A DNA stretch of 64,000 bases. Source: Cytophagales bacterium. Lineage in GTDB: Bacteria; Bacteroidota; Bacteroidia; Cytophagales; VRUD01. The position numbers were made by a program, and so were the translations under genes. Under the pieces are notes generated by a model. That model had not been told where the DNA came from, ran no database searches, and was given only the letters and a program-made list of their open reading frames with translations. How positions within the stretch are numbered: the stretch's first letter is position 1; every line of letters starts with the position of its first letter. Of this stretch, positions 1-64,000 are shown piece after piece. The stretch covers positions 9,717 to 73,716 of the forward strand of contig VRUD01000001.1 of the NCBI GenBank assembly GCA_019456305.1, given 5' to 3'.

Positions 1-109
1 CATAAGGCCCATTGGTTTGCAGCCATTGGGCATTGGAGTTTATAGTTCCGAGTACAAAAATTAAACTGAGAAGGGAATAGATGGGAAGTTTTTTTATGTT
101 GTGTGCCAT
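1..109 (-). CDS. N-terminus of a secreted protein (partial, continues past left edge)
   Basis: The rc ATG at 107-109 gives MAHNIKKLPIYSLLSLIFVLGTINSNAQWLQTNGPY.., which looks like a signal peptide. It is missing from the ORF track because the window edge truncates it. Confidence 0.35.
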   Translation of the reverse strand, partial: MAHNIKKLPIYSLLSLIFVLGTINSNAQWLQTNGPY

Positions 110-175
110 ACTATTGATAATTATTTGTTTTTGCCTACTCTGTTTTAAGGATTTTCGGCTTGATCCTTTTGGTTG

Positions 176-205
176 CCCTGCACCCCGAGTACTCGGGGTG
201 CGGGG
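176..205. repeat. Hairpin carrying the CCCGAGTACTCGGG core (copy 1)
   Basis: GCACCCCGAGTACTCGGGGTGC is a perfect palindrome at 180-201, and CCC/GGG extends the stem. Confidence 0.8.
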
Positions 206-357
206 TAAAGATACTAAATTTAGTTCCTAAAAATCTAGATTAAAAAGAAAGAAAAGTGATTGTAAATGTTATGATACTTCCTTAATTTAGTTGCCGTAAA
301 AGTAAAAAATTAATAATTACACTAATTTAATTTGTGTAATTCGTGTAATTCGTGGTT

Positions 358-1998
358 TCATTCCCAAATTATTGACTCTTCCTGCTCATACCATGCCTCA
401 TACTTACCTGAATGAATTTTTTCCAGGTCATTTCTTTTAACCTTCATGGTTGGGGTTAATAGTTCGTTTTCGATGGTCCATTCTTCGTTCAGAACAATTA
501 ATTTTTTAATCAATTCATGGTGGTCAAGTCCGGAATTTACCTTTTCCAATGTTTCTTCAAGGCCCTTAGTTATTTCTTCTTTAGGCTTCTTTTTTGCATC
601 TTCAGATAGCACTATCAAGGCGATTGGCTGGGGAATTCCTATACCAACTACGCAAACTTGCTCGATATTAATGTTGGCTGAAAGTTTTGACTCAATAGGG
701 GAGGGAGCAATATATTTACCTTTACTGGTTTTAAATAAATCCTTAACCCTTCCAGTGATCTTCAAAAACCCTTCATCATCTATCTCTCCTTTATCGCCTG
801 TTCTTAAATAACCGTCTGTAAAAGTTTCAGCAGTCATTTCGGGTTCTTTATAATAACCGTCCATCAATGCTTCATGTTTGATCAGTATTTCCCCTTCTTC
901 ACTCAATTTGACGTCACAATAAGGCAAGGGTGCGCCAACATACCCTATCTTTATCTTGTCATTTAAAGATACATGAGAATAACAGGTATTCTCGGTCATA
1001 GCATAAGCTTCCTGTATCCTGATGCCTATTTTTTCAAACCATTTTATTAATGAAACAGGGGTGGGTGCCGCGCCTGTAAAGACATTGGTTGCCTCATTCA
1101 ATCCCAGTCCTGTCCTTATCTTCTTTTTTATAATACCTGACAAAATGGGAATTTTAAGAAATGTATCCAGTTTTTTCTGAGGCAGCTTGTTGAGAACTCC
1201 TTGCTGGAATTTGGTCCAAATTCTTGGCACACCGAGAAACACTGTGGGCTTGGATTCAGCCAGGTTTTTTGCAAATGTGTCTATTGATTCGGCAAAAGAT
1301 ACGGAGCCGCCTGTGTATATGCTGCCCATTTCTACCAATAATCTTTCAGCAATGTGGGCCAGGGGCAGATAGGAGAAAAACCGGGATCCATTTCCCATTC
1401 CCAGATATTTAAATGCATGGCTGCAAGTAAATGCAAAATTGTGAAACTTGTGCATAACGCCCTTAGGCATACCTGTTGTTCCAGATGTATAGATAATCGT
1501 TGCCAATTCGGCTGGGTCTCTTACTACGTTCTCTTTGACCGGCTCCACCTTGGCAGTAAGATCATCCCAGTTGTCGTATTCGGTGTGTGAATAAAAGGGG
1601 TATGTGATGCAATATACATCATCGGGCACGCCCGGTTTCATAGAGGGATAATCGTCTAATTTTCCCACGAACAACACCTTTGTTTCGCTGTGTTCGAGTA
1701 TTTGTCTTACTGAATTGGCTGACAGGTTGGGATACAAGGGAACGGATATATGATCCGCCATCATAATGGCAAGGTCGGAGAGCATCCAATGCACACAGTT
1801 TTTGGATAAAATGCCGATCTTACTTTTTGGAGGCAGGTTCAAGCCCTTCAAGACAGCCGCCATTTTTCTTACTTCTTCACCTGTTTGCTTCCATGTGTAT
1901 TCATGGTAAACATCATCAATAGGCTGGCGCATATATACCTTATCCGGTGTTTCGCTTTCCCATTGGTAAAGCATTTCAAGGGGTGATTTGAGTTCCAT
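358..1998 (-). CDS. fadD: Long-chain acyl-CoA synthetase (AMP-binding family)
   Basis: Contains the AMP-binding signature IIYTSGTTGMPKGV and a C-terminal TGD..DEDGF..GRxKD-like motif (LRTGDKGEIDDEGFLKITGRVKD). I chose the MELKSPLEMLY start at 1996-1998; the longer ORF N-terminus reads through a repeat. Confidence 0.85.
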   Translation of the reverse strand: MELKSPLEMLYQWESETPDKVYMRQPIDDVYHEYTWKQTGEEVRKMAAVLKGLNLPPKSKIGILSKNCVHWMLSDLAIMMADHISVPLYPNLSANSVRQILEHSETKVLFVGKLDDYPSMKPGVPDDVYCITYPFYSHTEYDNWDDLTAKVEPVKENVVRDPAELATIIYTSGTTGMPKGVMHKFHNFAFTCSHAFKYLGMGNGSRFFSYLPLAHIAERLLVEMGSIYTGGSVSFAESIDTFAKNLAESKPTVFLGVPRIWTKFQQGVLNKLPQKKLDTFLKIPILSGIIKKKIRTGLGLNEATNVFTGAAPTPVSLIKWFEKIGIRIQEAYAMTENTCYSHVSLNDKIKIGYVGAPLPYCDVKLSEEGEILIKHEALMDGYYKEPEMTAETFTDGYLRTGDKGEIDDEGFLKITGRVKDLFKTSKGKYIAPSPIESKLSANINIEQVCVVGIGIPQPIALIVLSEDAKKKPKEEITKGLEETLEKVNSGLDHHELIKKLIVLNEEWTIENELLTPTMKVKRNDLEKIHSGKYEAWYEQEESIIWE

Positions 1999-2065
1999 TA
2001 TTATTGAGATTAATTTATTAAGAGTAATTTTGTGCAAAAATATGATTAATTTATCTAATAAAAAA

Positions 2066-2218
2066 TGAGTCCACTCCAAAAAGTCAATTTTCGCCACAAA
2101 AGCACAAAAACACAAAATCCCACAAAAGTTATTTGATTGATTTTCAATGTTTTGTGGGATTTAGTGCTTTGGTGTTTTAGTGGCATTTTTTCTTTTTTAA
2201 CTTTTTGGAGTGGACTCA
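2066..2218. repeat. 153-bp imperfect hairpin of the GTG-N5 periodic / GTGGCA-ended family
   Basis: Left arm is TGAGTCCACTCCAAAAAG..GCCACAAAAGCACAAAAACACAAAATCCCACAAAAG. Right arm is its imperfect reverse complement and ends ..GGAGTGGACTCA. The 41 nt at 2150-2190 are identical to 46719-46759. Confidence 0.8.
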
Positions 2219-2227
2219 AAAATGTAT

Positions 2228-4333
2228 TTACAAACTTCTACCCAGATACTTCACAATCAAAAAAAGCATAACGAATCCTAATAAGTAATTAAAGTACCAT
2301 GGAATGCCCATATTCACAAACACCGCACAAACCAATAAGCTTACCACAGCCACAGTGATTGCATAAGGCAATTGCGTTCTCACATGATCTACATGATTAC
2401 AATTGGTTGCTAATGAGCTCAGGATGGTTGTGTCAGAAATGGGCGAGCAGTGGTCACCAAATACCGAACCGGCCAGCACTACGGAAATAACATTATAGAA
2501 TATCGGCATTGATTGCCCGGTTTCAAAACCACTTTGCTGGCATAATAGCCAGGTAGCGGGAAGCATCAAAGGGTATAAAATTGCCATCGTGCCCCAGCTT
2601 GATCCGGTTGAAAATGAGATCAGCGCTGCCAGGATAAAAACTACAGTGGGCATCCATACGGGAGAAATAGCACCGCTGAACAAGGAAGTAAGAAAATCGG
2701 CTGTATGCAGATCCCCGGTTATTTTTGCCAGCGACCATGCCAGGATCAGGATCAGTACTGCAGGAAGCATGGTTTTGAAACCAAATACTAATGTATCCAT
2801 TATTTTTCTTAGCGGCATGATCCTTTGAATGACGGTTAACAGAATGGCTAAAACGACACCTGATAATGACGCCCAGAGCAAAGCCACATAAGCATCAGCA
2901 TTGCCGATAATGATCCCGAGTTTCCTGAAAAATGCTACATCCTGTCCGTTGTTAAGATGGTAAAGGTTTTCCCATACATTCATAAAGGAATAATCCTGTA
3001 TGACAATTCCGGCCTCCAATAAATTATCAAAAGATTTGTGAGCGCCTGTAACCAAAAGCGCTGCTATTGTTACTAAGACTACTGATATAACGGGAATAAA
3101 TGCATTGTACCACTTTTGTTTTACACCCTCGACAGGGTCCAAATCTTTAAGTGATTCATTATTTTCGAATTTCGAATTTCGAGTTTCGAGTTTCGAGTTT
3201 CGAGTTTCGAATTTCGAATTTCGAGTTTCGAATTTCGAGTTTCGAATTTTGAGTTTCGTCCCGAGTACTCGGGATCGAATTTCAGCCTTATACATTGACC
3301 CGAAATCCTTTTTAAAGTATATCAAAAAGAACATAAATACCAGTGTGAAAATGGGATAGAAAGCATATTGCAGCGAATTCAAAAACATTGAATAAGCATT
3401 TTCATTGATCCTTAAGTTAACCGAAGCATCCTGGATATAACCAAGCTCAGCTCCGATCCAGGTGGTAATAAATGCGATAGCAGCTACAGGCGCTGCAGTA
3501 CTATCCACTATATAAGCAAGCTTTTCTCTGGATATCTTGAACTTATCTGTTACCGGGCGCATGGTGTTGCCAACGATAAGTGTATTGGCGTAATCGTCAA
3601 AGAAAATAGCAATGCCCAGAAACCAGGTAATAAATTGCGCACTTCTGGCAGACTTTGCGTATTTTGATAATTTGTCAACAACTCCTGCCATCCCTCCGTT
3701 TTTGGAAATGATCGCTACCATGCCGCCAATCAATGTTGAAAATAAAATTACCGACAAATGCCCTGTGTCCATCATTGCGTTAATGATATAATTATCAAGC
3801 ACGTTGTACATGGCTGGGATCCAGTTTTTAGGATGAAAGCCAAGTAATATAAGCGCTCCTGAAAATATACCCAGGAAAAGCGACACCAACACCTCTCTGA
3901 ATATCAGCGCCATGGCAATGGCAATAAGCGGAGGCAGAATGCTGAGCCAGGCAGGGATATGTCTGATTTTGAAAAATTTAGCTATTCCGGAGTCCGTGTC
4001 CTTTACCGTTATTTTCTTTGATCCGTCAATTATGACAGGTGCAATGCCCATCCCTTCTTTAAACAGGATGATCTTGTTTTTACCATCAAACTGAAATACA
4101 AATTTTCCTTTAATAGACCTGTCTCTGTTGTCGTTCCTGTCTAAAGCGGTTATTTTTACATCTACATTTTTCCTGAACACATATTCGGGCGCTTCTATTA
4201 CAAAGTTTTTGATCCTGAGGGCTTGGACAGAAATACTGTATGTATCTTTGTTTTGCCGGGTAATTTTGATATTTTGTGCACAGGTAAAAATTGAGCATAA
4301 TAACAGCAGGCTTATCAATTGTACCTTTTTCAT
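2228..4333 (-). CDS. NhaC-family Na+/H+ antiporter with an N-terminal extracytoplasmic domain
   Basis: Many TM segments plus the NhaC-type block YANTLIVGNTMRPVTDKFKISREKLAYIVDSTAAPVAA. Start is MKKVQLISLLLLCSIFTCAQ (4331-4333), or 12 nt upstream at 4345. The central loop carries a repeat insertion. Confidence 0.75.
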   Translation of the reverse strand: MKKVQLISLLLLCSIFTCAQNIKITRQNKDTYSISVQALRIKNFVIEAPEYVFRKNVDVKITALDRNDNRDRSIKGKFVFQFDGKNKIILFKEGMGIAPVIIDGSKKITVKDTDSGIAKFFKIRHIPAWLSILPPLIAIAMALIFREVLVSLFLGIFSGALILLGFHPKNWIPAMYNVLDNYIINAMMDTGHLSVILFSTLIGGMVAIISKNGGMAGVVDKLSKYAKSARSAQFITWFLGIAIFFDDYANTLIVGNTMRPVTDKFKISREKLAYIVDSTAAPVAAIAFITTWIGAELGYIQDASVNLRINENAYSMFLNSLQYAFYPIFTLVFMFFLIYFKKDFGSMYKAEIRSRVLGTKLKIRNSKFETRNSKFETRNSKLETRNSKFENNESLKDLDPVEGVKQKWYNAFIPVISVVLVTIAALLVTGAHKSFDNLLEAGIVIQDYSFMNVWENLYHLNNGQDVAFFRKLGIIIGNADAYVALLWASLSGVVLAILLTVIQRIMPLRKIMDTLVFGFKTMLPAVLILILAWSLAKITGDLHTADFLTSLFSGAISPVWMPTVVFILAALISFSTGSSWGTMAILYPLMLPATWLLCQQSGFETGQSMPIFYNVISVVLAGSVFGDHCSPISDTTILSSLATNCNHVDHVRTQLPYAITVAVVSLLVCAVFVNMGIPWYFNYLLGFVMLFLIVKYLGRSL
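3165..3285. repeat. Heptamer array (TCGAATT/TCGAGTT)n plus CCCGAGTACTCGGG core, inside the NhaC ORF
   Basis: About 13 tandem 7-mers at 3165-3258 followed by TCCCGAGTACTCGGGA at 3259-3274. On the - strand this translates as ..EIRSRVLGTKLKIRNSKFETRNSKFETRNSKLETRNSKFE.. with no stop codon. Confidence 0.85.
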
Positions 4334-4540
4334 ATTAAAAGTCATTTAATAATTTGGTGCGGGGTAAAATTATTCTTTTTTTGAAAGATTACTATATTAA
4401 TGTTGAGACAATTTACTACCTTTGATAGCTACATAAAAATAAGAGTTGGCAGCGGCAGCAGCAGGAGGCAGGACTGCCAACTGCCGCTGCCTACTGCTGC
4501 TTGTTTGTTTTGTTGTCATTTGTGTAGCTATTTTCCTACA

Positions 4541-7195
4541 ATGAAAAAACCACTTATCATATTCTTATTAATTTTATCGGGACTGCCTGCTGCCGGCTTA
4601 TTTTCTCAAACCCCTCCCGACAAATCGGGATCTCCGCTGCGCTCCGAAAAGATTGACAGCCTCCTGCAGGTCTTAAAAAATGCCAAAGAAGACACCACTA
4701 AAATAAAAACCCTCATTAATAAAGAGATTGGTAATAAGCAGGGCATTGCAGTTTCAAACATCAATATTGGAGTGATTTATACCGAGCAAAAGCAGTATGA
4801 TAAAGCGATAGAACGAATTAGTGAAGGTTTAAAACTGGCAAAAAACATTGGCCATAAAGAATGGATGCAGCTTGCTTATAAGAGTTTTACAGATTTGTAT
4901 GTAAAACAGAAGAATCATAAAAAAGCTTTAGAGTATCACCAACTTTATGTGCAGACAAAAGACAGCCTCTTCAACGAAGAAAAATCCAAAGACATAGGCA
5001 GGGTGGAAGCAAGGCACGAGACAGAAATGCAGATGATGGAAGAGCAGGCAAAGGTGAAGGCTGAAGCGGATAAGATAGAAAAGGAAAAAAAACGCAGGAA
5101 TTACTGGCAGTATTCGGCTATTTTTATCGTATTTGTTATTTTGTTTTTGAGTTTATTCCTGCTGACAAGGTTTCATATTCCCATAACTGTTGCAGAAGGG
5201 ATCATTTTCACTGTATTTCTGCTGTTTTTTGAGTTTATCCTGGTATTGGCTGAGCCATGGATAGAAGCTATCTCACACGGAGAACCGGCTATTATCCTTG
5301 CATGCAATGCAGCGCTTGCAGGAATGATTTTTCCCTTTCACAGTTTCTTTGAAGCTAAGGTGAAAGAAAGGATAGTAAAACAGTCGGCAGTTGGCAATAG
5401 GCAGTTGGCAAAAAGAAAATCCAATATTACAAAACTTACCATGTTGTTGATGATTGCCTTTACTAATAGCTTTTACAGCTATTCTCCTACTTACACAGAG
5501 TCGAACTTTTCTAAACCTATGAAGTTTAGGAAAGTTATTGTTAAGGGAGCGCTTAGTTTTTCCAATTCAGATAATCAAGCAAAAACCCAATTCGTAAATC
5601 GTAAGTCTGAAATCGTAAATCCTACCATTGATTCTCTTGAAAATATGCTCAAAGCCCTTTCTGTTGGTGAGGGACGGGGCAAAAATGAAATTTCCAGATT
5701 AAAAATTCTAACCCGACTCATCCTGGAATACGAATTAACTGACCCTAATAAAGCCTTGCAATACGGAATGGAGGGTTTGGCTTTAGCAAAGCGTATGGCA
5801 AATTTGCCTGATGCATTTTTAGCAAAAGAAGGTAAAATAGGTGTAGCATCTTGTTTAAATAATATGGGGCTGGTTCATCAGGCACAAGGCAGCTACCAAA
5901 AAGCTACGGATCAATTCCTCTATTCATTAAAAATTAAAAAAGAATTATTTAACTCCCTCCCTACTGGTAAGGACAGTGAATGGATTAAACATGGAATTGC
6001 CAACAGCTTAATCAATCTCGGAGAAGTAAACAGACTTCAGGGAAATTACGACAAAGCCATTGATTATGATCTGCAATCTTTACAAAATTATGAGCAGTTA
6101 AAAGAATCATCTTTCAAAGCTCTGGCAAGGTCTGGCCAAATAGGGATTTCAAATTGTTGGAATAATATTGCTATAATTTATTATTACCAGCGTAACTATG
6201 AAAAAACCCTGGATTATTTCTTTCAATCTATAAAAATTAAAGAGAAACTAGGCAATAAAAGATTAATTGCAGAAAATTTAGGTAATATAGGGGTTATTTA
6301 TAAAATTCAGGGTAAAATTGAAAAAGCAATGAAGTATTATATGAAATGTTTAACACTAAGAAAGCAATTGGGATCAACTGGAGGATTTTCCAGCATTTTG
6401 ATTAATATCGCAAATATTTATACCATGCAGGGTAAATATAAAAAAGCCCTAAACTACCACTTTCAGGCATTGAAAATTACTCAACAGTTAGGTTATAAAG
6501 ATCAATCTGCTTTATGTCTGGATAATATTGGGGATATATATTCAAAGCAAAAGTATTATAAAAAGGCCATCTTATACTTTCACAAAGGTATAAATATTGC
6601 AAAGGAGATTGGATCTAAAATAGTACTCATGGATAGCTATAAACACCTTTCTAATACGTATGCCCAACTGGTAGAACACCCTCTTGCTCCTATTACCAGG
6701 GCAGTTGCTTACAAGCAAGCTTTTGAATACCACAAATTATATGCAGCTATTAAAGACAGCCTGTTTAATGAAGAAAAATCAAAAGAGATCGGCAGGTTGG
6801 AAGAGCACTACCTGATAGAAAAGAAAATAGCGAAAGAAAAAGCTAAAGCCAAAGTAGAGGCGGTGATAAAATCCGAAAAAAAAGCGCAAAGGCATAGACT
6901 TCAATTTATGGGCAGCTTTATTGTCATTGTAGCATTGTTAATAGTTGTATTCACACTTGCCGGGGTTTATATTCCGATTGGTTTTGCAAAAATACTGATT
7001 TTCATTATCTTCGTGCTGTTATTTGAATTTATCCTGGTGTTGTTAGACCCAATGGTAGATGAATTTTCCGGTGGAGCACCGGCAATAAAGCTTGCTTTCA
7101 ATGCCATGGTGGCAGGGATGATGTATCCTTTACACAGGTTTCTTGAGTCTAAACTTAAAAGTATGATATTAAAAAAGAAAACGAAGAGAACATAA
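4541..7195 (+). CDS. TPR-repeat membrane protein; apparent fusion of two tandem paralogous units
   Basis: MKKPLIIFLLILSGLPAAGLFSQ is a signal-like start at 4541. The block TPR - DSLFNEEKSK(D/E)IGR coiled coil - 3 TM with LLFFEFILVL occurs twice (about 4541-5380 and about 5640-7195). The 4400 start of the track ORF reads through an upstream hairpin. Confidence 0.6.
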   Translation: MKKPLIIFLLILSGLPAAGLFSQTPPDKSGSPLRSEKIDSLLQVLKNAKEDTTKIKTLINKEIGNKQGIAVSNINIGVIYTEQKQYDKAIERISEGLKLAKNIGHKEWMQLAYKSFTDLYVKQKNHKKALEYHQLYVQTKDSLFNEEKSKDIGRVEARHETEMQMMEEQAKVKAEADKIEKEKKRRNYWQYSAIFIVFVILFLSLFLLTRFHIPITVAEGIIFTVFLLFFEFILVLAEPWIEAISHGEPAIILACNAALAGMIFPFHSFFEAKVKERIVKQSAVGNRQLAKRKSNITKLTMLLMIAFTNSFYSYSPTYTESNFSKPMKFRKVIVKGALSFSNSDNQAKTQFVNRKSEIVNPTIDSLENMLKALSVGEGRGKNEISRLKILTRLILEYELTDPNKALQYGMEGLALAKRMANLPDAFLAKEGKIGVASCLNNMGLVHQAQGSYQKATDQFLYSLKIKKELFNSLPTGKDSEWIKHGIANSLINLGEVNRLQGNYDKAIDYDLQSLQNYEQLKESSFKALARSGQIGISNCWNNIAIIYYYQRNYEKTLDYFFQSIKIKEKLGNKRLIAENLGNIGVIYKIQGKIEKAMKYYMKCLTLRKQLGSTGGFSSILINIANIYTMQGKYKKALNYHFQALKITQQLGYKDQSALCLDNIGDIYSKQKYYKKAILYFHKGINIAKEIGSKIVLMDSYKHLSNTYAQLVEHPLAPITRAVAYKQAFEYHKLYAAIKDSLFNEEKSKEIGRLEEHYLIEKKIAKEKAKAKVEAVIKSEKKAQRHRLQFMGSFIVIVALLIVVFTLAGVYIPIGFAKILIFIIFVLLFEFILVLLDPMVDEFSGGAPAIKLAFNAMVAGMMYPLHRFLESKLKSMILKKKTKRT

Positions 7196-7201
7196 CTTTG
7201 T

Positions 7202-7221
7202 AATCCGATAGCTATCGGATT
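7202..7221 (+). terminator. Perfect 20-bp palindrome just after the TPR gene stop
   Basis: AATCCGATAGCTATCGGATT begins 7 nt after the stop at 7195. Confidence 0.45.
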
Positions 7222-7430
7222 GATTTAAAAATTATTATGGATGTTATTTTTTGGATAAAATTGATCGCTTTCTGGGCATTTGCTCTTGTTTTCTGTTTAT
7301 TATTTGCCCCGGAAGGTGATACACTTATATTTGGAAATAAGCTAAAACGTGGGACAGTAATTAAAATTATGTATTTATTCTTTTGGATTCTCTCAAGCTT
7401 GTTAATTCTTTGGGGCGTCATATAAATATA

Positions 7431-7742
7431 GTTGGCAATCGGCAATCGGCAGTCGGCAGTCCACAATCGACAGTCCACAGTCGGCAGTTGGCAGTTGGCA
7501 GTCCACAGTCCACAATCGGCAGTTGGCAGTCCATCCCGAGTACTCGGGAGCAGTCGGCAATTGTTTTTTGCCGACTGGGGACTGCCGACTGCCGATTGAT
7601 TAAGTTAAGTTTCTAAATCCAGTTGCCATATTGTTTTAATGGTTTGATTGTTATTTTCTTTTTTGTCGACTGTGGACTGCCGACTGCCGACTGATTTTTT
7701 TGCCGACTGGAGACTGTAGATTGCCGACTGCCGACTGCCAAC
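7431..7742. repeat. ~310-bp foldback built from GGCAGTC/GGCAGTT/CCACAGT heptamers around a CCCGAGTACTCGGG core
   Basis: 7431-7533 holds heptamers in GGCAGTY orientation and the core is at 7534-7549. 7570-7606 and 7664-7742 hold the complementary words (CCGACTG, GACTGCC). It lies between convergent genes. Confidence 0.8.
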
Positions 7743-7745
7743 TTT

Positions 7746-9296
7746 TTATTCACTTATTCCCTTTCCCGGGAGTGCAGCAATTATTCTATTGGCCATCTTC
7801 TGTATATTATCACCGATGATCCGTTGGATGTTATTTGAGTTTGAGTTATAGAAGATCTTTATTTTGCTGCCTGCAATTTGTTTGCCCTCCCTGTTATAAA
7901 TGGAGTAATGAACTATAAAATCCCGTTCATAATCCTGCCTCGTCCTGTCTAAACAATGCTCATAATTGGTATTTACTTCAAATTGAGTAACGAAGATATA
8001 ATATCCCAGGTCGTATTTTTTGTTGAAGTATTCAAAAAATTTAGGGTCTTTGATCTTTGCTCCAAAATATTTATTTTCAAACTTCATCTTGCCAAACCTG
8101 CCTGAAAAAGGAGATTCAGGGCTTTTTTTTAATTTTCTTTTCACTGTTTCGAGAGATACAGGCAAAGCCTTTTCTTTTGGAGGGGCATAATTATCTACAT
8201 AATCCGGTTCATTGACCAAATCCTGGTAATTATAAGTTAACGACCTGTATATTTTATTCAGATCAGTTACCGAATCTTCAATGGAGCCTCCCATAAGATG
8301 CACGGTTTCATAATCAGGGGACTGGATCATTGTATTTAAGTTTTTACGGAAAACCTGCCTTACTTTAGTTCTTGGAATACCAGATGCAGCAGCGATCTCA
8401 TCATCAGCATCGGAAAAATATAAATAAGGGTCAAAAGGTACGACTAAAACTTTTTTCTGGGTTCCGGGAACTGGGTTCTTGTCGGAGCGAAGCATAGATC
8501 CCCCCGAGTACTCGGGGGGGGTATTGGTTTCTGGGTACTGATCATCTATTCCCTCTATTTCCCCTTTTACTTCTATTTCCGTATTTACTTCTTTTTCCTC
8601 TATTTCCTCTACATCCTCTACTTCCTTTACTTCCTTTATTTCCTTTACTTTCTTCATATCTTCTTTTTTGCGTGACTTTATATATTCCTTTGCTAACACT
8701 TTTTCCACTGTTTCAACTTCACCCTTTGCCTTATATCCAACAATAAGTTTCTGGCCTGCTTTTATATGCAGGTCATTCAATCCCATTAATTGATCAAGAG
8801 ATATATTGTATTTTTTTGATAAACTCCAAAGGGTCTCTCCTGGTTTTACAATATGAATTATAGCTTCTTTGAATGTTTGTTTTTCTACCAGTATTGTAGG
8901 TTGATGTTCTCCGGTTTCCACGATATGTATGATAATACCTTTTTCAGAAATTCCGGATCTTTTGATGACATCAGGATGATATGGAATGTTGATGACCTGC
9001 CCTGTTTTCAAACCGTTTTCCAATGCAGGATTAATTTCCAGTAGCCCGGCAATGGGTACGCCATGTTTTGTAGAAATTCCATAGATGGTCTCACCGGCAG
9101 AAACCAGGTATATGAGATGGAGCTTGCCTTTGATCTTCTGGACACCGATCGAATCGCAGGAAGGATATGGGGAAATAGAGGAATAGGGAAATAAGGATTT
9201 CGAGTTTCGAGTTAAGGGTATAAGAGTATGTGTTATAGCAGAATAAACTATTGAACTAAAAAAAAACAATAGAAAAATAACAGAATTGTATTTCAT
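7746..9296 (-). CDS. LysM-domain protein (2 LysM) with an acidic KE-rich linker and an unknown C-terminal domain
   Basis: Two LysM-like blocks: YLVSAGETIYGISTKHGVPIAGLLEINPAL..GQVINIP and HIVKPGETLWSLSKKYNISLDQLMGLNDL..GQKLIV. It has an N-terminal signal sequence. Confidence 0.7.
   Translation of the reverse strand: MKYNSVIFLLFFFSSIVYSAITHTLIPLTRNSKSLFPYSSISPYPSCDSIGVQKIKGKLHLIYLVSAGETIYGISTKHGVPIAGLLEINPALENGLKTGQVINIPYHPDVIKRSGISEKGIIIHIVETGEHQPTILVEKQTFKEAIIHIVKPGETLWSLSKKYNISLDQLMGLNDLHIKAGQKLIVGYKAKGEVETVEKVLAKEYIKSRKKEDMKKVKEIKEVKEVEDVEEIEEKEVNTEIEVKGEIEGIDDQYPETNTPPEYSGGSMLRSDKNPVPGTQKKVLVVPFDPYLYFSDADDEIAAASGIPRTKVRQVFRKNLNTMIQSPDYETVHLMGGSIEDSVTDLNKIYRSLTYNYQDLVNEPDYVDNYAPPKEKALPVSLETVKRKLKKSPESPFSGRFGKMKFENKYFGAKIKDPKFFEYFNKKYDLGYYIFVTQFEVNTNYEHCLDRTRQDYERDFIVHYSIYNREGKQIAGSKIKIFYNSNSNNIQRIIGDNIQKMANRIIAALPGKGISE
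8500..8519. repeat. CCCCCCGAGTACTCGGGGGG palindrome inside the LysM ORF
   Basis: Perfect 20-bp palindrome, translated in frame as ..PPEYSGGS.. Confidence 0.8.
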
Positions 9297-9303
9297 TGTT
9301 ACT

Positions 9304-10611
9304 TTAAAATAATTTCACCACATCATTTCCAATAACAAATGCCATAAAAGAGAATAATATTACCATTCCTATGACCTGTGCATTTATCATAAATTTATCA
9401 CTGAATTTTTTCCCCGAAACTGCTTCAATACTTAAGAAGGCGGCATGCCCTCCGTCTAAGGCAGGTATGGGCAGTACATTGATAAAAGCCAGGATCATAG
9501 ATAACATACCGGTAAGTAACCAAAATTTATACCACACCCATACCCCACCAAAATGTTTAGCAATGTCAATTGGGCCAGACACAGATTTTGAAAATGATAA
9601 TTCACCTCTGATGATCTTGCCAAAAGCTATTATATTTGCAAATAAAATATCCCAGGATTTAGAGTTTCCCTTTACAATAGATTCAAGAAGTCCGTATTCA
9701 ATATGTTTAAATTTAAAATCATCAGTTATTTCGGGGATGAACCCCAATTTACCATCATCATCAACTTGTGCTGATAATTTTATCTCTTTACCCTTTCGGT
9801 CAATTATTAAATTAGCCTTCTGGGCTTTATAATGTCCCAAAATCTCAACAATTTCATCGAAGAAATTAACAGGTTTGCCATTAACGGAAATTATCTTATC
9901 ATTCGCTAATAATCCTGCTTTTTGGGCATTACTACCCGGTATTACTTCTTTCACATAAAAAGTAAAGCGGTAATCAATAAATTTAGTTCCTTTGGTTTCT
10001 TGCATTCTTTCAAGAAAATCAGCAGGCAGAGGGACATCAATCATTTTACCACTTCTCTCTACATTCAGTACAACATTATCACCCAATAGAACTTTAGTGC
10101 TTGTCAGCTCACTAAACCGGTTAACCTTTTGACCATTTATTGCAATTATTTTATCTCCTGTTTGTAAACCGATTTCCTGACCAAGCTTATGGGCAACAAT
10201 ACCATATTTTGCCTGGTCAATCGGTAAGTAATTGTCGCCATATCTAAAAGTCATTAGTGAAAAAATGACAATGCCAAGGATCACATTGACCGTAACTCCG
10301 GCCAACATAACTATCAGCCGCTTCCAGGCTGGTTTGGATCGAAATTCCCAGGGCTGCGGAGGCTTTTTCATCGCGTCAGTGTCCATAGATTCATCGATCA
10401 TTCCGGCAATTTTAACATATCCACCTAACGGTAGCCAGCCAATGCCATATTCAGTATCTCCTTTTTTAAAACTAAAAAGCTTTACTCCCCAGGCATCGAA
10501 AAACAGGTAAAATTTTTCGACTTTAATTCCAAATATCCTGGCAGCTACATAATGACCTAATTCGTGCAAAATGACCAAAATTGATAAGGCCAGAAGCAAC
10601 TGGGCTATCAT
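9304..10611 (-). CDS. rseP: RIP metalloprotease RseP (site-2 protease)
   Basis: HELGHY zinc motif near the N-terminus, PDZ-like middle region, and a C-terminal LPIPALDGG motif. The start MIAQLLLALS (10609-10611) fits family spacing; the alternative start is at 10692. Confidence 0.8.
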   Translation of the reverse strand: MIAQLLLALSILVILHELGHYVAARIFGIKVEKFYLFFDAWGVKLFSFKKGDTEYGIGWLPLGGYVKIAGMIDESMDTDAMKKPPQPWEFRSKPAWKRLIVMLAGVTVNVILGIVIFSLMTFRYGDNYLPIDQAKYGIVAHKLGQEIGLQTGDKIIAINGQKVNRFSELTSTKVLLGDNVVLNVERSGKMIDVPLPADFLERMQETKGTKFIDYRFTFYVKEVIPGSNAQKAGLLANDKIISVNGKPVNFFDEIVEILGHYKAQKANLIIDRKGKEIKLSAQVDDDGKLGFIPEITDDFKFKHIEYGLLESIVKGNSKSWDILFANIIAFGKIIRGELSFSKSVSGPIDIAKHFGGVWVWYKFWLLTGMLSMILAFINVLPIPALDGGHAAFLSIEAVSGKKFSDKFMINAQVIGMVILFSFMAFVIGNDVVKLF

Positions 10612-10717
10612 AGTGGTGACACTTATGACCTTATCAAAATTCAATATTGATATGTCAAGTAATAAGTAAGTGGTATTTATTATTAGTTCCATATTTATTT
10701 AAGTTTTTCAAAGATGC

Positions 10718-11881
10718 CTACGAATTTACTAGTTCCAAGGCTTTATTCCTGGTTTCAGTATCTGTCTCTACATAATCTTCCAAAGACGGGCTGGCAATAT
10801 AGGGTACTTTATCCATACAACTTTCAATAATTTCTGAAATTTTCAGGAAATTTAATTTTTCCTTTAAAAAGGCGCTGACCGCGATTTCGTTGGCTGCATT
10901 TAATATACAAGCCGCGTTACCCCCTTTATTGAGTGCGAAATAAGCAAGGTCAAGGTTTTTGAAAGTATCCAGGTCTGGTTTTTCAAAAGTCAAATTGGGA
11001 TATTCTGTAAAACTGAACCTCGGAAAATCTGATTTTAGTCTGTATGGAAAACTTAAGGCATATTGTATAGGGATCCTCATATCGGGTAGTCCCATTTGAG
11101 CTTTCATAGAGCCGTCTTCAAACTGGACTATGGAATGAATAATTGATTGGGGATGAATGACTACCTCTATCTGGTTCGTTTCCACGTCAAACAACCACTT
11201 TGCCTCGATCACCTCAAAGCCCTTGTTCATTAATGTTGCCGAATCTATGGTGATCTTGGCGCCCATATCCCAATTAGGATGAGCCAAAGCCTTTTCCTTT
11301 GTTACTGTCTTAAGATCGTTTAATTTTTTCCCTCTGAACGGGCCGCCTGATGCGGTTAGAATGATCTTTTGTATGGGGTTATGATCTTCGCCTACTAAAC
11401 ACTGAAAAATTGCTGAATGTTCTGAATCTACGGGTAAAATTTTGACTTGCTTTTCTTCAGCAAGTTTGGTAATGAGCTCGCCTGCCACTACCAGCGTCTC
11501 TTTATTGGCAAGGGCTATTGTTTTACCTGATTCTATTGCTTGTAAGATAGGTTTTAAGCCTATATAACCTACAAGCGCAGTCAATACAATATCAATAGAA
11601 TCAAATTCAACTATTTGTGTCAAAGACTTTTCGCCTGCAAATACTTTAATCCCTTTTGGATCAAGGGCTTCAAAAACCTGTTTGTATTTTGTTTCATTTA
11701 CTATTACAACAGCGTTAGGGTTAAATTCAATCGCCTGCCTGATGAGCAGCTCAGCATTATTATTGGCGGTTAATATTTCTATCACAAAAAAATCAGGATT
11801 ATTACGAATAACATCCAATGCCTGTGTTCCGATAGAACCTGTTGAACCAAGGATGGCGATATGGCGTTTTTTGTTTGTCAT
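10718..11881 (-). CDS. dxr: 1-deoxy-D-xylulose 5-phosphate reductoisomerase
   Basis: ILGSTGSIGTQALDV NADPH-binding start, LANKE, and the DSEHSAIFQC and HPNWxMG motifs. Confidence 0.95.
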   Translation of the reverse strand: MTNKKRHIAILGSTGSIGTQALDVIRNNPDFFVIEILTANNNAELLIRQAIEFNPNAVVIVNETKYKQVFEALDPKGIKVFAGEKSLTQIVEFDSIDIVLTALVGYIGLKPILQAIESGKTIALANKETLVVAGELITKLAEEKQVKILPVDSEHSAIFQCLVGEDHNPIQKIILTASGGPFRGKKLNDLKTVTKEKALAHPNWDMGAKITIDSATLMNKGFEVIEAKWLFDVETNQIEVVIHPQSIIHSIVQFEDGSMKAQMGLPDMRIPIQYALSFPYRLKSDFPRFSFTEYPNLTFEKPDLDTFKNLDLAYFALNKGGNAACILNAANEIAVSAFLKEKLNFLKISEIIESCMDKVPYIASPSLEDYVETDTETRNKALELVNS

Positions 11882-11889
11882 TTGTAATT

Positions 11890-11944
11890 GACGAAGTACG
11901 AAACACGAATGATCCCGAGCACTCGGGATACTTCTTAATTCGTC
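11890..11944. repeat. Hairpin with ACGAA-word arms and a CCCGAGCACTCGGG core variant
   Basis: GACGAAGTACGAAACACGAATG-ATCCCGAGCACTCGGGAT-ACTTCTTAATTCGTC, located between the dxr start and the dehydratase stop. Confidence 0.7.
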
Positions 11945-11961
11945 ATTAGTAAAATGTTGTG

Positions 11962-12285
11962 TTATAACGCATCAATTTTTGCGGCTAAAATAAAATCATT
12001 TTCAGACAAGCCACCGATAGCATGCGTCCATAATACAATTGTTACTTCATTATAATGTATATGAATATCGGGATGATGTCCTTCTTTTTCAGCTAACTCA
12101 GCGAGTGAATTTACAAATTTCATCGCTTCAATGAAATCTTTAAATACAAAGTTGCGTTGAATTTTGGTTTCATCAATCACTTCCCACAGATTTTTAAGCT
12201 GCGAAAGATATTCCCGGATCTCTGTCCCTTTAATAGGAGGAATACCTCCTTCGCATGCCACACATTTTTTTTCAATAAGTTCCAT
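11962..12285 (-). CDS. Pterin-4-alpha-carbinolamine dehydratase
   Basis: EGHHPD...HY..V...WTH signature (EKEGHHPDIHIHYNEVTIVLWTHAIGGLSENDF). Starts with MELIEKKCVACEG at 12283-12285. Confidence 0.85.
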   Translation of the reverse strand: MELIEKKCVACEGGIPPIKGTEIREYLSQLKNLWEVIDETKIQRNFVFKDFIEAMKFVNSLAELAEKEGHHPDIHIHYNEVTIVLWTHAIGGLSENDFILAAKIDAL

Positions 12286-12368
12286 GATATTTGAAGTAAA
12301 AAGTAATTTATCCAGAAAAGAAAACACAAAATTATAAAAAAAAAGTTTGGCATAGGGGTAAAAAATAT

Positions 12369-12376
12369 TATATTTG
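12369..12376 (+). promoter_or_regulatory. Bacteroidota-type -7 box TATATTTG
   Basis: Matches TAnnTTTG and ends 19 nt upstream of the ATG at 12395. Confidence 0.35.
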
Positions 12377-12394
12377 TAAAAAAAAATAAAAATA

Positions 12395-13057
12395 ATGGAA
12401 ACTCAACAAAAACCCATAACGATTTACACAGAAGCCAACCCCAATCCAAACTCGCTGAAGTTTGTCGCTGATTTTATGTTGGCGCCTGAAGGCAGCAGCT
12501 TTGATTATCCCGATGTCAGCAGCGCTGCTGACGCACCATTGGCATTGGCGTTATTTCAGTTCCCGTTCGTAAGGCGTGTGTTTTTTGCATCCAATTTTGT
12601 TACCATCACAAAGGATGAGAATACAAGCTGGGAAGATATTGCTCCTTCGCTTAAAGATTTTATTAAGAGTTATCTTGAAGCAGGAAAGCCAATACCGCGC
12701 AGCAGCCCCCCTCTAACTCCCGGCCCACCTGAATCGGAGAAACGGGGAATCGGAGAAACGGAGAGAAGGAAAACGAAGCAATTCACCGATTCGGTAAGGA
12801 ATAGTGGAGGAGGGGCTCCTGATTCTGAAATAGTAAAGAAAATAAAGAATGTTTTAGAACAGTATGTCCGTCCTGCGGTTGAAATGGATGGCGGCAATAT
12901 TAGTTTTGACTCATTTCAGGATGGTGTTGTTAAGGTAAACCTGCAGGGCGCCTGCAGCGGCTGCCCTTCTTCTGCAATAACATTAAAGCAAGGGATAGAA
13001 AACCTTTTTAAACAGATGGTTCCGGAGGTGAAGGAAGTGGTGGCTGAGGGGGTTTGA
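12395..13057 (+). CDS. Nfu/NifU-like Fe-S cluster scaffold protein
   Basis: Nfu N-terminal domain (NPNSLKF...) and a C-terminal NifU domain with the CSGCPSS pair. The inter-domain linker carries a repeat insertion. Confidence 0.8.
   Translation: METQQKPITIYTEANPNPNSLKFVADFMLAPEGSSFDYPDVSSAADAPLALALFQFPFVRRVFFASNFVTITKDENTSWEDIAPSLKDFIKSYLEAGKPIPRSSPPLTPGPPESEKRGIGETERRKTKQFTDSVRNSGGGAPDSEIVKKIKNVLEQYVRPAVEMDGGNISFDSFQDGVVKVNLQGACSGCPSSAITLKQGIENLFKQMVPEVKEVVAEGV
12728..12807. repeat. CGGAGAAA-word hairpin element in frame in Nfu; homologous to 55450-55605
   Basis: CCTGAATCGGAGAAACGGGGAATCGGAGAAACGGAGAGAAGGAAAACGAAGCAATTCACCGATTCGGTAAGGAATAGTGG. It encodes PESEKRGIGETERRKTKQFTDSVRNSGG. Confidence 0.85.
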
Positions 13058-13083
13058 CTACCCTTAGATGAAAAGTCAGAGAT

Positions 13084-13335
13084 ATGTCTGTAAATTTACA
13101 TCCTCATGCGCTGGAGCGCATGCTATTACGCGGTGCTAATAAGAAAGAGGTAACAGCCACGGTTGAAAAAGGAGAAGTATTTCCTGCGAAATTAGGAAGA
13201 AAGGGTTTCAGGCGTAATTTCTCTTTTAAACAGCAGTGGAAGGGAAGATTTTATGAAACAAAACAAGTCGAAGTTTTTGCCGTAAAAGAAAATGATGATT
13301 GGCTTGTTATAACTGTTATTACCCGTTATTTTTAA
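13084..13335 (+). CDS. DUF4258-like small protein (putative toxin)
   Basis: The N-terminal HPHALERMLLRGANKKEV pattern (HA..RM..RGI..eeV) is typical of DUF4258. 83 aa, paired with the next ORF. Confidence 0.55.
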   Translation: MSVNLHPHALERMLLRGANKKEVTATVEKGEVFPAKLGRKGFRRNFSFKQQWKGRFYETKQVEVFAVKENDDWLVITVITRYF

Positions 13336-13345
13336 AAAAAATATT

Positions 13346-13603
13346 ATGAAATTAACATATGATCCCCGATATAATATCGCTTATATTTACTTCAAAGAAA
13401 AAAAAACAGAAGTTGAGTCTATAAAAATTAGTGATGAAGTAATAATAGATATTGATACTGATGGTAGTATATATGGTATTGAACTACTCAACGCTAATAA
13501 ACAATTATTACAAAATGGGGATAGGGGTAAAGTTCTTTTCGAGAATGAAGCTACAGGTGAAAAAAAAGAATTATCTATCCTGCCTTCAAAAATTTATTCC
13601 TAA
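13346..13603 (+). CDS. DUF2283-like small protein (putative antitoxin)
   Basis: MKLTYDPRYNIAYIYF...IIIDIDTDGSIYGIELLNA pattern. It starts 10 nt after the previous ORF. Confidence 0.6.
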   Translation: MKLTYDPRYNIAYIYFKEKKTEVESIKISDEVIIDIDTDGSIYGIELLNANKQLLQNGDRGKVLFENEATGEKKELSILPSKIYS

Positions 13604-13608
13604 GGTAC

Positions 13609-13715
13609 CTTCGGAAATTTCAGATGGAATATGGGAGGGAATTTCCGAAGTTTTCTTATTCCCAACACAAACTTCGGAAATCTCCTCCCTGCAGGCCACC
13701 TGAGATTTCCGAAGG
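13609..13715. repeat. Two tandem REP-like hairpins (CTTCGGAAAT stems)
   Basis: CTTCGGAAATT at 13609-13619 pairs with AATTTCCGAAG at 13640-13650. CTTCGGAAATCTC at 13672-13684 pairs with GAGATTTCCGAAG at 13702-13714. Confidence 0.75.
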
Positions 13716-13734
13716 TTTCCTGTCGAAACGTTTT

Positions 13735-13858
13735 TTTCTTTAACTTCTACCAAAAAATGAAAATGATTAGGCATCAGACAATATGACCATACATCCAGGT
13801 AATTTGAAAAATATTTATTACAAATACTTGTTTTTAAAAGAGATTTCTTACCTTTCAC
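13735..13858 (-). pseudogene. Relic of an IS200/RAYT-type Y1 (HUH) transposase
   Basis: ..YFSNYLDVWSYCLMPNHFHFLVEVKE.. contains the (C/V)xMPNHxHxL HUH block of REP-associated tyrosine transposases. The N-terminus and the catalytic-Tyr region are missing. Downstream in-frame codons are just the REP hairpins. Confidence 0.5.
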
Positions 13859-13882
13859 CCATTATTAACCTTCACTCCATTA

Positions 13883-13972
13883 GGGCATCTCTAAAAACTA
13901 CACCATACATTCCCCTCTATCAAGAGGGGCAAGGGGTGTGTTTTAAAAAATATGTAGTTTTTAGAGATGCCC
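13883..13972. mobile_element. 90-bp MITE-like element (copy 1), 20-bp perfect TIR GGGCATCTCTAAAAACTACA
   Basis: Identical at 90/90 positions to 49125-49214. It sits between the RAYT relic and the A2M start. Confidence 0.7.
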
Positions 13973-13993
13973 ATTAGATAATTTTTTATAATC

Positions 13994-16900
13994 ATGAAAA
14001 ATTCTATTAAAAACTTAGCAATTGCAGCCACCATGATCCTTGCTGCCTGCAGTGGCGGCAGATTAAAGGTCACTGATAAGAACTTTGCCGAAGAAATCGA
14101 GCTGCGGCAAAACCTGGTCTTTATTTTTAATAAAGACCTGATGCCCGATTCATTGTGTAACCTCTGGAATAAGACCGAATACATAAAATTTACACCTCCG
14201 GTGTTAGGTAAATTTCAATGGACCAGCCCCAGCGAATTAGTATTCTCTCCTGATCTTGGATTTGCTGCCAGCACAGAATATAAGGGTGAGTTTACTGAAA
14301 AATTATTGAATTTTGCAACGAAAGTCAATTCCTTACCGTCTGAACGGATTATTCCCTTCCACACTCCTTACCTTGACTTATTGGGTACAGATATCTTTTG
14401 GGCAAAAACTTCAGGAAAAATACAGGCGCGTATCAACCTGAATTTTAACTATAAGGTAAACCACCAGGAGCTTGCCCGGTTATTACACATAAAGGTTGAT
14501 GGCAAAGAAAGGGATTTTATTATGAACAGCTCCTCCATCGCACATACGATAGAAGTTGCGGTGGATGAACCTGCGGATAAGAAGTTTGATAACCTTTCAT
14601 TGAAAATAGTCATTGACAAAGGTTTAAAATGTATTGAAAGTGATTGGATAAGCAAGGAAAAGATTGAGCTGACAACCAAAATACCCGACAAAGGCAAATT
14701 CCAGATCACACAGGTGACCACCGAACACGATGGCGAACGGGGGATCATTCATGTTTATACCAACCAAGGTGTTGAAGATAAAAATATCAGAAGCCGGGTC
14801 ACTTTTCAGCCATACATTGCCTTCAAAATAGAAAAACTTGAATATGGCTTCCTGGTAAAAGGCGATTTTAAGACAGAAACTACGTATGAATTAACAATTT
14901 CTAAAGATATAAAAGGGATCTTCGGAAGCCGGTTAGGCAAAGACCATGAACAGTTCGTTGTTTTTGGTGAAGTGGAGCCTGACATAAGATTCACTGCTAA
15001 AAAAGCGATCTACCTTACCGGCAAAGGAACAAAAAATGTGGGGATCAAGATCGTCAATATTCCCACGGTTAATGTAAAAATTTACAAGATATATAAAAAT
15101 AATATCCTGGCCTTTCTGAAAAGTTCCGGCGCCTTCAATTACCATGACGACTATTATGATGATTATTATTGGTATGGCAGCTCAAATCTTGGTACATGGG
15201 GCGATGTGGTGCTCGACAGGGACTACAAAACTAAAGACCTCAAAAAGTTAAATGCGGCCAGCTTATTAAACCTGAATTTCCGTGATATTAACCAATTTAA
15301 GGGAATATTTGTAATAGAGGTAAGCTCCAAAGAAGACCGCTGGCTCAAGGCGTCCCAAACTGTTGCCATTTCTGATGTCGGGCTCATTGTTAAAGAAACA
15401 AAGAACGCCATCCTGGTATTTGCCAATTCAATTTTAACGGCAGAACCGTTGGCAGGCATTGATGTTGGATTGGTGAGTTCAAACAACCAGTTTGTTTACA
15501 ATCTAAACACAGATAATGACGGGGTGGCTGTTTTTAAAGACATCCGCAAAAAAGCTGCCGGCTTTAATATTAAAATGGTAACAGCCAGGGATGGCGAAGA
15601 TTTTACCTACCTGCATTTCAGGCAGTCAAAAGTTGAAAATTCAAGATACGAAGTGGGTGGCAGCCGGGAAAATCCTGCCGGCTACCAGGCGTTCATCTAT
15701 GGCGACCGCAATATTTACAGGCCGGGAGAAACCATCCATGTCAACACAATTATCAGGAATGAAAAATGGGAACCTGTGGGGAAGATCCCCATCAAGCTGA
15801 AATTGCTTTTACCCAATGGGAAAGAGTATAGATTGATCAAAGGCAAATTAAACAGCCAGGGTGCATTTGAAACTTCCATTGAGCTGTCTTCATCTACCGT
15901 TACCGGAACCTATACGTTAGAAGTTTATTCTTCAAATGATGTATTGCTGAATTCCGAATATATCAGCGTAGAAGAATTTATGCCCGACAGGATCAAGGTC
16001 AATGTTACCCTCAATAATGTTGTGGACGGGCGTGTGCGTCCATTACATCCGGGTGAAGACCTTGAAGTATCAGCAACTGCCTTAAACCTGTTCGGCCCGC
16101 CTGCTGCGAACAGGAATTATGAGATGGAAATGGTATTTAACAGGAAATATTTTTCGCCTAAAGGACTGCGGGATTATAACTTTTATATCAGCGGCACGGA
16201 TAATACCTCTTTTGACCGGGAATACCGGGAAGGTAAAACAGATGAGAATGGGGTAGCTATTGAGGAATTCCATATCCCTGAAGTATATGAAAACATGGGA
16301 ATGCTTTCAGGCAAAGTATATGTAACCGTATTTGATGAAACAGGCAGGCCTGTTAACAGGATCAATAGCTTCGATGTGGTCACGCAGGATGTTTTCTATG
16401 GTATCAAATATTTTGATACTTATGTTGCCACTAATAAGGCGTTGAGAATACCGCTCATTGCAATTAATAATGATGGAACGGTGTTGCAGAATATTCCGGC
16501 AAGGGTACAGATCATCAAAAGAACGTGGCATACCGTAATTGAGAAGCGAAGATCAGGAAAGTACCGTTATGTTTCTCAAAAGAAAGAAGAAGTGATGGAA
16601 GAGAGAATGATGGATATCAGCGGTATAAAAACATATTTTGCTTATAAGCCCACTATTTCCGGTGAATATGAAGTCAGGATTAGCAAGCAGGGAACAGATT
16701 CCTATGTAAAACAATATTTCTATGCCTATGGCTGGGGACGTACCGAATCCACATCATTTGAAGTTGACAAAGAAGGGCAGGTTACCATTGAGCTGGATAA
16801 AGACAAGTATAAGGTTGGTGACGATGCAAAGATACTGTTTAAAACGCCATTTTCTGGAAAGCTGCTGGTAACTGTAGAAAGAAATAAAGTTTTTGATCAT

Positions 16901-19405
16901 TTCTACGTCAATACGGATAAAAAATCGGCCTCCATATCATTGCCGGTCAAAGAGGAATATTTACCCAATGCTTATGTGACTGCTACCTTGATCAAGCCGG
17001 TAACAGATGACGCCATACCATTGACAGTAGCCCACGGCTTTGTTCCTTTGTTTGCAGAAAAGCAGGTTCATAAATTGCCGGTAACGATCCATGCCGTTGA
17101 AAAATCGCGTTCAAAAAGAAAACAAAAGATATGCATTAAAAGCCTTCCCAAATCCAATATTGAGCTTACTGTAGCGGTTGTTGATGAAGGAATTCTCCAG
17201 ATCAAGAATTATCAGACTCCCGACCCCTATAAATTCTTTTTCCGCAAAAAGGCCCTGGAGGTTAATTCCTATGACATATACCCGAAATTATTCCCTGAGC
17301 TGAGGATCAGCAAAGAAAGCTACGGAGCCGGGGGCTATGACCTGGAAAAACGCGTCAACCCGCTGACCAGTAAAAGGGTGAAGCTGCTGGCGTTCTGGAG
17401 TGGTATTTTGAAAACGAACAGCAAAGGAGAGGCATGCTATACGATAGATATCCCCCAATTTTCCGGTGATCTGAGGATCATGGCTGCTGCCTGGAAAGAT
17501 AATGCTTTTGGGGCTGCTGACAAGCATATGAAAGTAGCAGACCCTGTAGTAGTAAGCGCTGCACTGCCAAGGTTTTTAAGTCCTGGTGACACGGTGCTGG
17601 TACCTGTAACGATCACGAATACAACAGCCAAAAATACCAGTGCAAAAGCAACAATCAGCGTGAAAGGCCCGCTAAAAATAATCGGTAAAAAAGAACAAAG
17701 CGTGAACCTGAAGGCAAACAGTGAACGCCAGGTACAATTTAAAGTTTTTTCAAAACGTGAGATCGGTGCAGGTGAAGTAAAAGTGATTGTAAATGCATTA
17801 AATGAAAAATTCACAGAAAAAATTGACATCACTGTCAGGCCGGCCGCTTCTTTATTGAAGTTGAGCGGATCGGGTCTTGTACCTGCAGGAAAAAGCCAGA
17901 CCATAGACCTGGGAAACGACTTCATTCCCTCCACCGTGGAAGCTAAGCTGATCATCAGCAAATCGCCTATGATACAATTTACGGAAGACCTGAATTACCT
18001 GCTGGGCTATCCGTATGGCTGCATAGAGCAAACGGTTTCCAAAGCATTTCCCCAGATCTATTTCCATGACCTTGTGAAGTCAATAGGAATTAAGAAAATG
18101 CAGCGTTCCAATCCGAACTATAATGTACAGGAAGCGATCCGCAAGATACAGACCATGCAGTTGTACGATGGCTCATTAGCTTATTGGCCGGGAGGCAGCA
18201 GGGCAAGCTGGTGGTCAACGGTGTACGCAGCGCATTTCCTGTATGAAGCCAAAAAGGCTGGTTTTGAATTAGACGCCAAAATATTAGACAGGATATACAG
18301 CTATCTTGAAAAAAAGGTAAAAAATAAAAAAACAGAAAAATACTATTATTATGATGAGAGTGGCGTCTATAGAAGTAAAAAGATCGCACCCAAAGAAATT
18401 TTTTATTCTTTATATGTATTAACGATGGCCGGCAAGCGTGATCTTTCTACTATGAATTATTATAAGTCGCGCACGGATCTGATGGCGCTTGATTCAAGGT
18501 ATATGCTGGCCTGCAGCTATTTGTTATCCGGAGATGCATCGGGCTATAGAATATTGTTACCAAAAAATTTTTCGGGCGAGATATCCAAGCCTGTATTCGG
18601 TGGAAGCTTTTATTCTTACATAAGAGACGAAGCGATTGCCTTGAATGCGCTGCTGGAAGCTGACCCGCAAAATGTACAGATAGGGATCATGGCAAGGCAT
18701 TTATCACAGCAAATGAAAAAGAGCAGGTATTTATCTACCCAGGAAAGGTCTTTTGCTGTTCTTGCCTTGGGTAAATTGGCTCAAATGGCAAGTAAACACA
18801 ATATCACGGCAGATGTGAAAGTTAAAGGAAAACAGGTTGCAGGTTTCAGTGGTGAAGATTTGCATTTAAGTAAAGGTATAAAAGGGCAAAAAGTTACCGT
18901 TGTTGCCAAAGGAGAAGGCAATCTTTATTATTTCTGGGAAGTTGAAGGCCTTAGTGCGAGCGGAGAATATAAACAGGAGGATAGCTTTATCAAAGTGAGA
19001 AAATCTTTTTACGACAGAAATGGCCGTATGATCACCAATAATAGTTTCAGGCAAAATGACCTGGTTGTGGTTAAATTAACCATTAACTCTTTGGATGGTT
19101 CTACCATAGACAATGTAGTGATCACAGACATGCTGCCCGCAGGGTTTGAGATCGAAAACCCGCGCATCAACACCATGCCCGACCTAAAGCTGCCAGCTAC
19201 AGCTTCGTACCCCGAACACTTTGACATAAGGGATGACAGGATCAATCTGTTTACTACCGTTAGAGGGACTGCCCGGAACTATTACTATGTGGTGAGAGCA
19301 GTTTCCAAAGGTGTTTTCCAGATGGGCCCTGTTGGAGCCGATGCGATGTATAACGGGGAGTATCATTCTTATCATGGGGCGGGAACGGTGAGAATTTACG
19401 AATGA
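13994..19405 (+). CDS. Alpha-2-macroglobulin family lipoprotein (thioester-containing)
   Basis: 1803 aa with lipobox LAAC|SGG. Thioester motif GCIEQ (CIEQ at 18020-18031) in GYPYGCIEQTVSKAFP. Large MG-domain-like beta-rich body and a C-terminal receptor-binding-like domain. Confidence 0.9.
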   Translation: MKNSIKNLAIAATMILAACSGGRLKVTDKNFAEEIELRQNLVFIFNKDLMPDSLCNLWNKTEYIKFTPPVLGKFQWTSPSELVFSPDLGFAASTEYKGEFTEKLLNFATKVNSLPSERIIPFHTPYLDLLGTDIFWAKTSGKIQARINLNFNYKVNHQELARLLHIKVDGKERDFIMNSSSIAHTIEVAVDEPADKKFDNLSLKIVIDKGLKCIESDWISKEKIELTTKIPDKGKFQITQVTTEHDGERGIIHVYTNQGVEDKNIRSRVTFQPYIAFKIEKLEYGFLVKGDFKTETTYELTISKDIKGIFGSRLGKDHEQFVVFGEVEPDIRFTAKKAIYLTGKGTKNVGIKIVNIPTVNVKIYKIYKNNILAFLKSSGAFNYHDDYYDDYYWYGSSNLGTWGDVVLDRDYKTKDLKKLNAASLLNLNFRDINQFKGIFVIEVSSKEDRWLKASQTVAISDVGLIVKETKNAILVFANSILTAEPLAGIDVGLVSSNNQFVYNLNTDNDGVAVFKDIRKKAAGFNIKMVTARDGEDFTYLHFRQSKVENSRYEVGGSRENPAGYQAFIYGDRNIYRPGETIHVNTIIRNEKWEPVGKIPIKLKLLLPNGKEYRLIKGKLNSQGAFETSIELSSSTVTGTYTLEVYSSNDVLLNSEYISVEEFMPDRIKVNVTLNNVVDGRVRPLHPGEDLEVSATALNLFGPPAANRNYEMEMVFNRKYFSPKGLRDYNFYISGTDNTSFDREYREGKTDENGVAIEEFHIPEVYENMGMLSGKVYVTVFDETGRPVNRINSFDVVTQDVFYGIKYFDTYVATNKALRIPLIAINNDGTVLQNIPARVQIIKRTWHTVIEKRRSGKYRYVSQKKEEVMEERMMDISGIKTYFAYKPTISGEYEVRISKQGTDSYVKQYFYAYGWGRTESTSFEVDKEGQVTIELDKDKYKVGDDAKILFKTPFSGKLLVTVERNKVFDHFYVNTDKKSASISLPVKEEYLPNAYVTATLIKPVTDDAIPLTVAHGFVPLFAEKQVHKLPVTIHAVEKSRSKRKQKICIKSLPKSNIELTVAVVDEGILQIKNYQTPDPYKFFFRKKALEVNSYDIYPKLFPELRISKESYGAGGYDLEKRVNPLTSKRVKLLAFWSGILKTNSKGEACYTIDIPQFSGDLRIMAAAWKDNAFGAADKHMKVADPVVVSAALPRFLSPGDTVLVPVTITNTTAKNTSAKATISVKGPLKIIGKKEQSVNLKANSERQVQFKVFSKREIGAGEVKVIVNALNEKFTEKIDITVRPAASLLKLSGSGLVPAGKSQTIDLGNDFIPSTVEAKLIISKSPMIQFTEDLNYLLGYPYGCIEQTVSKAFPQIYFHDLVKSIGIKKMQRSNPNYNVQEAIRKIQTMQLYDGSLAYWPGGSRASWWSTVYAAHFLYEAKKAGFELDAKILDRIYSYLEKKVKNKKTEKYYYYDESGVYRSKKIAPKEIFYSLYVLTMAGKRDLSTMNYYKSRTDLMALDSRYMLACSYLLSGDASGYRILLPKNFSGEISKPVFGGSFYSYIRDEAIALNALLEADPQNVQIGIMARHLSQQMKKSRYLSTQERSFAVLALGKLAQMASKHNITADVKVKGKQVAGFSGEDLHLSKGIKGQKVTVVAKGEGNLYYFWEVEGLSASGEYKQEDSFIKVRKSFYDRNGRMITNNSFRQNDLVVVKLTINSLDGSTIDNVVITDMLPAGFEIENPRINTMPDLKLPATASYPEHFDIRDDRINLFTTVRGTARNYYYVVRAVSKGVFQMGPVGADAMYNGEYHSYHGAGTVRIYE

Positions 19406-19427
19406 TGAATTACGATTACAGAAAGGT

Positions 19428-20069
19428 TTAAGGAATTTCTTCAAGCAGACTATGCTGGATCACATAATGTGTTAATTGAGAATTGTTCTTTAGGTTCATT
19501 TTTTCTAAAATGCGGGCACGAAAAGTACTGATCGTTTTTACACTTAAAAATAATTCTTCAGCAATCTGAGAATTTGTTTTACCAGCCCCGATCAAACGTA
19601 GAACCTCAAACTCTCTGTCGGATAACAGCTCATGGGGTGGTTTATCATGCTCCCTATTCAGTTCATAAACTAATTGTTCAACAATTTCATTGCTAATATA
19701 TTTCCTCCCCGTAGAAACAACCCTGATAGTTTCTATAATTTTGTCAAGCTCCATATCTTTTGAAAGATATGCTGAAGCACCCGCCTTAAGTGAACGAACG
19801 GCAAACAGATCTTCACCATGTATGCTAAACATTATAACATAAAGTTTAGGAAAGTCTTTTTTTAGTTGTTTCAGTATTTCTATACCATTTAATCCAGGCA
19901 TTAATATATCCAAAATAAGAATGTTAGGAGCCAAAGACTGCACTTTTTCTATTGCCTCCATTCCGTCTACTGCCTCTCCTATTACTTTCATATCGAATTG
20001 CTCTCCAATCATCTGCTTTAAACCTACACGTACAATAGTATGATCATCAGCTATTAATATCTTTATCAT
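19428..20069 (-). CDS. NarL/LuxR-family response regulator (REC + HTH)
   Basis: ILIADDH...DILMPGLNG receiver motifs and a C-terminal LSDREFEVLRLIGAGKTNSQIAEELFLSVKTISTFRARILEKM LuxR HTH. No kinase gene is adjacent. Confidence 0.9.
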   Translation of the reverse strand: MIKILIADDHTIVRVGLKQMIGEQFDMKVIGEAVDGMEAIEKVQSLAPNILILDILMPGLNGIEILKQLKKDFPKLYVIMFSIHGEDLFAVRSLKAGASAYLSKDMELDKIIETIRVVSTGRKYISNEIVEQLVYELNREHDKPPHELLSDREFEVLRLIGAGKTNSQIAEELFLSVKTISTFRARILEKMNLKNNSQLTHYVIQHSLLEEIP

Positions 20070-20355
20070 AAACAGACTATTTAAATATATAGTAATTTCT
20101 ATTATTTTATATTGAGTTTAAACTTTTAAATTCATTTTCAATTGCCACATTGGTTAACAATAATTTTATTAATGAGTTTTACTTATACTTATAAATATAG
20201 AAAAATGTTTCAATATTTAGATAATATTTAGAAAAAGTAGTATTTTTTATAGTAATAAAAATAGAAAAGTTGTATTTTTTATAGAAAAAAACCACTGTCA
20301 GACTTTTTTGTTGTTTTCTTTTTTTCTTTTGGGCTTTTTAATTAGATCAGAAATG

Positions 20356-20591
20356 TTATTTTCCAATATATCGTTGATCGCTGCCAACAGAATGTATAGC
20401 AGTGATTAATTCTTCTTTATCAGTATCTTTGACAAATATCCGGAAGTACCTGTATCAATAGCCTTTATAACGTATTCCCCTTTATTGTGAATTGACAAAA
20501 TCAATACTTTAGTCAAGGGATAATTTTTGCTTATAGTTTTAGTAAGCTCTATTCCTGAAATTACAGGTATAGAAATATCACTAATTAATAC
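20356..20591 (-). pseudogene. Truncated, frameshifted second NarL-type receiver domain
   Basis: The - strand reads VLISDISIPVISGIELTKTISKNYPLTKVLILSIHNKGEYVIKAIDTGTSGYLSK. After a frameshift near 20425-20430 it continues DTDKEELITAIHSVGSDQRYIG. The first ~50 aa and the HTH are absent. It parallels the intact regulator residue for residue. Confidence 0.55.
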
Positions 20592-22504
20592 TTAACTAAT
20601 TTTGATCGAATGCTATTATTAGTCTCATTTTCCAACGCAATGAAATACATACCTTTTTGATAGCTCGAAACATTTATAACAATTTCATTAATTCCTTGCG
20701 TTGTTTCAAATGGATTATTCAACATAACTTCTCCATTCAGTTTATAAATTTTTAAAATTACTATTCCGGTAGCGTTAGAATTATAGGAAATGACTGCTAT
20801 TGCCTCAGTAGGATTAGGTTTCACATTTATAAGTTCAAATGATTCATTTGTTAATGTTACTGATACTATCTGAGAGTAGGAAAAATTACCATCAAAATCT
20901 GTCTGTTTAAGACGATAATAAGATATTCCATATAGAGGGTTTTCATCTCTGTAAGTATAATGCTGTTTAGTGTTGCTATTACCTGCCCCTTTAATTTCAG
21001 CGATGGATTCAAACGCTGCACTATTGTTACTTCTTTCGATCGTAAAGTAGTCATTATTTGTTTCCGTGTTAGTTTCCCATGTTAATAATACAGCATTGGG
21101 GTTGATGGTAGAACCAGAGAAAGAGAGCAGTTCTATCGGTAAGACTACATCCTTATTTAACGAGAGCACCCATACTGCTCCTCTACTGGTATTACCTGTA
21201 CCAGTTCCATCATCATCGCCATACGCACCTACAGCAATTTCAGGGAGACTGTCTCCATTCAGATCTCCGAGTGAGCCAACAGACCATCCCCAAAAATCAT
21301 CATTATTAAGAATGTCGGTAAAATTCCCCTGTGTAGAACTAATTTTTTGAAATGATTTTACACTACCGTCTGTATTTAAAAATAATACCCATACAGCACC
21401 CCTGTTATTTCCCCCATCATCATCTCCGAGAGTTCCTGCAAGGATATCGGTAACTCCATCTCCGTCCAGATCTCCGAGTGAGCTAATAGAATAACCCAAA
21501 AAATCATAATTATCCATGATCCCGGTAAAATTTCCCTGTGTATTGCTAATTTTTTGATGAGATTTTACCGTGCCGTCAGGATTCATAAATAATACCCAGA
21601 TTGCCCCCCTGTTATAACCGCCATCATCATCCTGGTAGGCTCCTATTATAATGTCTGTAACTCCATCTCCATCCAGATCTCCGATTGAGGCAACCGAGCT
21701 GCCGTAACTATCGGTATTATCAAGTATACCGGCAAAATTCCCCTGGGTATCACTGATTTTTTGATGTGATTTTACTGTTCCGTCTTGATTTAGAAATAAT
21801 ATCCAAACAGCGCCTCGGTTAGTGCCTCCATCGTCATCATTTTGTGCACCAACAGCAATATCAGTAATACCATCTCCATCCAGGTCTCCTAATGATGTAA
21901 CTGAATTTCCGAATAGATCTGTATCATCTAATGTTCCCGTGAATCCTCCTTTAGTATCACTGATCTTTTGATGTGATTTTACTGTACCGTTACTATTTAG
22001 AAATAATATCCAAACAGCTCCTCTGTCATTATTACCGCCAGGGCCGTCATCGTCAAACCTTGCGCCTGTTGCAATATCAGTAACTCCATCACCATCAAGG
22101 TCACCCAGTGAGGTAAGAGAACTTCCAAATCTGTCCGAGTTGTCTAAATTACCGGTAAAATTTCCCTTGGTATCACTGATTTTTTGATACGAGTTTACTG
22201 TTTTATCTGCGTTTAAAAATAGTATCCAAACAGCGCCTCTGTCATTGCCACCATCTTCATCGTCTAATGCTCCTATTGCAATATCGGTAATACCATCTCC
22301 ATCAAGGTCTCCTATTGAAGTGATAGAATAGCTAAAATGATCAGCAATATTTAGGGTACCTGAAAAATTTCCCTCAACAGCACTGATTTTCTGATAAGAG
22401 TTAACCGTACCGTGCTGAGCATAAGAATTAAAGATGAGCAGGACAAACGTAATGACCTGTAAGTACATCTTTTTTAAACCGGATTTGATCTTTGTTGTTT
22501 CCAT
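20585..22504 (-). CDS. FG-GAP/VCBS-repeat (7-blade propeller-like) secreted protein with T9SS C-terminal domain
   Basis: Seven repeats of GDLDGDGVTDI..DDDGG.NRGAVW(I/V)LFLN.DGTVKS.QKIS. The C-terminus (..YQKGMYFIALENETNNSIRSKLVKY) resembles a Por/T9SS sorting domain. Confidence 0.8.
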   Translation of the reverse strand: METTKIKSGLKKMYLQVITFVLLIFNSYAQHGTVNSYQKISAVEGNFSGTLNIADHFSYSITSIGDLDGDGITDIAIGALDDEDGGNDRGAVWILFLNADKTVNSYQKISDTKGNFTGNLDNSDRFGSSLTSLGDLDGDGVTDIATGARFDDDGPGGNNDRGAVWILFLNSNGTVKSHQKISDTKGGFTGTLDDTDLFGNSVTSLGDLDGDGITDIAVGAQNDDDGGTNRGAVWILFLNQDGTVKSHQKISDTQGNFAGILDNTDSYGSSVASIGDLDGDGVTDIIIGAYQDDDGGYNRGAIWVLFMNPDGTVKSHQKISNTQGNFTGIMDNYDFLGYSISSLGDLDGDGVTDILAGTLGDDDGGNNRGAVWVLFLNTDGSVKSFQKISSTQGNFTDILNNDDFWGWSVGSLGDLNGDSLPEIAVGAYGDDDGTGTGNTSRGAVWVLSLNKDVVLPIELLSFSGSTINPNAVLLTWETNTETNNDYFTIERSNNSAAFESIAEIKGAGNSNTKQHYTYRDENPLYGISYYRLKQTDFDGNFSYSQIVSVTLTNESFELINVKPNPTEAIAVISYNSNATGIVILKIYKLNGEVMLNNPFETTQGINEIVINVSSYQKGMYFIALENETNNSIRSKLVKY

Positions 22505-23370
22505 GATTAGTAGATTTTAGTTAATGTTAAATAATTTGTTTACGGAAAATTGTTTTGGCAGAAGGACTAAAACAGTCAGAGAGATTCTCTTTTTTTTGTG
22601 TAATTTAAATTGCCGGATTGTGTGATTTAAACTCTGATATTGTAGGATTTTGTTTTAATTTTTTGTAGGTTTTTATCCTACAATGATGATAAGAAAGATA
22701 TGTATAACAAGGATGAGAAGAAGCGTTTAGAGAAGTTTAAGCTTTAATCAGAAAAGTTTTAGAAGAGTTGTTAAAAGAGATGGTTGATCATGATTCTGGT
22801 TTCAGTGCTGTCAGGTGTTACCACCTGCCACCAAATCCTCATTGAACACTAAAATATTTTTTTACCGTATTTTAATTTTTTAAATTTTAATAAAATTAAC
22901 GGATCTACAAACGGTCATAAACAATAACCTGCCAAAATAATGTCTTATGATAAAAACATCTTTTAAAGCCATTTTTTATGATCAAATGCTTCCGTTTGAC
23001 AGCAACAAGTCATAATTCGCAGGTTTATTACGTACGCATATTTACGTATTTTCAAAATTACGTAAACTTTTTGTCAAAATAATCGTAATTTAATTTGTAT
23101 TTTAAAAACATTAATTTGTACTTTTAGGAAGATTTTTACTATTTGCATTTTTATCAAAGCTATTTGCATTCTATCAAAATGGAGTATTTAAGTTTTCTTA
23201 TGTGCCTGATATCATCCCAAGCTGCAAAATGCAGCTGTTTTTTTCTGAATAAAATTACCTGTCTGCGTCCCGGGCACTCGGGACAGGCAGGCAAGATCAG
23301 GAAATCTTCTGCTGATTATTCTTTTGGCGCATACGCATGGTATGGAGCAAAGGCCAAAGCGTTGAACGCC

Positions 23371-26300
23371 ATGCTCTATGCGCTATGCGCTATGCTCTTA
23401 CTCATCTCTACCACTTCGGTTAAAGCAGCAGTTCTAACTTCTATACAAACCGGCAATTGGACTGATGCTTCCACCTGGGATCTCGGCTATGTGCCTTTAG
23501 CCACTGATGATATAGTGATTGCAGCCGGCCATACGGTATCAATTCCAAATTCGGCAGGCAACCAAACCATTACCAATTTTACTATAAATACCGGAGGAAT
23601 TTTTAATAATAGTAATAAGAGAGTTATAGTGACAGGGAATTATACCAATAACGGCACCCATGCAGGCAGCATTGCAGCCAGAACCACTTTGAATACGCCA
23701 GGAGCTAGTGTAGATGGTATAGGAACCATACACTTTGGTGATTTTGTATTTGAAAACGGAGTTAAAACGATCTTATCAACCGCTAACCTTACCAAAGCAT
23801 TTGGCGATTTTGTGATTGGAAGCGGTGTTACCGTTACCAATAATGGTACCATTACTTCTGCTGAAAGATTGGATGGTGTGGATGCCACTACTTCTATATG
23901 GGTCAATGCAGTTGGTAGTACATTGAATTTTGGGGGTGATACCTTGCTGCCTGTTGGAGTATTAACCGCATCAGCTCCAGGCAATACGATTAATTACTAT
24001 AGCTCAGGTGACCAGCCAATAAAAATACCAACTGCCAACACCTATTACAATCTTTCCTTATCAGGGACAGGTATCAAAATCTTAATGGGTAATCTTATCA
24101 TAGCCGGTAATTTAGCCATTAACAGCGTTACTTTAGATGTTGATGTCACTAATAATTACAGCTTAAATATAGGTGGAGACTGGACAAACAGCGGAGTATT
24201 TGATGAACAATTAGGTACGGTTACTTTTGATGGTACTGCAGATCAAACAATTACAAATACCCTGGGAGAAACTTTTTATATTTTAAGAATTGATAAAACG
24301 GGCGGAAATTTGATCCTCAACGATAATATCACTGTCACCACAACACTTATTATGAACCAGGGTAATATTGTTACCGGTACAAATGTTATTACAGTTGGTA
24401 CCAGCATTGCGAATATCGGAGCGCTTGCTTACACTTCCGGAACCGTTGTTGGCCAATATAAAAAATGGGTAAATGCTATAGGTGTTGGCTACAATTTGCC
24501 GTTAGGTACAAGCGCTGATTACCGGCCTTTTAATTATACACTCACCAATTTGATGGGGGGAGGCGGTACCATTACCGGTGAGTTTATTTCATCTGCCCCT
24601 GGCAACAGTGGTTTGTCTTTAAGTGATGCAGGCGTTACAATTTACAATACTTTTGTAGAAGGATACTGGAGCTTAACAGGCGGTGATGGATTAAACACCA
24701 ACAGTTTTGATATTGAAGCTACCGGTAATGGTTTTACCAGCTTTACTATTGTTGCTTCTACCCGCTTATTAACGCGTGCCGATGCCGGAAGCCTCTGGAG
24801 CGCAGAAGGTACCCACGTTGCAGCAGTTGGCAATACTGCAAAACGTACCGGCACTTCCACCCTGCCAGCTCATTATGCCTTTGGTGATACCACAAATTGT
24901 ACAGGACCAGCTACATCAACGATTACAGGGCCTGACAGCGTATGTACCGATGTTACCGGTGTCCTTTATTATGTAACAGACAATCCGCCAAACTTTTATA
25001 GCTGGACAGTTACCGGAGGAACAAAGGTTTTAGATAATGGTGACAGCATCACTGTTGACTGGGGCTCTGCCGGTATGGTTGGAGATGTTACAGTGATTGA
25101 AACCAATACCTGTTCGGAGGGCGCTCCGGTCAGCCGTGCTGTAAATATTCATTCATTACCTACTTCTGTGATCACAGGTAAAGCAAACGTTGCTGCTTTT
25201 ACCACGGGTGTACCCTACTCTGTAACTGCAAGACCTGGTTATTCACCTTATACCTGGAGTGTAACAGGTGGTGGCACAATAGTATCCGGACAAGGTACAA
25301 ATAGTATTACAGTTGATTGGGGAGCTGCGGGTGCAGGTAATGTCAGCGTGGTTGCCAGCAGCGGGTGTGGTGATGCCCCCTCCGTTGGTCTTGATGTAAA
25401 TATTTATATAGTAATAAACAGCATCGTAAATGGTGCCTGGAACCTAACCGCTACGTGGGATTGCAATTGTGTTCCTGATTTTTTTGATAATATACGAATT
25501 CAGAATACGCATACCGTAACCCTGACCACAAATGAGGTAATAAATCATTTTGAAGTAGTAGCAGGAGGGGTCTTTGATGCTGCGGCTAAAAGGTTGGAAG
25601 TTACAGGCGATTTTAACTTAAATGGAGAATATAATGGTACTAATAACCTCACCTTAAGTGGTGCAGGTACAAACATTGATGGCGCCGGTAACATTTTCAA
25701 TACAGGAACATTGATAATATCAGGAGGGGCTAAAACTATATTATCAACGGCTGTGTTAACAAAATCTTCAGGAAGTTTTCAGATAGGCAGTGGTATTGCC
25801 GTTACAAATCAAGGAAATATTACACTTGGTGGTGATATTACAGGTGCAGCAAGCACAACAACCTGGGTAAATGATACACGCTCTACATTAAACATTGGTG
25901 GCATTATGTTAAGTACAGGAACGTTTTTTGCATCTGCTGCAAACAACTTAGTAAGTTATTATGGTGCTGTTGCTCAAAGTATAAAACTTCCAAATGCATC
26001 TACTTATCATGGTCTTTCAATTACAGGTTCGGGCATAAAAACCTTAACAGGCAATACCATCATAAATGGTGATGTGAATATCACAAGTACTTTTGATGTA
26101 GATGCTGCCAGCAATTATAGTATTGACATGCTGGGAAATTGGACCAATAGCGGAACTTTTAATGCTCAGATCGGCAAGGTAACTTTCAGAGGCTCTGCTG
26201 CACAATCAATTACAAACACCACTGGCGAATCCTTTTATGACCTGGTGATTAATAATAGCAGCGGGATCAATTTGGGCGGGCCTGTAACTGTAAACGATTC

Positions 26301-27414
26301 CCTGATACTTACCAATGGAATAGTCAATACCACATCTGCCAATATTTTGATCATTGCTGATAATGCAACCTCTACGAGCGGCTCATCTACAAGCTTTGTG
26401 GATGGACCTATGCGAAAAGTTGGTAATGATGCATTTGTTTTCCCTGTGGGGGACAGCATAATCTGGGCACGCATTGGAATTTCAGCGCCTGCTACGCTAA
26501 CTGCTGCCTTTGAGGCACAATATTTCAATGCTACGTATGCCAATACTGTCTCAGTAGGCACGCTTAACAATGTGAGCAAATTAGAACACTGGATATTGAA
26601 TCGTACTGCAGGAGTAGATGCTGTTACAGTTACCTTATACTGGGAAGATGGTACGCGTAGTGATATTAATGATCTGCCGGATTTAGTCGTTGCCAGATTT
26701 GATGGTACCAATTGGATTGATGAAACACAAGCCGGTGGTGTGACCGGAACAGTAGTAGCAGGTACTGTAACGAGCCAGGTTGTTTCTTCATTCAGTCCTT
26801 TTACGTTTGGGTCAAATAGCGCTGCTGTTAATGCATTACCTGTGGATCTGGTATTCTTCACTGCAGAGCTGGAAGGCGACAAAGTAGTGATTGAGTGGGC
26901 AACAGCAAGTGAAATTAATAACGATTATTTTACAGTGCAAAGAAGCGCTGATGGGGATATTTCACTAAGTTCAGTACAAGGTTTTGAAGATCTTGTTAAT
27001 ATAGATGGTGGCGGCACCAGCAATATGACGTTGTATTATACCGTAATTGACAATAATCCGATTTTCGGAACTTCTTATTATCGGCTCCTGCAGACCGATC
27101 ATGATGGACAGAGAGAATATTTTGATGCAATAAGAGTAAGTTATCTGCCTGAAAATCAAATTTTTAGTATATACCCTAACCCAACTAAGGGTGATGATCT
27201 GCATTTGACTATAAAAACAAGCAAGGATCAGCATTTACGAATAGTAATAACCGATGTAGTCGGCAAAAAATACTTCTTACAGGTAGTTGTATTGAATGAA
27301 GGTGAAAATTCTATTGAAATTGATGCTGCTGGTAAATTATCTCCGGGAGTATATAATCTCACCGGTACAATTGATGATAATTTTTTGTTTTTTAAGAAAT
27401 TTGTGGTTGAATAA
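23371..27414 (+). CDS. Large T9SS-secreted surface protein (two ~450-aa internal modules, two Ig/PKD-like domains, T9SS CTD)
   Basis: Signal-like MLYALCAMLLLISTTSVKAAV at 23371. Repeated NWxxxxTWD..VP modules. CT..TITGPDSVC..YSWTVTGG..ITVDWG domains occur twice. The C-terminus IYPNPTKGDDLHLTI...GVYNLTG is a T9SS CTD. The track start at 23143 reads through upstream hairpins. Confidence 0.7.
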   Translation: MLYALCAMLLLISTTSVKAAVLTSIQTGNWTDASTWDLGYVPLATDDIVIAAGHTVSIPNSAGNQTITNFTINTGGIFNNSNKRVIVTGNYTNNGTHAGSIAARTTLNTPGASVDGIGTIHFGDFVFENGVKTILSTANLTKAFGDFVIGSGVTVTNNGTITSAERLDGVDATTSIWVNAVGSTLNFGGDTLLPVGVLTASAPGNTINYYSSGDQPIKIPTANTYYNLSLSGTGIKILMGNLIIAGNLAINSVTLDVDVTNNYSLNIGGDWTNSGVFDEQLGTVTFDGTADQTITNTLGETFYILRIDKTGGNLILNDNITVTTTLIMNQGNIVTGTNVITVGTSIANIGALAYTSGTVVGQYKKWVNAIGVGYNLPLGTSADYRPFNYTLTNLMGGGGTITGEFISSAPGNSGLSLSDAGVTIYNTFVEGYWSLTGGDGLNTNSFDIEATGNGFTSFTIVASTRLLTRADAGSLWSAEGTHVAAVGNTAKRTGTSTLPAHYAFGDTTNCTGPATSTITGPDSVCTDVTGVLYYVTDNPPNFYSWTVTGGTKVLDNGDSITVDWGSAGMVGDVTVIETNTCSEGAPVSRAVNIHSLPTSVITGKANVAAFTTGVPYSVTARPGYSPYTWSVTGGGTIVSGQGTNSITVDWGAAGAGNVSVVASSGCGDAPSVGLDVNIYIVINSIVNGAWNLTATWDCNCVPDFFDNIRIQNTHTVTLTTNEVINHFEVVAGGVFDAAAKRLEVTGDFNLNGEYNGTNNLTLSGAGTNIDGAGNIFNTGTLIISGGAKTILSTAVLTKSSGSFQIGSGIAVTNQGNITLGGDITGAASTTTWVNDTRSTLNIGGIMLSTGTFFASAANNLVSYYGAVAQSIKLPNASTYHGLSITGSGIKTLTGNTIINGDVNITSTFDVDAASNYSIDMLGNWTNSGTFNAQIGKVTFRGSAAQSITNTTGESFYDLVINNSSGINLGGPVTVNDSLILTNGIVNTTSANILIIADNATSTSGSSTSFVDGPMRKVGNDAFVFPVGDSIIWARIGISAPATLTAAFEAQYFNATYANTVSVGTLNNVSKLEHWILNRTAGVDAVTVTLYWEDGTRSDINDLPDLVVARFDGTNWIDETQAGGVTGTVVAGTVTSQVVSSFSPFTFGSNSAAVNALPVDLVFFTAELEGDKVVIEWATASEINNDYFTVQRSADGDISLSSVQGFEDLVNIDGGGTSNMTLYYTVIDNNPIFGTSYYRLLQTDHDGQREYFDAIRVSYLPENQIFSIYPNPTKGDDLHLTIKTSKDQHLRIVITDVVGKKYFLQVVVLNEGENSIEIDAAGKLSPGVYNLTGTIDDNFLFFKKFVVE

Positions 27415-27420
27415 GTTTTC

Positions 27421-27497
27421 TTGCCACGAAGACACGAAGACACTAAGGTGTTATAAAAAAAATAACTTTGTGATTCTTTGTGTCTTAGTACCTTTGA
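27421..27497. repeat. GTGGCA-family hairpin after the T9SS gene
   Basis: TTGCCACGAAGACACGAAGACACTAAGGTG..loop..CTTTGTGATTCTTTGTGTCTTAGTACCTTTGAG. Its right arm repeats at 28516-28541. Confidence 0.7.
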
Positions 27498-27538
27498 GTT
27501 TGTTTAATCTTTAACAAAACGATGTCATCGCTATATCT

Positions 27539-27754
27539 TTGAATATTAACTTTAAAAAAAATAAAAATGAAAGAAATGAGATTTATGAGCAAATTTCTTC
27601 TGATCCTGAAATTATGCACGGAAAACCTTGTATTAAAGGAACAAGAATTCCAGTTCAATTGATAGTTTCAATGCTCGCTGATGGAATGTCTGAACAAGAA
27701 ATTATTAAAGAATATCCTTCATTGACAATCAATACTGTTTTAATTTTGCAGTAA
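27539..27754 (+). CDS. DUF433-like protein (TTG start, C-terminally short)
   Basis: ISSDPEIMHGKPCIKGTRIPVQLIVSMLADGMSEQEIIKEYPSLT matches the DUF433 core seen twice more at 62370 and 63037. It lacks the usual C-terminal helix. Confidence 0.55.
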   Translation: MNINFKKNKNERNEIYEQISSDPEIMHGKPCIKGTRIPVQLIVSMLADGMSEQEIIKEYPSLTINTVLILQ

Positions 27755-27772
27755 TTTCTTTATCTTTGAAGC

Positions 27773-28090
27773 ATGGATAAAATTGAAATAATAAAAGAAT
27801 TAAAAGAATTACTCATCAAATATTTCCCTGGCGAAATTGCTCAGGTAATATTATTTGGTTCCCAGGTAAACGGAGATGCGCGGGAATATTCTGATTATGA
27901 TGTGCTTATTGTTGTAAATCGTAATTATGATTGGAGATATGAAAGGAAAATATTAAGGGTTGTCTATAAGAATGATCTTAAATACCATATCCTTACTGAT
28001 TTCACACTTATTTCAAATAAAGAATTAAATACCCTTAAAGGTAAACAACCGGTCGTGCTTGAAGCATTTGAAAACGGTATTGTAATATGA
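27773..28090 (+). CDS. Nucleotidyltransferase-domain protein (MNT-type antitoxin)
   Basis: The FGSQVNGDAREYSDYDVLIVV motif is the minimal NTase GS..(D/E).D signature. 105 aa. Confidence 0.8.
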   Translation: MDKIEIIKELKELLIKYFPGEIAQVILFGSQVNGDAREYSDYDVLIVVNRNYDWRYERKILRVVYKNDLKYHILTDFTLISNKELNTLKGKQPVVLEAFENGIVI

Positions 28091-28491
28091 CACTTAAACA
28101 TGAAGATAGAGAGAGTTTGATCAGATACAGAACTGAGCAGGCAGAAGATGCCATTGAAGATGCTCAAATTTTGATCGCAAAAGACAGGTTGAAAGCGGCA
28201 GTAAACAGAATATATTATGCAGTGTACTATATTGTTTTTGCTTTAGCTCTTAAGCACAAATTTAAAGGTACAAAACATTTGCCCCTGATAGCATGGTTTG
28301 ATAAAAAGTTTGTAGAAACAAATGTAGTTGATGTAAAGTATGGCGAAATGTACAGGGAAGCATTTAAAAAACGTTCTGAAGCTGATTATGGAACTTTTAC
28401 AAAATTCACCAAAAAGCAGGTTCTGGATTTGTTTGATCAAATGATGGAATTTGTTAAAAAAATTAAACATCTCCTTTATTCTGATGATTGA
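28087..28491 (+). CDS. HEPN-domain protein (toxin partner of MNT)
   Basis: Four-nt ATGA overlap with the NTase gene. The helical 134-aa protein with ..AVNRIYYAVYY.. and ..KRSEADYG.. fits the HEPN family. Confidence 0.75.
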   Translation: MTLKHEDRESLIRYRTEQAEDAIEDAQILIAKDRLKAAVNRIYYAVYYIVFALALKHKFKGTKHLPLIAWFDKKFVETNVVDVKYGEMYREAFKKRSEADYGTFTKFTKKQVLDLFDQMMEFVKKIKHLLYSDD

Positions 28492-28515
28492 TTTAAATTT
28501 TAAATCTTAGTGAAA

Positions 28516-28541
28516 CTTTGTGTCTTAGTACCTTTGTGGCA
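28516..28541. repeat. Half GTGGCA-family element; 21-bp direct repeat of 27476-27496
   Basis: CTTTGTGTCTTAGTACCTTTG is identical at 27476-27496 and 28516-28536. Here it continues ..TGGCA. Confidence 0.8.
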
Positions 28542-28572
28542 TGAAGGCAATTTTAAGTAGTAGCTTTAAAAA

Positions 28573-29400
28573 ATGTTCTATTTATTGAGAAAATTAATTA
28601 GGTGTAGTATTATCATTTTGGTGTGGTGTCAGGTGTTTCCACCTGACACTCCTGTATTTGCACAGGCTGATAAAACAGCCCGGGAAAATACAGATATGAT
28701 CCCACTTGCTAATGATATGTATAATTTCAGGCATTTTAAAGATGCTCAGGATATCTACCTTAAAGTTCTGGAATTTGGTCCTGATAATGCTGCGGTCAAC
28801 TTGTTGGCAGGTTTATGTTATCTTAAAACAGTGAATAAAGTAAAAGCCATCCCGTATTTAAAAAAAGCACACCAATTGAACCCCGAAATATTGAAGCTAA
28901 TGGTTGATTATATTGAATTTAGCGATGAAGAATTAGCGCGGATCAATTCAACTGATTATATTATATATTTGATAGCAAAAGGATATCACCTGACTCATGA
29001 TTTTAACAAGGCGATAGAATATTATGAGCGTTACCATGATAGTGTTTTGCAAAGAGATTTTTTTAAATGGGGATACAGGTCAAGTGAAAAAAATGAGCTT
29101 ATTAATAAGATAAAGAGAAATATCTTTGAATGTAATAATGGAAAAGAATTTGTGAAGTACCCCGTAGGTGCGTTAATTGACAATATAGGAGTGCTGATCA
29201 ATACGCCTCATTCGGAATATGTACCCTTGATCTCTGCTGATGATTCTGTGCTGATCTTTACATCCAGAAGAATGGGAAGCACTGGCTGGAACAGGTCCGA
29301 AGATCATGACTTTTTTGAAGATATTTATATATCCCGTAAAAGAGGGAATTACTGGGTAAAACCGAAATATAGGCAGCGATATAAATTCTGCCTTACATGA
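28573..29400 (+). CDS. TPR + first PD40 (TolB-like) repeats; 5' part of a frameshifted OmpA-family gene
   Basis: Signal peptide ..VFA|QAD, then TPR-like helices, then ..FTSRRMGSTGW..EDIYIS..YWVKPK. The reading continues in the +1 frame from about 29365. Confidence 0.7.
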   Translation: MFYLLRKLIRCSIIILVWCQVFPPDTPVFAQADKTARENTDMIPLANDMYNFRHFKDAQDIYLKVLEFGPDNAAVNLLAGLCYLKTVNKVKAIPYLKKAHQLNPEILKLMVDYIEFSDEELARINSTDYIIYLIAKGYHLTHDFNKAIEYYERYHDSVLQRDFFKWGYRSSEKNELINKIKRNIFECNNGKEFVKYPVGALIDNIGVLINTPHSEYVPLISADDSVLIFTSRRMGSTGWNRSEDHDFFEDIYISRKRGNYWVKPKYRQRYKFCLT

Positions 29401-29521
29401 TGCCTGTATTGCTTTATCCCCTGATGCTGCGCAGTTATTTGTATATAAAACCAAAAGGAGCGGAGACATTTTTCTTTCTAATTTTAAAAACGGTCAATGG
29501 TCAAATCCTAAAAGTTTAGGG

Positions 29522-31837
29522 TTGCATATAAACAGCAATTGTACCGAACCATCCGTATCTGTCACTGCTGACGGTCAAACCTTATATTTTTCAAGTACAA
29601 AACCCGACATATACGGAGACCTTGATATTTTCGTCAGTCATAAAAAAAAGAATGGAAAATGGGGAAAATCAACCAGATTAGGACCTGAAATAAATACAGA
29701 ATATGATGAAGATGCGCCTTTTATACTTCCTGATGGGAAAACATTATATTTTAGCTCCAGAGGTCATAAGGGTATGGGCGATTATGATGTTTTCAGAACC
29801 ATATTGGATGAGAACGGAAAGTGGTCAGAGCCGGAAAATATAGGCTACCCGGTGAATACTGCAGAGAATGATATTTATTTTGTTTTTTCAAATGATGGCA
29901 AGCGAGGGTATTTTTCTTCTTACAGAAAAGAAGGATATGGTGAACAGGATATTTACGTTGTTAATCTGCCCGATTTATTTGCACTTTTTCAACGATTTGA
30001 TAATGATTCTTTAGCTTTAATAGCTATGATAAGATCTTATGGCGTTGAAAGTAATCGGCTGACCAACGAAATAGTTTTAAATGACATATTGGGCGCTGAA
30101 AAAGCAAAAAAAATGGCACAATACCTGGAAATAAAAAGGCTTACCCAAAGCGAAGCGAGGGAACTCGAAAAAGAATTTCTTCAAAAGGATTCAACAGAAG
30201 TTTTAGCTTTAGTAGTATTAGAGGAAGAGGGTAAAATAATAGTGATGGAAGAAGAAGAATTTATGCCTGCCTTTGATCCGCAGGATACAACTGCAACGAT
30301 CAAAGATACTTCTGTTGTAAAAAGTATTACTATTACTACTGACAGCATTGCTGAACAATTTAATGCTGGATTTATGTTCAGTTGTTATTATCGCCTTAGA
30401 ATAGTAGATAAATCAAAGATCACAGTTGAAGGCGGATACATCGTAGATGGAATTACCATCGGATACTATGACCAGGTGGGAGCATTTAACTTTGTTAAAC
30501 TTTCTCCCGATGAGCTCAGGAGACTTTCTGCTCCTGTAGGTTCAATGCTGACTGCCGACAGGGAATTGGTGGTTAATGATATTACTATTGGATACTACAG
30601 TGAAGATGGTGAATTTCACTATTCTAATCTTTCACCTGATGAGATCAGGAGGCTGAGTTCACGTAAGGGACCAGTGCTTACAGCAGACCGCAAATTAATG
30701 TTTGAGGGCGTTACTATTGCATACTACGATGTAGATGGTAAATTTCAGTTTGTCAATCTTTCACCTGATGAGATCAAGAGGCTTAGCTCACCTGAAGGCA
30801 CGATGCTGACGGCAGACAGGAAATACGTAGTGGATAATGTTGCTATCGGTCACTACGATAAAAAAGGAACATTTAAGTTTGCCAAACTTTCTAGTGATGA
30901 GATCAGGAAACTTACACCACCCCCTAAGAGCTCCTTGTTAACGGCAGATAGAAAATTGGTTGTTTATGGAATTACTCTTGGATATTACAATGAGCAGGGA
31001 GAATTTAATGTTTCAAATCTTTCTGCTGATGAACTGGACGAACTTAGTTCAATTGTCGCTGTTTCCCGGAATCAAGTCGATGAGATCACTGTTGGCTGCT
31101 ATGATGACCAGGGAGAATTTAAATATGTAGTACTTTCGCCTGATGAGATCAGATGGCTTACTTCAGTTGCAGGTGCAATGATCACAGCAGATGGAAAATA
31201 TGTAGTTGATGGCGTTACTATTGGATATAGCGCCAGTTCCCAGCCACCTGGCGGGGATAGTATTCCACCGCCTGATTCTCTCTATGGCCCATCTCTCTCT
31301 CCCGCACCCCCTGACCCTCCCGACCAAAGGTACGGGACAGGCCTGAAGGGGGAACGGCCTTCTAATGACTTAACAGTAATAGAGCTACACGAAACAAAAG
31401 ACTCTGCTGAAACTGAAATTGTTTCTGTCTCATCAGAATCTCCCGAAGGGGACCCTGATGATTTTAGCGGTAAAAGTATTGCTTGTGCCGAAGTAGGAAA
31501 AAGTATTAAATTTAAAAATATCCTTTTCAATTTTGACAACTATGCTTTAAGGTCTGCAGCATTTAAAGGATTAAATTATTTGAAAGATGTAATTGAGCCT
31601 TGCGATGAAGTAAAAATTACCATCATCGGGCATACAGATAATGTTGGTCCTGCTTCCTACAACCAGGCCTTATCAGAAAAAAGGGCAAAATCAGTATATG
31701 ATCAATTAATAAAAAAAGGTGTCCAGTCAAGTAAATTAACTTATAAGGGATATGGTGAAGAAAAACCGGTCGTGCCCAACGATACAAAAGAAAAACGGCA
31801 GCTTAACAGGAGGGTGGAGTTTGAAATTTTAAATTAA
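29522..31837 (+). CDS. PD40 repeats + six 44-aa novel repeats + OmpA C-terminal domain; 3' part of the same gene
   Basis: PD40 patterns (TADGQTLYFSS, LPDGKTLYFSS, SNDGKRGYFSS). C-terminal OmpA-like block FDNYALR...IIGHTDNVG...YNQALSEKRA..V...NRRVEF. The frame is open back to 29360. Confidence 0.8.
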   Translation: MHINSNCTEPSVSVTADGQTLYFSSTKPDIYGDLDIFVSHKKKNGKWGKSTRLGPEINTEYDEDAPFILPDGKTLYFSSRGHKGMGDYDVFRTILDENGKWSEPENIGYPVNTAENDIYFVFSNDGKRGYFSSYRKEGYGEQDIYVVNLPDLFALFQRFDNDSLALIAMIRSYGVESNRLTNEIVLNDILGAEKAKKMAQYLEIKRLTQSEARELEKEFLQKDSTEVLALVVLEEEGKIIVMEEEEFMPAFDPQDTTATIKDTSVVKSITITTDSIAEQFNAGFMFSCYYRLRIVDKSKITVEGGYIVDGITIGYYDQVGAFNFVKLSPDELRRLSAPVGSMLTADRELVVNDITIGYYSEDGEFHYSNLSPDEIRRLSSRKGPVLTADRKLMFEGVTIAYYDVDGKFQFVNLSPDEIKRLSSPEGTMLTADRKYVVDNVAIGHYDKKGTFKFAKLSSDEIRKLTPPPKSSLLTADRKLVVYGITLGYYNEQGEFNVSNLSADELDELSSIVAVSRNQVDEITVGCYDDQGEFKYVVLSPDEIRWLTSVAGAMITADGKYVVDGVTIGYSASSQPPGGDSIPPPDSLYGPSLSPAPPDPPDQRYGTGLKGERPSNDLTVIELHETKDSAETEIVSVSSESPEGDPDDFSGKSIACAEVGKSIKFKNILFNFDNYALRSAAFKGLNYLKDVIEPCDEVKITIIGHTDNVGPASYNQALSEKRAKSVYDQLIKKGVQSSKLTYKGYGEEKPVVPNDTKEKRQLNRRVEFEILN
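30440..31231 (+). repeat. Six tandem 132-bp (44-aa) coding repeats
   Basis: Units have the form V(D/N)xITIGYYdxxGeFxxxxLSPDEIRRLSSxxGxMLTADRKxV. Confidence 0.85.
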
Positions 31838-31865
31838 AAAGGTTTTCGTGGTGTCGGGTGTTTCC
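31701..31865. repeat. 165-bp direct repeat, copy 1 (last 46 codons of the OmpA gene plus left arm of its terminator hairpin)
   Basis: Matches 32642-32806 with 3 mismatches. Confidence 0.9.
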
Positions 31866-31872
31866 ACCCGAC

Positions 31873-31938
31873 AATCTCACAGGTACGATTGATGATAATT
31901 TTTTGTTTTTTAAGAAAATAGTGGTTGAATAAGTTTTT
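31873..31938 (+). pseudogene. Relic 3' end of a T9SS-CTD gene
   Basis: About 65 nt with 4 mismatches to 27355-27419. It encodes LTGTIDDNFLFFKKIVVE* versus LTGTIDDNFLFFKKFVVE*. Confidence 0.7.
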
Positions 31939-32041
31939 TTAACACCTTAAAATTTGGATATTTGCAAAAACTTTTTTGTAAGAAATACGTAGCAAGAACA
32001 ACGAACGGAAAACTTAAATACTATATTAGATTAATACTGAT

Positions 32042-32287
32042 ATGAAACCAGAAACTTTAGAAGATATTAAAGAATACAAATTTGTTGATATTTTCAAATT
32101 GACATCTAACGGCACGTTTGAACCAAGAAGGGCAATCAAGATAGAAGGATTGACAATTTATCCAGGACAATCTTTCCGGAAACTTGGAGGCGTTGATTGG
32201 TATGATTTTGTTAGCTATGACATTGGGGCGCTTGAAAGGGCTGATGGGATTTTGGAATTAAAAGGAATTTACGACTTCATTAAGTGA
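32042..32287 (+). CDS. Hypothetical 81-aa protein
   Basis: ATG ORF with no recognisable motif. First gene of a two-gene unit lying between the 165-bp direct repeats. Confidence 0.45.
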   Translation: MKPETLEDIKEYKFVDIFKLTSNGTFEPRRAIKIEGLTIYPGQSFRKLGGVDWYDFVSYDIGALERADGILELKGIYDFIK

Positions 32288-32610
32288 AACAGAGAAAGCT
32301 TTCCTCGCTTAAAAATTTATTCAAAGATGCTCCTTCTACCAAGAACATTGTTGACTTACACAAACGTATTGTCCGGACAGATACACTTGTTTATGTTGTC
32401 CTTATTGCTTTCTTTCTGGCTTTCTTAATGTTTGCATACGATTACTTCAAATTTACCTCTGAGAGCAGACAACGGCTCTACGATAAATTAGAACAAATGG
32501 AAGACACATTACAACAACAGAAAGACGACAGGCAGGACCAAGAAATTAAGCATCTAAAGGAACAAATAGACAATCTCCAACTTTCCATCGACACTACCCA
32601 ACTCCCGTAA
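32284..32610 (+). CDS. Hypothetical 108-aa membrane/coiled-coil protein
   Basis: GTG start overlaps the previous stop by 4 nt. One TM segment (LVYVVLIAFFLAFLMFAY) followed by a QE-rich coiled coil. Confidence 0.4.
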   Translation: MKQRKLSSLKNLFKDAPSTKNIVDLHKRIVRTDTLVYVVLIAFFLAFLMFAYDYFKFTSESRQRLYDKLEQMEDTLQQQKDDRQDQEIKHLKEQIDNLQLSIDTTQLP

Positions 32611-32641
32611 AACAAAAATAAAAAAACTGGGCATAACAATT

Positions 32642-32806
32642 ATCAATTAATAAAAAAAGGTGTTCAGTCAGGTAAATTAACTTATAAGGGATATGGTGAA
32701 GAAAAACCGGTTGTGCCCAACGATACAAAAGAAAAACGGCAGCTTAACAGGAGGGTGGAGTTTGAAATTTTAAATTAAAAAGGTTTTCGTGGTGTCGGGT
32801 GTTTCC
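32642..32806. repeat. 165-bp direct repeat, copy 2
   Basis: See 31701-31865. Confidence 0.9.
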
Positions 32807-32852
32807 TTGTAGAGACGTTGCATGCAACGTCTCTACAAGGAAACACCCGACA
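32793..32852. repeat. 60-bp perfect palindrome (nested hairpin elements)
   Basis: TGTCGGGTGTTTCCTTGTAGAGACGTTGCA|TGCAACGTCTCTACAAGGAAACACCCGACA is an exact reverse complement. It is followed by TCAGGTGGAAACACCTGA at 32859-32876. Confidence 0.9.
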
Positions 32853-32893
32853 TCCCTATCAGGTGGAAACACCTGACAGCACTGTATTAAAAA

Positions 32894-34285
32894 TCACAAA
32901 TGTATCACCTCCCCATAAGCCGCTGCTGCAGCTTCCATAATTGCCTCTGACATAGTAGGATGCGGATGCACTGTCTTGATTATTTCATGGCCTGTTGTTT
33001 CCAGCTTACGGGCAGCAACCGCTTCAGCGATCATCTCTGTTACATTGGCACCGATCATGTGTGCACCGAGCCATTCGCCATATTTGGCGTCAAAAATAAC
33101 CTTTATAAAACCTTCTTTTGTGCCGGCAGCGCTTGCTTTTCCGGAGGCTGAAAATGGAAATTTGCCAACTTTTATTTCATAGCCTGCTTCCTTAGCTGCT
33201 TTTTCGGTATAACCTACGGATGCGATTTCCGGCTGGCAATACGTACAATTAGGCAGGTTATTATAGTCTAACGGTTCAGGATCTTTCCCGGCAATTTTTT
33301 CAACGCAGATAATTCCTTCAGCAGACGCTACGTGGGCTAAAGCCGGCCCGTGAACGATGTCCCCGATTGCATATATCCCGGGAATATTGGTTTGATAAAA
33401 ATCATTCACCAATACTTTACCATTATCTGTTGCAACGCCACCTTCGGCTAACCCCAGGTTTTCTAAATTAGAGGTGATACCAACAGCCGAGATCACTATT
33501 TCGGCTTCAATATTTTGTGTACCTTTTTTAGTTTTTATTGAAACCTTGCAATTATTACCTTTCGTATCAATTTTTTCTACAGATGTGCTGGTTAGTACCT
33601 TCAACCCTGATCTTGTAAATAATTTTTCCAGCTCTCTGCAAATATCTTCGTCTTCTACGGGAACTATACGGTCCATGTATTCTACCATGGTAACTTTAGT
33701 TCCGATCGCATGATAAAAATAAGCAAACTCAACACCAATAGCCCCTGCCCCTACTACAACCATGGATTTGGGCTGTTTTTCAAGTATCATTGCTTCGCGG
33801 TATCCTATGATCTTTTTTCCGTCAATTGGTATAGAAGGCAGTTCCTTTGAGCGAGCTCCCGTAGCCAGGATGATGCTTTTGGCTGTTACTTCACTTTTTT
33901 TCCCATTCTTATCGGTAACTTCAATAGTATGATCGTTTTTCAAAGCCCCAGCTCCATTAATATGGTCTATCTTATTCTTTTTAAATAAGAATTGTATTCC
34001 TTTACACATATCACCAGCCGACTGCCGGCTTCTTTTGACCATTGCCTTAATATCAGGCCTAACATCCTTCACCGATATGCCATAATCACTTGCATGTTTC
34101 ATATATTCAAATACCTGGGCGCTTTTTAAAAGCGCTTTGGTAGGGATACAGCCCCAGTTCAGGCAAATACCTCCCAGCTCGGCTCTCTCCACTACGCCTA
34201 CTTTCATTCCTAATTGTGAAGCTCTGATGGCAGCTACGTAACCGCCTGGACCGCTGCCGATTACTAATAAATCGTATTGTGACAT
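32894..34285 (-). CDS. lpdA: Dihydrolipoyl dehydrogenase
   Basis: GSGPGGY FAD motif, redox-active GGICLNWGCIPTK disulfide, and C-terminal HPHPT..E interface motif. Confidence 0.95.
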   Translation of the reverse strand: MSQYDLLVIGSGPGGYVAAIRASQLGMKVGVVERAELGGICLNWGCIPTKALLKSAQVFEYMKHASDYGISVKDVRPDIKAMVKRSRQSAGDMCKGIQFLFKKNKIDHINGAGALKNDHTIEVTDKNGKKSEVTAKSIILATGARSKELPSIPIDGKKIIGYREAMILEKQPKSMVVVGAGAIGVEFAYFYHAIGTKVTMVEYMDRIVPVEDEDICRELEKLFTRSGLKVLTSTSVEKIDTKGNNCKVSIKTKKGTQNIEAEIVISAVGITSNLENLGLAEGGVATDNGKVLVNDFYQTNIPGIYAIGDIVHGPALAHVASAEGIICVEKIAGKDPEPLDYNNLPNCTYCQPEIASVGYTEKAAKEAGYEIKVGKFPFSASGKASAAGTKEGFIKVIFDAKYGEWLGAHMIGANVTEMIAEAVAARKLETTGHEIIKTVHPHPTMSEAIMEAAAAAYGEVIHL

Positions 34286-34339
34286 ATTATTTGTTTTTTT
34301 TTCTAAAATAATCGATTATAATAGAAGTGTCTAACAATA

Positions 34340-34573
34340 TCATTCTGTTCTCCATTTATTAAAATGGTCCCTTGAGTCATTAAAAGCTTTTAATTCTTCC
34401 TCACTCCAGGTTGGCCCTTTCAATAAAAGTTCCGTTAACTCTTGTTTAGAACTTTTTTTTTCTTCTTCTGTGGGTAATATAATTATTTGTACTTTCTTTG
34501 AAGTAAAATTTTTTGGTATTTTAATAACAACTTGTCCATTTTTTACTTCACTGTATTTTGATATTGCTTGCAT
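34340..34573 (-). CDS. Hypothetical 77-aa protein, possibly an orphan AbrB/MazE-like antitoxin
   Basis: The N-terminal GQVVIKIPKNFTSKKVQIIILP resembles a swapped-hairpin beta fold. No partner ORF is present. A CAAATTTA box (rc TAAATTTG) lies at 34603-34610. Confidence 0.35.
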   Translation of the reverse strand: MQAISKYSEVKNGQVVIKIPKNFTSKKVQIIILPTEEEKKSSKQELTELLLKGPTWSEEELKAFNDSRDHFNKWRTE

Positions 34574-34696
34574 TTCAAATAAATTTAGATTGTTTCATGC
34601 TGCAAATTTAATGATTTTCTTTACAGAAAAAATCTTATTTTAAAAAAAATCTGTGTAATCTGTGTAATCTGTGGTTAAACTTACTACTTTTGAATC

Positions 34697-35443
34697 ATGA
34701 ATTTATTAGAAGGTAAAACCACGCTCATCACGGGCGCTTTCAGAGGTATTGGAAGCGCCATAGCCCTTAAATTTGCGGGAGAAGGAGCCAATGTTGCTAT
34801 CTCGGATATTGCACGCGTAGATAATGCAAAACCTTTGGAAAAGGAACTTCTGAAAGCCGGTATCAAGGTAAAATGTTACTCCTCTGACGCATCAGATCTT
34901 AGCGCATCTGAAAAATTAATTGAAAATGTAGTATCGGATTTTGGCTCTCTGGATGTATTGGTCAACAATGCCGGCATCACCAAAGATGGCTTACTGATGA
35001 GAATGACAGAAGAACAATGGGATGCTGTGATCAGTGTAAATTTAAAATCTGTTTTTAATTTGACCAAGGCCGTATTACCCACCCTCATGCGGCAAAGATC
35101 CGGATCAATCATCAATATCTCGTCTGTGGTAGGAATAAGAGGTAATGCAGGGCAGGCGAATTATGCTGCTTCAAAAGCTGGTATTATCGGGTTCACTAAA
35201 TCGGTAGCTTTAGAGCTTGGTTCAAGGAATATCCGCTCAAATGCCATAGCGCCCGGCTTTATAGAAACAGAAATGACAGCGAAACTTGACCAAAAAGTGG
35301 TTGAAGAATGGAGAAAAGCCATCCCTTTAAAGAGAGGAGGCACCCCCGAAGATGTAGCCGATTGTGCTGCTTTTTTGGCTTCTGATTTGAGTAAATACAT
35401 TACCGGGCAGGTTATACAGGTTGATGGTGGAATGTTGACCTAG
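34697..35443 (+). CDS. fabG: 3-oxoacyl-ACP reductase
   Basis: TGAFRGIG cofactor motif, NNAG, and catalytic S...YAASK. 248 aa. Confidence 0.9.
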   Translation: MNLLEGKTTLITGAFRGIGSAIALKFAGEGANVAISDIARVDNAKPLEKELLKAGIKVKCYSSDASDLSASEKLIENVVSDFGSLDVLVNNAGITKDGLLMRMTEEQWDAVISVNLKSVFNLTKAVLPTLMRQRSGSIINISSVVGIRGNAGQANYAASKAGIIGFTKSVALELGSRNIRSNAIAPGFIETEMTAKLDQKVVEEWRKAIPLKRGGTPEDVADCAAFLASDLSKYITGQVIQVDGGMLT

Positions 35444-35460
35444 CGTTATGATTTCCTAAA

Positions 35461-35523
35461 GCGATATAAATATCGCGCTACAAGTAAAACGAAATTTTTT
35501 TGTAGCACGAAATTTATTTCGTG
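35461..35523 (+). terminator. Cluster of three small hairpins after fabG
   Basis: GCGATAT-AAA-TATCGC (35461-35476), CTACAA..TTGTAG (35478-35505) and CACGAAAT-TTAT-TTCGTG (35506-35523). Confidence 0.4.
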
Positions 35524-35571
35524 GAACAGTTATATAATAGTTACAATTTGCCTCAATAAATAATAAATAGA

Positions 35572-36630
35572 ATGAACTCACTGAAAGCATTAGGACTGAT
35601 TTACGCTGTTGTCATCTGGACAATTGTGGTGATATTAATAGGATTTTTGATTTATAGAATTTATAAAGTTTTCCTTAAAAAATCAGACAGAAAACCTATC
35701 GGACAGATTACCGGAAATTGGTATCCCAAAGTCCTAAAAATTCTATTCGGACTTTCAATGTTGCTAACAATTGTATACGCTCCGTTTTATGCTTATGTTG
35801 GCTCAGCATTTAAATTTATTATACCGAACTACCTAAACAACCTGCTTGTAATCATTACTTTCTTGGTTGCCGGTTTGGAATGTTTTCTCACTTTGACCAT
35901 TTCAGAAAAACTTATCCAGAAAATCTACAAAAAAGTCATCCTGACAATTATTGTAATTATTATGCTTCCTCTTTCTGTCTATCTGACAATCTACATACCT
36001 CACATGTTTGCGTATCTTTCAGAAAAGGAGTGCTATCTCGTTGACTTACCAGTAAAAGGCATATGGACAGCAGGACATGCAGGTGGTTCAGAAATTGTAA
36101 ACTATCACTGTGCTGTAAAAGCTCAAATGTATGCAATGGATATTGTTAAAGTAAATAATAATGGACAATTCTTTGAGGGAGAAGGAAAAGATATAACGGA
36201 TTTTTATACGATGGGAGAAAACATATACTCACCGGTATCAGGAATAGTAGTAAGTGTTGTTGATAGTTTACCAAATGCTGGTATTACTTTTATGCCAATG
36301 GACACTTTGAATCCAGCCGGAAACCATGTTGTAATAGAATTTAAAAAAGACAGATATGTTTTCCTTGCACACCTTGACAAAAAATCTGTTAAAGTTAAAG
36401 AAGGTGATCGAGTCAAAGCAGGTAACCTAATCGCACAAGCAGGTAACTCAGGAAATACTTCATGGCCTCATTTACACATGCACATCCAGGACAAATCAAT
36501 AATTGATAACGAAAACGCAATAGGATTTCCATACAGATTTAAAAAAATGGAAAGAAAGCGTTGGTTGACTTGGACGACAGTAACGAATGATTTTTTAGTG
36601 AGAAATGACTTTTTTAAAAATGCTGAATGA
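35572..36630 (+). CDS. Membrane-anchored M23 (LytM-type) peptidase
   Basis: About 5 N-terminal TM segments. The C-terminus has GNHVVIE..FLAHL and GNSGNTSWPHLHMHIQ, which are the M23 HxxxD / HxH-type motifs. Confidence 0.75.
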   Translation: MNSLKALGLIYAVVIWTIVVILIGFLIYRIYKVFLKKSDRKPIGQITGNWYPKVLKILFGLSMLLTIVYAPFYAYVGSAFKFIIPNYLNNLLVIITFLVAGLECFLTLTISEKLIQKIYKKVILTIIVIIMLPLSVYLTIYIPHMFAYLSEKECYLVDLPVKGIWTAGHAGGSEIVNYHCAVKAQMYAMDIVKVNNNGQFFEGEGKDITDFYTMGENIYSPVSGIVVSVVDSLPNAGITFMPMDTLNPAGNHVVIEFKKDRYVFLAHLDKKSVKVKEGDRVKAGNLIAQAGNSGNTSWPHLHMHIQDKSIIDNENAIGFPYRFKKMERKRWLTWTTVTNDFLVRNDFFKNAE

Positions 36631-36676
36631 CAATGAATTACTACTAATCCAAAACACTCACAAACTTTAATAAACC

Positions 36677-38044
36677 ATGATTGACTTAACAACAAACCTC
36701 GCAGGAATAAAATCCCCAAACCCCTTTTGGCTGGCATCTGCGCCACCGACCAATTCCGGATACCAGGTGATGAAAGCATTTGACAAGGGCTGGGGTGGAG
36801 CCGTATGGAAAACGGTAGGCGTACCCATTGTAAATGTCTCCAGCCGTTATGGTGGCGTGAATTACAACGGACAGCGCCTGATCGGGCTAAACAATATTGA
36901 ATTAATAACAGACCGCCCGCTCAAAGATAATTTGAAAGATATGGAAGAAGTAAAAAAGCACTTCCCCGATAATGCCGTTGTTGCTTCCTTAATGGTTGAA
37001 TCAAAAGAAGAATGGCATCAAATAGTAAAAGATGTTGAGAATGCAGGGGCAGATGGAATAGAGCTGAATTTCGGCTGCCCTCATGGCATGTGCGAACGCG
37101 GGATGGGCTCGGCTGTGGGCCAGGAACCTGAAGTGTTGACAACCATCGTATCCTGGGTGAAAGAAGCAGCTACTGTACCTGTAATTGTTAAATTAAGCCC
37201 CAATATTAGTTTCATCACAGACCCTGCTGTTGCTGCCAACAAAGGCGGAGGCGATGCGATCTCATTAGTAAATACTTTTCAGAGTCTTGTTGGCGTTGAC
37301 CTGGATAAATTTGTTCCTTACCCGGTAGTGAATGGGCAAAGTACAAATGGTGGTTATTGCGGTCCCGCAATTAAGCCCATTGCTTTAAATATGGTTAAAA
37401 ATTGCGCCCTGCATCCGGATGTGAGGCTGCCCATCTCCGGGATCGGTGGCATTTCAACCTGGCGGGATGCGGTAGAATTTATGCTTTTAGGCGCTTCTAA
37501 TGTACAGGTTTGCACTGCTGTGATGCATTTTGGTTTTGGAATAATAGATGAACTGATCAGCGGTTTGAAGATATACATGCAGGATAAAGGATTTACCAAA
37601 GTAACCGATCTTGTGGGCAAAGCTTTACCTAATGTATCGGAATGGGGTGACCTGGATCTAAGCTACAAGGTTATTGCTGAAATTAATAAAGATAAATGTA
37701 TTGGCTGCCAGCTTTGTTATATCGCTTGTGAAGACGGGGCACACCAGGCGATTGGATTAGTAGAACAGAATGATGTTCCGTTTAAAAAGGAGGATGGCAG
37801 CGAAGGCATTGGCAGCGACAGGGTTCCTTATATTATTGAAGAGAATTGTGTGGGATGTAATCTGTGCTCATTAGTTTGTCCTGTAGAGGATTGTATCACC
37901 ATGGTTGAAAGAGACACAGGCAAACCATCTGAAACCTGGAACCAACGGATTGAAAAAGGAACCATACCTACTGAATTTAATGATAAGCTTGCAGGGGGGA
38001 TTGGGCATTTTACTCCCAAACCTGCGGATGCGTTGAAAAAGTAA
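36677..38044 (+). CDS. preA: NAD-dependent dihydropyrimidine dehydrogenase subunit PreA-like (DHOD-like TIM barrel + 2x[4Fe-4S])
   Basis: N-terminal L.NPF.LASAP pattern plus two ferredoxin motifs, CIGCQLCYIACEDG and CVGCNLCSLVCPVEDC. No preT lies next to it. Confidence 0.8.
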   Translation: MIDLTTNLAGIKSPNPFWLASAPPTNSGYQVMKAFDKGWGGAVWKTVGVPIVNVSSRYGGVNYNGQRLIGLNNIELITDRPLKDNLKDMEEVKKHFPDNAVVASLMVESKEEWHQIVKDVENAGADGIELNFGCPHGMCERGMGSAVGQEPEVLTTIVSWVKEAATVPVIVKLSPNISFITDPAVAANKGGGDAISLVNTFQSLVGVDLDKFVPYPVVNGQSTNGGYCGPAIKPIALNMVKNCALHPDVRLPISGIGGISTWRDAVEFMLLGASNVQVCTAVMHFGFGIIDELISGLKIYMQDKGFTKVTDLVGKALPNVSEWGDLDLSYKVIAEINKDKCIGCQLCYIACEDGAHQAIGLVEQNDVPFKKEDGSEGIGSDRVPYIIEENCVGCNLCSLVCPVEDCITMVERDTGKPSETWNQRIEKGTIPTEFNDKLAGGIGHFTPKPADALKK

Positions 38045-38052
38045 GAAAAAAA

Positions 38053-38116
38053 TGCCACAAAGACGTACTAGATACACAAAGGTAATTTTACATATTTTGT
38101 GCCTTAGTTAGTGGCA
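38053..38116. repeat. GTGGCA-family hairpin between preA and the ABC operon
   Basis: TGCCACAAAGACGTACTAGATACACAAAGG..loop..TTTTGTGCCTTAGTTAGTGGCA. Confidence 0.7.
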
Positions 38117-38123
38117 AGAAAAA

Positions 38124-39002
38124 ATGGAATTAAAAATCAATAATCTATCAAAAACTTATCCGAATGGTGTAGAGGCGTTAAAAAATGTCTCCTTAACGAT
38201 TCCTACTGGCATGTTTGGTTTACTTGGGCCGAATGGCGCAGGTAAATCAACCTTAATGCGCATCATTGCTACTTTACAGCAAGCAGATACGGGTTCTGTT
38301 TATCTTGATGATCTAAACGTATTGGACCAAAAGGATGAAGTTAGAAAATTATTGGGATATCTACCGCAGGAATTTGGCTTGTACCCAAAAGTAACTGCTG
38401 AAGGTTTGTTGAATCATTTTGCAGTATTAAAAGGTGTTTCTAATCCTAAAGAAAGAAAAGAAGTGATCCATGGTTTACTTCAATTAACCAATTTATATGA
38501 GGTGAGAAAGAAAAATCTGGGAACTTTTTCCGGAGGTATGAAACAACGGTTTGGTATTGCACAAGCACTTTTAGGCGACCCAAAGTTGATCATTGTAGAT
38601 GAACCTACGGCAGGGTTAGACCCTGCTGAGCGCATACGGTTTCATAACCTGCTGAGTGAAATCGGGGAAAATGTCATTGTTATACTTTCTACGCATATTG
38701 TGGATGATGTAAGTGATCTATGCAGCAGCATGGCAATCATTCATCTTGGAGAGGTGCTCTTAACCGGAAGCCCTTTGCAGCTTATGAATGATCTGAAAGG
38801 CAAAGTGTGGGAAAAAGTAATTGAGAAAGATCAGCTAAAAGCGTATAAGGATAAATTTAATGTTATCTCTGCCAGGTTGTTTGCCGGCAAGTCCCTGATC
38901 CATGTGTATAGTGAACAAAAACCGGATAAATCTTTTGAGACGGTACCACCTGAATTGGAAGATGTATATTTTTCTACTATTACAAAAGATATTCATGTTT
39001 AA
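38124..39002 (+). CDS. ABC transporter ATP-binding protein
   Basis: Walker A GPNGAGKST, signature FSGGMKQR, Walker B LIIVDEPTAGLD. Confidence 0.9.
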   Translation: MELKINNLSKTYPNGVEALKNVSLTIPTGMFGLLGPNGAGKSTLMRIIATLQQADTGSVYLDDLNVLDQKDEVRKLLGYLPQEFGLYPKVTAEGLLNHFAVLKGVSNPKERKEVIHGLLQLTNLYEVRKKNLGTFSGGMKQRFGIAQALLGDPKLIIVDEPTAGLDPAERIRFHNLLSEIGENVIVILSTHIVDDVSDLCSSMAIIHLGEVLLTGSPLQLMNDLKGKVWEKVIEKDQLKAYKDKFNVISARLFAGKSLIHVYSEQKPDKSFETVPPELEDVYFSTITKDIHV

Positions 39003-42000
39003 AGAAATTTTCTTTTTTGAACTTAAATACCGCTTCAAGCGCCCTGCCAATTACATATATTTTGGCATTTTCTTTTTGCTGACTTTCCTGGCAGTGAATG
39101 GAATGGCCGGGGGTTTCAAAGGAGTGGTCATCAGTGTTGGCAGCGGAGGCGGAGGGAAAGTACTGGCAAACTCACCATATCAAATTTATCTCCTGATAAC
39201 TCTTCTAAGTTATTTTGGCATTTTGGTGACTTCAGCCATTATGGGCAATCCTGTTTACAGGGATTTTGAACACCAAACGCATTCTTTATTCTATTCAAAA
39301 CCTATTTCTAAATTCGGATATTTAGCGGGCAGGTTTTTGGGTTCATTGGTAATTGCTTTTTTGGTTTTTTTAGGTCTTGGAATAGGGATTTTAACTGCTT
39401 CATGGATGCCGTGGTTAGACCAGGATTATATTGGTCCATTTTATGCAATGGCTTATGTGCAGCCCTATTTAGTTACAGTACTTCCCAACCTGATATTTAC
39501 AGGCGCTATCTTTTTTGCATTAGCCACGCTCACCAGGAATATTCTTTCTACTTATGTTGGAAGTGTTGTTTTCTTAGTCTTGTATTTTATGGGGCTCAGC
39601 CTTCTTTCTGACCTGGAAAATGAAACTATTGCAGCATTATTAGATCCATTTGGAGAAAGCGCTACCGGATTAGCAACAAAATATTGGACAGTAGCTGAAA
39701 AGAATACATTGATCATTCCATTTACCGGGCACTTATTTTTCAACAGAATTATCTGGTTAAGTGCCGGTGTATTGATCTTTGCTTTTGCATATAAAAAATT
39801 CAGCTTCTCTTATTTTATTTCAGAAAAGAGATCTAGGAAAAAATTGAAGCAGCAAACTTTAGAAACTGAAACAATAGATTGGGCAGGGAAATTTTTAATA
39901 CCACGAGCAACCAGGATATTTTCCTTTTCTACAAATTTAGTACAATATATTAAACTTACAGGGCAGGAATTAAAAGGAATTGTAAAGAACGTTTACTTTA
40001 TAGCCATACTATTTGCCGGTGTAGTGCTGATGTTTGTTAATGGAAGCCAGGTTGGAAAGTTTTATGGAACAACTACCTATCCCGTTACCTACCAGGTTAT
40101 TTCAATAATAAGCGGCTCTTTCGGCTTGTTTTTTCTTATTATTATTATCTTTTATGCCGGTGAATTGGTTTGGAGAGAACGTACAACCAAGATCAATCAG
40201 ATTTTTGATGCCCTACCCATCCCTAACTGGGTGCCGTTTAGTTCTAAATTAACTGCTTTGATCCTGCTTCAGGTCGTATTACTCTTAGTAGTAATGCTGT
40301 GTGGTTTAATCATCCAGGTATTTAAGGGGTATTATCATTTTGAGACCGGTCTATATGTAAAATCATTATTCGGATTACAATTTATAGAACTTGCCTTGCT
40401 TTGTGTATTAGCCATGCTGGTCCAGGTAATCGTAAATCATAAATATCTTGGACATTTTATCATGGTTGTATATTTTTTGGTGAGCATTTTTATGGCGCAA
40501 TTTGGTTGGGAACATAAACTATATGATTACGCTGATGATCCGGGATATACCTATTCTGATATGAATGGCTTTGGACATTTTATCTTGCCGATTGGGTGGT
40601 TTAAAATTTACTGGACGGCTTTTGCAGTATCATTAGCGATATTGTCTAACCTTTTCTGGGTACGGGGGTTGGAAACAAGCCTTAAATGGCGGACTCAACT
40701 TGCAAGAAGACAATTTGTTAAGCCCACAAAAATAGCTTTTATCTTAGCTTTATTGGTATTCTTTATTTCCGGTGGTTTTATTTTTTACAATACCAATATC
40801 TTAAATGAATATATGACCAGCAACGAAAGAGAAGAACTAAGTGTAGAATATGAAAAGCGATATAAAAAGTTTGAAAATTCACCACAACCGCGTATAACAG
40901 ATGTAAATGTCAACGTAGATATCTACCCACTTAGCAGAGATGTTGCATTTAAAGGACATTATATTTTAAAAAATAAAACCAACGAGGCTATTGATTCTAT
41001 CCATATTGATATAAATCGCAACATAACTATTAATGATATGTCTTTTGACAGGAATCATAAAATGGTTTTGGAAGATGAGAAGATAGGGTACTACATAGTT
41101 GAATTATCAAAACCATTATTGCCGGGTGAAAATGTAGTGCTTCAATTTGATTTAGCTTTCACTACGAAAGGGTTCAAAAATAGCGGCTCCAATACAAGTA
41201 TCGTTGAAAACGGGACATTTTTACATAGTAACAGCTATTTACCCGCTATTGGCTACAACGAAGGCGGAGAATTAAGTGATGATGATACCCGTAAAAAACA
41301 TGGCCTGAAACCTAAAGAACGTATGGCTTTAGTAAATGACAGCAATGCAAGGTTGAATAATTATATCTCACATGATGCTGATTGGATTACTTTTGAAGCT
41401 ACTATAAGTACCAGCCCGGATCAGATTGCTATAGCGCCTGGTTATTTACAACGTGAATGGACAGAGGGTAACAGAAGATACTTTCATTATAAAATGGACT
41501 GTAAAATTTTGAATTTTTATTCTTTCCTATCTGCAAGGTATGAAGTTATAAGAGATAGCTACGGCCCTACCAGCCCCCCTAACAGCCCCCCTAAATCCCC
41601 CCAAAGGGGGGCTGTTAGGGGGGCTATTGAAATTTATTACCATAAAGGACATGAATACAACCTGGATGCTATGGTAAAAGCTATTAAAAGATCTTTGGAT
41701 TATTATACAGAAAATTTCTCACCCTACCAGCATAAGCAAGTCAGGATACTGGAATTTCCCCGCTATGCTTCATTTGCACAATCATTTCCTAATACCATTC
41801 CTTATTCAGAAGCAATAGGTTTTATTGCACAGGTAGATGAGGATGATGAAGATGATATTGATTATCCCTTTTATGTTACAGCCCATGAAGTAGCGCACCA
41901 ATGGTGGGCTCACCAGGTGATAGGAGGGAATGTACAAGGCGCTACGGTGATGTCTGAAACCATGTCTCAATATTCAGCCTTGATGGTGATGGAAAAAGAG

Positions 42001-42732
42001 TTTGGAAAGGAAAAAATGAAGAAATTTCTTAAATATGAATTGGACAGATATTTAAGAGGTAGAAGTTTTGAACGAAAAAAGGAACTGCCGTTGATATTGG
42101 TAGAAGGACAGGGATATATTCATTATCAGAAAGGTGGGTTGGTAATGTACGCATTGCGTGATTACATAGGAGAGGATTCATTAAATGAAGCGTTAAGAAA
42201 ATATATCAAAGCAGTAGCTTATCAACAACCCCCATATACCAATTCACTGGAATTTTTAAGCTATATCAAATCAGCTACCCCCGATTCTCTGCAATATATA
42301 ATAAAGGATATGTTTGAAACGATTACCTTGTATGAAAACAAAACCAATGAAGCTGTACTTAAAAAACGCCCGGATGGTAAGTATGCTGTTAAGATTAAGG
42401 TAGCGTCTAAAAAGTTACGGGCTGACAGTTTGGGAAATGAAAAAGAGATCCCTGTTAACGACTGGATAGATATTGGGATATTTGGTAAATCCGAATTGAA
42501 AGCAGAGACGCCCAATTTGGACGTCTCTGCTTTCAATTCGGAAAAAAACTCTAATTCGGATAAATCCTCTATTGGTAAGCCTTTGTACCTGAAAAAACAT
42601 AAAATTAACCAGCCGGAAATGGAATTTGAAATTATTGTAGACGAGCTTCCCTGGAAAGCCGGCATAGATCCCTATAATAAATTAATTGACCGTGATTCGG
42701 GAGATAATGTAAAGAAGGTAGGGGCTGGTTGA
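38995..42732 (+). CDS. ABC-2-type permease fused to an M1-family zinc aminopeptidase domain
   Basis: The ATG at 38995 overlaps the ATPase stop (ATGTTTAA). About 12 TM segments run to roughly 40800. Then comes a peptidase domain with HEVAHQWW...E zinc site. Two hairpin insertions are carried in frame. Confidence 0.8.
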   Translation: MFKEIFFFELKYRFKRPANYIYFGIFFLLTFLAVNGMAGGFKGVVISVGSGGGGKVLANSPYQIYLLITLLSYFGILVTSAIMGNPVYRDFEHQTHSLFYSKPISKFGYLAGRFLGSLVIAFLVFLGLGIGILTASWMPWLDQDYIGPFYAMAYVQPYLVTVLPNLIFTGAIFFALATLTRNILSTYVGSVVFLVLYFMGLSLLSDLENETIAALLDPFGESATGLATKYWTVAEKNTLIIPFTGHLFFNRIIWLSAGVLIFAFAYKKFSFSYFISEKRSRKKLKQQTLETETIDWAGKFLIPRATRIFSFSTNLVQYIKLTGQELKGIVKNVYFIAILFAGVVLMFVNGSQVGKFYGTTTYPVTYQVISIISGSFGLFFLIIIIFYAGELVWRERTTKINQIFDALPIPNWVPFSSKLTALILLQVVLLLVVMLCGLIIQVFKGYYHFETGLYVKSLFGLQFIELALLCVLAMLVQVIVNHKYLGHFIMVVYFLVSIFMAQFGWEHKLYDYADDPGYTYSDMNGFGHFILPIGWFKIYWTAFAVSLAILSNLFWVRGLETSLKWRTQLARRQFVKPTKIAFILALLVFFISGGFIFYNTNILNEYMTSNEREELSVEYEKRYKKFENSPQPRITDVNVNVDIYPLSRDVAFKGHYILKNKTNEAIDSIHIDINRNITINDMSFDRNHKMVLEDEKIGYYIVELSKPLLPGENVVLQFDLAFTTKGFKNSGSNTSIVENGTFLHSNSYLPAIGYNEGGELSDDDTRKKHGLKPKERMALVNDSNARLNNYISHDADWITFEATISTSPDQIAIAPGYLQREWTEGNRRYFHYKMDCKILNFYSFLSARYEVIRDSYGPTSPPNSPPKSPQRGAVRGAIEIYYHKGHEYNLDAMVKAIKRSLDYYTENFSPYQHKQVRILEFPRYASFAQSFPNTIPYSEAIGFIAQVDEDDEDDIDYPFYVTAHEVAHQWWAHQVIGGNVQGATVMSETMSQYSALMVMEKEFGKEKMKKFLKYELDRYLRGRSFERKKELPLILVEGQGYIHYQKGGLVMYALRDYIGEDSLNEALRKYIKAVAYQQPPYTNSLEFLSYIKSATPDSLQYIIKDMFETITLYENKTNEAVLKKRPDGKYAVKIKVASKKLRADSLGNEKEIPVNDWIDIGIFGKSELKAETPNLDVSAFNSEKNSNSDKSSIGKPLYLKKHKINQPEMEFEIIVDELPWKAGIDPYNKLIDRDSGDNVKKVGAG
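41572..41625. repeat. 54-bp hairpin in frame in the M1 domain
   Basis: AGCCCCCCTAACAGCCCCCC (41572-41591) is the perfect reverse complement of GGGGGGCTGTTAGGGGGGCT (41606-41625). It encodes ..SPPNSPPKSPQRGAVRGA.. Confidence 0.9.
42491..42541. repeat. 51-bp hairpin (AGACG-CCCAATTTGG-CGTCT core family) in frame in the M1 domain
   Basis: CCGAATTGAAAGCAGAGACG (42491-42510) is the perfect reverse complement of 42522-42541, with loop CCCAATTTGGA. It encodes SELKAETPNLDVSAFNS. Confidence 0.9.
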
Positions 42733-42759
42733 TCTGTTTAGAAATTAATAATGATAATT

Positions 42760-43239
42760 TTAGTAATTTCTATCAACCAACTCAAGCAGCTCAATAAATT
42801 TTTTGCTTCTCAGAGACACGATCTTTCTCTCTGCCCCGATCATTGCTTTCATATAACCGCCTTTATAGTAGCGCCTGAAGAAAGGGCCGGTAAAAAGTAT
42901 TGCATCTAAAACGGTGTATTCAAACGCGAAGTACACACCGGCAGCTACAAGCAGTCCATTTAAAACAAACGAGTTGATCCCATTTTTAATATCACCATAG
43001 TAAATCTGTCCGGCACCGGGCAATAGCATACTTAAATTCTTTGCTGCTCGGGGCCTGATCTTATTGACCTTATTTATTTCACTAAATATTTTGACGATTT
43101 TGGCGCTGTCTGATCTTTCTGTGAGCTGTTTGAAATAACGTTCAGATGAGTTAAGCGCTCCGATTTTAAAATTAATGACAGCCAGATAAAAAAGTTTTTT
43201 CCTGTAAAAATATCCGGAGAGTGAATCATTGATGTCCAA
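42760..43239 (-). CDS. Hypothetical membrane protein (LPGAGQIYYG motif); probably the 3' part of a frameshifted gene
   Basis: TTG start only. A 55-aa ATG ORF (43284-43451, MEFYPLKYAKHL..) lies directly upstream in another frame and reads on sensibly into this frame (..SLIFPLQNDYHYALLRLLDINDSL..). Confidence 0.45.
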   Translation of the reverse strand: MDINDSLSGYFYRKKLFYLAVINFKIGALNSSERYFKQLTERSDSAKIVKIFSEINKVNKIRPRAAKNLSMLLPGAGQIYYGDIKNGINSFVLNGLLVAAGVYFAFEYTVLDAILFTGPFFRRYYKGGYMKAMIGAERKIVSLRSKKFIELLELVDRNY

Positions 43240-43589
43240 TAAACGGAGGAGTGCATAGTGATAGTCATTTTGTAAGGGAAATATTAATGATCGTCAACAA
43301 TAATAGCTTCAATTTCATTGTTTAGATTTTTTTTAAATATGGAATCAACATGTGGATAGAAAAAGGCAAGTCGTTCGTATTCCCTGGAAGCTAACAGGTG
43401 CTTTTGTGAAGCAGACAAATGTTTTGCATATTTTAATGGATAAAATTCCATATTCACTGCAGGAAGGATGAAAATTACATATACCTGTCAGATCTTGTGA
43501 TGAAATAAAATATTTATAGTAATATTGTTTTGACCAAATTGTTTGTAAAAAAATACTTTTTTATTTTGAAACCAAGTAATGAATATTTC

Positions 43590-44003
43590 ATGAAAGAAGC
43601 ATACAAGCAGGCAAAGTATGCTTTTGATGAGGGAGAAATACCTATCGGAGCTGTGATTGTGTGTAATAATAAAGTGATCGCACGGGCACATAACCAGTCT
43701 GAAATATTGAGGGATTTTACTGCGCATGCTGAAATGATCGCTTTTACGGCTGCTTCGGATTACCTTGGTGGAAAAAATCTCAGCGATTGTACTTTATACG
43801 TAACCCTTGAGCCTTGCCTGATGTGTGCAGGCGCCTGCTATTGGGCCCAGATAAAAAAACTTGTAGTTGGCGCTCCCGATCCAAAAAGAGGTTTTAAAAA
43901 GGTCAAAGCAAATATTTTACATCCTAAAACAGAAATTGTTTCCGGAATAATGGATAGAGAATGTGGGAAACTGATCACTGATTTTTTTGATAAAATAAGG
44001 TAG
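43590..44003 (+). CDS. tadA: tRNA-specific adenosine deaminase
   Basis: HAEM(I) and PCLMCAGA zinc-binding motifs of CDA-fold deaminases. Starts with MKEAYKQAKYAFDEGEIPIGAV at 43590. Confidence 0.9.
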   Translation: MKEAYKQAKYAFDEGEIPIGAVIVCNNKVIARAHNQSEILRDFTAHAEMIAFTAASDYLGGKNLSDCTLYVTLEPCLMCAGACYWAQIKKLVVGAPDPKRGFKKVKANILHPKTEIVSGIMDRECGKLITDFFDKIR

Positions 44004-44368
44004 TTTATCACTATTGTCCGGGAAAATTTAGAACATAACTTTCCCTGTCTGTCTCAGGCAGATAAGTTGTTTAAAAATAATAGTTGGTCCCGCCTCAGGC
44101 GGGAGCAGCAAGCAGTTGGCAAAATGGTAGTTCGCAACAAGAAAACAAAGAACTTCGCAACAAGTCAGAAGAAGTAGGACGAATGTTGAATCACATGATA
44201 GAAAATCCTGAAAAGTATCGATCAAGATAGTAGGCAATTTTGCCAATTGCCCATTGCCAACTGCCAACTTCTCTATAAAGCCGACTGCTCCCGAGTACTC
44301 GGGATGTATAATTTTTTTTAATCTATTTTCAAAGTATATGTTCTTTTGTGGTTTTGCTATATAGTTCT

Positions 44369-44376
44369 TATATTTG
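44369..44376 (+). promoter_or_regulatory. -7 box TATATTTG upstream of SOD
   Basis: TAnnTTTG match about 39 nt before the ATG at 44415. Confidence 0.35.
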
Positions 44377-44414
44377 CAAAATTAAATATGTACCACCTCT
44401 AAAAACAGAAAATT

Positions 44415-45044
44415 ATGGAAAATGTAGCTGCAAAAACAGCATTCGAACTGCCGGCTTTGCCTTATGCACCTGACGCATTGGAGCCGCATATCGATAAAAT
44501 GACCATGGAAATACATCGTGGCAAGCACCACAATGCTTATACCACTAAATTAAATGACGCTATTGATGGCACTGAATTGGCTGATAAGTCTATTGAGGAG
44601 ATATTGAAAAATATCAGCAAACATTCCGGAGCGGTCAGGAATAACGGTGGCGGTTATTATAATCATAGTCTTTTTTGGACCATCATGTCTCCTAACGGTG
44701 GCGGACAACCTTCAGGCGACCTGTTAAACGCAATTAATGGTAGCTTTGGTTCTTTTGATAAGTTCAGGGAAGAATTTTCAAACGCTGCTGCCACCAGGTT
44801 CGGTTCCGGCTGGGCATGGCTGGGTGTGAAAAATGATGGCAATCTTTGCGTTTGCTCCACTCCCAACCAGGATAATCCACTGATGGATATTGCTGAATGT
44901 GCCTGCACACCCATTTTAGGTTTGGATGTATGGGAACATGCTTACTATTTAAACTATCAGAACAGACGACCTGATTACATTGCAGCCTGGTGGAATGTGG
45001 TGAGTTGGGAGGAAGTATCCCGAAGGTTTGCAGAGGTTAAATAA
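44415..45044 (+). CDS. Fe/Mn superoxide dismutase
   Basis: FELPALPY start, HHxKHH-like block ([10 protein letters not shown]), and the DVWEHAYYL metal-binding motif. Confidence 0.95.
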
Positions 45045-45045
45045 A

Positions 45046-45342
45046 ATGAACTACTCTAAAACCATAGACGGATTAAGTGACCAGGCATTCTGGGATGTGC
45101 ATTTTGATAAGCTGGACCCGAAGCGACATAATAACTTTATCGTGATGAAGGTTTTTGATTATGGTAATTGGGATGACGTATTATCGGTTTTGGGTTATTA
45201 TGGAAAAGATAGAGTGCGAAAGTGCTTGATTAATGCAGATTACTTGCAGGAGCATTCAATTGATTTGGCCAGATGGCTTTTAGATGTAAAACCTTCCGAT
45301 TTTAAATGCTTTACGAAAAAACAGTTACATCAGACATCCTAA
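45046..45342 (+). CDS. Small protein upstream of AbiEii (putative cognate antitoxin; family not recognised)
   Basis: ATG at 45046. 98 aa. Overlaps the following NTase-toxin gene by 37 nt. Confidence 0.5.
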   Translation: MNYSKTIDGLSDQAFWDVHFDKLDPKRHNNFIVMKVFDYGNWDDVLSVLGYYGKDRVRKCLINADYLQEHSIDLARWLLDVKPSDFKCFTKKQLHQTS

Positions 45343-46001
45343 GAGTGCTGGAAAAAATAAGTGGGATAGATGAATTAGAAAAATTCCAGCTTGTAGGGGG
45401 AACGGCTCTTGCCTTGCAACTAGGTCATCGTCAGTCGTTTGACCTTGATTTTTTTGCTGAAAGGGGCTTCAATAAAGAATACCTGGAATTACGGCTTAGA
45501 GCGCTGTTCCCTGAAAAAAAAGATTTAAGTCAGTCAATTAATGGCTTCTCCTGTAAGTTAGACGGAGTGAGATGTGATTTTTACGATTGGAAAACGGGTT
45601 ATATAAGGGAGCCGGTAGATTTTAAGGGAATAAAAATCGCGTCAACAGAAGATATTGCTGCTTTTAAATTGGATGCTATAACCAGGCGTACAACAATCAA
45701 AGATTTTTGGGATATTGCTGAGTTATTGGATAGGTATTCTATCAAGGAAATGATAATGTTTTACAAAGAAAAGTACCCATACCAGGATATAAGAATTGTT
45801 ATGGATTCGTTGCCCAAAGTTGAAAAAATAACAGAAAAGCCAGAGTATAAGATATTTAAGAATTGCACTTTAAAAGACGTAAATAAAAAGATAGAAACAG
45901 CAACGAAAGAATATATTGCAAATCAAATAAAGCAGAAAAAGGAAAAACAAGAGGAGCGGGTAAAAAAAGCAGAAAAACTTATAGAGCGAAAACAGTTGTG
46001 A
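45306..46001 (+). CDS. AbiEii/AbiGii-family nucleotidyltransferase toxin-like protein
   Basis: FQLVGGTALALQLGHRQSFDLDFF is the characteristic N-terminal NTase block of DUF1814/AbiEii. It has a lysine-rich tail. Confidence 0.7.
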   Translation: MLYEKTVTSDILRVLEKISGIDELEKFQLVGGTALALQLGHRQSFDLDFFAERGFNKEYLELRLRALFPEKKDLSQSINGFSCKLDGVRCDFYDWKTGYIREPVDFKGIKIASTEDIAAFKLDAITRRTTIKDFWDIAELLDRYSIKEMIMFYKEKYPYQDIRIVMDSLPKVEKITEKPEYKIFKNCTLKDVNKKIETATKEYIANQIKQKKEKQEERVKKAEKLIERKQL

Positions 46002-46040
46002 TTTGCTTTCAAAATGTATCTTTGACGTATTGATAAACTT

Positions 46041-46631
46041 TTAAGACACTTTTTTCTTTTTAATCTGCTCCGCTATTCTTACAATAAAATTCTCTATCGT
46101 TTCCCCAGCTTGTATTTTATTGTTTTCCAGTGCTCCGGAGAAACTGTCTAAAAGGCCCTTATATTCCGCGAATGTCTTTTCCAGCAGTTTTTCATCTCCG
46201 GTTTCCCAATAGTGGCCTTCATCGGTTAAAGAAAAATCCTGCAGGTATTTTTTGCTGACATGACGTAAAAAATTAATGATTGTTTTATGAACATCCACCC
46301 CTGCATACTGTGTTTTAGTGAAGATTGAATAAATAAGTTCTTTATCCTTTTCATTTCCCGTTTTCAGGTAATACTCCAGCATGAAAGGGTTTGCCATAAT
46401 CCCGTTGGAAAGGAAACAAAGCATCACCGGTTCGCTTTGAGGAGGAGAAAAGAGGCAGCCGTAGATGTCTTCATTAAAAGACTTCTTTCCAAAACATTTC
46501 ACAGGGAATGTCCTTTTAAAAATGTGATACTTCCATTTGTGTATTTCCGCGGTATCTTTTACTTCGTCTATCATTTTTGAAAGCGAAGCGTTGCTGCGAA
46601 ACTTGCCTTTGTAATAAATGCTTAGTCCCAT
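46041..46631 (-). CDS. Hypothetical 196-aa protein
   Basis: Clean ATG ORF with no motif I recognise. Confidence 0.5.
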   Translation of the reverse strand: MGLSIYYKGKFRSNASLSKMIDEVKDTAEIHKWKYHIFKRTFPVKCFGKKSFNEDIYGCLFSPPQSEPVMLCFLSNGIMANPFMLEYYLKTGNEKDKELIYSIFTKTQYAGVDVHKTIINFLRHVSKKYLQDFSLTDEGHYWETGDEKLLEKTFAEYKGLLDSFSGALENNKIQAGETIENFIVRIAEQIKKKKVS

Positions 46632-46660
46632 TGATTTTGGTTAGTTGGAAAGTGTTTTTT

Positions 46661-46787
46661 GCCACAAAAGCACAAAAGCACTAAATCCCACTAAAAATTA
46701 ACTAATTGATTTTCAGGGTTTTGTGGGATTTAGTGCTTTGGTGTTTTAGTGGCATTTTTATTTTTTGGACTTTTTAGAGTGGACTCA
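46661..46787. repeat. Second copy of the 2066-2218 hairpin (outer left arm missing)
   Basis: GCCACAAAAGCACAAAAGCACTAAATCCCAC..loop..TTTTGTGGGATTTAGTGCTTTGGTGTTTTAGTGGCATTTTT..GAGTGGACTCA. Confidence 0.8.
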
Positions 46788-47047
46788 AATAGTAAAATTA
46801 AATTCATGGCAAAAGTACTTCATCTCTCACAGAATATCAACCAAATTTATTTTATAAAAAAAACATCACTAAAAATTTGTATATTAAAAAACCATCCAAT
46901 ACCTTCGCCCGCAATTTTTGATCCACGCCTGTAGGCGCGGGATCAATATTTAATTTATTATTTAAACAAACACGGAACACGGAACGTACAGACGCCCAAA
47001 TTGGGCGTCTCAACATTCCTCAAATTCCTCAAAACAAATTAATTATC

Positions 47048-47587
47048 ATGAACAAGACAATAAAAAAAATTTTAGCAATTACAGCAATAGCTTTGATTGC
47101 TATGCCTTTGTTTTACAGTTGTAAGAAAGGCGAAAATGACCCGTTTATTTCTTTACGTTCCAGGGATAAACGAATTACCGGGGAATGGAAATTGGTTTCA
47201 GCTGAAGAAACTTCTACTTGGAGTCGTGACTTTGGATTTGGCGCTACTAGTGGTTCAACTACTACTATTTATGATGGTAAGACATCAGTTACAACCGGGG
47301 GTGGTTCTTCCTTATACACATTAACCATAACTTTTGAAAAAGATGGAACTGCCACTTATAAGGAAGATGATGATGGTGATATTGAAGACGTCACAGACGA
47401 ATGGTTTTGGTTAGATTCGAAGAAAAACAAAACGACCATTTCTCATCCATTTGGATTTTTTGTAGTTGATCAACTTAAGAACAAAGAATTAATTTTAAAA
47501 GATTCCGGAACAAATAATCAAAGTGGGTCTGGATGGTATGACAATAATTCATGGGAAGAAACCTGGACTTTTGAAAAACAAAAGTAA
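47048..47587 (+). CDS. Lipocalin-like lipoprotein (paralog family A)
   Basis: Lipobox ..PLFYSC|KKGEND and ITGEWKLVS motif. 179 aa. Confidence 0.6.
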   Translation: MNKTIKKILAITAIALIAMPLFYSCKKGENDPFISLRSRDKRITGEWKLVSAEETSTWSRDFGFGATSGSTTTIYDGKTSVTTGGGSSLYTLTITFEKDGTATYKEDDDGDIEDVTDEWFWLDSKKNKTTISHPFGFFVVDQLKNKELILKDSGTNNQSGSGWYDNNSWEETWTFEKQK

Positions 47588-47610
47588 ATTTCTTCATAAA
47601 GGAATATAAT

Positions 47611-47652
47611 AAAAAAGCCCTGCTCCCGAGTACTCGGGACGGGGCTTTTTTT
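47611..47652 (+). terminator. Intrinsic-terminator-like hairpin with the CCCGAGTACTCGGG core in its loop
   Basis: AAAAAAGCCCTGC-TCCCGAGTACTCGGGA-CGGGGCTTTTTTT, 24 nt after the stop. Confidence 0.7.
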
Positions 47653-48104
47653 CAACTACATGAATGTTTTTTTAAAAGAATAAAAATCGTTAAATTTGAT
47701 TAGTACAATCAGAGTCTCCCGGAAATCCTAAATTCAAACATATTACTATCTTAAAAAGGGGACTCTGATGGGACTCCTTAAAAATATTAGAATATATTTT
47801 TCGCACACATCAGAGTCCCCTGTTCAGGTTTTTGGTATGACTGCCTGCAACGTGTAGGCTTTTCGAAAGGCAAGCAGGTACGAAGTTTGTATTGGCGGGA
47901 GACTCTGATGGGACTGAAATTTATTTTATAAAAAAACATCACTAAAAATTTGTATATTAAAAAACCATCCAATACCTTTGCCCGCAGTTTTTGATCCACG
48001 CCTGTAGGCGCGGGATAAATATTTAACTTATTATTTAAACAAACACGGAACGTACAGACGCCCAAATTGGGCGTCTCAACATTCCTCAAAACAAATTAAT
48101 TATC

Positions 48105-48950
48105 ATGAAAACAATTAAAAGATCTTTAGTGGTAATAGCCACTTGTTTATTGGTTTTAGCAGTTATGGAAAGTTGTAAAAAAACCGCAACACCAAAAAAG
48201 TTAGACGGTAAATGGAAAGCTACAAAAGGTACGAGTACTCGTACAAGTACACAAAAATTGACGTGGTTGGGGTGTACACCAAATGATTGCAGCAGTACCT
48301 CAACTACTACCGAAACTTTTGATGGTGCTACCTGGACGGGTACAATGACATCTTCGAGTACTGATGGGAATGGAATTGTCACACCTAATCCGGACGTACC
48401 CATTGATGATAAGGAAACCATGTCTTTATCTTTTGATAAAAAGAACGGTACCTTTGAGCAATCATTTGTAGGGACTAATACTTATAAAAATCCTTATTGG
48501 AGCAATGTATATGATGATACTACCGCAGCTCCTCTATATAATGGTGGCGCTCTGGATCGAAAAGATGTTACTTCATCAACCGGAACGATGAAAGGAGATT
48601 TTCAGGTTACGGGAGGACTTGGTGATACTGATAAGAAATCTCAGTTTATTCTTTTTGGGACATCATGGACTGATAATTGGACTTCAACTTATTCCTACTT
48701 CCTGACTGGTACTGATAGTTCTGTTAATGTTACGAATTTGTATGTCCAAGATTGGCCTAATTATATTAAAGTGCCAACATCTGAATCAGGTACAGATGGT
48801 TCAATCGGAGAATCAAGTGATGGAGATGTATGGACTGTAACAGAGAACAAAAAAGGTACAATGACAATGAACCAAACTGAAAGTTCTACTAATTCAGATG
48901 GAAGCAACACCTCTTCTTATACCGAGGAATTAACTCTGGAAAAGGAATAA
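48105..48950 (+). CDS. Thr/Ser-rich lipoprotein (paralog family A)
   Basis: Lipobox ..AVMESC|KKTATPKK and LDGKWKAT motif. 281 aa. It shares 5' and 3' flanks with 47048-47587. Confidence 0.6.
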   Translation: MKTIKRSLVVIATCLLVLAVMESCKKTATPKKLDGKWKATKGTSTRTSTQKLTWLGCTPNDCSSTSTTTETFDGATWTGTMTSSSTDGNGIVTPNPDVPIDDKETMSLSFDKKNGTFEQSFVGTNTYKNPYWSNVYDDTTAAPLYNGGALDRKDVTSSTGTMKGDFQVTGGLGDTDKKSQFILFGTSWTDNWTSTYSYFLTGTDSSVNVTNLYVQDWPNYIKVPTSESGTDGSIGESSDGDVWTVTENKKGTMTMNQTESSTNSDGSNTSSYTEELTLEKE

Positions 48951-49026
48951 TATCAGTTTTAGTTGATAAAATAGTGTAGTAGAGGCTATTTTTGAGAGTT
49001 TAAAAAATTGTTGTACTTATTTATAT

Positions 49027-49066
49027 AAAAAGCCCTGATCCCGGGTATTCGGGAGGGGCTTTTTTT
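49027..49066 (+). terminator. Terminator-like hairpin with core variant CCCGGGTATTCGGG
   Basis: AAAAAGCCCTGA-TCCCGGGTATTCGGGA-GGGGCTTTTTTT. Confidence 0.65.
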
Positions 49067-49124
49067 CAACTACATGAATGTTTTTTTAAAAGAATAAAAA
49101 TCGTTAAATTAGTAATTACCTTTT

Positions 49125-49214
49125 GGGCATCTCTAAAAACTACACCATACATTCCCCTCTATCAAGAGGGGCAAGGGGTGTGTTTTAAAAAATATGTAGT
49201 TTTTAGAGATGCCC
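49125..49214. mobile_element. 90-bp MITE-like element (copy 2) with a 12-bp target-site duplication
   Basis: Identical to 13883-13972. It is flanked by TAATTACCTTTT at 49113-49124 and 49215-49226. Confidence 0.8.
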
Positions 49215-49693
49215 TAATTACCTTTTTTAAAAAACACCCCCATCCCCAGCCTGAACACAAACGCATTTGATAGAACATAATAGTCTGCATTTGCCTCAAC
49301 AGCCCAGTGATCGTTAAGCATAAAATCATTTCCCAGACCGAATGAAACATCAAAACTACTTCCCTTTAGTGGGGCTTTTACCAAATAATAACCTTTACTT
49401 CTTAAAAAAAAGGTTTCAGAAAAATATAACCTTAGACCGAGCGCTGCAGCGCTTCTGCTTAAAGAATTAAAATACTCAAAACCCCCGGATAAGGCGAATT
49501 TATCAGCAGCAAAGTAGTTAAGGTCAAATCCAAAGCCAACGCTTTTACCAAAATTCTTGAATGGCTTTTTGTTGTTTGTATTGTATAGATTAACCCCACC
49601 GTTTAGCAGAAAATCTCCCTGGTAAGGTTGGGCATTTGCTGTTAAAACACAACTCATTGCCGCTACAAAGACAGAAAATTTGAATGCTTTCAT
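49214..49693 (-). CDS. Small outer-membrane beta-barrel protein
   Basis: Signal peptide MKAFKFSVFVAAMSCVLTANA|Q followed by alternating beta-strand pattern. 159 aa. Its stop codon TAG is formed at the MITE junction. Confidence 0.65.
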   Translation of the reverse strand: MKAFKFSVFVAAMSCVLTANAQPYQGDFLLNGGVNLYNTNNKKPFKNFGKSVGFGFDLNYFAADKFALSGGFEYFNSLSRSAAALGLRLYFSETFFLRSKGYYLVKAPLKGSSFDVSFGLGNDFMLNDHWAVEANADYYVLSNAFVFRLGMGVFFKKGN

Positions 49694-49732
49694 AGACACA
49701 AAGGTATGAAAAAAATCTGAATAAGAATTAAA

Positions 49733-51769
49733 TCACAACATCTTCTTAAGCTCAAAAAAATCATCCCTCAACCTTGCTGCTTCCAAAAAATCAAGCTCTT
49801 TAGCAGCTTTTGCCATCTGCTTTTGTGTTTTATCAACTAGTTTTTTGATCTCTATTTTAGACATATAAGCCACTACAGGGTCTGCTGCAATGGTTGGCTC
49901 TATATCAGTATAATATTTTTGGGGTCTCTCATTTCGTTTCAAGAAGGGCTTTTTGACATCTGCTATCATTGTTTGCTCCAGTATCTCTTCTTTGGTTTTG
50001 AAGATTGTCTCAGGGGTGATATTGTTAAGACTGTTATACTCCTGCTGGATCATTCTTCTTCTGTTTGTTTCGTCTATTGCTTTTTGCATGGACCCGGTTA
50101 CGGTATCTGCATAAAGGAGTACCTTGCCATTCTTGTTGCGTGCAGCTCTGCCAATGGTCTGTATCAACGACCTTTGATTCCTTAAAAAGCCTTCTTTGTC
50201 TGCATCTAAAATTGCTACCAGCGACACCTCAGGCAGATCCAGACCTTCACGCAATAAGTTTACCCCCACCAATACATCAAAAATACCTAGTCTCAGCTCC
50301 CTTAATATTTCAACCCTGTCCAGCGTATGGACTTCGGAATGGATATAGCGGCATTTGATATTGATCTTATCCAGGAATGTTGCAAGTTCTTCAGCCATTC
50401 TTTTGGTAAGCGTGGTTATCAATACTTTTTCATTCACCTTTATCCTCTCATCTATTTCCTCAAGCAGGTCATCAATCTGGTTGGTGCTTGGCCTTACATC
50501 AATTTCAGGATCAAGCAGGCCGGTAGGCCTGATGATTTGCTCCACGATCACGCCTTCCGATCTTTGTAATTCATGATCAGCAGGAGTGGCGCTTACATAG
50601 ATTACCTGATCTAACAATGATTCAAATTCGTTGAAAGTAAGCGGCCTGTTGTCAAGCGCTGCGGGTAACCGGAATCCGTAATCAACAAGATTGATCTTTC
50701 TTGAGCGGTCACCTCCCCACATTCCCTTCACCTGGGGGATGGTAGCGTGGCTTTCATCTATGATCATCAGGAAATCCTGCGGGAAATAGTTCAAAAGACA
50801 GAATGGCCTTTCACCGGGTTTGCGCCTGTCAAAATACCTTGAATAGTTCTCTATACCGGAGCAATAACCAAGCTCCTTCATCATTTCCACATCAAATTCA
50901 GTGCGTTGTTTTATCCTTTTTGCTTCTTCAGCCCTTTTCTCATCTTCAAAAAAATCGGTCTGTAACGACAGGTCATTTTGTATTTCTGTTAATGCAAGTT
51001 CCATTACATCCTTGCCGGTTACAAAAAGGTTTGCAGGAAAGAGGGCCACAGCGCTTTCTTCAATGATCCGTTTCCCGCTTTCAGGATCGATCCTGTGAAT
51101 AGCTTCTATTTCATCACCGAAAAAAAATATCCTGTAAGCAAAATCAGCGTATGCAGGATAAACATCTACCGTATCCCCTTTTACCCTGAAGGTTCCTCTT
51201 TTAAACTCATCGGCAGTACGACTGTATAGAATATCAACAAATTTGAATAAGAGTTGATTGCGATTGATCTTCTGGCTAACAGACAACCTGATCACATTTT
51301 TACCAAATTCTTCAGGATTGCCGATGCCGTAAATGCAGGATACCGAAGCGACAACAATCACATCCCGTCTTCCTGATAACAAGGCAGAGGTAGCGCTTAA
51401 TCGTAATTTATCAATTTGCTCATTAATAGAAAGGTCTTTTTCTATATACAAGTTGCTTACAGGGAGGTAAGCTTCCGGTTGATAGTAGTCATAATAAGAA
51501 ACGAAATATTCAACGGCATTTTCAGGAAAAAACTGTTTGAATTCGCCATAAAGCTGCGCTGCAAGAGTCTTATTATGACTTAATACCAGCGCAGGTTTGT
51601 TGACATTGGCAATAACATTAGCAATCGTAAATGTTTTACCCGAGCCGGTAACTCCCAGTAGGGTCTGATGCTTATCACCACGATGGATTCCTTCCACCAA
51701 TTGGGCAATTGCATAGGGCTGGTCGCCAGTGGGTTGGTAGTCGGAAGATAGGTTGAAGGTGGATTGCAC
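49733..51769 (-). CDS. uvrB: Excinuclease ABC subunit B
   Basis: YQPTGDQPYAI start, GVTGSGKT Walker A, DESH box, and a C-terminal UVR domain (LDFLEAARLRD). GTG start. Confidence 0.95.
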   Translation of the reverse strand: MQSTFNLSSDYQPTGDQPYAIAQLVEGIHRGDKHQTLLGVTGSGKTFTIANVIANVNKPALVLSHNKTLAAQLYGEFKQFFPENAVEYFVSYYDYYQPEAYLPVSNLYIEKDLSINEQIDKLRLSATSALLSGRRDVIVVASVSCIYGIGNPEEFGKNVIRLSVSQKINRNQLLFKFVDILYSRTADEFKRGTFRVKGDTVDVYPAYADFAYRIFFFGDEIEAIHRIDPESGKRIIEESAVALFPANLFVTGKDVMELALTEIQNDLSLQTDFFEDEKRAEEAKRIKQRTEFDVEMMKELGYCSGIENYSRYFDRRKPGERPFCLLNYFPQDFLMIIDESHATIPQVKGMWGGDRSRKINLVDYGFRLPAALDNRPLTFNEFESLLDQVIYVSATPADHELQRSEGVIVEQIIRPTGLLDPEIDVRPSTNQIDDLLEEIDERIKVNEKVLITTLTKRMAEELATFLDKINIKCRYIHSEVHTLDRVEILRELRLGIFDVLVGVNLLREGLDLPEVSLVAILDADKEGFLRNQRSLIQTIGRAARNKNGKVLLYADTVTGSMQKAIDETNRRRMIQQEYNSLNNITPETIFKTKEEILEQTMIADVKKPFLKRNERPQKYYTDIEPTIAADPVVAYMSKIEIKKLVDKTQKQMAKAAKELDFLEAARLRDDFFELKKML

Positions 51770-51977
51770 GTTATATTGAAAAAAGTAATATTATAAACGG
51801 TGTGGTATTCACCAAAGAATTTTTTGAATATGTCGAATTTTAAACAATTGAAACTGCGGTTATTAGCAAAAATCTTTAACAATTTTTTATCGCTAATACA
51901 ATTAATTCTTTAGAGCTGTTTATTAAACGTATACGTAAAATTATAGAAAATGGTATTAATCCAAAAAGATATTACCC

Positions 51978-52763
51978 TTAAATGCAGTATCTATTCCATA
52001 TCTCCCATGCCTTCTCCGCCTGCAAATACAACATTTCAAGCCCGTTTTTAATTTTAGCTCCTTTTTCTTTTCCTTTCCTTAGAAACAAAGTTTCTTCGGG
52101 ATTATACACAAGGTCAAAAAGGAAATGCGAATGATCAATTGCCTTGTATGGTATGTCAGGGCATTTATTCACATCCGGGAACATGCCTAAAGGTGTTGCG
52201 TTGATTATTAATTTATGTTGTTTTACTATTTCTTCAGTTAGTTCATTATATTGGGTACTGAGTTCTGGGTTCTCGGTGCTGGGTTTTTGGCGGGAAACAA
52301 GTTGATAATCTATACCAAGGTTTTTAAATACTATGCTGACAGCTTTTGCCCCTCCCCCGGTTCCCAGGATCATTGCTACTAAATTTTTGGACGAATCTCC
52401 TGGCAAAAATTTCAACAAAGATTCTTTGAAACTAACTACATCTGTGTTGTAACCAATAAGCTTTGAACTTTGAACTTTGAACTCTGAACTCTGAACTTTT
52501 ATCGTATTAACAGCACCAGCTTCTTCAGCTATTTCATCCAGTTCATCTAAATAAGGAATGATTGATTCTTTATAGGGAATGGTAACATTTAAACCGGTTA
52601 TATCCGGATTATTTTTTATAAAATCAGGAAAATCACTTATTTGTTTTAATTCAAATAGTTCATAACAAGCATTTTTTATGCTTCCTTTATTAAACTTTTC
52701 TGTAAAATACTGTGATGAAAAAGAATGGGTGAGGGGAAAACCTATTAATCCAAAAGTTCTCAA
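51978..52763 (-). CDS. aroE: Shikimate dehydrogenase
   Basis: GLIG.PL.HS.S, NVTIPYK, GAVNTI...GYNTD and GTGGGAKA motifs. It carries two heptamer-repeat tracts in frame. Confidence 0.9.
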   Translation of the reverse strand: MRTFGLIGFPLTHSFSSQYFTEKFNKGSIKNACYELFELKQISDFPDFIKNNPDITGLNVTIPYKESIIPYLDELDEIAEEAGAVNTIKVQSSEFKVQSSKLIGYNTDVVSFKESLLKFLPGDSSKNLVAMILGTGGGAKAVSIVFKNLGIDYQLVSRQKPSTENPELSTQYNELTEEIVKQHKLIINATPLGMFPDVNKCPDIPYKAIDHSHFLFDLVYNPEETLFLRKGKEKGAKIKNGLEMLYLQAEKAWEIWNRYCI

Positions 52764-52871
52764 AATAGTTTTTGGTTTATTATACTCTAAATGAGATAAA
52801 TTCGTGTATTCTAACTAAAAACTGACCAACCATAACCGGAAACCATCAAACTAAAACTATTAACCAATAAA

Positions 52872-53807
52872 CTAATAACCATTTTTTTGTTCTGCAAATT
52901 TTTCAATGCCCCAAATAGTCAAAACACCAATAATCATTAAGGCGACAGCCACCAGGGTCGCTCCGGATAAATCTGGAATGAACCACTGATAACTCTGTAC
53001 AAGAGGTTCTCCATGACGCAAAATGCTATTTCCGTATTCATCTTTCAGATATATTTCGTTTTTCCACGGCCATAAAATACTCAATGAACCCAATATAAAA
53101 CCGGTTAAAATAGCTATGGTTCCCTCCTTGTAATGTTTGAAAACATAAGATAATAGATGTGAAAATGCCAGTAAGCCGAACACACATCCTAAAGCAAATG
53201 GAATCAATACAACCATGTTAAGCTCGGTTATTGACGTCAATACGAGCATATAATTGCCCATGAGGAGCAAAACGAACGAACCCGACAAACCGGGCACTAT
53301 CATACTGCTTATCGCAGCAATACCACAAATAAAGAGATAGACAGTATTGTGATTTTCACCTGCCGGGTTGAATAAAGAGATACCCGCAGCAATAGCGGTT
53401 CCCGTCACCAACATAAGAAAAACACCAACAGACCATTTGCCTATTGTCTTGCCCACAAAGAATACTGATGCCAGGATAAGCCCGAAGAAGAACGACCATA
53501 AAAGCACAGGGTGATTTTCGAACAGCCATTCAAGCAATTTGGCTAAACTAATTATGCTGATGGCTATTCCAATAAAGACGGCTAGAAGAAATTCTAAATT
53601 TATATGTTTGGAAAGCCGGGCGATTTTACCCCCTGCCAGCAGCTTAACTGCCTGCATATCAAAGGACTTTAAAGAGTCAATCAATGTCTCATATATCCCT
53701 GTTATAAAGGCAATTGTGCCACCGGAAACACCTGGGATAACATTTGCAGCGCCCATTGCCATTCCCTTGAAAGCGAGTATTAAATAATGTCGAAAGGGTT
53801 TGCTCAT
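52872..53807 (-). CDS. DUF368-family membrane protein (polyprenyl-phosphate transporter family)
   Basis: PGVSGGTIAFITGIYE near the N-terminus and a second PGLSGSF half-repeat. About 8 TM segments. Confidence 0.75.
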   Translation of the reverse strand: MSKPFRHYLILAFKGMAMGAANVIPGVSGGTIAFITGIYETLIDSLKSFDMQAVKLLAGGKIARLSKHINLEFLLAVFIGIAISIISLAKLLEWLFENHPVLLWSFFFGLILASVFFVGKTIGKWSVGVFLMLVTGTAIAAGISLFNPAGENHNTVYLFICGIAAISSMIVPGLSGSFVLLLMGNYMLVLTSITELNMVVLIPFALGCVFGLLAFSHLLSYVFKHYKEGTIAILTGFILGSLSILWPWKNEIYLKDEYGNSILRHGEPLVQSYQWFIPDLSGATLVAVALMIIGVLTIWGIEKFAEQKNGY

Positions 53808-53925
53808 AAAAAAGTAGGTAGCAGCAATTGACAGTGGTAGTCCCTACGCCTACGAATTACGAATTTCCCGAATTACGAATTCGTAATTCTTAGGAAAGGC
53901 GCTCTATGAAAAAAATAAACATAGA

Positions 53926-54693
53926 TTATTTATCAGAATCTAAAAAAAAGGTCAAAGTGTCGCTTCTCAAACCTAACCGTAAAGTTTCAAGGGGGATAAC
54001 TTCCCTGGGTGCGATATTTCCGAGATTTACGTTTGTGCCGAGCAGCTTAATAAACCAAACCTGTTGCGCTTTTTGGGGCGCTTCCCAGATTATTTTTTCA
54101 AAAGGTATTTTTGTGAGTATCTCTTCAACCAATCCACTCCTGACTTCTCCGGTAGATCTGAAAAGCCCCACATTTCCACTTTCGCGGGCTTCTCCAATCA
54201 CTTTCCATGCTCCTGCTTCTAATTCTTTCTCCATCAGCTCAATCCACTTATAGGGAGGGATGATCTTTTCAGCATCTTTTGAACCAACTTCTGACAGCAC
54301 CGTAACCTGCCCGCAAAGCTTCCGGATATATTCACATTTTTGATCATGGTCTATTTCTATTGAACCATCAGATACTTCGGCAAAGGTCATGTTATATTTG
54401 TCCAGCACCTTTCTATAATCATCAAACTGGTCTCTGAGGATAAAGGTTTCAAAAAGGGTGCCTCCAAAATAAACAGGAATACCGGCTTTACGATAAACTT
54501 CAAGTTTTTCTTTAAGGTTTGGTGTTACAAAAGAGGTACCCCAACCCAGCTTTATAATATCAATATAATCGCTTGAAACTTCAAGTAAATCCTCAGCTTC
54601 TCTAACACTGAGTCCTTTATCCATTACCATTGTGTAGCCGTATTCACGTTTTTTTTTCGTTCTTTCAGGTATGTTAGTCAGGATGTAGTTCAT
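53926..54693 (-). CDS. comA: Phosphosulfolactate synthase (ComA) family protein
   Basis: The pattern GYTMVMDKGLS....DLLEVSSDYIDIIKLGWGTS......L..K...Y...GI.VYFGGTLFE is typical of PF02679. Confidence 0.75.
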   Translation of the reverse strand: MNYILTNIPERTKKKREYGYTMVMDKGLSVREAEDLLEVSSDYIDIIKLGWGTSFVTPNLKEKLEVYRKAGIPVYFGGTLFETFILRDQFDDYRKVLDKYNMTFAEVSDGSIEIDHDQKCEYIRKLCGQVTVLSEVGSKDAEKIIPPYKWIELMEKELEAGAWKVIGEARESGNVGLFRSTGEVRSGLVEEILTKIPFEKIIWEAPQKAQQVWFIKLLGTNVNLGNIAPREVIPLETLRLGLRSDTLTFFLDSDK

Positions 54694-54752
54694 TTTATTA
54701 TGATAAGCTAAGGTTTAAAATTAAGTTTGGCAAATATCTGAAAAAAAATTTA

Positions 54753-54804
54753 AAATGCCTAAAAGAAGAAATGCCTAAAATGAAAAATGCCTAAAATTTT
54801 AGGC
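54753..54804. repeat. Three AATGCCTAAAA words ending in the palindrome TGCCTAAAATTTTAGGCA
   Basis: Words at 54754, 54770 and 54786. Perfect 18-bp palindrome at 54787-54804, just downstream of the epimerase stop. Confidence 0.75.
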
Positions 54805-54817
54805 AATATAAGCATTT

Positions 54818-55975
54818 TTACAAGCCATACCTTCTTTTTAATTCATCACACGTCCATCTTATGGTGTCATTGATGTCTCTGAAATTCAAGCCTTCTTTTC
54901 CGTTAGACAGGCTTAATAAATTCCTTATCTTTCCATTATTGTAATGCAATGAATTTAAAGATGATTTTACAATATCTTTAGTGACCAAGGGCGGCTTTCC
55001 TGTGAAAAGAGATCTTATTATTTCAAATCTCCATGCAATACCACCCCAAAATGGTGATACCATGATATTGGGTTTTCTTTTATCAAAATTCAGCGCAATA
55101 ATATCAAATAATTCCTTATAAGATATTTTACCGGCAAAAATTAAGTACCTTTCATTATTTATCCCGGTATTGATCAACTGCAGCGTGATTTCAGCCAGAT
55201 CCCTCACATCAATATAATGCACCTCCCGGGTAGTATAAAAAGGATATTGTTTCCATACATATTGAAATATTTTTGAACTGCCTTTTTTCCAATTACCAGG
55301 ACCTAATACCACTGCCGGGTTTAATATAACGGCATTGAGTCCTTCTTCTATGCCTCGCCATACTTCCATTTCCGCAAGATATTTTGTTTGGGCGTATAAT
55401 GACACTTCTTCATAGACTGAAAATTGGATTTTTTCATTAATACCAGCCTTCCCCCCACTATTCCTTACCGAATCGGTGAATGGGTGAATCGGTGAATCGG
55501 TGAATTGCTTCGTTTTTCTTCTCTCCGTTTCTCCGATTCCCCGTTTCTCCGTTTCAGGAGGGCTGGTGTGGCTGCCGCTTATTCCCCGTTTCTCCGATTC
55601 AGGGAGGCTGGTAGGTTTGCCTATTGCCGCAACCGAACTTAAATGACAAAGTTTTTTTACACCTTTTTTGATACATACATTTACAATATTTGAGGTACCC
55701 TCTACATTTGTTTTGAATATTAATTTCTTGTCATGGTAAGATAATGAAACCATGGCAGCCGTATGGATAACCGTATCAACGCCTTCAATACTTTTTTCTA
55801 AACCCGTAATATCAAGTATATCTCCTTCTATCCACTCGATTTTATCAGCAATATCAGCAACGAGAGACAGATCGCTCGTTTTTCTTTTTAAAGCGCGCAG
55901 GCGATTGCCTTGCTGTAGTAATTTTCTGGCTATAAAACTCCCTACCAAACCAGTGCAGCCGGTGATGAAAAACAT
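54818..55975 (-). CDS. NAD-dependent epimerase/dehydratase (SDR) family protein
   Basis: GCTGLVG Rossmann motif at the N-terminus and a YAQTK catalytic Y..K. An insertion of about 50 aa lies between SSVAAIG and the YxxxK region. Confidence 0.8.
   Translation of the reverse strand: MFFITGCTGLVGSFIARKLLQQGNRLRALKRKTSDLSLVADIADKIEWIEGDILDITGLEKSIEGVDTVIHTAAMVSLSYHDKKLIFKTNVEGTSNIVNVCIKKGVKKLCHLSSVAAIGKPTSLPESEKRGISGSHTSPPETEKRGIGETERRKTKQFTDSPIHPFTDSVRNSGGKAGINEKIQFSVYEEVSLYAQTKYLAEMEVWRGIEEGLNAVILNPAVVLGPGNWKKGSSKIFQYVWKQYPFYTTREVHYIDVRDLAEITLQLINTGINNERYLIFAGKISYKELFDIIALNFDKRKPNIMVSPFWGGIAWRFEIIRSLFTGKPPLVTKDIVKSSLNSLHYNNGKIRNLLSLSNGKEGLNFRDINDTIRWTCDELKRRYGL
55450..55605. repeat. Expanded copy of the CGGAGAAA-word element, in frame in the epimerase
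   Basis: Its rc contains CCTGAATCGGAGAAACGGGGAAT...CGGAGAAACGGAGAGAAGAAAAACGAAGCAATTCACCGATTC..GGTAAGGAATAGTGG. It encodes ..PESEKRGISGSHTSPPETEKRGIGETERRKTKQFTDSPIHPFTDSVRNSGG.. Confidence 0.85.
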
Positions 55976-56009
55976 ATTTCTGATTATTAGTTGTTATACC
56001 CGATGCCAA

Positions 56010-56046
56010 CCCTGTTAAATAATCCCGAGTACTCAGGATAACAGGG
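56010..56046. repeat. Hairpin CCCTGTTA..ATCCCGAGTACTCAGGAT..TAACAGGG
   Basis: Core at 56022-56039, located between the epimerase start and the kmo stop. Confidence 0.75.
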
Positions 56047-56089
56047 TAAATATACGAATGAATGTGAATTATACGAATTTAATCCAAAA

Positions 56090-57571
56090 CTAAATATCTG
56101 ATGGTATAAACGACTGGGCATATTTGTTCCGAATCAATTCATCAATGAGACTTTCAACTTCCTCACTATCCCATTTTTGTTCTATATCCTCAATAGTAGT
56201 GATTTCTTTGAGCATTTTATCCTGTTCTTTGCCGATCCGCATAGCTTCAGCATAGGGGATATGGCTAAACATGACCATAGAATATAAGGGAGTAAATTTA
56301 TCAGGGTATGATTTATGGATCTTTCTTTCAAGATTTTTTCGTACTAAAAATTTAGGGTCTCCTACCAGGTCGCGCATTTCAATAAAATTCTGAAGTGCCA
56401 GTTCTGAAATGGCATCCGTATTGGGTTTACGGTTTTTTTCATATTCCTTAAAAATAGTTTCCCACCGTTCTCCCCCGATTGGGTCGTTCCTGCCATCTGG
56501 GCAGGCATACTTTCCCATCAGTTCATTTAGCACTGTTATGTCTTCAAAGCCAGCGATCATTCCCTGGCCGTAAAAGGGAACGATAGCGTGGGCAGCATCA
56601 CCGATCATAGCTACCTTATCTTTGTATGTCCATGGAAAGCAGCGAATATAGCAGAGTGATGAGGTAGGGTTGGCAAAATAAGTTTCAGTCAAAGCAGGCA
56701 TCAAGTCCGCGGCATCAGGGAAGGTTTGAAAAAACTTCAGCAGATCCGATCCTGTTTTTATGGAGTCAAAAGAGGTTGTATCAGTGCCTGTTCCGGAAGA
56801 ATCAGTAGTGTCAGGTGTTTGGTAGAGACGCCCAATTTGGTCGTCTCTACCAAACACCTGACGCCAAGGTAAAAATAAGGTACAGGTAAAGCTCCCATCT
56901 GCATTGGGCAGGGCGATCAGCATATAGTGTTTTCTAGGCCAGATATGTAAGGCATTTTTTTCCATAGCCCAACTGCCGTCAGCGGCAGGCGGAATGGTCA
57001 ATTCTTTATAACCATGTTCAATATAAGTTTGTGCATAATTAAAACGATCGGTCATTTGCATTACACTCCGTATTTGTGAAAAGGTGCCATCAGCGCCAAA
57101 TACCAGGTCACTTTTTACATCTGAGACAGCTCCTGTCTTTTGATTTTCTACTTTGATCACAGCTTCTTCCAAATCAACATCCACGCATTTTTCGTTGAAA
57201 TGAATGGTAGTGTTAGAATTTTTTTCAGCATGGTTCATCAGCGTTTTATTGAGCCCGCTGCGAGAAACAGCGTATATGGCGTCATCTTCTTTTCCGTAGG
57301 GTTGAAAAGAAAGTTCGCCATTGACTGCATGTATCATCCTGCCGCGCATGGGTATGGCTGCCTTGCGGACTTCTTCACCAATGCCCGCATCATCCAGCGC
57401 TTTCCAGCCCCTGGTAGAGCAGGCAAGGTTAATAGACCTGCCGGCAGGTATTTTTGCTTTTCGCATATCGGACCTGCTTTCATAAACATCTACCTGATAG
57501 CCCTTTCTTCCCAGGTATATGGAGAGCAGTGAGCCGATAAGCCCTGCGCCTGTTATGGTGATGTGCTTCAT
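56090..57571 (-). CDS. kmo: Kynurenine 3-monooxygenase (FAD-dependent)
   Basis: ITITGAGLIGSLLSIYLGRKGY FAD fold, GDAAHAIVPFYGQGM motif, and a C-terminal helical region. It carries a hairpin insertion in frame. Confidence 0.85.
   Translation of the reverse strand: MKHITITGAGLIGSLLSIYLGRKGYQVDVYESRSDMRKAKIPAGRSINLACSTRGWKALDDAGIGEEVRKAAIPMRGRMIHAVNGELSFQPYGKEDDAIYAVSRSGLNKTLMNHAEKNSNTTIHFNEKCVDVDLEEAVIKVENQKTGAVSDVKSDLVFGADGTFSQIRSVMQMTDRFNYAQTYIEHGYKELTIPPAADGSWAMEKNALHIWPRKHYMLIALPNADGSFTCTLFLPWRQVFGRDDQIGRLYQTPDTTDSSGTGTDTTSFDSIKTGSDLLKFFQTFPDAADLMPALTETYFANPTSSLCYIRCFPWTYKDKVAMIGDAAHAIVPFYGQGMIAGFEDITVLNELMGKYACPDGRNDPIGGERWETIFKEYEKNRKPNTDAISELALQNFIEMRDLVGDPKFLVRKNLERKIHKSYPDKFTPLYSMVMFSHIPYAEAMRIGKEQDKMLKEITTIEDIEQKWDSEEVESLIDELIRNKYAQSFIPSDI
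56810..56862. repeat. 53-bp nested hairpin in frame in kmo
   Basis: GTCAGGTGTTTGGTAGAGACG (56810-56830) is the perfect reverse complement of 56842-56862, with loop CCCAATTTGGT. It encodes ..RQVFGRDDQIGRLYQTPD.. Confidence 0.9.
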
Positions 57572-57622
57572 TTGAATAATACAAATTTACGAAAATATCA
57601 TTTTTAAAATAAATTTTTTAAC

Positions 57623-57630
57623 TAAATTTG
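57623..57630 (+). promoter_or_regulatory. -7 box TAAATTTG within a ~30-bp motif duplicated at 58342-58372
   Basis: TTTTTTAACTAAATTTGCGTTACTTTGTATGTA versus CTTTTTAATTAGATTTGCGTTACATAGTATGTA. Confidence 0.4.
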
Positions 57631-57668
57631 CGTTACTTTGTATGTAAAAAATATTTACTGATATTACT

Positions 57669-57893
57669 ATGAAAATTAAGGAAAAAAAACTAACAAATTT
57701 ACAGTTAGAGTTATTAGAACTATTTAATTATGGCCTAACCGAGCAACAACTAAAGGATATAAAGTATCTATTGACTAAATACTTCGCTAAAAATGCCACT
57801 GATGAGATGGATAAGATTTGGAAGGAGAAAAGGCTAACCAATAAGACTATGGATGAGTGGTTAGATGAGCATTTAAGAACTCCATATAAATAG
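57669..57893 (+). CDS. Putative antitoxin of the PIN toxin
   Basis: 74-aa helical protein ending 9 nt before the PIN gene. Confidence 0.5.
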   Translation: MKIKEKKLTNLQLELLELFNYGLTEQQLKDIKYLLTKYFAKNATDEMDKIWKEKRLTNKTMDEWLDEHLRTPYK

Positions 57894-57902
57894 TGTCAAC
57901 TA

Positions 57903-58316
57903 ATGAAGGTAGTTTTAGACACTAATATTTTACTTGTTTCAATCCCTAAGAAGTCAAAATATAGATTGATTTTTGATGGTGTGATTGATATGAGATATGA
58001 TTTGGTTGTGAGTCATGAAATTTTATTGGAGTATGAAGAAATAATTATACAGAAAACAAGTCAAATTGTCGCAAGTAATATTGTTGAATTGCTTGTAAAG
58101 GCTGATAATGTTGAAAAAAGAGAAATATTTTATAAATGGAATTTAATTGAGGCAGACAAAGAAGATAATAAGTTTGTAGATTGTGCGATTGCTGGCGGAG
58201 TTGATTACCTGGTATCCAATGATAGCCATTTTGACGTGTTGAAAAATATTCATTTTCCTCCTGTTACCCTCCTTAAAATAGATGAATTTATGAAAATTTT
58301 GAAAAACCTTGAATAA
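57903..58316 (+). CDS. PIN-domain toxin (TIGR00305-like)
   Basis: The VVLDTNILLVSIP start and ..EDNKFVDCAIAGGVDYLVSNDSHF supply the acidic PIN residues. Confidence 0.75.
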   Translation: MKVVLDTNILLVSIPKKSKYRLIFDGVIDMRYDLVVSHEILLEYEEIIIQKTSQIVASNIVELLVKADNVEKREIFYKWNLIEADKEDNKFVDCAIAGGVDYLVSNDSHFDVLKNIHFPPVTLLKIDEFMKILKNLE

Positions 58317-58672
58317 AAAAAGGAGAAATCTGGGAAATAAACTTTTTAATTAGATTTGCGTTACATAGTATGTATGGATAAACAGATAAAATAGAAGATA
58401 AATATGATTACTATATTAAAATCAGAATTAAACAAAATAATGAAGATTTTGAAACATGGGATGACTATATAGAATGGAAAGCATACAATGAATTGTTAAA
58501 GGATATCAACAGTGGAAATATTAAAATTGCTGGAGAATGGTGAAAATATAGATTCGTATACTATATTGGATTTTAGGAAATGGAAAGATGGTTTTTATTA
58601 CAATGAAAGTTACGAAATATCATTGGAAGATGTTTTAACAATTATTGAAAGAACTTTTGACTCTGACCAATA

Positions 58673-58707
58673 AAAAAAGGGGCGCTCTGTGATTGCCCCT
58701 TTTTTTT
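58673..58707. terminator. Bidirectional intrinsic terminator
   Basis: AAAAAAAGGGGC-GCTCTGTGATT-GCCCCTTTTTTTT between convergent transcription units. Confidence 0.6.
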
Positions 58708-58725
58708 GAAAATTTTTCATCAAGA

Positions 58726-59199
58726 TTATTTTTGGACGTAAATTTGATAATCTTGAGGATCCTGGTCTTTAGTTGTTACACCACCAAGCCACATTTCTTT
58801 ACTCTTAAGTTTAAGGATCTTGGTACCCCAAAAATCATTACTACCTTCCAATTTTAGCATAAGTTCCGTCTTATCATCACTAAATTCCCAAACTCCATTT
58901 GCGGTAGTGGTAACAACATTGCCAGTAATAGGATCGATAGAGCCATTAATCCATACAGCTTTTCCATCTTTTGTATATTCAGTGGAACCAGCGTCCCTGA
59001 TTTTTTGACAATCTGCGTCACATGTAACTTCTACGCCATCGCTAAAAACTTTGTCAAGTTTCCAGACGTTAACTACTCTGCCTTTTTTACCGGCAAGGCT
59101 TAATGCCGGCCCTTCTTCATATTTTTTACAAGAAGAGAATGAAAACGCCATTGCAAAACCCATCGCAACAGCAATTAATTTTAAATTTACTTTTTTCAT
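58726..59199 (-). CDS. Lipocalin-like lipoprotein (paralog family A)
   Basis: Lipobox ..FSFSSC|KKYEEGP and VVNVWKLDKV motif. 157 aa. Confidence 0.6.
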   Translation of the reverse strand: MKKVNLKLIAVAMGFAMAFSFSSCKKYEEGPALSLAGKKGRVVNVWKLDKVFSDGVEVTCDADCQKIRDAGSTEYTKDGKAVWINGSIDPITGNVVTTTANGVWEFSDDKTELMLKLEGSNDFWGTKILKLKSKEMWLGGVTTKDQDPQDYQIYVQK

Positions 59200-59406
59200 G
59201 ATTTAGTATGTTTAAGTTAAAATGTTAAAAATTTTTGCAAAAGTAGGTATAAATATTTACAATGCAAATATTTTGGAAAGTTTTTTAAAAAAAAAATGTC
59301 TGAACTATGATTCTCAAGATTAAAGGTAAATTGTTATTACAAGTGACATGTTATCCATTGTTTCTAAAATTGTTAAACCTGTGAAATCATTACGCTCTAC
59401 CCTATG

Positions 59407-59424
59407 CCCCGCCAGCTGGCGGGG
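59407..59424. terminator. Perfect palindrome CCCCGCCAGCTGGCGGGG downstream of the SPOR-like gene
   Basis: 18-bp perfect palindrome flanked by CTATGC(G/C) words. Confidence 0.45.
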
Positions 59425-59441
59425 CCATGCTCTATGCGCAA

Positions 59442-60077
59442 TCACATCGCACCTTCCAGCACTTCTTTAATAGGCACTCTCTTGCCATCTTTGTAGGAGA
59501 CGATCCAGGCATCCTTTACGCCCATCTCGCGGAGATATTTTTTAAACCTGTCAGCTTCCCAGTAATCTCTGAAGACCATGAGCGTATATTTTTTAACGCC
59601 ATCCTCGTCAACATCACCGGTGAAATTTGGGTGGTCTTCGAAATATTTAGTCAGGTCTTTATTTCGGAATGCACCGATCTGCACTTTGAAGACTACGCCT
59701 TTAAAGGATTGGTCCAGGTCAGGTGGAGCATCTGCTACTTCAGGCGCTTTCTCGGATTCAGTCTTTTCTAATTTTTCTTTTATTAACACATATCTCTGCT
59801 CTGAGTCTTCAAGTTTTTTCTTCATCTTTTTGATCGTATTATCTTTTGTTTTCGTTTCTTGTTCCAGGTCCGATATCCGGCCGTTCAAATTACTTACCTT
59901 GCCCTTCAGAGAACCAAGCTCTTCCACCATCCTTTTATAATCAAGCGGGTCAAGCTTTTTCTTCTTTTTCTTCCAGGTTTTATATTCCCTCTTTCTTTCT
60001 TTTTTACTCTGCGCTGCAGTATCTGTAAAAAGTGATAGTGCAAAGAGTACGGACATTAAGATTATTATCTTTTTCAT
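59442..60077 (-). CDS. Coiled-coil protein with a C-terminal SPOR-like domain
   Basis: Signal MKKIIILMSVLFALSLFTDTAAQ, then a KE-rich coiled coil. The C-terminal FKVQIGAFRNK...Y.....F......A......L...G..DAWIV fits SPOR. Confidence 0.6.
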   Translation of the reverse strand: MKKIIILMSVLFALSLFTDTAAQSKKERKREYKTWKKKKKKLDPLDYKRMVEELGSLKGKVSNLNGRISDLEQETKTKDNTIKKMKKKLEDSEQRYVLIKEKLEKTESEKAPEVADAPPDLDQSFKGVVFKVQIGAFRNKDLTKYFEDHPNFTGDVDEDGVKKYTLMVFRDYWEADRFKKYLREMGVKDAWIVSYKDGKRVPIKEVLEGAM

Positions 60078-60470
60078 ATTGTTTGAATTTATTTCCACGA
60101 TAATACGCAAAAATACATTAATTGTTTGATTAATTTGCAAATAATTAGATAGCTTTTCAGGGCTCTTTATCCTTCAGGTTAATTATACATCTATGATACC
60201 TGCCATTACCAGAATAGCTAAAATCATAAATAATACTCATACAATTGTCGTTTTCTAACCCTATTTTTTATTCTTCAGGTTTTTGGCAAAGAACTCTATG
60301 TAGATGATTCCCGCTAATGCGAAAATACCTGCTACAATGAAAAAAATTGTTAAATATATTATTTTACACCTCCTTTAAATCTAATCTGCTTGCAAATATA
60401 AACAACATAATACTAACAAGCAAGCCAGCAGAGAATAAATAGATAATGAAACAATAGAACAATGCAACAG

Positions 60471-61862
60471 TTATTTACTACCAACCATTTTCTCAGGTTT
60501 TACCCATTCATCAAACTGTTTATCAGTCACCAATCCAAGCCCGATAGCTGTTTCACGAAGCGTTTTACCCTCTTTGTGTGCTTTTTTAGCAATTTTAGCC
60601 GCGTTTTCATATCCTATATGGGTGTTCAATGCGGTTACAAGCATCAGGGAATTTTCAAGATTTTCCTTTATCACTGCTTCATTTGGCTTAATACTCACTG
60701 CACAGTTCTTATTGAATGAATCACAGGCATCTCCCAAAAGACGTGCAGAGGAAAGCAGGTTAAATATCATCATGGGTTTGAATACGTTTAGCTCAAAATG
60801 CCCGTTCATACCGCCCACATTGATGGCAGCATCATTACCGATCACCTGTGCACAGACCATTGTCAATGCCTCTGCCTGAGTAGGGTTTACCTTCCCGGGC
60901 ATAATGGATGACCCGGGTTCATTTTCAGGAATTAAAATTTCACCGATGCCGCACCTTGGTCCTGAAGCAAGCATACGGATATCATTGGCAATTTTCATCA
61001 GGCTCACAGCCAATTGTTTTAATGCTCCGGAAGTCTCTACAATAGCATCGTGTGCTGCTAAAGCTTCAAATTTGTTCTCAGCAGTTCGGAAGGGTAAACC
61101 GGTAAGTCCTGCGATCTTTTTAGCTACCAGTTCAGCAAAACCTTTCGGAGCATTTAAGCCTGTGCCCACAGCAGTGCCACCCAATGCCAACTCGCCCAGG
61201 TGGTCTAATGTATTATTTAATGCTTTTAATCCATGATCAATCTGTGATACATAACCTGAGAACTCCTGCCCCAACGTTAGAGGCGTAGCATCCATAAAGT
61301 GCGTTCTGCCGATCTTTACTACGTCCATAAATTTCTTTGTCTTCTCATCCAAAGTATTACGCAATTTCTTTACAAAAACGATCGTATTGTCTGTGATCAT
61401 TTTATATGCAGCAATGTGCATAGCGGTAGGAAATGTATCATTGGAGGATTGAGATTTATTTACATCATCATTGGGGTGGATCTTTTTTTTCTCATCATCT
61501 AATTTTCCGCCCAGCAAAACATGGGCTCTGTTGGCAATTACCTCATTCACATTCATATTTGTTTGTGTTCCTGATCCGGTCTGCCATACAACAAGGGGAA
61601 ATTGGTCATCATGTTTGCCTTCTGATATTTCATCACATACTTTCATGATAATATCTGCCTTATCTTTTGGGAGCGTTCCCAACTCACAATTCGTTTGAGC
61701 GGCAGCTTTTTTAAGAATTGCAAATGCGTAAATAATTTCAATGGGCATCTTTTGCCCTCCGATGGTGAAATTTTGTTTAGACCGTTGAGTTTGAGCGCCC
61801 CAATATTTATCAGACGGTACCTCCACTGTGCCCATGGTGTCTTTTTCCATTCTGGTATTCAT
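60471..61862 (-). CDS. fumC: Class II fumarate hydratase
   Basis: [13 protein letters not shown] signature loop and the EKDTMG..VP....YGAQTQRS start. 463 aa. Confidence 0.95.
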
Positions 61863-61867
61863 TGTTA

Positions 61868-62287
61868 TTAAGCTATTTGAAATTGCTCTGTTTGTATTTC
61901 TTTAAGTTTATATTCCACGGATAGTAATTGTATTGGTATTTTAAGTAACTTGCTCAAACCCCTGATATTATCCAGACTTAATCTCCTCTTAAGATTTAGT
62001 ATTTTGGAAATATTACCTTTATTACCAAATATCTCTATCAAATCCTTCGGTTCTTTTGATATTTGCTCCATTCTCATTTTAATCAGTGAAACAGGATGTG
62101 CTTTCGGCAATGGTTCTAATTTCTCATCCTCATTATCATACTTTGTAATCAAAAGTTTAAGTATCTGATACTCATTATATGCTACACTCCCTTTTGGCTT
62201 AGGTAAATCCATAAGCTCATCAATGCTTTTCAATGCGGCTATATATTCTTTTTTATTCTCTATTATTTTGAGTGAATTTGTCATCAT
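61868..62287 (-). CDS. HigA-2/COG5499-like HTH antitoxin (no toxin partner visible)
   Basis: N-terminal I.N..EY..AL..I..LMD pattern. C-terminal HTH ..[37 protein letters not shown]. It ends 5 nt upstream of fumC. Confidence 0.55.
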
Positions 62288-62369
62288 ATTTGTTTATTTT
62301 TCGTAAAATTAGAAAAAATTATTCGTTTATTATCAATAAATTCATAACTTTACCCAAAATGTAATAGAT

Positions 62370-62609
62370 ATGGAATGGCAAGAACATATTCACTCTGACC
62401 CCAAGATTCGTTTAGGCAAGCCAGTCATTAAAGGAACCCGGCTTTCAGTAGATTTTCTATTGGGCTTATTTGCTTCCGGATGGACTGAAAAACAAGTATT
62501 GGATAATTATCCTGGTTTGAGTAAGGAAAATATTCAAGCGATTTTTGCATATGCCAAAGAATGTTTGGAAGATGGATTGTTATATGAATCACCTAAAGAG
62601 CATGATTAA
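62370..62609 (+). CDS. DUF433-domain protein (antitoxin-like)
   Basis: IHSDPKIRLGKPVIKGTRLSVDFLLGLFASGWTEKQVLDNYPGLSKENIQAIFAYA. Confidence 0.75.
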   Translation: MEWQEHIHSDPKIRLGKPVIKGTRLSVDFLLGLFASGWTEKQVLDNYPGLSKENIQAIFAYAKECLEDGLLYESPKEHD

Positions 62610-62962
62610 TGAAATTTTTAGCTGATGAAGATTTCCCTATCTTTGGTGTTAAGTTAATTGACAATACTGGGCATGATATAAGAAGTATACGAATTGATTC
62701 ACCTGGAATTGAAGATGAGGAAGTACTGGAATTAGCCTTGAAAGAAAAGAGAATAATTCTTACCTTTGACAAAGATTATGGGGAATTAATTTACCATAAA
62801 GGATATACACCTTCTCCTGGCTTGATTTTTTTCCGATTAATCACATATTATCCTCAAGAACCTGCTGAAATTTTACTAAAGTTAATTGAGCAAAAAACTA
62901 TCAAGTTAGAAAATATGTTTACAGTGGTTAAACGTAATAAGATCAGACAGCGCCCTTTGTGA
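62609..62962 (+). CDS. DUF5615-like PIN-fold protein (toxin-like partner of DUF433)
   Basis: MKFLADEDFP start and ..RIILTFDKDYGELIY. One-nt TAATG overlap with the DUF433 gene. Confidence 0.65.
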   Translation: MKFLADEDFPIFGVKLIDNTGHDIRSIRIDSPGIEDEEVLELALKEKRIILTFDKDYGELIYHKGYTPSPGLIFFRLITYYPQEPAEILLKLIEQKTIKLENMFTVVKRNKIRQRPL

Positions 62963-63036
62963 AATTTACGATAGTATTACTCTATCAACTACTTCCATAT
63001 AAGTTAGTAAGTTTACAGTTAAATCGATACAAGATA

Positions 63037-63261
63037 ATGCCCACAATGTGGAAAGACCATATCGTAAGCGATATAAAAATTTTAAAAGGTAAACCCTGTA
63101 TCAAAGGAACCAGGATACCTGTAGCTCTTATTTTAGGATATTTGGCTAATGGTAACACTTTTGAGGAAATATTAATTGAATTTCCTGGTCTTAAAAGAGA
63201 GCATATTGCAGCTTGCTTAGATTATGCACGTGAATTATCTGAATTTGAGATTGTAACTTGA
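63037..63261 (+). CDS. DUF433-domain protein (third copy)
   Basis: IVSDIKILKGKPCIKGTRIPVALILGYLANGNTFEEILIEFPGLKREHIAACLDYA. ATG at 63037. Confidence 0.7.
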   Translation: MPTMWKDHIVSDIKILKGKPCIKGTRIPVALILGYLANGNTFEEILIEFPGLKREHIAACLDYARELSEFEIVT

Positions 63262-63302
63262 TGAAATTAAGATTCTTTGCAGATCATTTTGTGAATTCGT
63301 AA
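63261..63302 (+). pseudogene. 13-codon stump of a DUF5615 gene cut off by a GTGAATTCGTAAATTCAC repeat
   Basis: TGATG overlap as in the intact pair. It reads MKLRFFADHFVNS* (compare MKFLADEDFP), and the stop lies inside the repeat words. Confidence 0.45.
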
Positions 63303-63350
63303 ATTCACAACTCGTAAAAAATAGGATTTTTTATTTATTAATTTTAAGTT

Positions 63351-63509
63351 ATGGAAACATTAAACATTTTATGCTTCAGCTTGCCGGGTGGTATGGAATG
63401 GATCATTATTATTGCAATTTTTTTAATTCCTATTGCAGTTTATTTGCCGTTTCTTCCTGTGTATCTAATTATATTGTTGATACGCTTCATAAAGAGAATC
63501 ATGAAGTAA
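63351..63509 (+). CDS. Possible 52-aa small membrane protein
   Basis: METLNILCFSLPGGMEWIIIIAIFLIPIAVYLPFLPVYLIILLIRFIKRIMK. It is below the ORF-track cutoff and the only support is hydrophobicity plus the ATG. Confidence 0.25.
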   Translation: METLNILCFSLPGGMEWIIIIAIFLIPIAVYLPFLPVYLIILLIRFIKRIMK

Positions 63510-63543
63510 TTTTTTATAAAGATATTTTTGTACCTTTCGAATA

Positions 63544-64000
63544 ATGCCCAAAACAAAAACCACCTTTTTCTGCCAAAACTGCGGAGCCCAATCGGCTAAA
63601 TGGATTGGTAAATGTCCTTCTTGCGAACAGTGGAATACCTATGTAGAAGAGATCATTCAGAAAGAAGACGGGAACGGGAAATCATCCTGGAGATCAGCTG
63701 CAAAATTCAAGGTATCCAGCAACAAGCCAAAAGTGATCAGCGAAATAAGTTATGATGGGGAAATAAGAATACAGGTTCCTGATAAGGAATTGAACAGGGT
63801 ATTAGGAGGCGGTATCGTGCCAGGATCTTTGGTGATGATCGGGGGTGAGCCGGGCATAGGGAAGTCAACACTGTTGTTGCAACTCGCATTAAAGCTCCAT
63901 GATCTGAAGATCTTGTATGTGACAGGTGAAGAAAGTGAGCAGCAGATCAAGATGCGGGCTGAGAGATTGAATAGCAGTGGCAGCAGCAGTCAAAATAATT
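63544..64000 (+). CDS. radA: DNA repair protein RadA/Sms (5' part, runs off right edge)
   Basis: N-terminal zinc ribbon CQNCG...KCPSCEQWN and Walker A GGEPGIGKSTLLLQ. It is absent from the ORF track because there is no stop in the window. Confidence 0.9.
   Translation, partial: MPKTKTTFFCQNCGAQSAKWIGKCPSCEQWNTYVEEIIQKEDGNGKSSWRSAAKFKVSSNKPKVISEISYDGEIRIQVPDKELNRVLGGGIVPGSLVMIGGEPGIGKSTLLLQLALKLHDLKILYVTGEESEQQIKMRAERLNSSGSSSQNN

Follow-up and report, generated by a model that had tools for sequence, protein, structure and literature searches.

A nested palindrome inserted in frame in the kynurenine 3-monooxygenase gene of a Cytophagales bacterium, probably derived from dispersed palindromic repeats

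The kynurenine 3-monooxygenase (KMO) gene analyzed here carries a hairpin and a Thr/Asp/Ser/Gly-rich stretch that lengthen the encoded protein, raising the question of whether these residues are a feature of the enzyme or the trace of elements that entered its gene. Throughout, the window is the whole stretch of 64,000 nt that was analyzed.

The host gene and its extra residues

The features of the gene are listed below; L001 and L002 are close relatives.

56090-57571, minus strand: KMO gene (493 aa), host of the insertions, from the ORF and homology
56810-56862, no strand assigned: nested palindrome (hairpin) of 53 nt, from the sequence, RNA and DNA folds and the relatives L001 and L002
56774-56809, minus strand: Thr/Asp/Ser/Gly-rich extension TTDSSGTGTDTT, putative remnant of an older insertion, with variants in all three close relatives
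56474-56506, minus strand: second KMO insertion, 33 nt in frame (ACPDGRNDPIG), with a small CCTGCC/GGCAGG inverted repeat, from alignment

The ORF is uninterrupted and translates as ..FTCTLFLPWRQVFGRDDQIGRLYQTPDTTDSSGTGTDTTSFDSIKTG.. at the insert region. Solved KMOs match it over the full length (E = 1e-97 to 1e-59, residues 2-456), namely the rat and human chains (6lkd, 5x68), those of Pseudomonas fluorescens (6fox, 5fn0 and others) and the 4j2w/4j33 group. The protein is identical to an NCBI entry from a Cytophagales metagenome-assembled genome (MAG; P0001), and its nearest database proteins bear the name kynurenine 3-monooxygenase. The FAD-binding fingerprints (GxGxxG, DG and GDAAH..G) are intact, reading TGAGLIGS, GADG and GDAAHAIVPFYGQG in invariant alignment columns; both homology and fingerprints identify a class A flavoprotein monooxygenase.

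At the hairpin site the protein has 26 extra residues where other KMOs read PFEGxxSF. In 11 diverse KMOs (alignment A1) and in 10 more metagenomic ones the chain passes from (F/L)FxP(F/Y)EGxx directly to SF, and the rat and human chains align up to residue 237/238 and then again from 267. The original prediction took the segment for an insertion and named its conservation in KMOs of unrelated taxa as the observation that would speak against this; the hairpin peptide was not seen in any of the 11 aligned or the 10 metagenomic proteins, and the segment is indeed an insertion. The accompanying claim that homologs have a short loop here holds for Bacteroidota and animal KMOs but not for that of P. 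fluorescens, which has a 12-residue loop of its own, so the site is naturally variable in length. A metagenome scan for further close alleles with a KMO anchor 20-mer returned distant KMOs only, all without the insert.

The AlphaFold model of the protein has a mean pLDDT of 82. Inside the chain, the values fall below 50 only at the two inserts (residues 240-263 and 358-366). The model places the hairpin insert in a disordered surface loop and predicts that the rest of the fold is left intact by the added residues.

A core palindrome within the arms of another hairpin

The 53-nt hairpin is made of the following parts, none of them assigned a strand.

56810-56817: outer arm GTCAGGTG (hairpin A family), from motif matches and stand-alone copies
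56855-56862: outer arm CACCTGAC of hairpin A, from the same evidence
56822-56850: core palindrome of 29 nt, GTAGAGACG-CCCAATTTGGT-CGTCTCTAC, member of a cross-phylum family

The hairpin, GTCAGGTGTTTGGTAGAGACGCCCAATTTGGTCGTCTCTACCAAACACCTGAC, is a near-perfect palindrome whose stem has 21 perfect base pairs, one mismatched pair (56831/56841) and then CCAA/TTGG around a central T. It is a composite, nested as had been predicted, with the arms of hairpin A outside and a 29-nt GTAGAGACG-N11-CGTCTCTAC palindrome at the centre; TTTG at 56818-56821 corresponds to a mirrored former loop, and CAAA at 56851-56854 mirrors it. Translation gave the peptide (R)QVFGRDDQIGRLYQTPD, in agreement with the earlier reading. 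Folding energies were -53.6 kcal/mol for RNA (z = -7.5) and -27.9 kcal/mol for DNA (z = -11.2), none of 200 shuffles being as good in either case, and the AGAGACG-N-CGTCTCT pattern was found 3 times in the window against 0 expected. The hairpin is not due to chance.

The hairpin is neither an intrinsic terminator nor an Rfam cis-regulatory element: a terminator and promoter scan called no terminator and there is no T-run, and Rfam gave nothing relevant for the whole window at gathering thresholds or for the hairpin region at E up to 10, where the matches, to miRNA and sRNA models, were all below threshold and attributable to chance. A selected function, either as an mRNA structure (translational pause, RNase III site or attenuator) or as a loop modulating KMO, would suit so stable an mRNA stem and also the position of the insert, which starts 3-4 residues past the strand that bears a substrate-pocket Phe in the P. 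fluorescens structures. Nevertheless, besides these negative searches, the inserted peptide is predicted to be disordered, the same cores stand in unrelated genes and in intergenic DNA, the hairpin is missing in one close relative and has another sequence in a second, and mismatches in the centres of the family are mostly transitions with no strand pattern; we therefore consider a selected function very unlikely.

Both components recur in the window. The hairpin A motif (GTCAGGTG-TTTC-CACCTGAC) has 9 matches where 1 is expected, stand-alone copies among them, and the core family is present as 3 exact copies and 2 variants. The sister loci are as follows.

42490-42542, plus strand: sister 53-nt palindrome within the M1 aminopeptidase gene, in frame, core GCAGAGACG-CCCAATTTGGA-CGTCTCTGC, from sequence
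32793-32852, no strand assigned: intergenic sister, 60 nt long and perfectly palindromic, in which hairpin A encloses a central GTAGAGACG-TTGCATGCAA-CGTCTCTAC core
31853-31872, no strand assigned: "empty" hairpin A (GTCGGGTGTTTCCACCCGAC) after a duplicated gene tail; 32793-32852 is its filled equivalent
46986-47014, no strand assigned: core-family copy GTACAGACG-CCCAAATTGGG-CGTCTCAAC, bordered by short tandem repeats and lying upstream of a gene, about 34 nt from its start
48052-48080, no strand assigned: the same GTACAGACG-CCCAAATTGGG-CGTCTCAAC copy upstream of a paralogous gene

The 55 nt upstream of the 31853 and 32793 loci are identical, making them an empty/filled pair behind duplicated gene tails. 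The related core that had been pointed out within the M1 peptidase was also recovered; this copy reads KAETPNLDVSAF and coincides with an insertion of about 20 residues relative to 7 homologs, and both hairpins of that gene fall at insertions in the homolog comparison. Its core is the same as that of the KMO hairpin, whereas its outer arms differ. In the outer arm TCCGAATTGAAAGC, GKSELK aligns with GSKEVN of the homologs, and this arm appears to be ancestral coding sequence; some outer layers may thus arise by local inverted duplication and not from pre-existing hairpin repeats. A second partial inverted copy, AATTCGGAT, lies just downstream. The homolog search with the C-terminus of the peptidase yielded no relative above 67% identity, and the comparison is at the protein level only.

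Because the core is a near-perfect palindrome, its two strands give almost the same peptides: VETPNLVVS or VETTKLGVS in phase 0 and GRDAQFGRLY or GRDDQIGRLY in phase 2, while the third phase meets, on both strands, the TAG of the GTAG head. The KMO copy is read in the RD..RLY phase and the M1 copy in the ET..VS phase. The contrast between RDDQIGRL and ETPNLDVS, which the original prediction ascribed to opposite orientations of the core, is therefore mainly a difference of reading phase; that both orientations can be stop-free is true but trivial, the actual constraint being that two of the three phases are open.

Presence, absence and replacement in close relatives

Three genomes that are about 96% identical in the KMO gene display three states: no hairpin in L002, 53 nt in the window and 50 nt in L001. 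The L001 hairpin has the same junctions as that of the window, and the two have their outermost 8 bp in common, as well as the TAGAGACG/CGTCTCTA blocks, whereas the middle layer and the centre differ. Relative to L002, the 53-nt hairpin and one adjoining base form an in-frame insertion of 54 nt; the L001 allele adds 51 nt. This comparison indicates that the hairpin is a lineage-specific insertion. Between filled and empty alleles there is no visible target-site duplication and no flanking direct repeat. The flank of L002 is locally unlike those of the window and L001, and its empty state could be a deletion derivative; the mobility of the hairpin is thus something that we infer from only three related alleles.

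The Thr/Asp/Ser/Gly-rich extension, which had been described together with the hairpin as one addition, is extra with respect to homologs as well. The two are not a unit, since in L002 a variant of the extension occurs with no hairpin beside it, which makes them two separate events. There the extension has kept the form of an inverted repeat of 30 nt, CATCAGAGT-N12-ACTCTGATG, which resembles window positions 31431-31460, and the stretch is best read as what decay has left of an earlier insertion of another hairpin. The second, 33-nt insert is present in the window and L002 and missing from L001 and from all other KMOs compared; its sequence occurs once in the window. As a separate observation, an insert in an epimerase is swapped between the window and L001 with the frame kept.

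Since the source is a MAG and chimeric reads can yield palindromes, an assembly or sequencing artefact has to be weighed. Independent assemblies (that of the window and GCA_022567835.1) have a hairpin at the same junction, the insert lengths are in frame, and the core family occurs in isolate and complete genomes, among them Calothrix PCC 7716, Hymenobacter perfusus, Anabaena cylindrica PCC 7122 and Persicobacter; we give an artefact almost no credence.

A palindrome family across phyla and its place among known elements

A genome scan revealed at least 130 copies of the core family in at least 120 loci, in Bacteroidota, Cyanobacteria, Chloroflexota and other phyla. Among the matches listed, conservation is confined to the 9 nt at each end, while the centres differ from copy to copy yet stay self-complementary: perfectly so in 89 of the 130 copies listed and with one mismatch in 27, such single mismatches being mostly ordinary transitions that carry no usable strand signal. 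Most listed copies (113/130) lie outside long ORFs; in-frame ones were seen, among the matches listed, in a GH2 enzyme, a Mur ligase and the linker of an FHA protein, and others overlap genes annotated as PKS and NRPS in Nostocales and Planktothrix plasmids. Some genomes show bursts of identical copies, for example L068/L069 of Rhodothermales, whose copies, first considered intragenic, proved to be intergenic once the real domains were mapped. Flanks extend the palindrome by at least 4 bp in 8 of the 130 listed copies, about 15 times the chance rate, one of these (L099) lying within a terminator-like stem.

No mobilising enzyme was found with the core. In the 20 window ORFs scanned, Pfam gave housekeeping and toxin-antitoxin genes only and no transposase, and all-against-all clustering of 2130 ORFs from the 120 loci revealed no recurrent neighbour protein beside the 130 listed copies, the largest clusters being TPR proteins, ABC ATPases, alpha/beta hydrolases and GGDEF proteins. 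In the searchable literature the GTAGAGACG/CGTCTCTAC motifs, longer variants and derived peptides (QNFASL and others) returned only primers and shRNAs.

Elhai et al. reportedly described in 2008 small dispersed repeats (SDR) of Nostocales, 21-27 nt long and apparently mobile, which are said to target other short palindromes and to enter them at precise positions, as SDR5 does with HIP1, in cyanobacteria only. Many GTAGAGACG copies occur in the same cyanobacterial lineages. Going by the searchable literature, the 28-29-nt core is apparently an undescribed palindrome family; the kind of event is already known, and the family involved is apparently new.

The KMO hairpin resembles the Rickettsia palindromic elements (RPE), which, as described in PMC3733652, are dispersed palindromic repeats that stand in frame in probably still functional genes, add a short peptide and may be inserted several times in one gene; it is likewise an in-frame palindromic insert at a fold-compatible site of a conserved protein. 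The RPEs of that description are, however, alphaproteobacterial, CGTC-tagged or longer (RPE-1), imperfect palindromes with which it shares no sequence, and neither nesting at the exact centre nor interior replacement between close relatives figures in the RPE account of that paper. Membership in the RPE family was rejected, the host being a member of Cytophagales and the core motif being absent from the text and supplements of the REP/RPE survey. A MITE assignment was also rejected, because the core is nothing but two 14-nt halves, with no direct target-site duplication and no IS among the 20 window ORFs.

The likeness to GTAG/CGTC REPs and REPINs is closer, the core being a short, mostly extragenic repeat with a terminal GTAG. 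REPs are stem-loops of 20-40 bp whose in-frame intragenic copies encode 20-30 residues, and new REP elements insert into or beside existing ones (Di Nocera 2013, PMC3733652; Bertels and Rainey 2011, PMC3116915); with 28-29 bp and its wide dispersal the core falls within this range. A canonical GTAG-type REP/REPIN, moved by a RAYT (REP-associated Y1 transposase) whose gene lies in another part of the genome, would account for these features, for the occasional in-frame copies (PMC3733652) and for the bursts of identical copies. Against it, the GTAG of the core is paired with CTAC and is no unpaired tag on an imperfect stem-loop; the elements are perfect palindromes to a freely variable centre, and no RAYT accompanies them in the 20 window ORFs or beside the 130 copies of the 120 listed loci. 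Moreover, the REP beside the RAYT of Nostoc punctiforme, GTTGGGTTTCGTTCCTCAACCCAAC, bears no relation to the core (PMC3116915 supplement), neither the REP survey, in text or supplements, nor the supplements of the REPIN paper contain the core motif, and for Bacteroidota the survey (PMC3733652) reports CGTC repeats only and no GTAG REPs. We regard this origin as unlikely.

The palindrome could also have arisen in place, with nothing transposed, if replication switched templates or folded back at a short inverted repeat and copied one flank as its own reverse complement. Such quasipalindrome mutagenesis, known from the work of Ripley and of the Lovett laboratory, turns imperfect inverted repeats perfect during replication and would mirror changes from arm to arm as in the KMO hairpin. 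The symmetry to the exact centre, the mirrored former loops (TTTG/CAAA in KMO, TTTCCTT/AAGGAAA at 32793), the M1 outer arm with its partial inverted copy downstream, which resemble inverted duplicates of ancestral coding sequence, and the partial tandem half-copies that adjoin core members L026, L032, L067, L091 and L113 are in its favour. It is, however, a mutational process and not an element family: template switching accounts for mirroring and not for the source of shared sequences, and it leaves unexplained the 9-nt ends common to at least 130 copies in many phyla, the near identity, one base apart, of the KMO core and the copy of an unrelated Bacteroidales MAG (L032), and outer arms that belong to a dispersed window family and are without equivalent in the empty allele L002. 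A purely local origin thus seems quite improbable.

We consider it probable that the KMO hairpin consists of nested, REP/RPE-like selfish palindromes that stand in frame in a permissive loop, where they are tolerated, and that it is no feature of the enzyme. In its behaviour the core family is comparable to non-autonomous elements of the REP or MITE type: it is dispersed, lies mostly between genes and comes in bursts of identical copies in some genomes. An ancestor of the three relatives would have gained a hairpin repeat of about 24-30 nt (CATCAGAGT..ACTCTGATG type) in the KMO loop, between the active-site beta-strand (..FTCTLFLP) and the following helix (SFDSIKTG..), whose decayed remnant would be the Thr/Asp/Ser/Gly-rich stretch. 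A family A repeat (GTCAGGTG-loop-CACCTGAC) would then have entered beside it, and a perfect GTAGAGACG-N10/11-CGTCTCTAC palindrome of 28-29 nt would have been placed exactly at the centre (loop) of hairpin A, giving the nested 53 nt. In a needed gene only copies with a length that is a multiple of three, in a phase without the TAG of the GTAG head, would survive, presumably neutral for the enzyme. The symmetry to the exact centre and the mirrored flanks are best explained by DNA-level hairpin-templated copying (template switching, that is, quasipalindrome correction) and/or recent insertion, and not by selection on RNA or protein.

A further-reaching reading, tentative and in our opinion possible without being probable, is that the core palindromes are an undescribed, active cross-phylum family whose ends are recognised by a conserved non-RAYT protein; they would home to the tips of hairpins or cruciforms, build "Russian-doll" palindromes that turn over fast even in housekeeping genes, and keep their symmetry by hairpin-templated copying.

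For KMO itself the finding is mostly a caution, the 26 extra residues being probably repeat-derived filler in a naturally variable loop and no new functional domain. For annotation, the elements are a source of pseudo-peptides that recur (of the VETxxxxSL and RDxxxxRLY types) and of loop "extensions", which may be mistaken for lineage-specific protein features. The conserved ends of a 28-29-bp perfect palindrome across distant phyla imply a common recognition or mobilisation machinery, and the presence of the core at the centres of other hairpins, together with exchange between 96%-identical genomes, offers a tractable system in which to ask how very small palindromes spread, how perfect symmetry is kept up and how proteins absorb such insertions.

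KMO hairpin and its close relatives

The KMO gene is a minus-strand ORF (56090-57571, 493 aa) whose product is identical to a FAD-dependent monooxygenase found at NCBI as 'MAG: Cytophagales bacterium' on a 110.6-kb contig; solved KMOs were matched over its full length (6lkd, E = 1e-97; human 5x68, 2e-89; P. fluorescens group, 9e-78). The original prediction was that this gene carries a nested hairpin together with a Thr/Asp/Ser/Gly-rich extension, an observation which proved to be real, although its interpretation stood only in part. The stem of the hairpin is perfect over 21 bp; a single mismatched pair (56831/56841) follows, then CCAA/TTGG flanking a central T; the peptide reads, as translated, (R)QVFGRDDQIGRLYQTPD from the hairpin, followed by TTDSSGTGTDTT and SFDSIKTG. 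None of 200 shuffles folded as well as either the mRNA (126 nt, -53.6 kcal/mol, z = -7.5) or the DNA around the hairpin (73 nt, 56800-56872, -27.9 kcal/mol, z = -11.2).

Features of the KMO gene
56810-56862: hairpin, plus-strand sequence GTCAGGTGTTTGGTAGAGACGCCCAATTTGGTCGTCTCTACCAAACACCTGAC
56822-56850: core, 29-nt palindrome GTAGAGACG-CCCAATTTGGT-CGTCTCTAC at the hairpin centre
56474-56506: second insertion (residues 358-366 region), 33 nt, in frame, peptide ACPDGRNDPIG

Homologs were expected to have a short loop here, and two sets of KMOs do: eleven diverse KMOs aligned with the window protein read LF(L/F)P(F/Y)EGxxSF where it is 26 residues longer, and the short form was seen in 10 of 10 further metagenomic KMOs found through a conserved 20-mer anchor. 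Alignment with the 6lkd and 5x68 chains runs to query residue 237/238 and restarts at 267. In the AlphaFold model made with the alignment of the eleven KMOs (mean pLDDT 82, pTM 0.82), the only internal segments with pLDDT below 50 are residues 358-366 and 240-263, the latter flanked by strand 228-235 and helix 274-283. The P. fluorescens enzyme carries a 12-residue loop of its own at this position (HHQSPAAQPASP), so the insert site is a loop naturally variable in length.

Only two close relatives of this KMO were present in the protein database, and their DNA was taken from GCA_022567835.1 (L001) and ENA ERZ23486227 (L002). Without the insert the three genes are about equidistant (95.7-96.2% pairwise identity). 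The L002 loop has no hairpin and reads CCTTTC-TCATCAGAGTTTTCCGGAGCAGACTCTGATG-TAATATCTTTT (peptide PFSSEFSGADSDVISF), the window loop consists of the 53-nt hairpin plus ACTACTGATTCTTCCGGAACAGGCACTGATACAACC, and L001 carries at the same junctions (L001 558-607) a 50-nt hairpin, GTCAGGTG-GATG-TAGAGACG-AAGCATGCCT-CGTCTCTA-CATC-CACCTGAC, also with one mismatched pair. Both hairpin alleles exceed L002 by multiples of three (54 nt in the window, 51 nt in L001). The outer 8 bp and the TAGAGACG/CGTCTCTA blocks are common to both, whereas the centre and the layer between these shared parts are wholly and symmetrically different. Point mutation with compensation could not yield such a change, because background divergence is only ~4%; judging from the alleles, the interior would have been replaced, or gained independently.

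All three relatives carry some variant of the extension. The L002 version still forms a 30-nt inverted repeat (CATCAGAGT-N12-ACTCTGATG), closely similar to window 31431-31460 (CATCAGAATCTCC-CGAA-GGGGACCCTGATG), which lies in the linker ahead of the OmpA domain of ORF 29360-31834; half-sites of this type also cluster at 47.7-47.9 kb. In the window and L001 the left arm of the extension has decayed, thus this layer no longer forms a hairpin there. Hairpin and extension, both present as predicted, are not a single unit, given that L002 has the extension without the hairpin; by this comparison, the extension is probably a separate and older layer than the hairpin.

The 33-nt insert is found in the window and L002 but is missing from L001 and all other KMOs compared, a distribution in conflict with the one seen for the hairpin, which the window and L001 carry and L002 lacks. 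Such a conflict implies gains or losses that were independent, or else recombination. L002 also has, downstream of the loop, a 61-nt frameshifting deletion removing VPFYGQGMIAGFEDITVLNE (equivalent of window 56522-56582); this could mean a KMO pseudogene in L002 or an error in the contig assembly.

Nested build and reading phase

In its outer arms, GTCAGGTG/CACCTGAC, the hairpin is a member of family A, a small hairpin repeat in dispersed copies. The consensus of this family is (T)GTCAGGTG-TTTC-CACCTGAC(A), and it has nine matches in the window (one expected). AGAGACG-N-CGTCTCT, from the core, occurs three times (32811, 42504, 56824) against none expected.

Copies elsewhere in the window
28626-28649; 31853-31872; 22810; 32858-32877 (inverted): stand-alone family A copies
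46986 and 48052: core variants GTACAGACG-CCCAAATTGGG-CGTCTCAAC, each ~34 nt upstream of one of two paralogs

A 55-nt gene tail present in two copies (..RVEFEILN*; regions 31810-31875 and 32750-32880) offers an empty and a filled version: behind one copy, at 31853, stands hairpin A alone, GTCGGGTG-TTTC-CACCCGAC, and behind the other, at 32793, a 60-nt perfect palindrome, GTCGGGTG-TTTCC-TT-[GTAGAGACGTTGCATGCAACGTCTCTAC]-AA-GGAAA-CACCCGAC. The core therefore sits at the exact centre of its host hairpin, with the former loop bases mirrored opposite; the KMO hairpin has the same layout (mirrored TTTG ... CAAA). Symmetry to the exact centre and mirrored flanks point to a copying process at the DNA level, by template switching at hairpins, to an insertion made very recently, or to both. 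They do not point to selection on RNA: the scan gave no terminator at this site, no Rfam family matched and core-family mismatches carried no strand-specific wobble signal.

Short tandem repeats lie directly beside core palindromes of the window (CACGGAA x2, ATTCCTCAA x2, flanks of 46986-47014 included), and heptamer-type repeats, in part inverted, occupy 7434-7600 (GGCAGTC/GGCAATC units).

The core reads VETPNLVVS or VETTKLGVS in phase 0, GRDAQFGRLY or GRDDQIGRLY in phase 2, and TAG, from its GTAG head, in phase 1. Being a near-perfect palindrome, it is translated almost alike from both strands, which leaves two of the three phases open whichever strand is read, in keeping with the expectation that both orientations can be stop-free. 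The KMO copy was thought to be opposite in orientation to that of the M1 peptidase; as KMO is read in the RD..RLY phase and the peptidase in the ET..VS phase, the contrast is one of phase instead.

Neighbouring genes and further repeats

ORFs with in-frame inserts
38902-42732: M1 aminopeptidase, two in-frame 53-54-nt hairpins (41572-41625, 42490-42542)
54818-55975: epimerase/dehydratase next to KMO, ~50-residue insert (~55450-55600)

Each peptidase hairpin matches an insertion relative to seven homologs. That at 41572-41625 is made of CCCCCCTAA-type tandem units plus inverted copies. The left outer arm at 42490 is apparently ancestral coding sequence (GKSELK; GSKEVN in homologs) and the right arm its inverted duplicate, so some outer layers may originate locally. 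Within the epimerase insert (in L001, region 2580-2746) a ~75-nt block is entirely different in L001, both versions being in frame, and the L001 version contains different palindromic modules, including CCCGAGTACTCGGG. Part of the insert recurs at 12717-12817, in the linker of an Nfu/NifU protein (ORF 12380-13054); the repeat module, rich in GAAACGGAG/GGGGAATCGGAG (peptide ..ESEKRGIGETERRKTKQFTDS..), has been inserted in frame in both of these genes, which are unrelated.

There are eight copies of the 14-nt palindrome CCCGAGTACTCGGG in the window, with none expected (184, 3260, 7535, 8503, 11914, 44290, 47625, 56024), an abundance recalling HIP1, the highly iterated palindrome; several lie within ORFs, and a longer hairpin of the KMO-epimerase spacer (CCCTGTTAT..TAACAGGG) encloses one. 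This spacer is just 115 bp, whereas L001 has a RelE-type gene and a small adjoining ORF with no Pfam match there (L001 1312-1849). Genes of toxin-antitoxin or defence type (HEPN, AbiEii) occur at scattered places in the window (28072-28488, 45306-45998). The sole Rfam match over gathering score in the window, a DUF805b RNA (132-168, minus strand, 41.6 bits), adjoins a CCCGAGTACTCGGG-containing palindrome (180-201). Two ~90-nt elements are present in two copies each: a MITE-like one with 20-23-nt terminal inverted repeats, GGGCATCTCTAAAAACTACA ... TGTAGTTTTTAGAGATGCCC (13883-13972, 49122-49217), and a hairpin repeat, GCCACAAAAGCACAAAA...TTTTGTGGGATTTAGTGCTTTGGTGTTTTAGTGGC (2093-2184, 46660-46754).

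Core family across phyla and its precedents

Scanning one genome per GTDB species for GTAGAGACG-N8-13-CGTCTCTAC gave at least 130 copies at at least 120 loci.

Hosts among the matches listed
Bacteroidota: Bacteroidales, Chitinophagales, Flavobacterium, Hymenobacter, Parabacteroides
Cyanobacteria: Nostocales above all
Others: Chloroflexota, Geobacter, Desulfuromonas, Ignavibacteriales, Rhodothermales, Acidobacteriota, Spirochaetales, Omnitrophota, Zixibacteria, Patescibacteria

Among the 130 copies listed, 91 have a 10-nt spacer and 32 an 11-nt one. Perfect self-complementarity of the spacer is seen in 89, and a single mismatch in 27; these are true family members, because only ~0.1% of random 10-mers are perfectly self-complementary. 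The centres are freely variable yet symmetric (CAAAATTTTG, CACGGCCGTG, TTGCATGCAA, CGATTAATCG and others), and one copy, GTAGAGACGCCCAATTTGGGCGTCTCTAC at L032, is a single base off the KMO core. A T precedes the element at 51% of half-sites, and in 8 of the 130 the palindrome extends at least 4 bp into the flanks (~15-fold above chance), among them one in a stem resembling a terminator (L099) and one reaching 9 bp in Nostoc (L020). The listed matches often have short tandem repeats or partial half-copies beside them, tandem repeats adjoining copies in other phyla too (L048, L084, L107, L110, L115). Most listed copies (113/130) are outside long open frames; in-frame copies include a GH2 enzyme (SRDAARHVST), a Mur ligase (VETHGRASLH) and linkers of an FHA protein (VETRHVASLQ) and a secreted protein (VETQNFASLP). 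BLAST against plasmids added copies under annotated PKS and NRPS genes, and many of a GTAGGGACG variant in Persicobacter psychrovividus, a cultured member of the Cytophagales. This sister family with GTAGGGACG ends (GTAGGGACGTTGCATGCAACGTCCCTAC) is found on its pPP1 (2715, 7806, 7945, 20002), BLAST matching 26 places on one 1.07-Mb replicon; P. psychrovividus is a possible experimental host.

In size, GTAG head, mainly extragenic location and occasional in-frame copies the core family is similar to REPs, and in lying in frame within conserved proteins it is similar to Rickettsia RPEs (PMC3733652); the REP survey reports no GTAG-type REPs from Bacteroidetes (PMC3733652). It differs from REPs in its GTAG, which is base-paired and does not form an unpaired tag. 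A RAYT link, also a defining REP feature, was not found: there is no transposase among 20 window ORFs and no recurrent protein family adjoining copies at the 120 loci listed. The REP flanking the N. punctiforme RAYT is different in sequence.

The core motif was not found in the searchable literature, Elhai et al. 2008 being outside that comparison; this work reportedly describes cyanobacterial small dispersed repeats, very small modules inserting into other palindromes, which would be the nearest precedent.

The simplest account is one of small selfish palindromes stacked in a permissive loop, where selection would filter them for frame and for lack of stops. A palindromic repeat in frame in a protein loop is an already known type of event; the variants seen here, namely the core family, its nesting at the centres of hairpins and its rapid turnover, appear not to have been described before.
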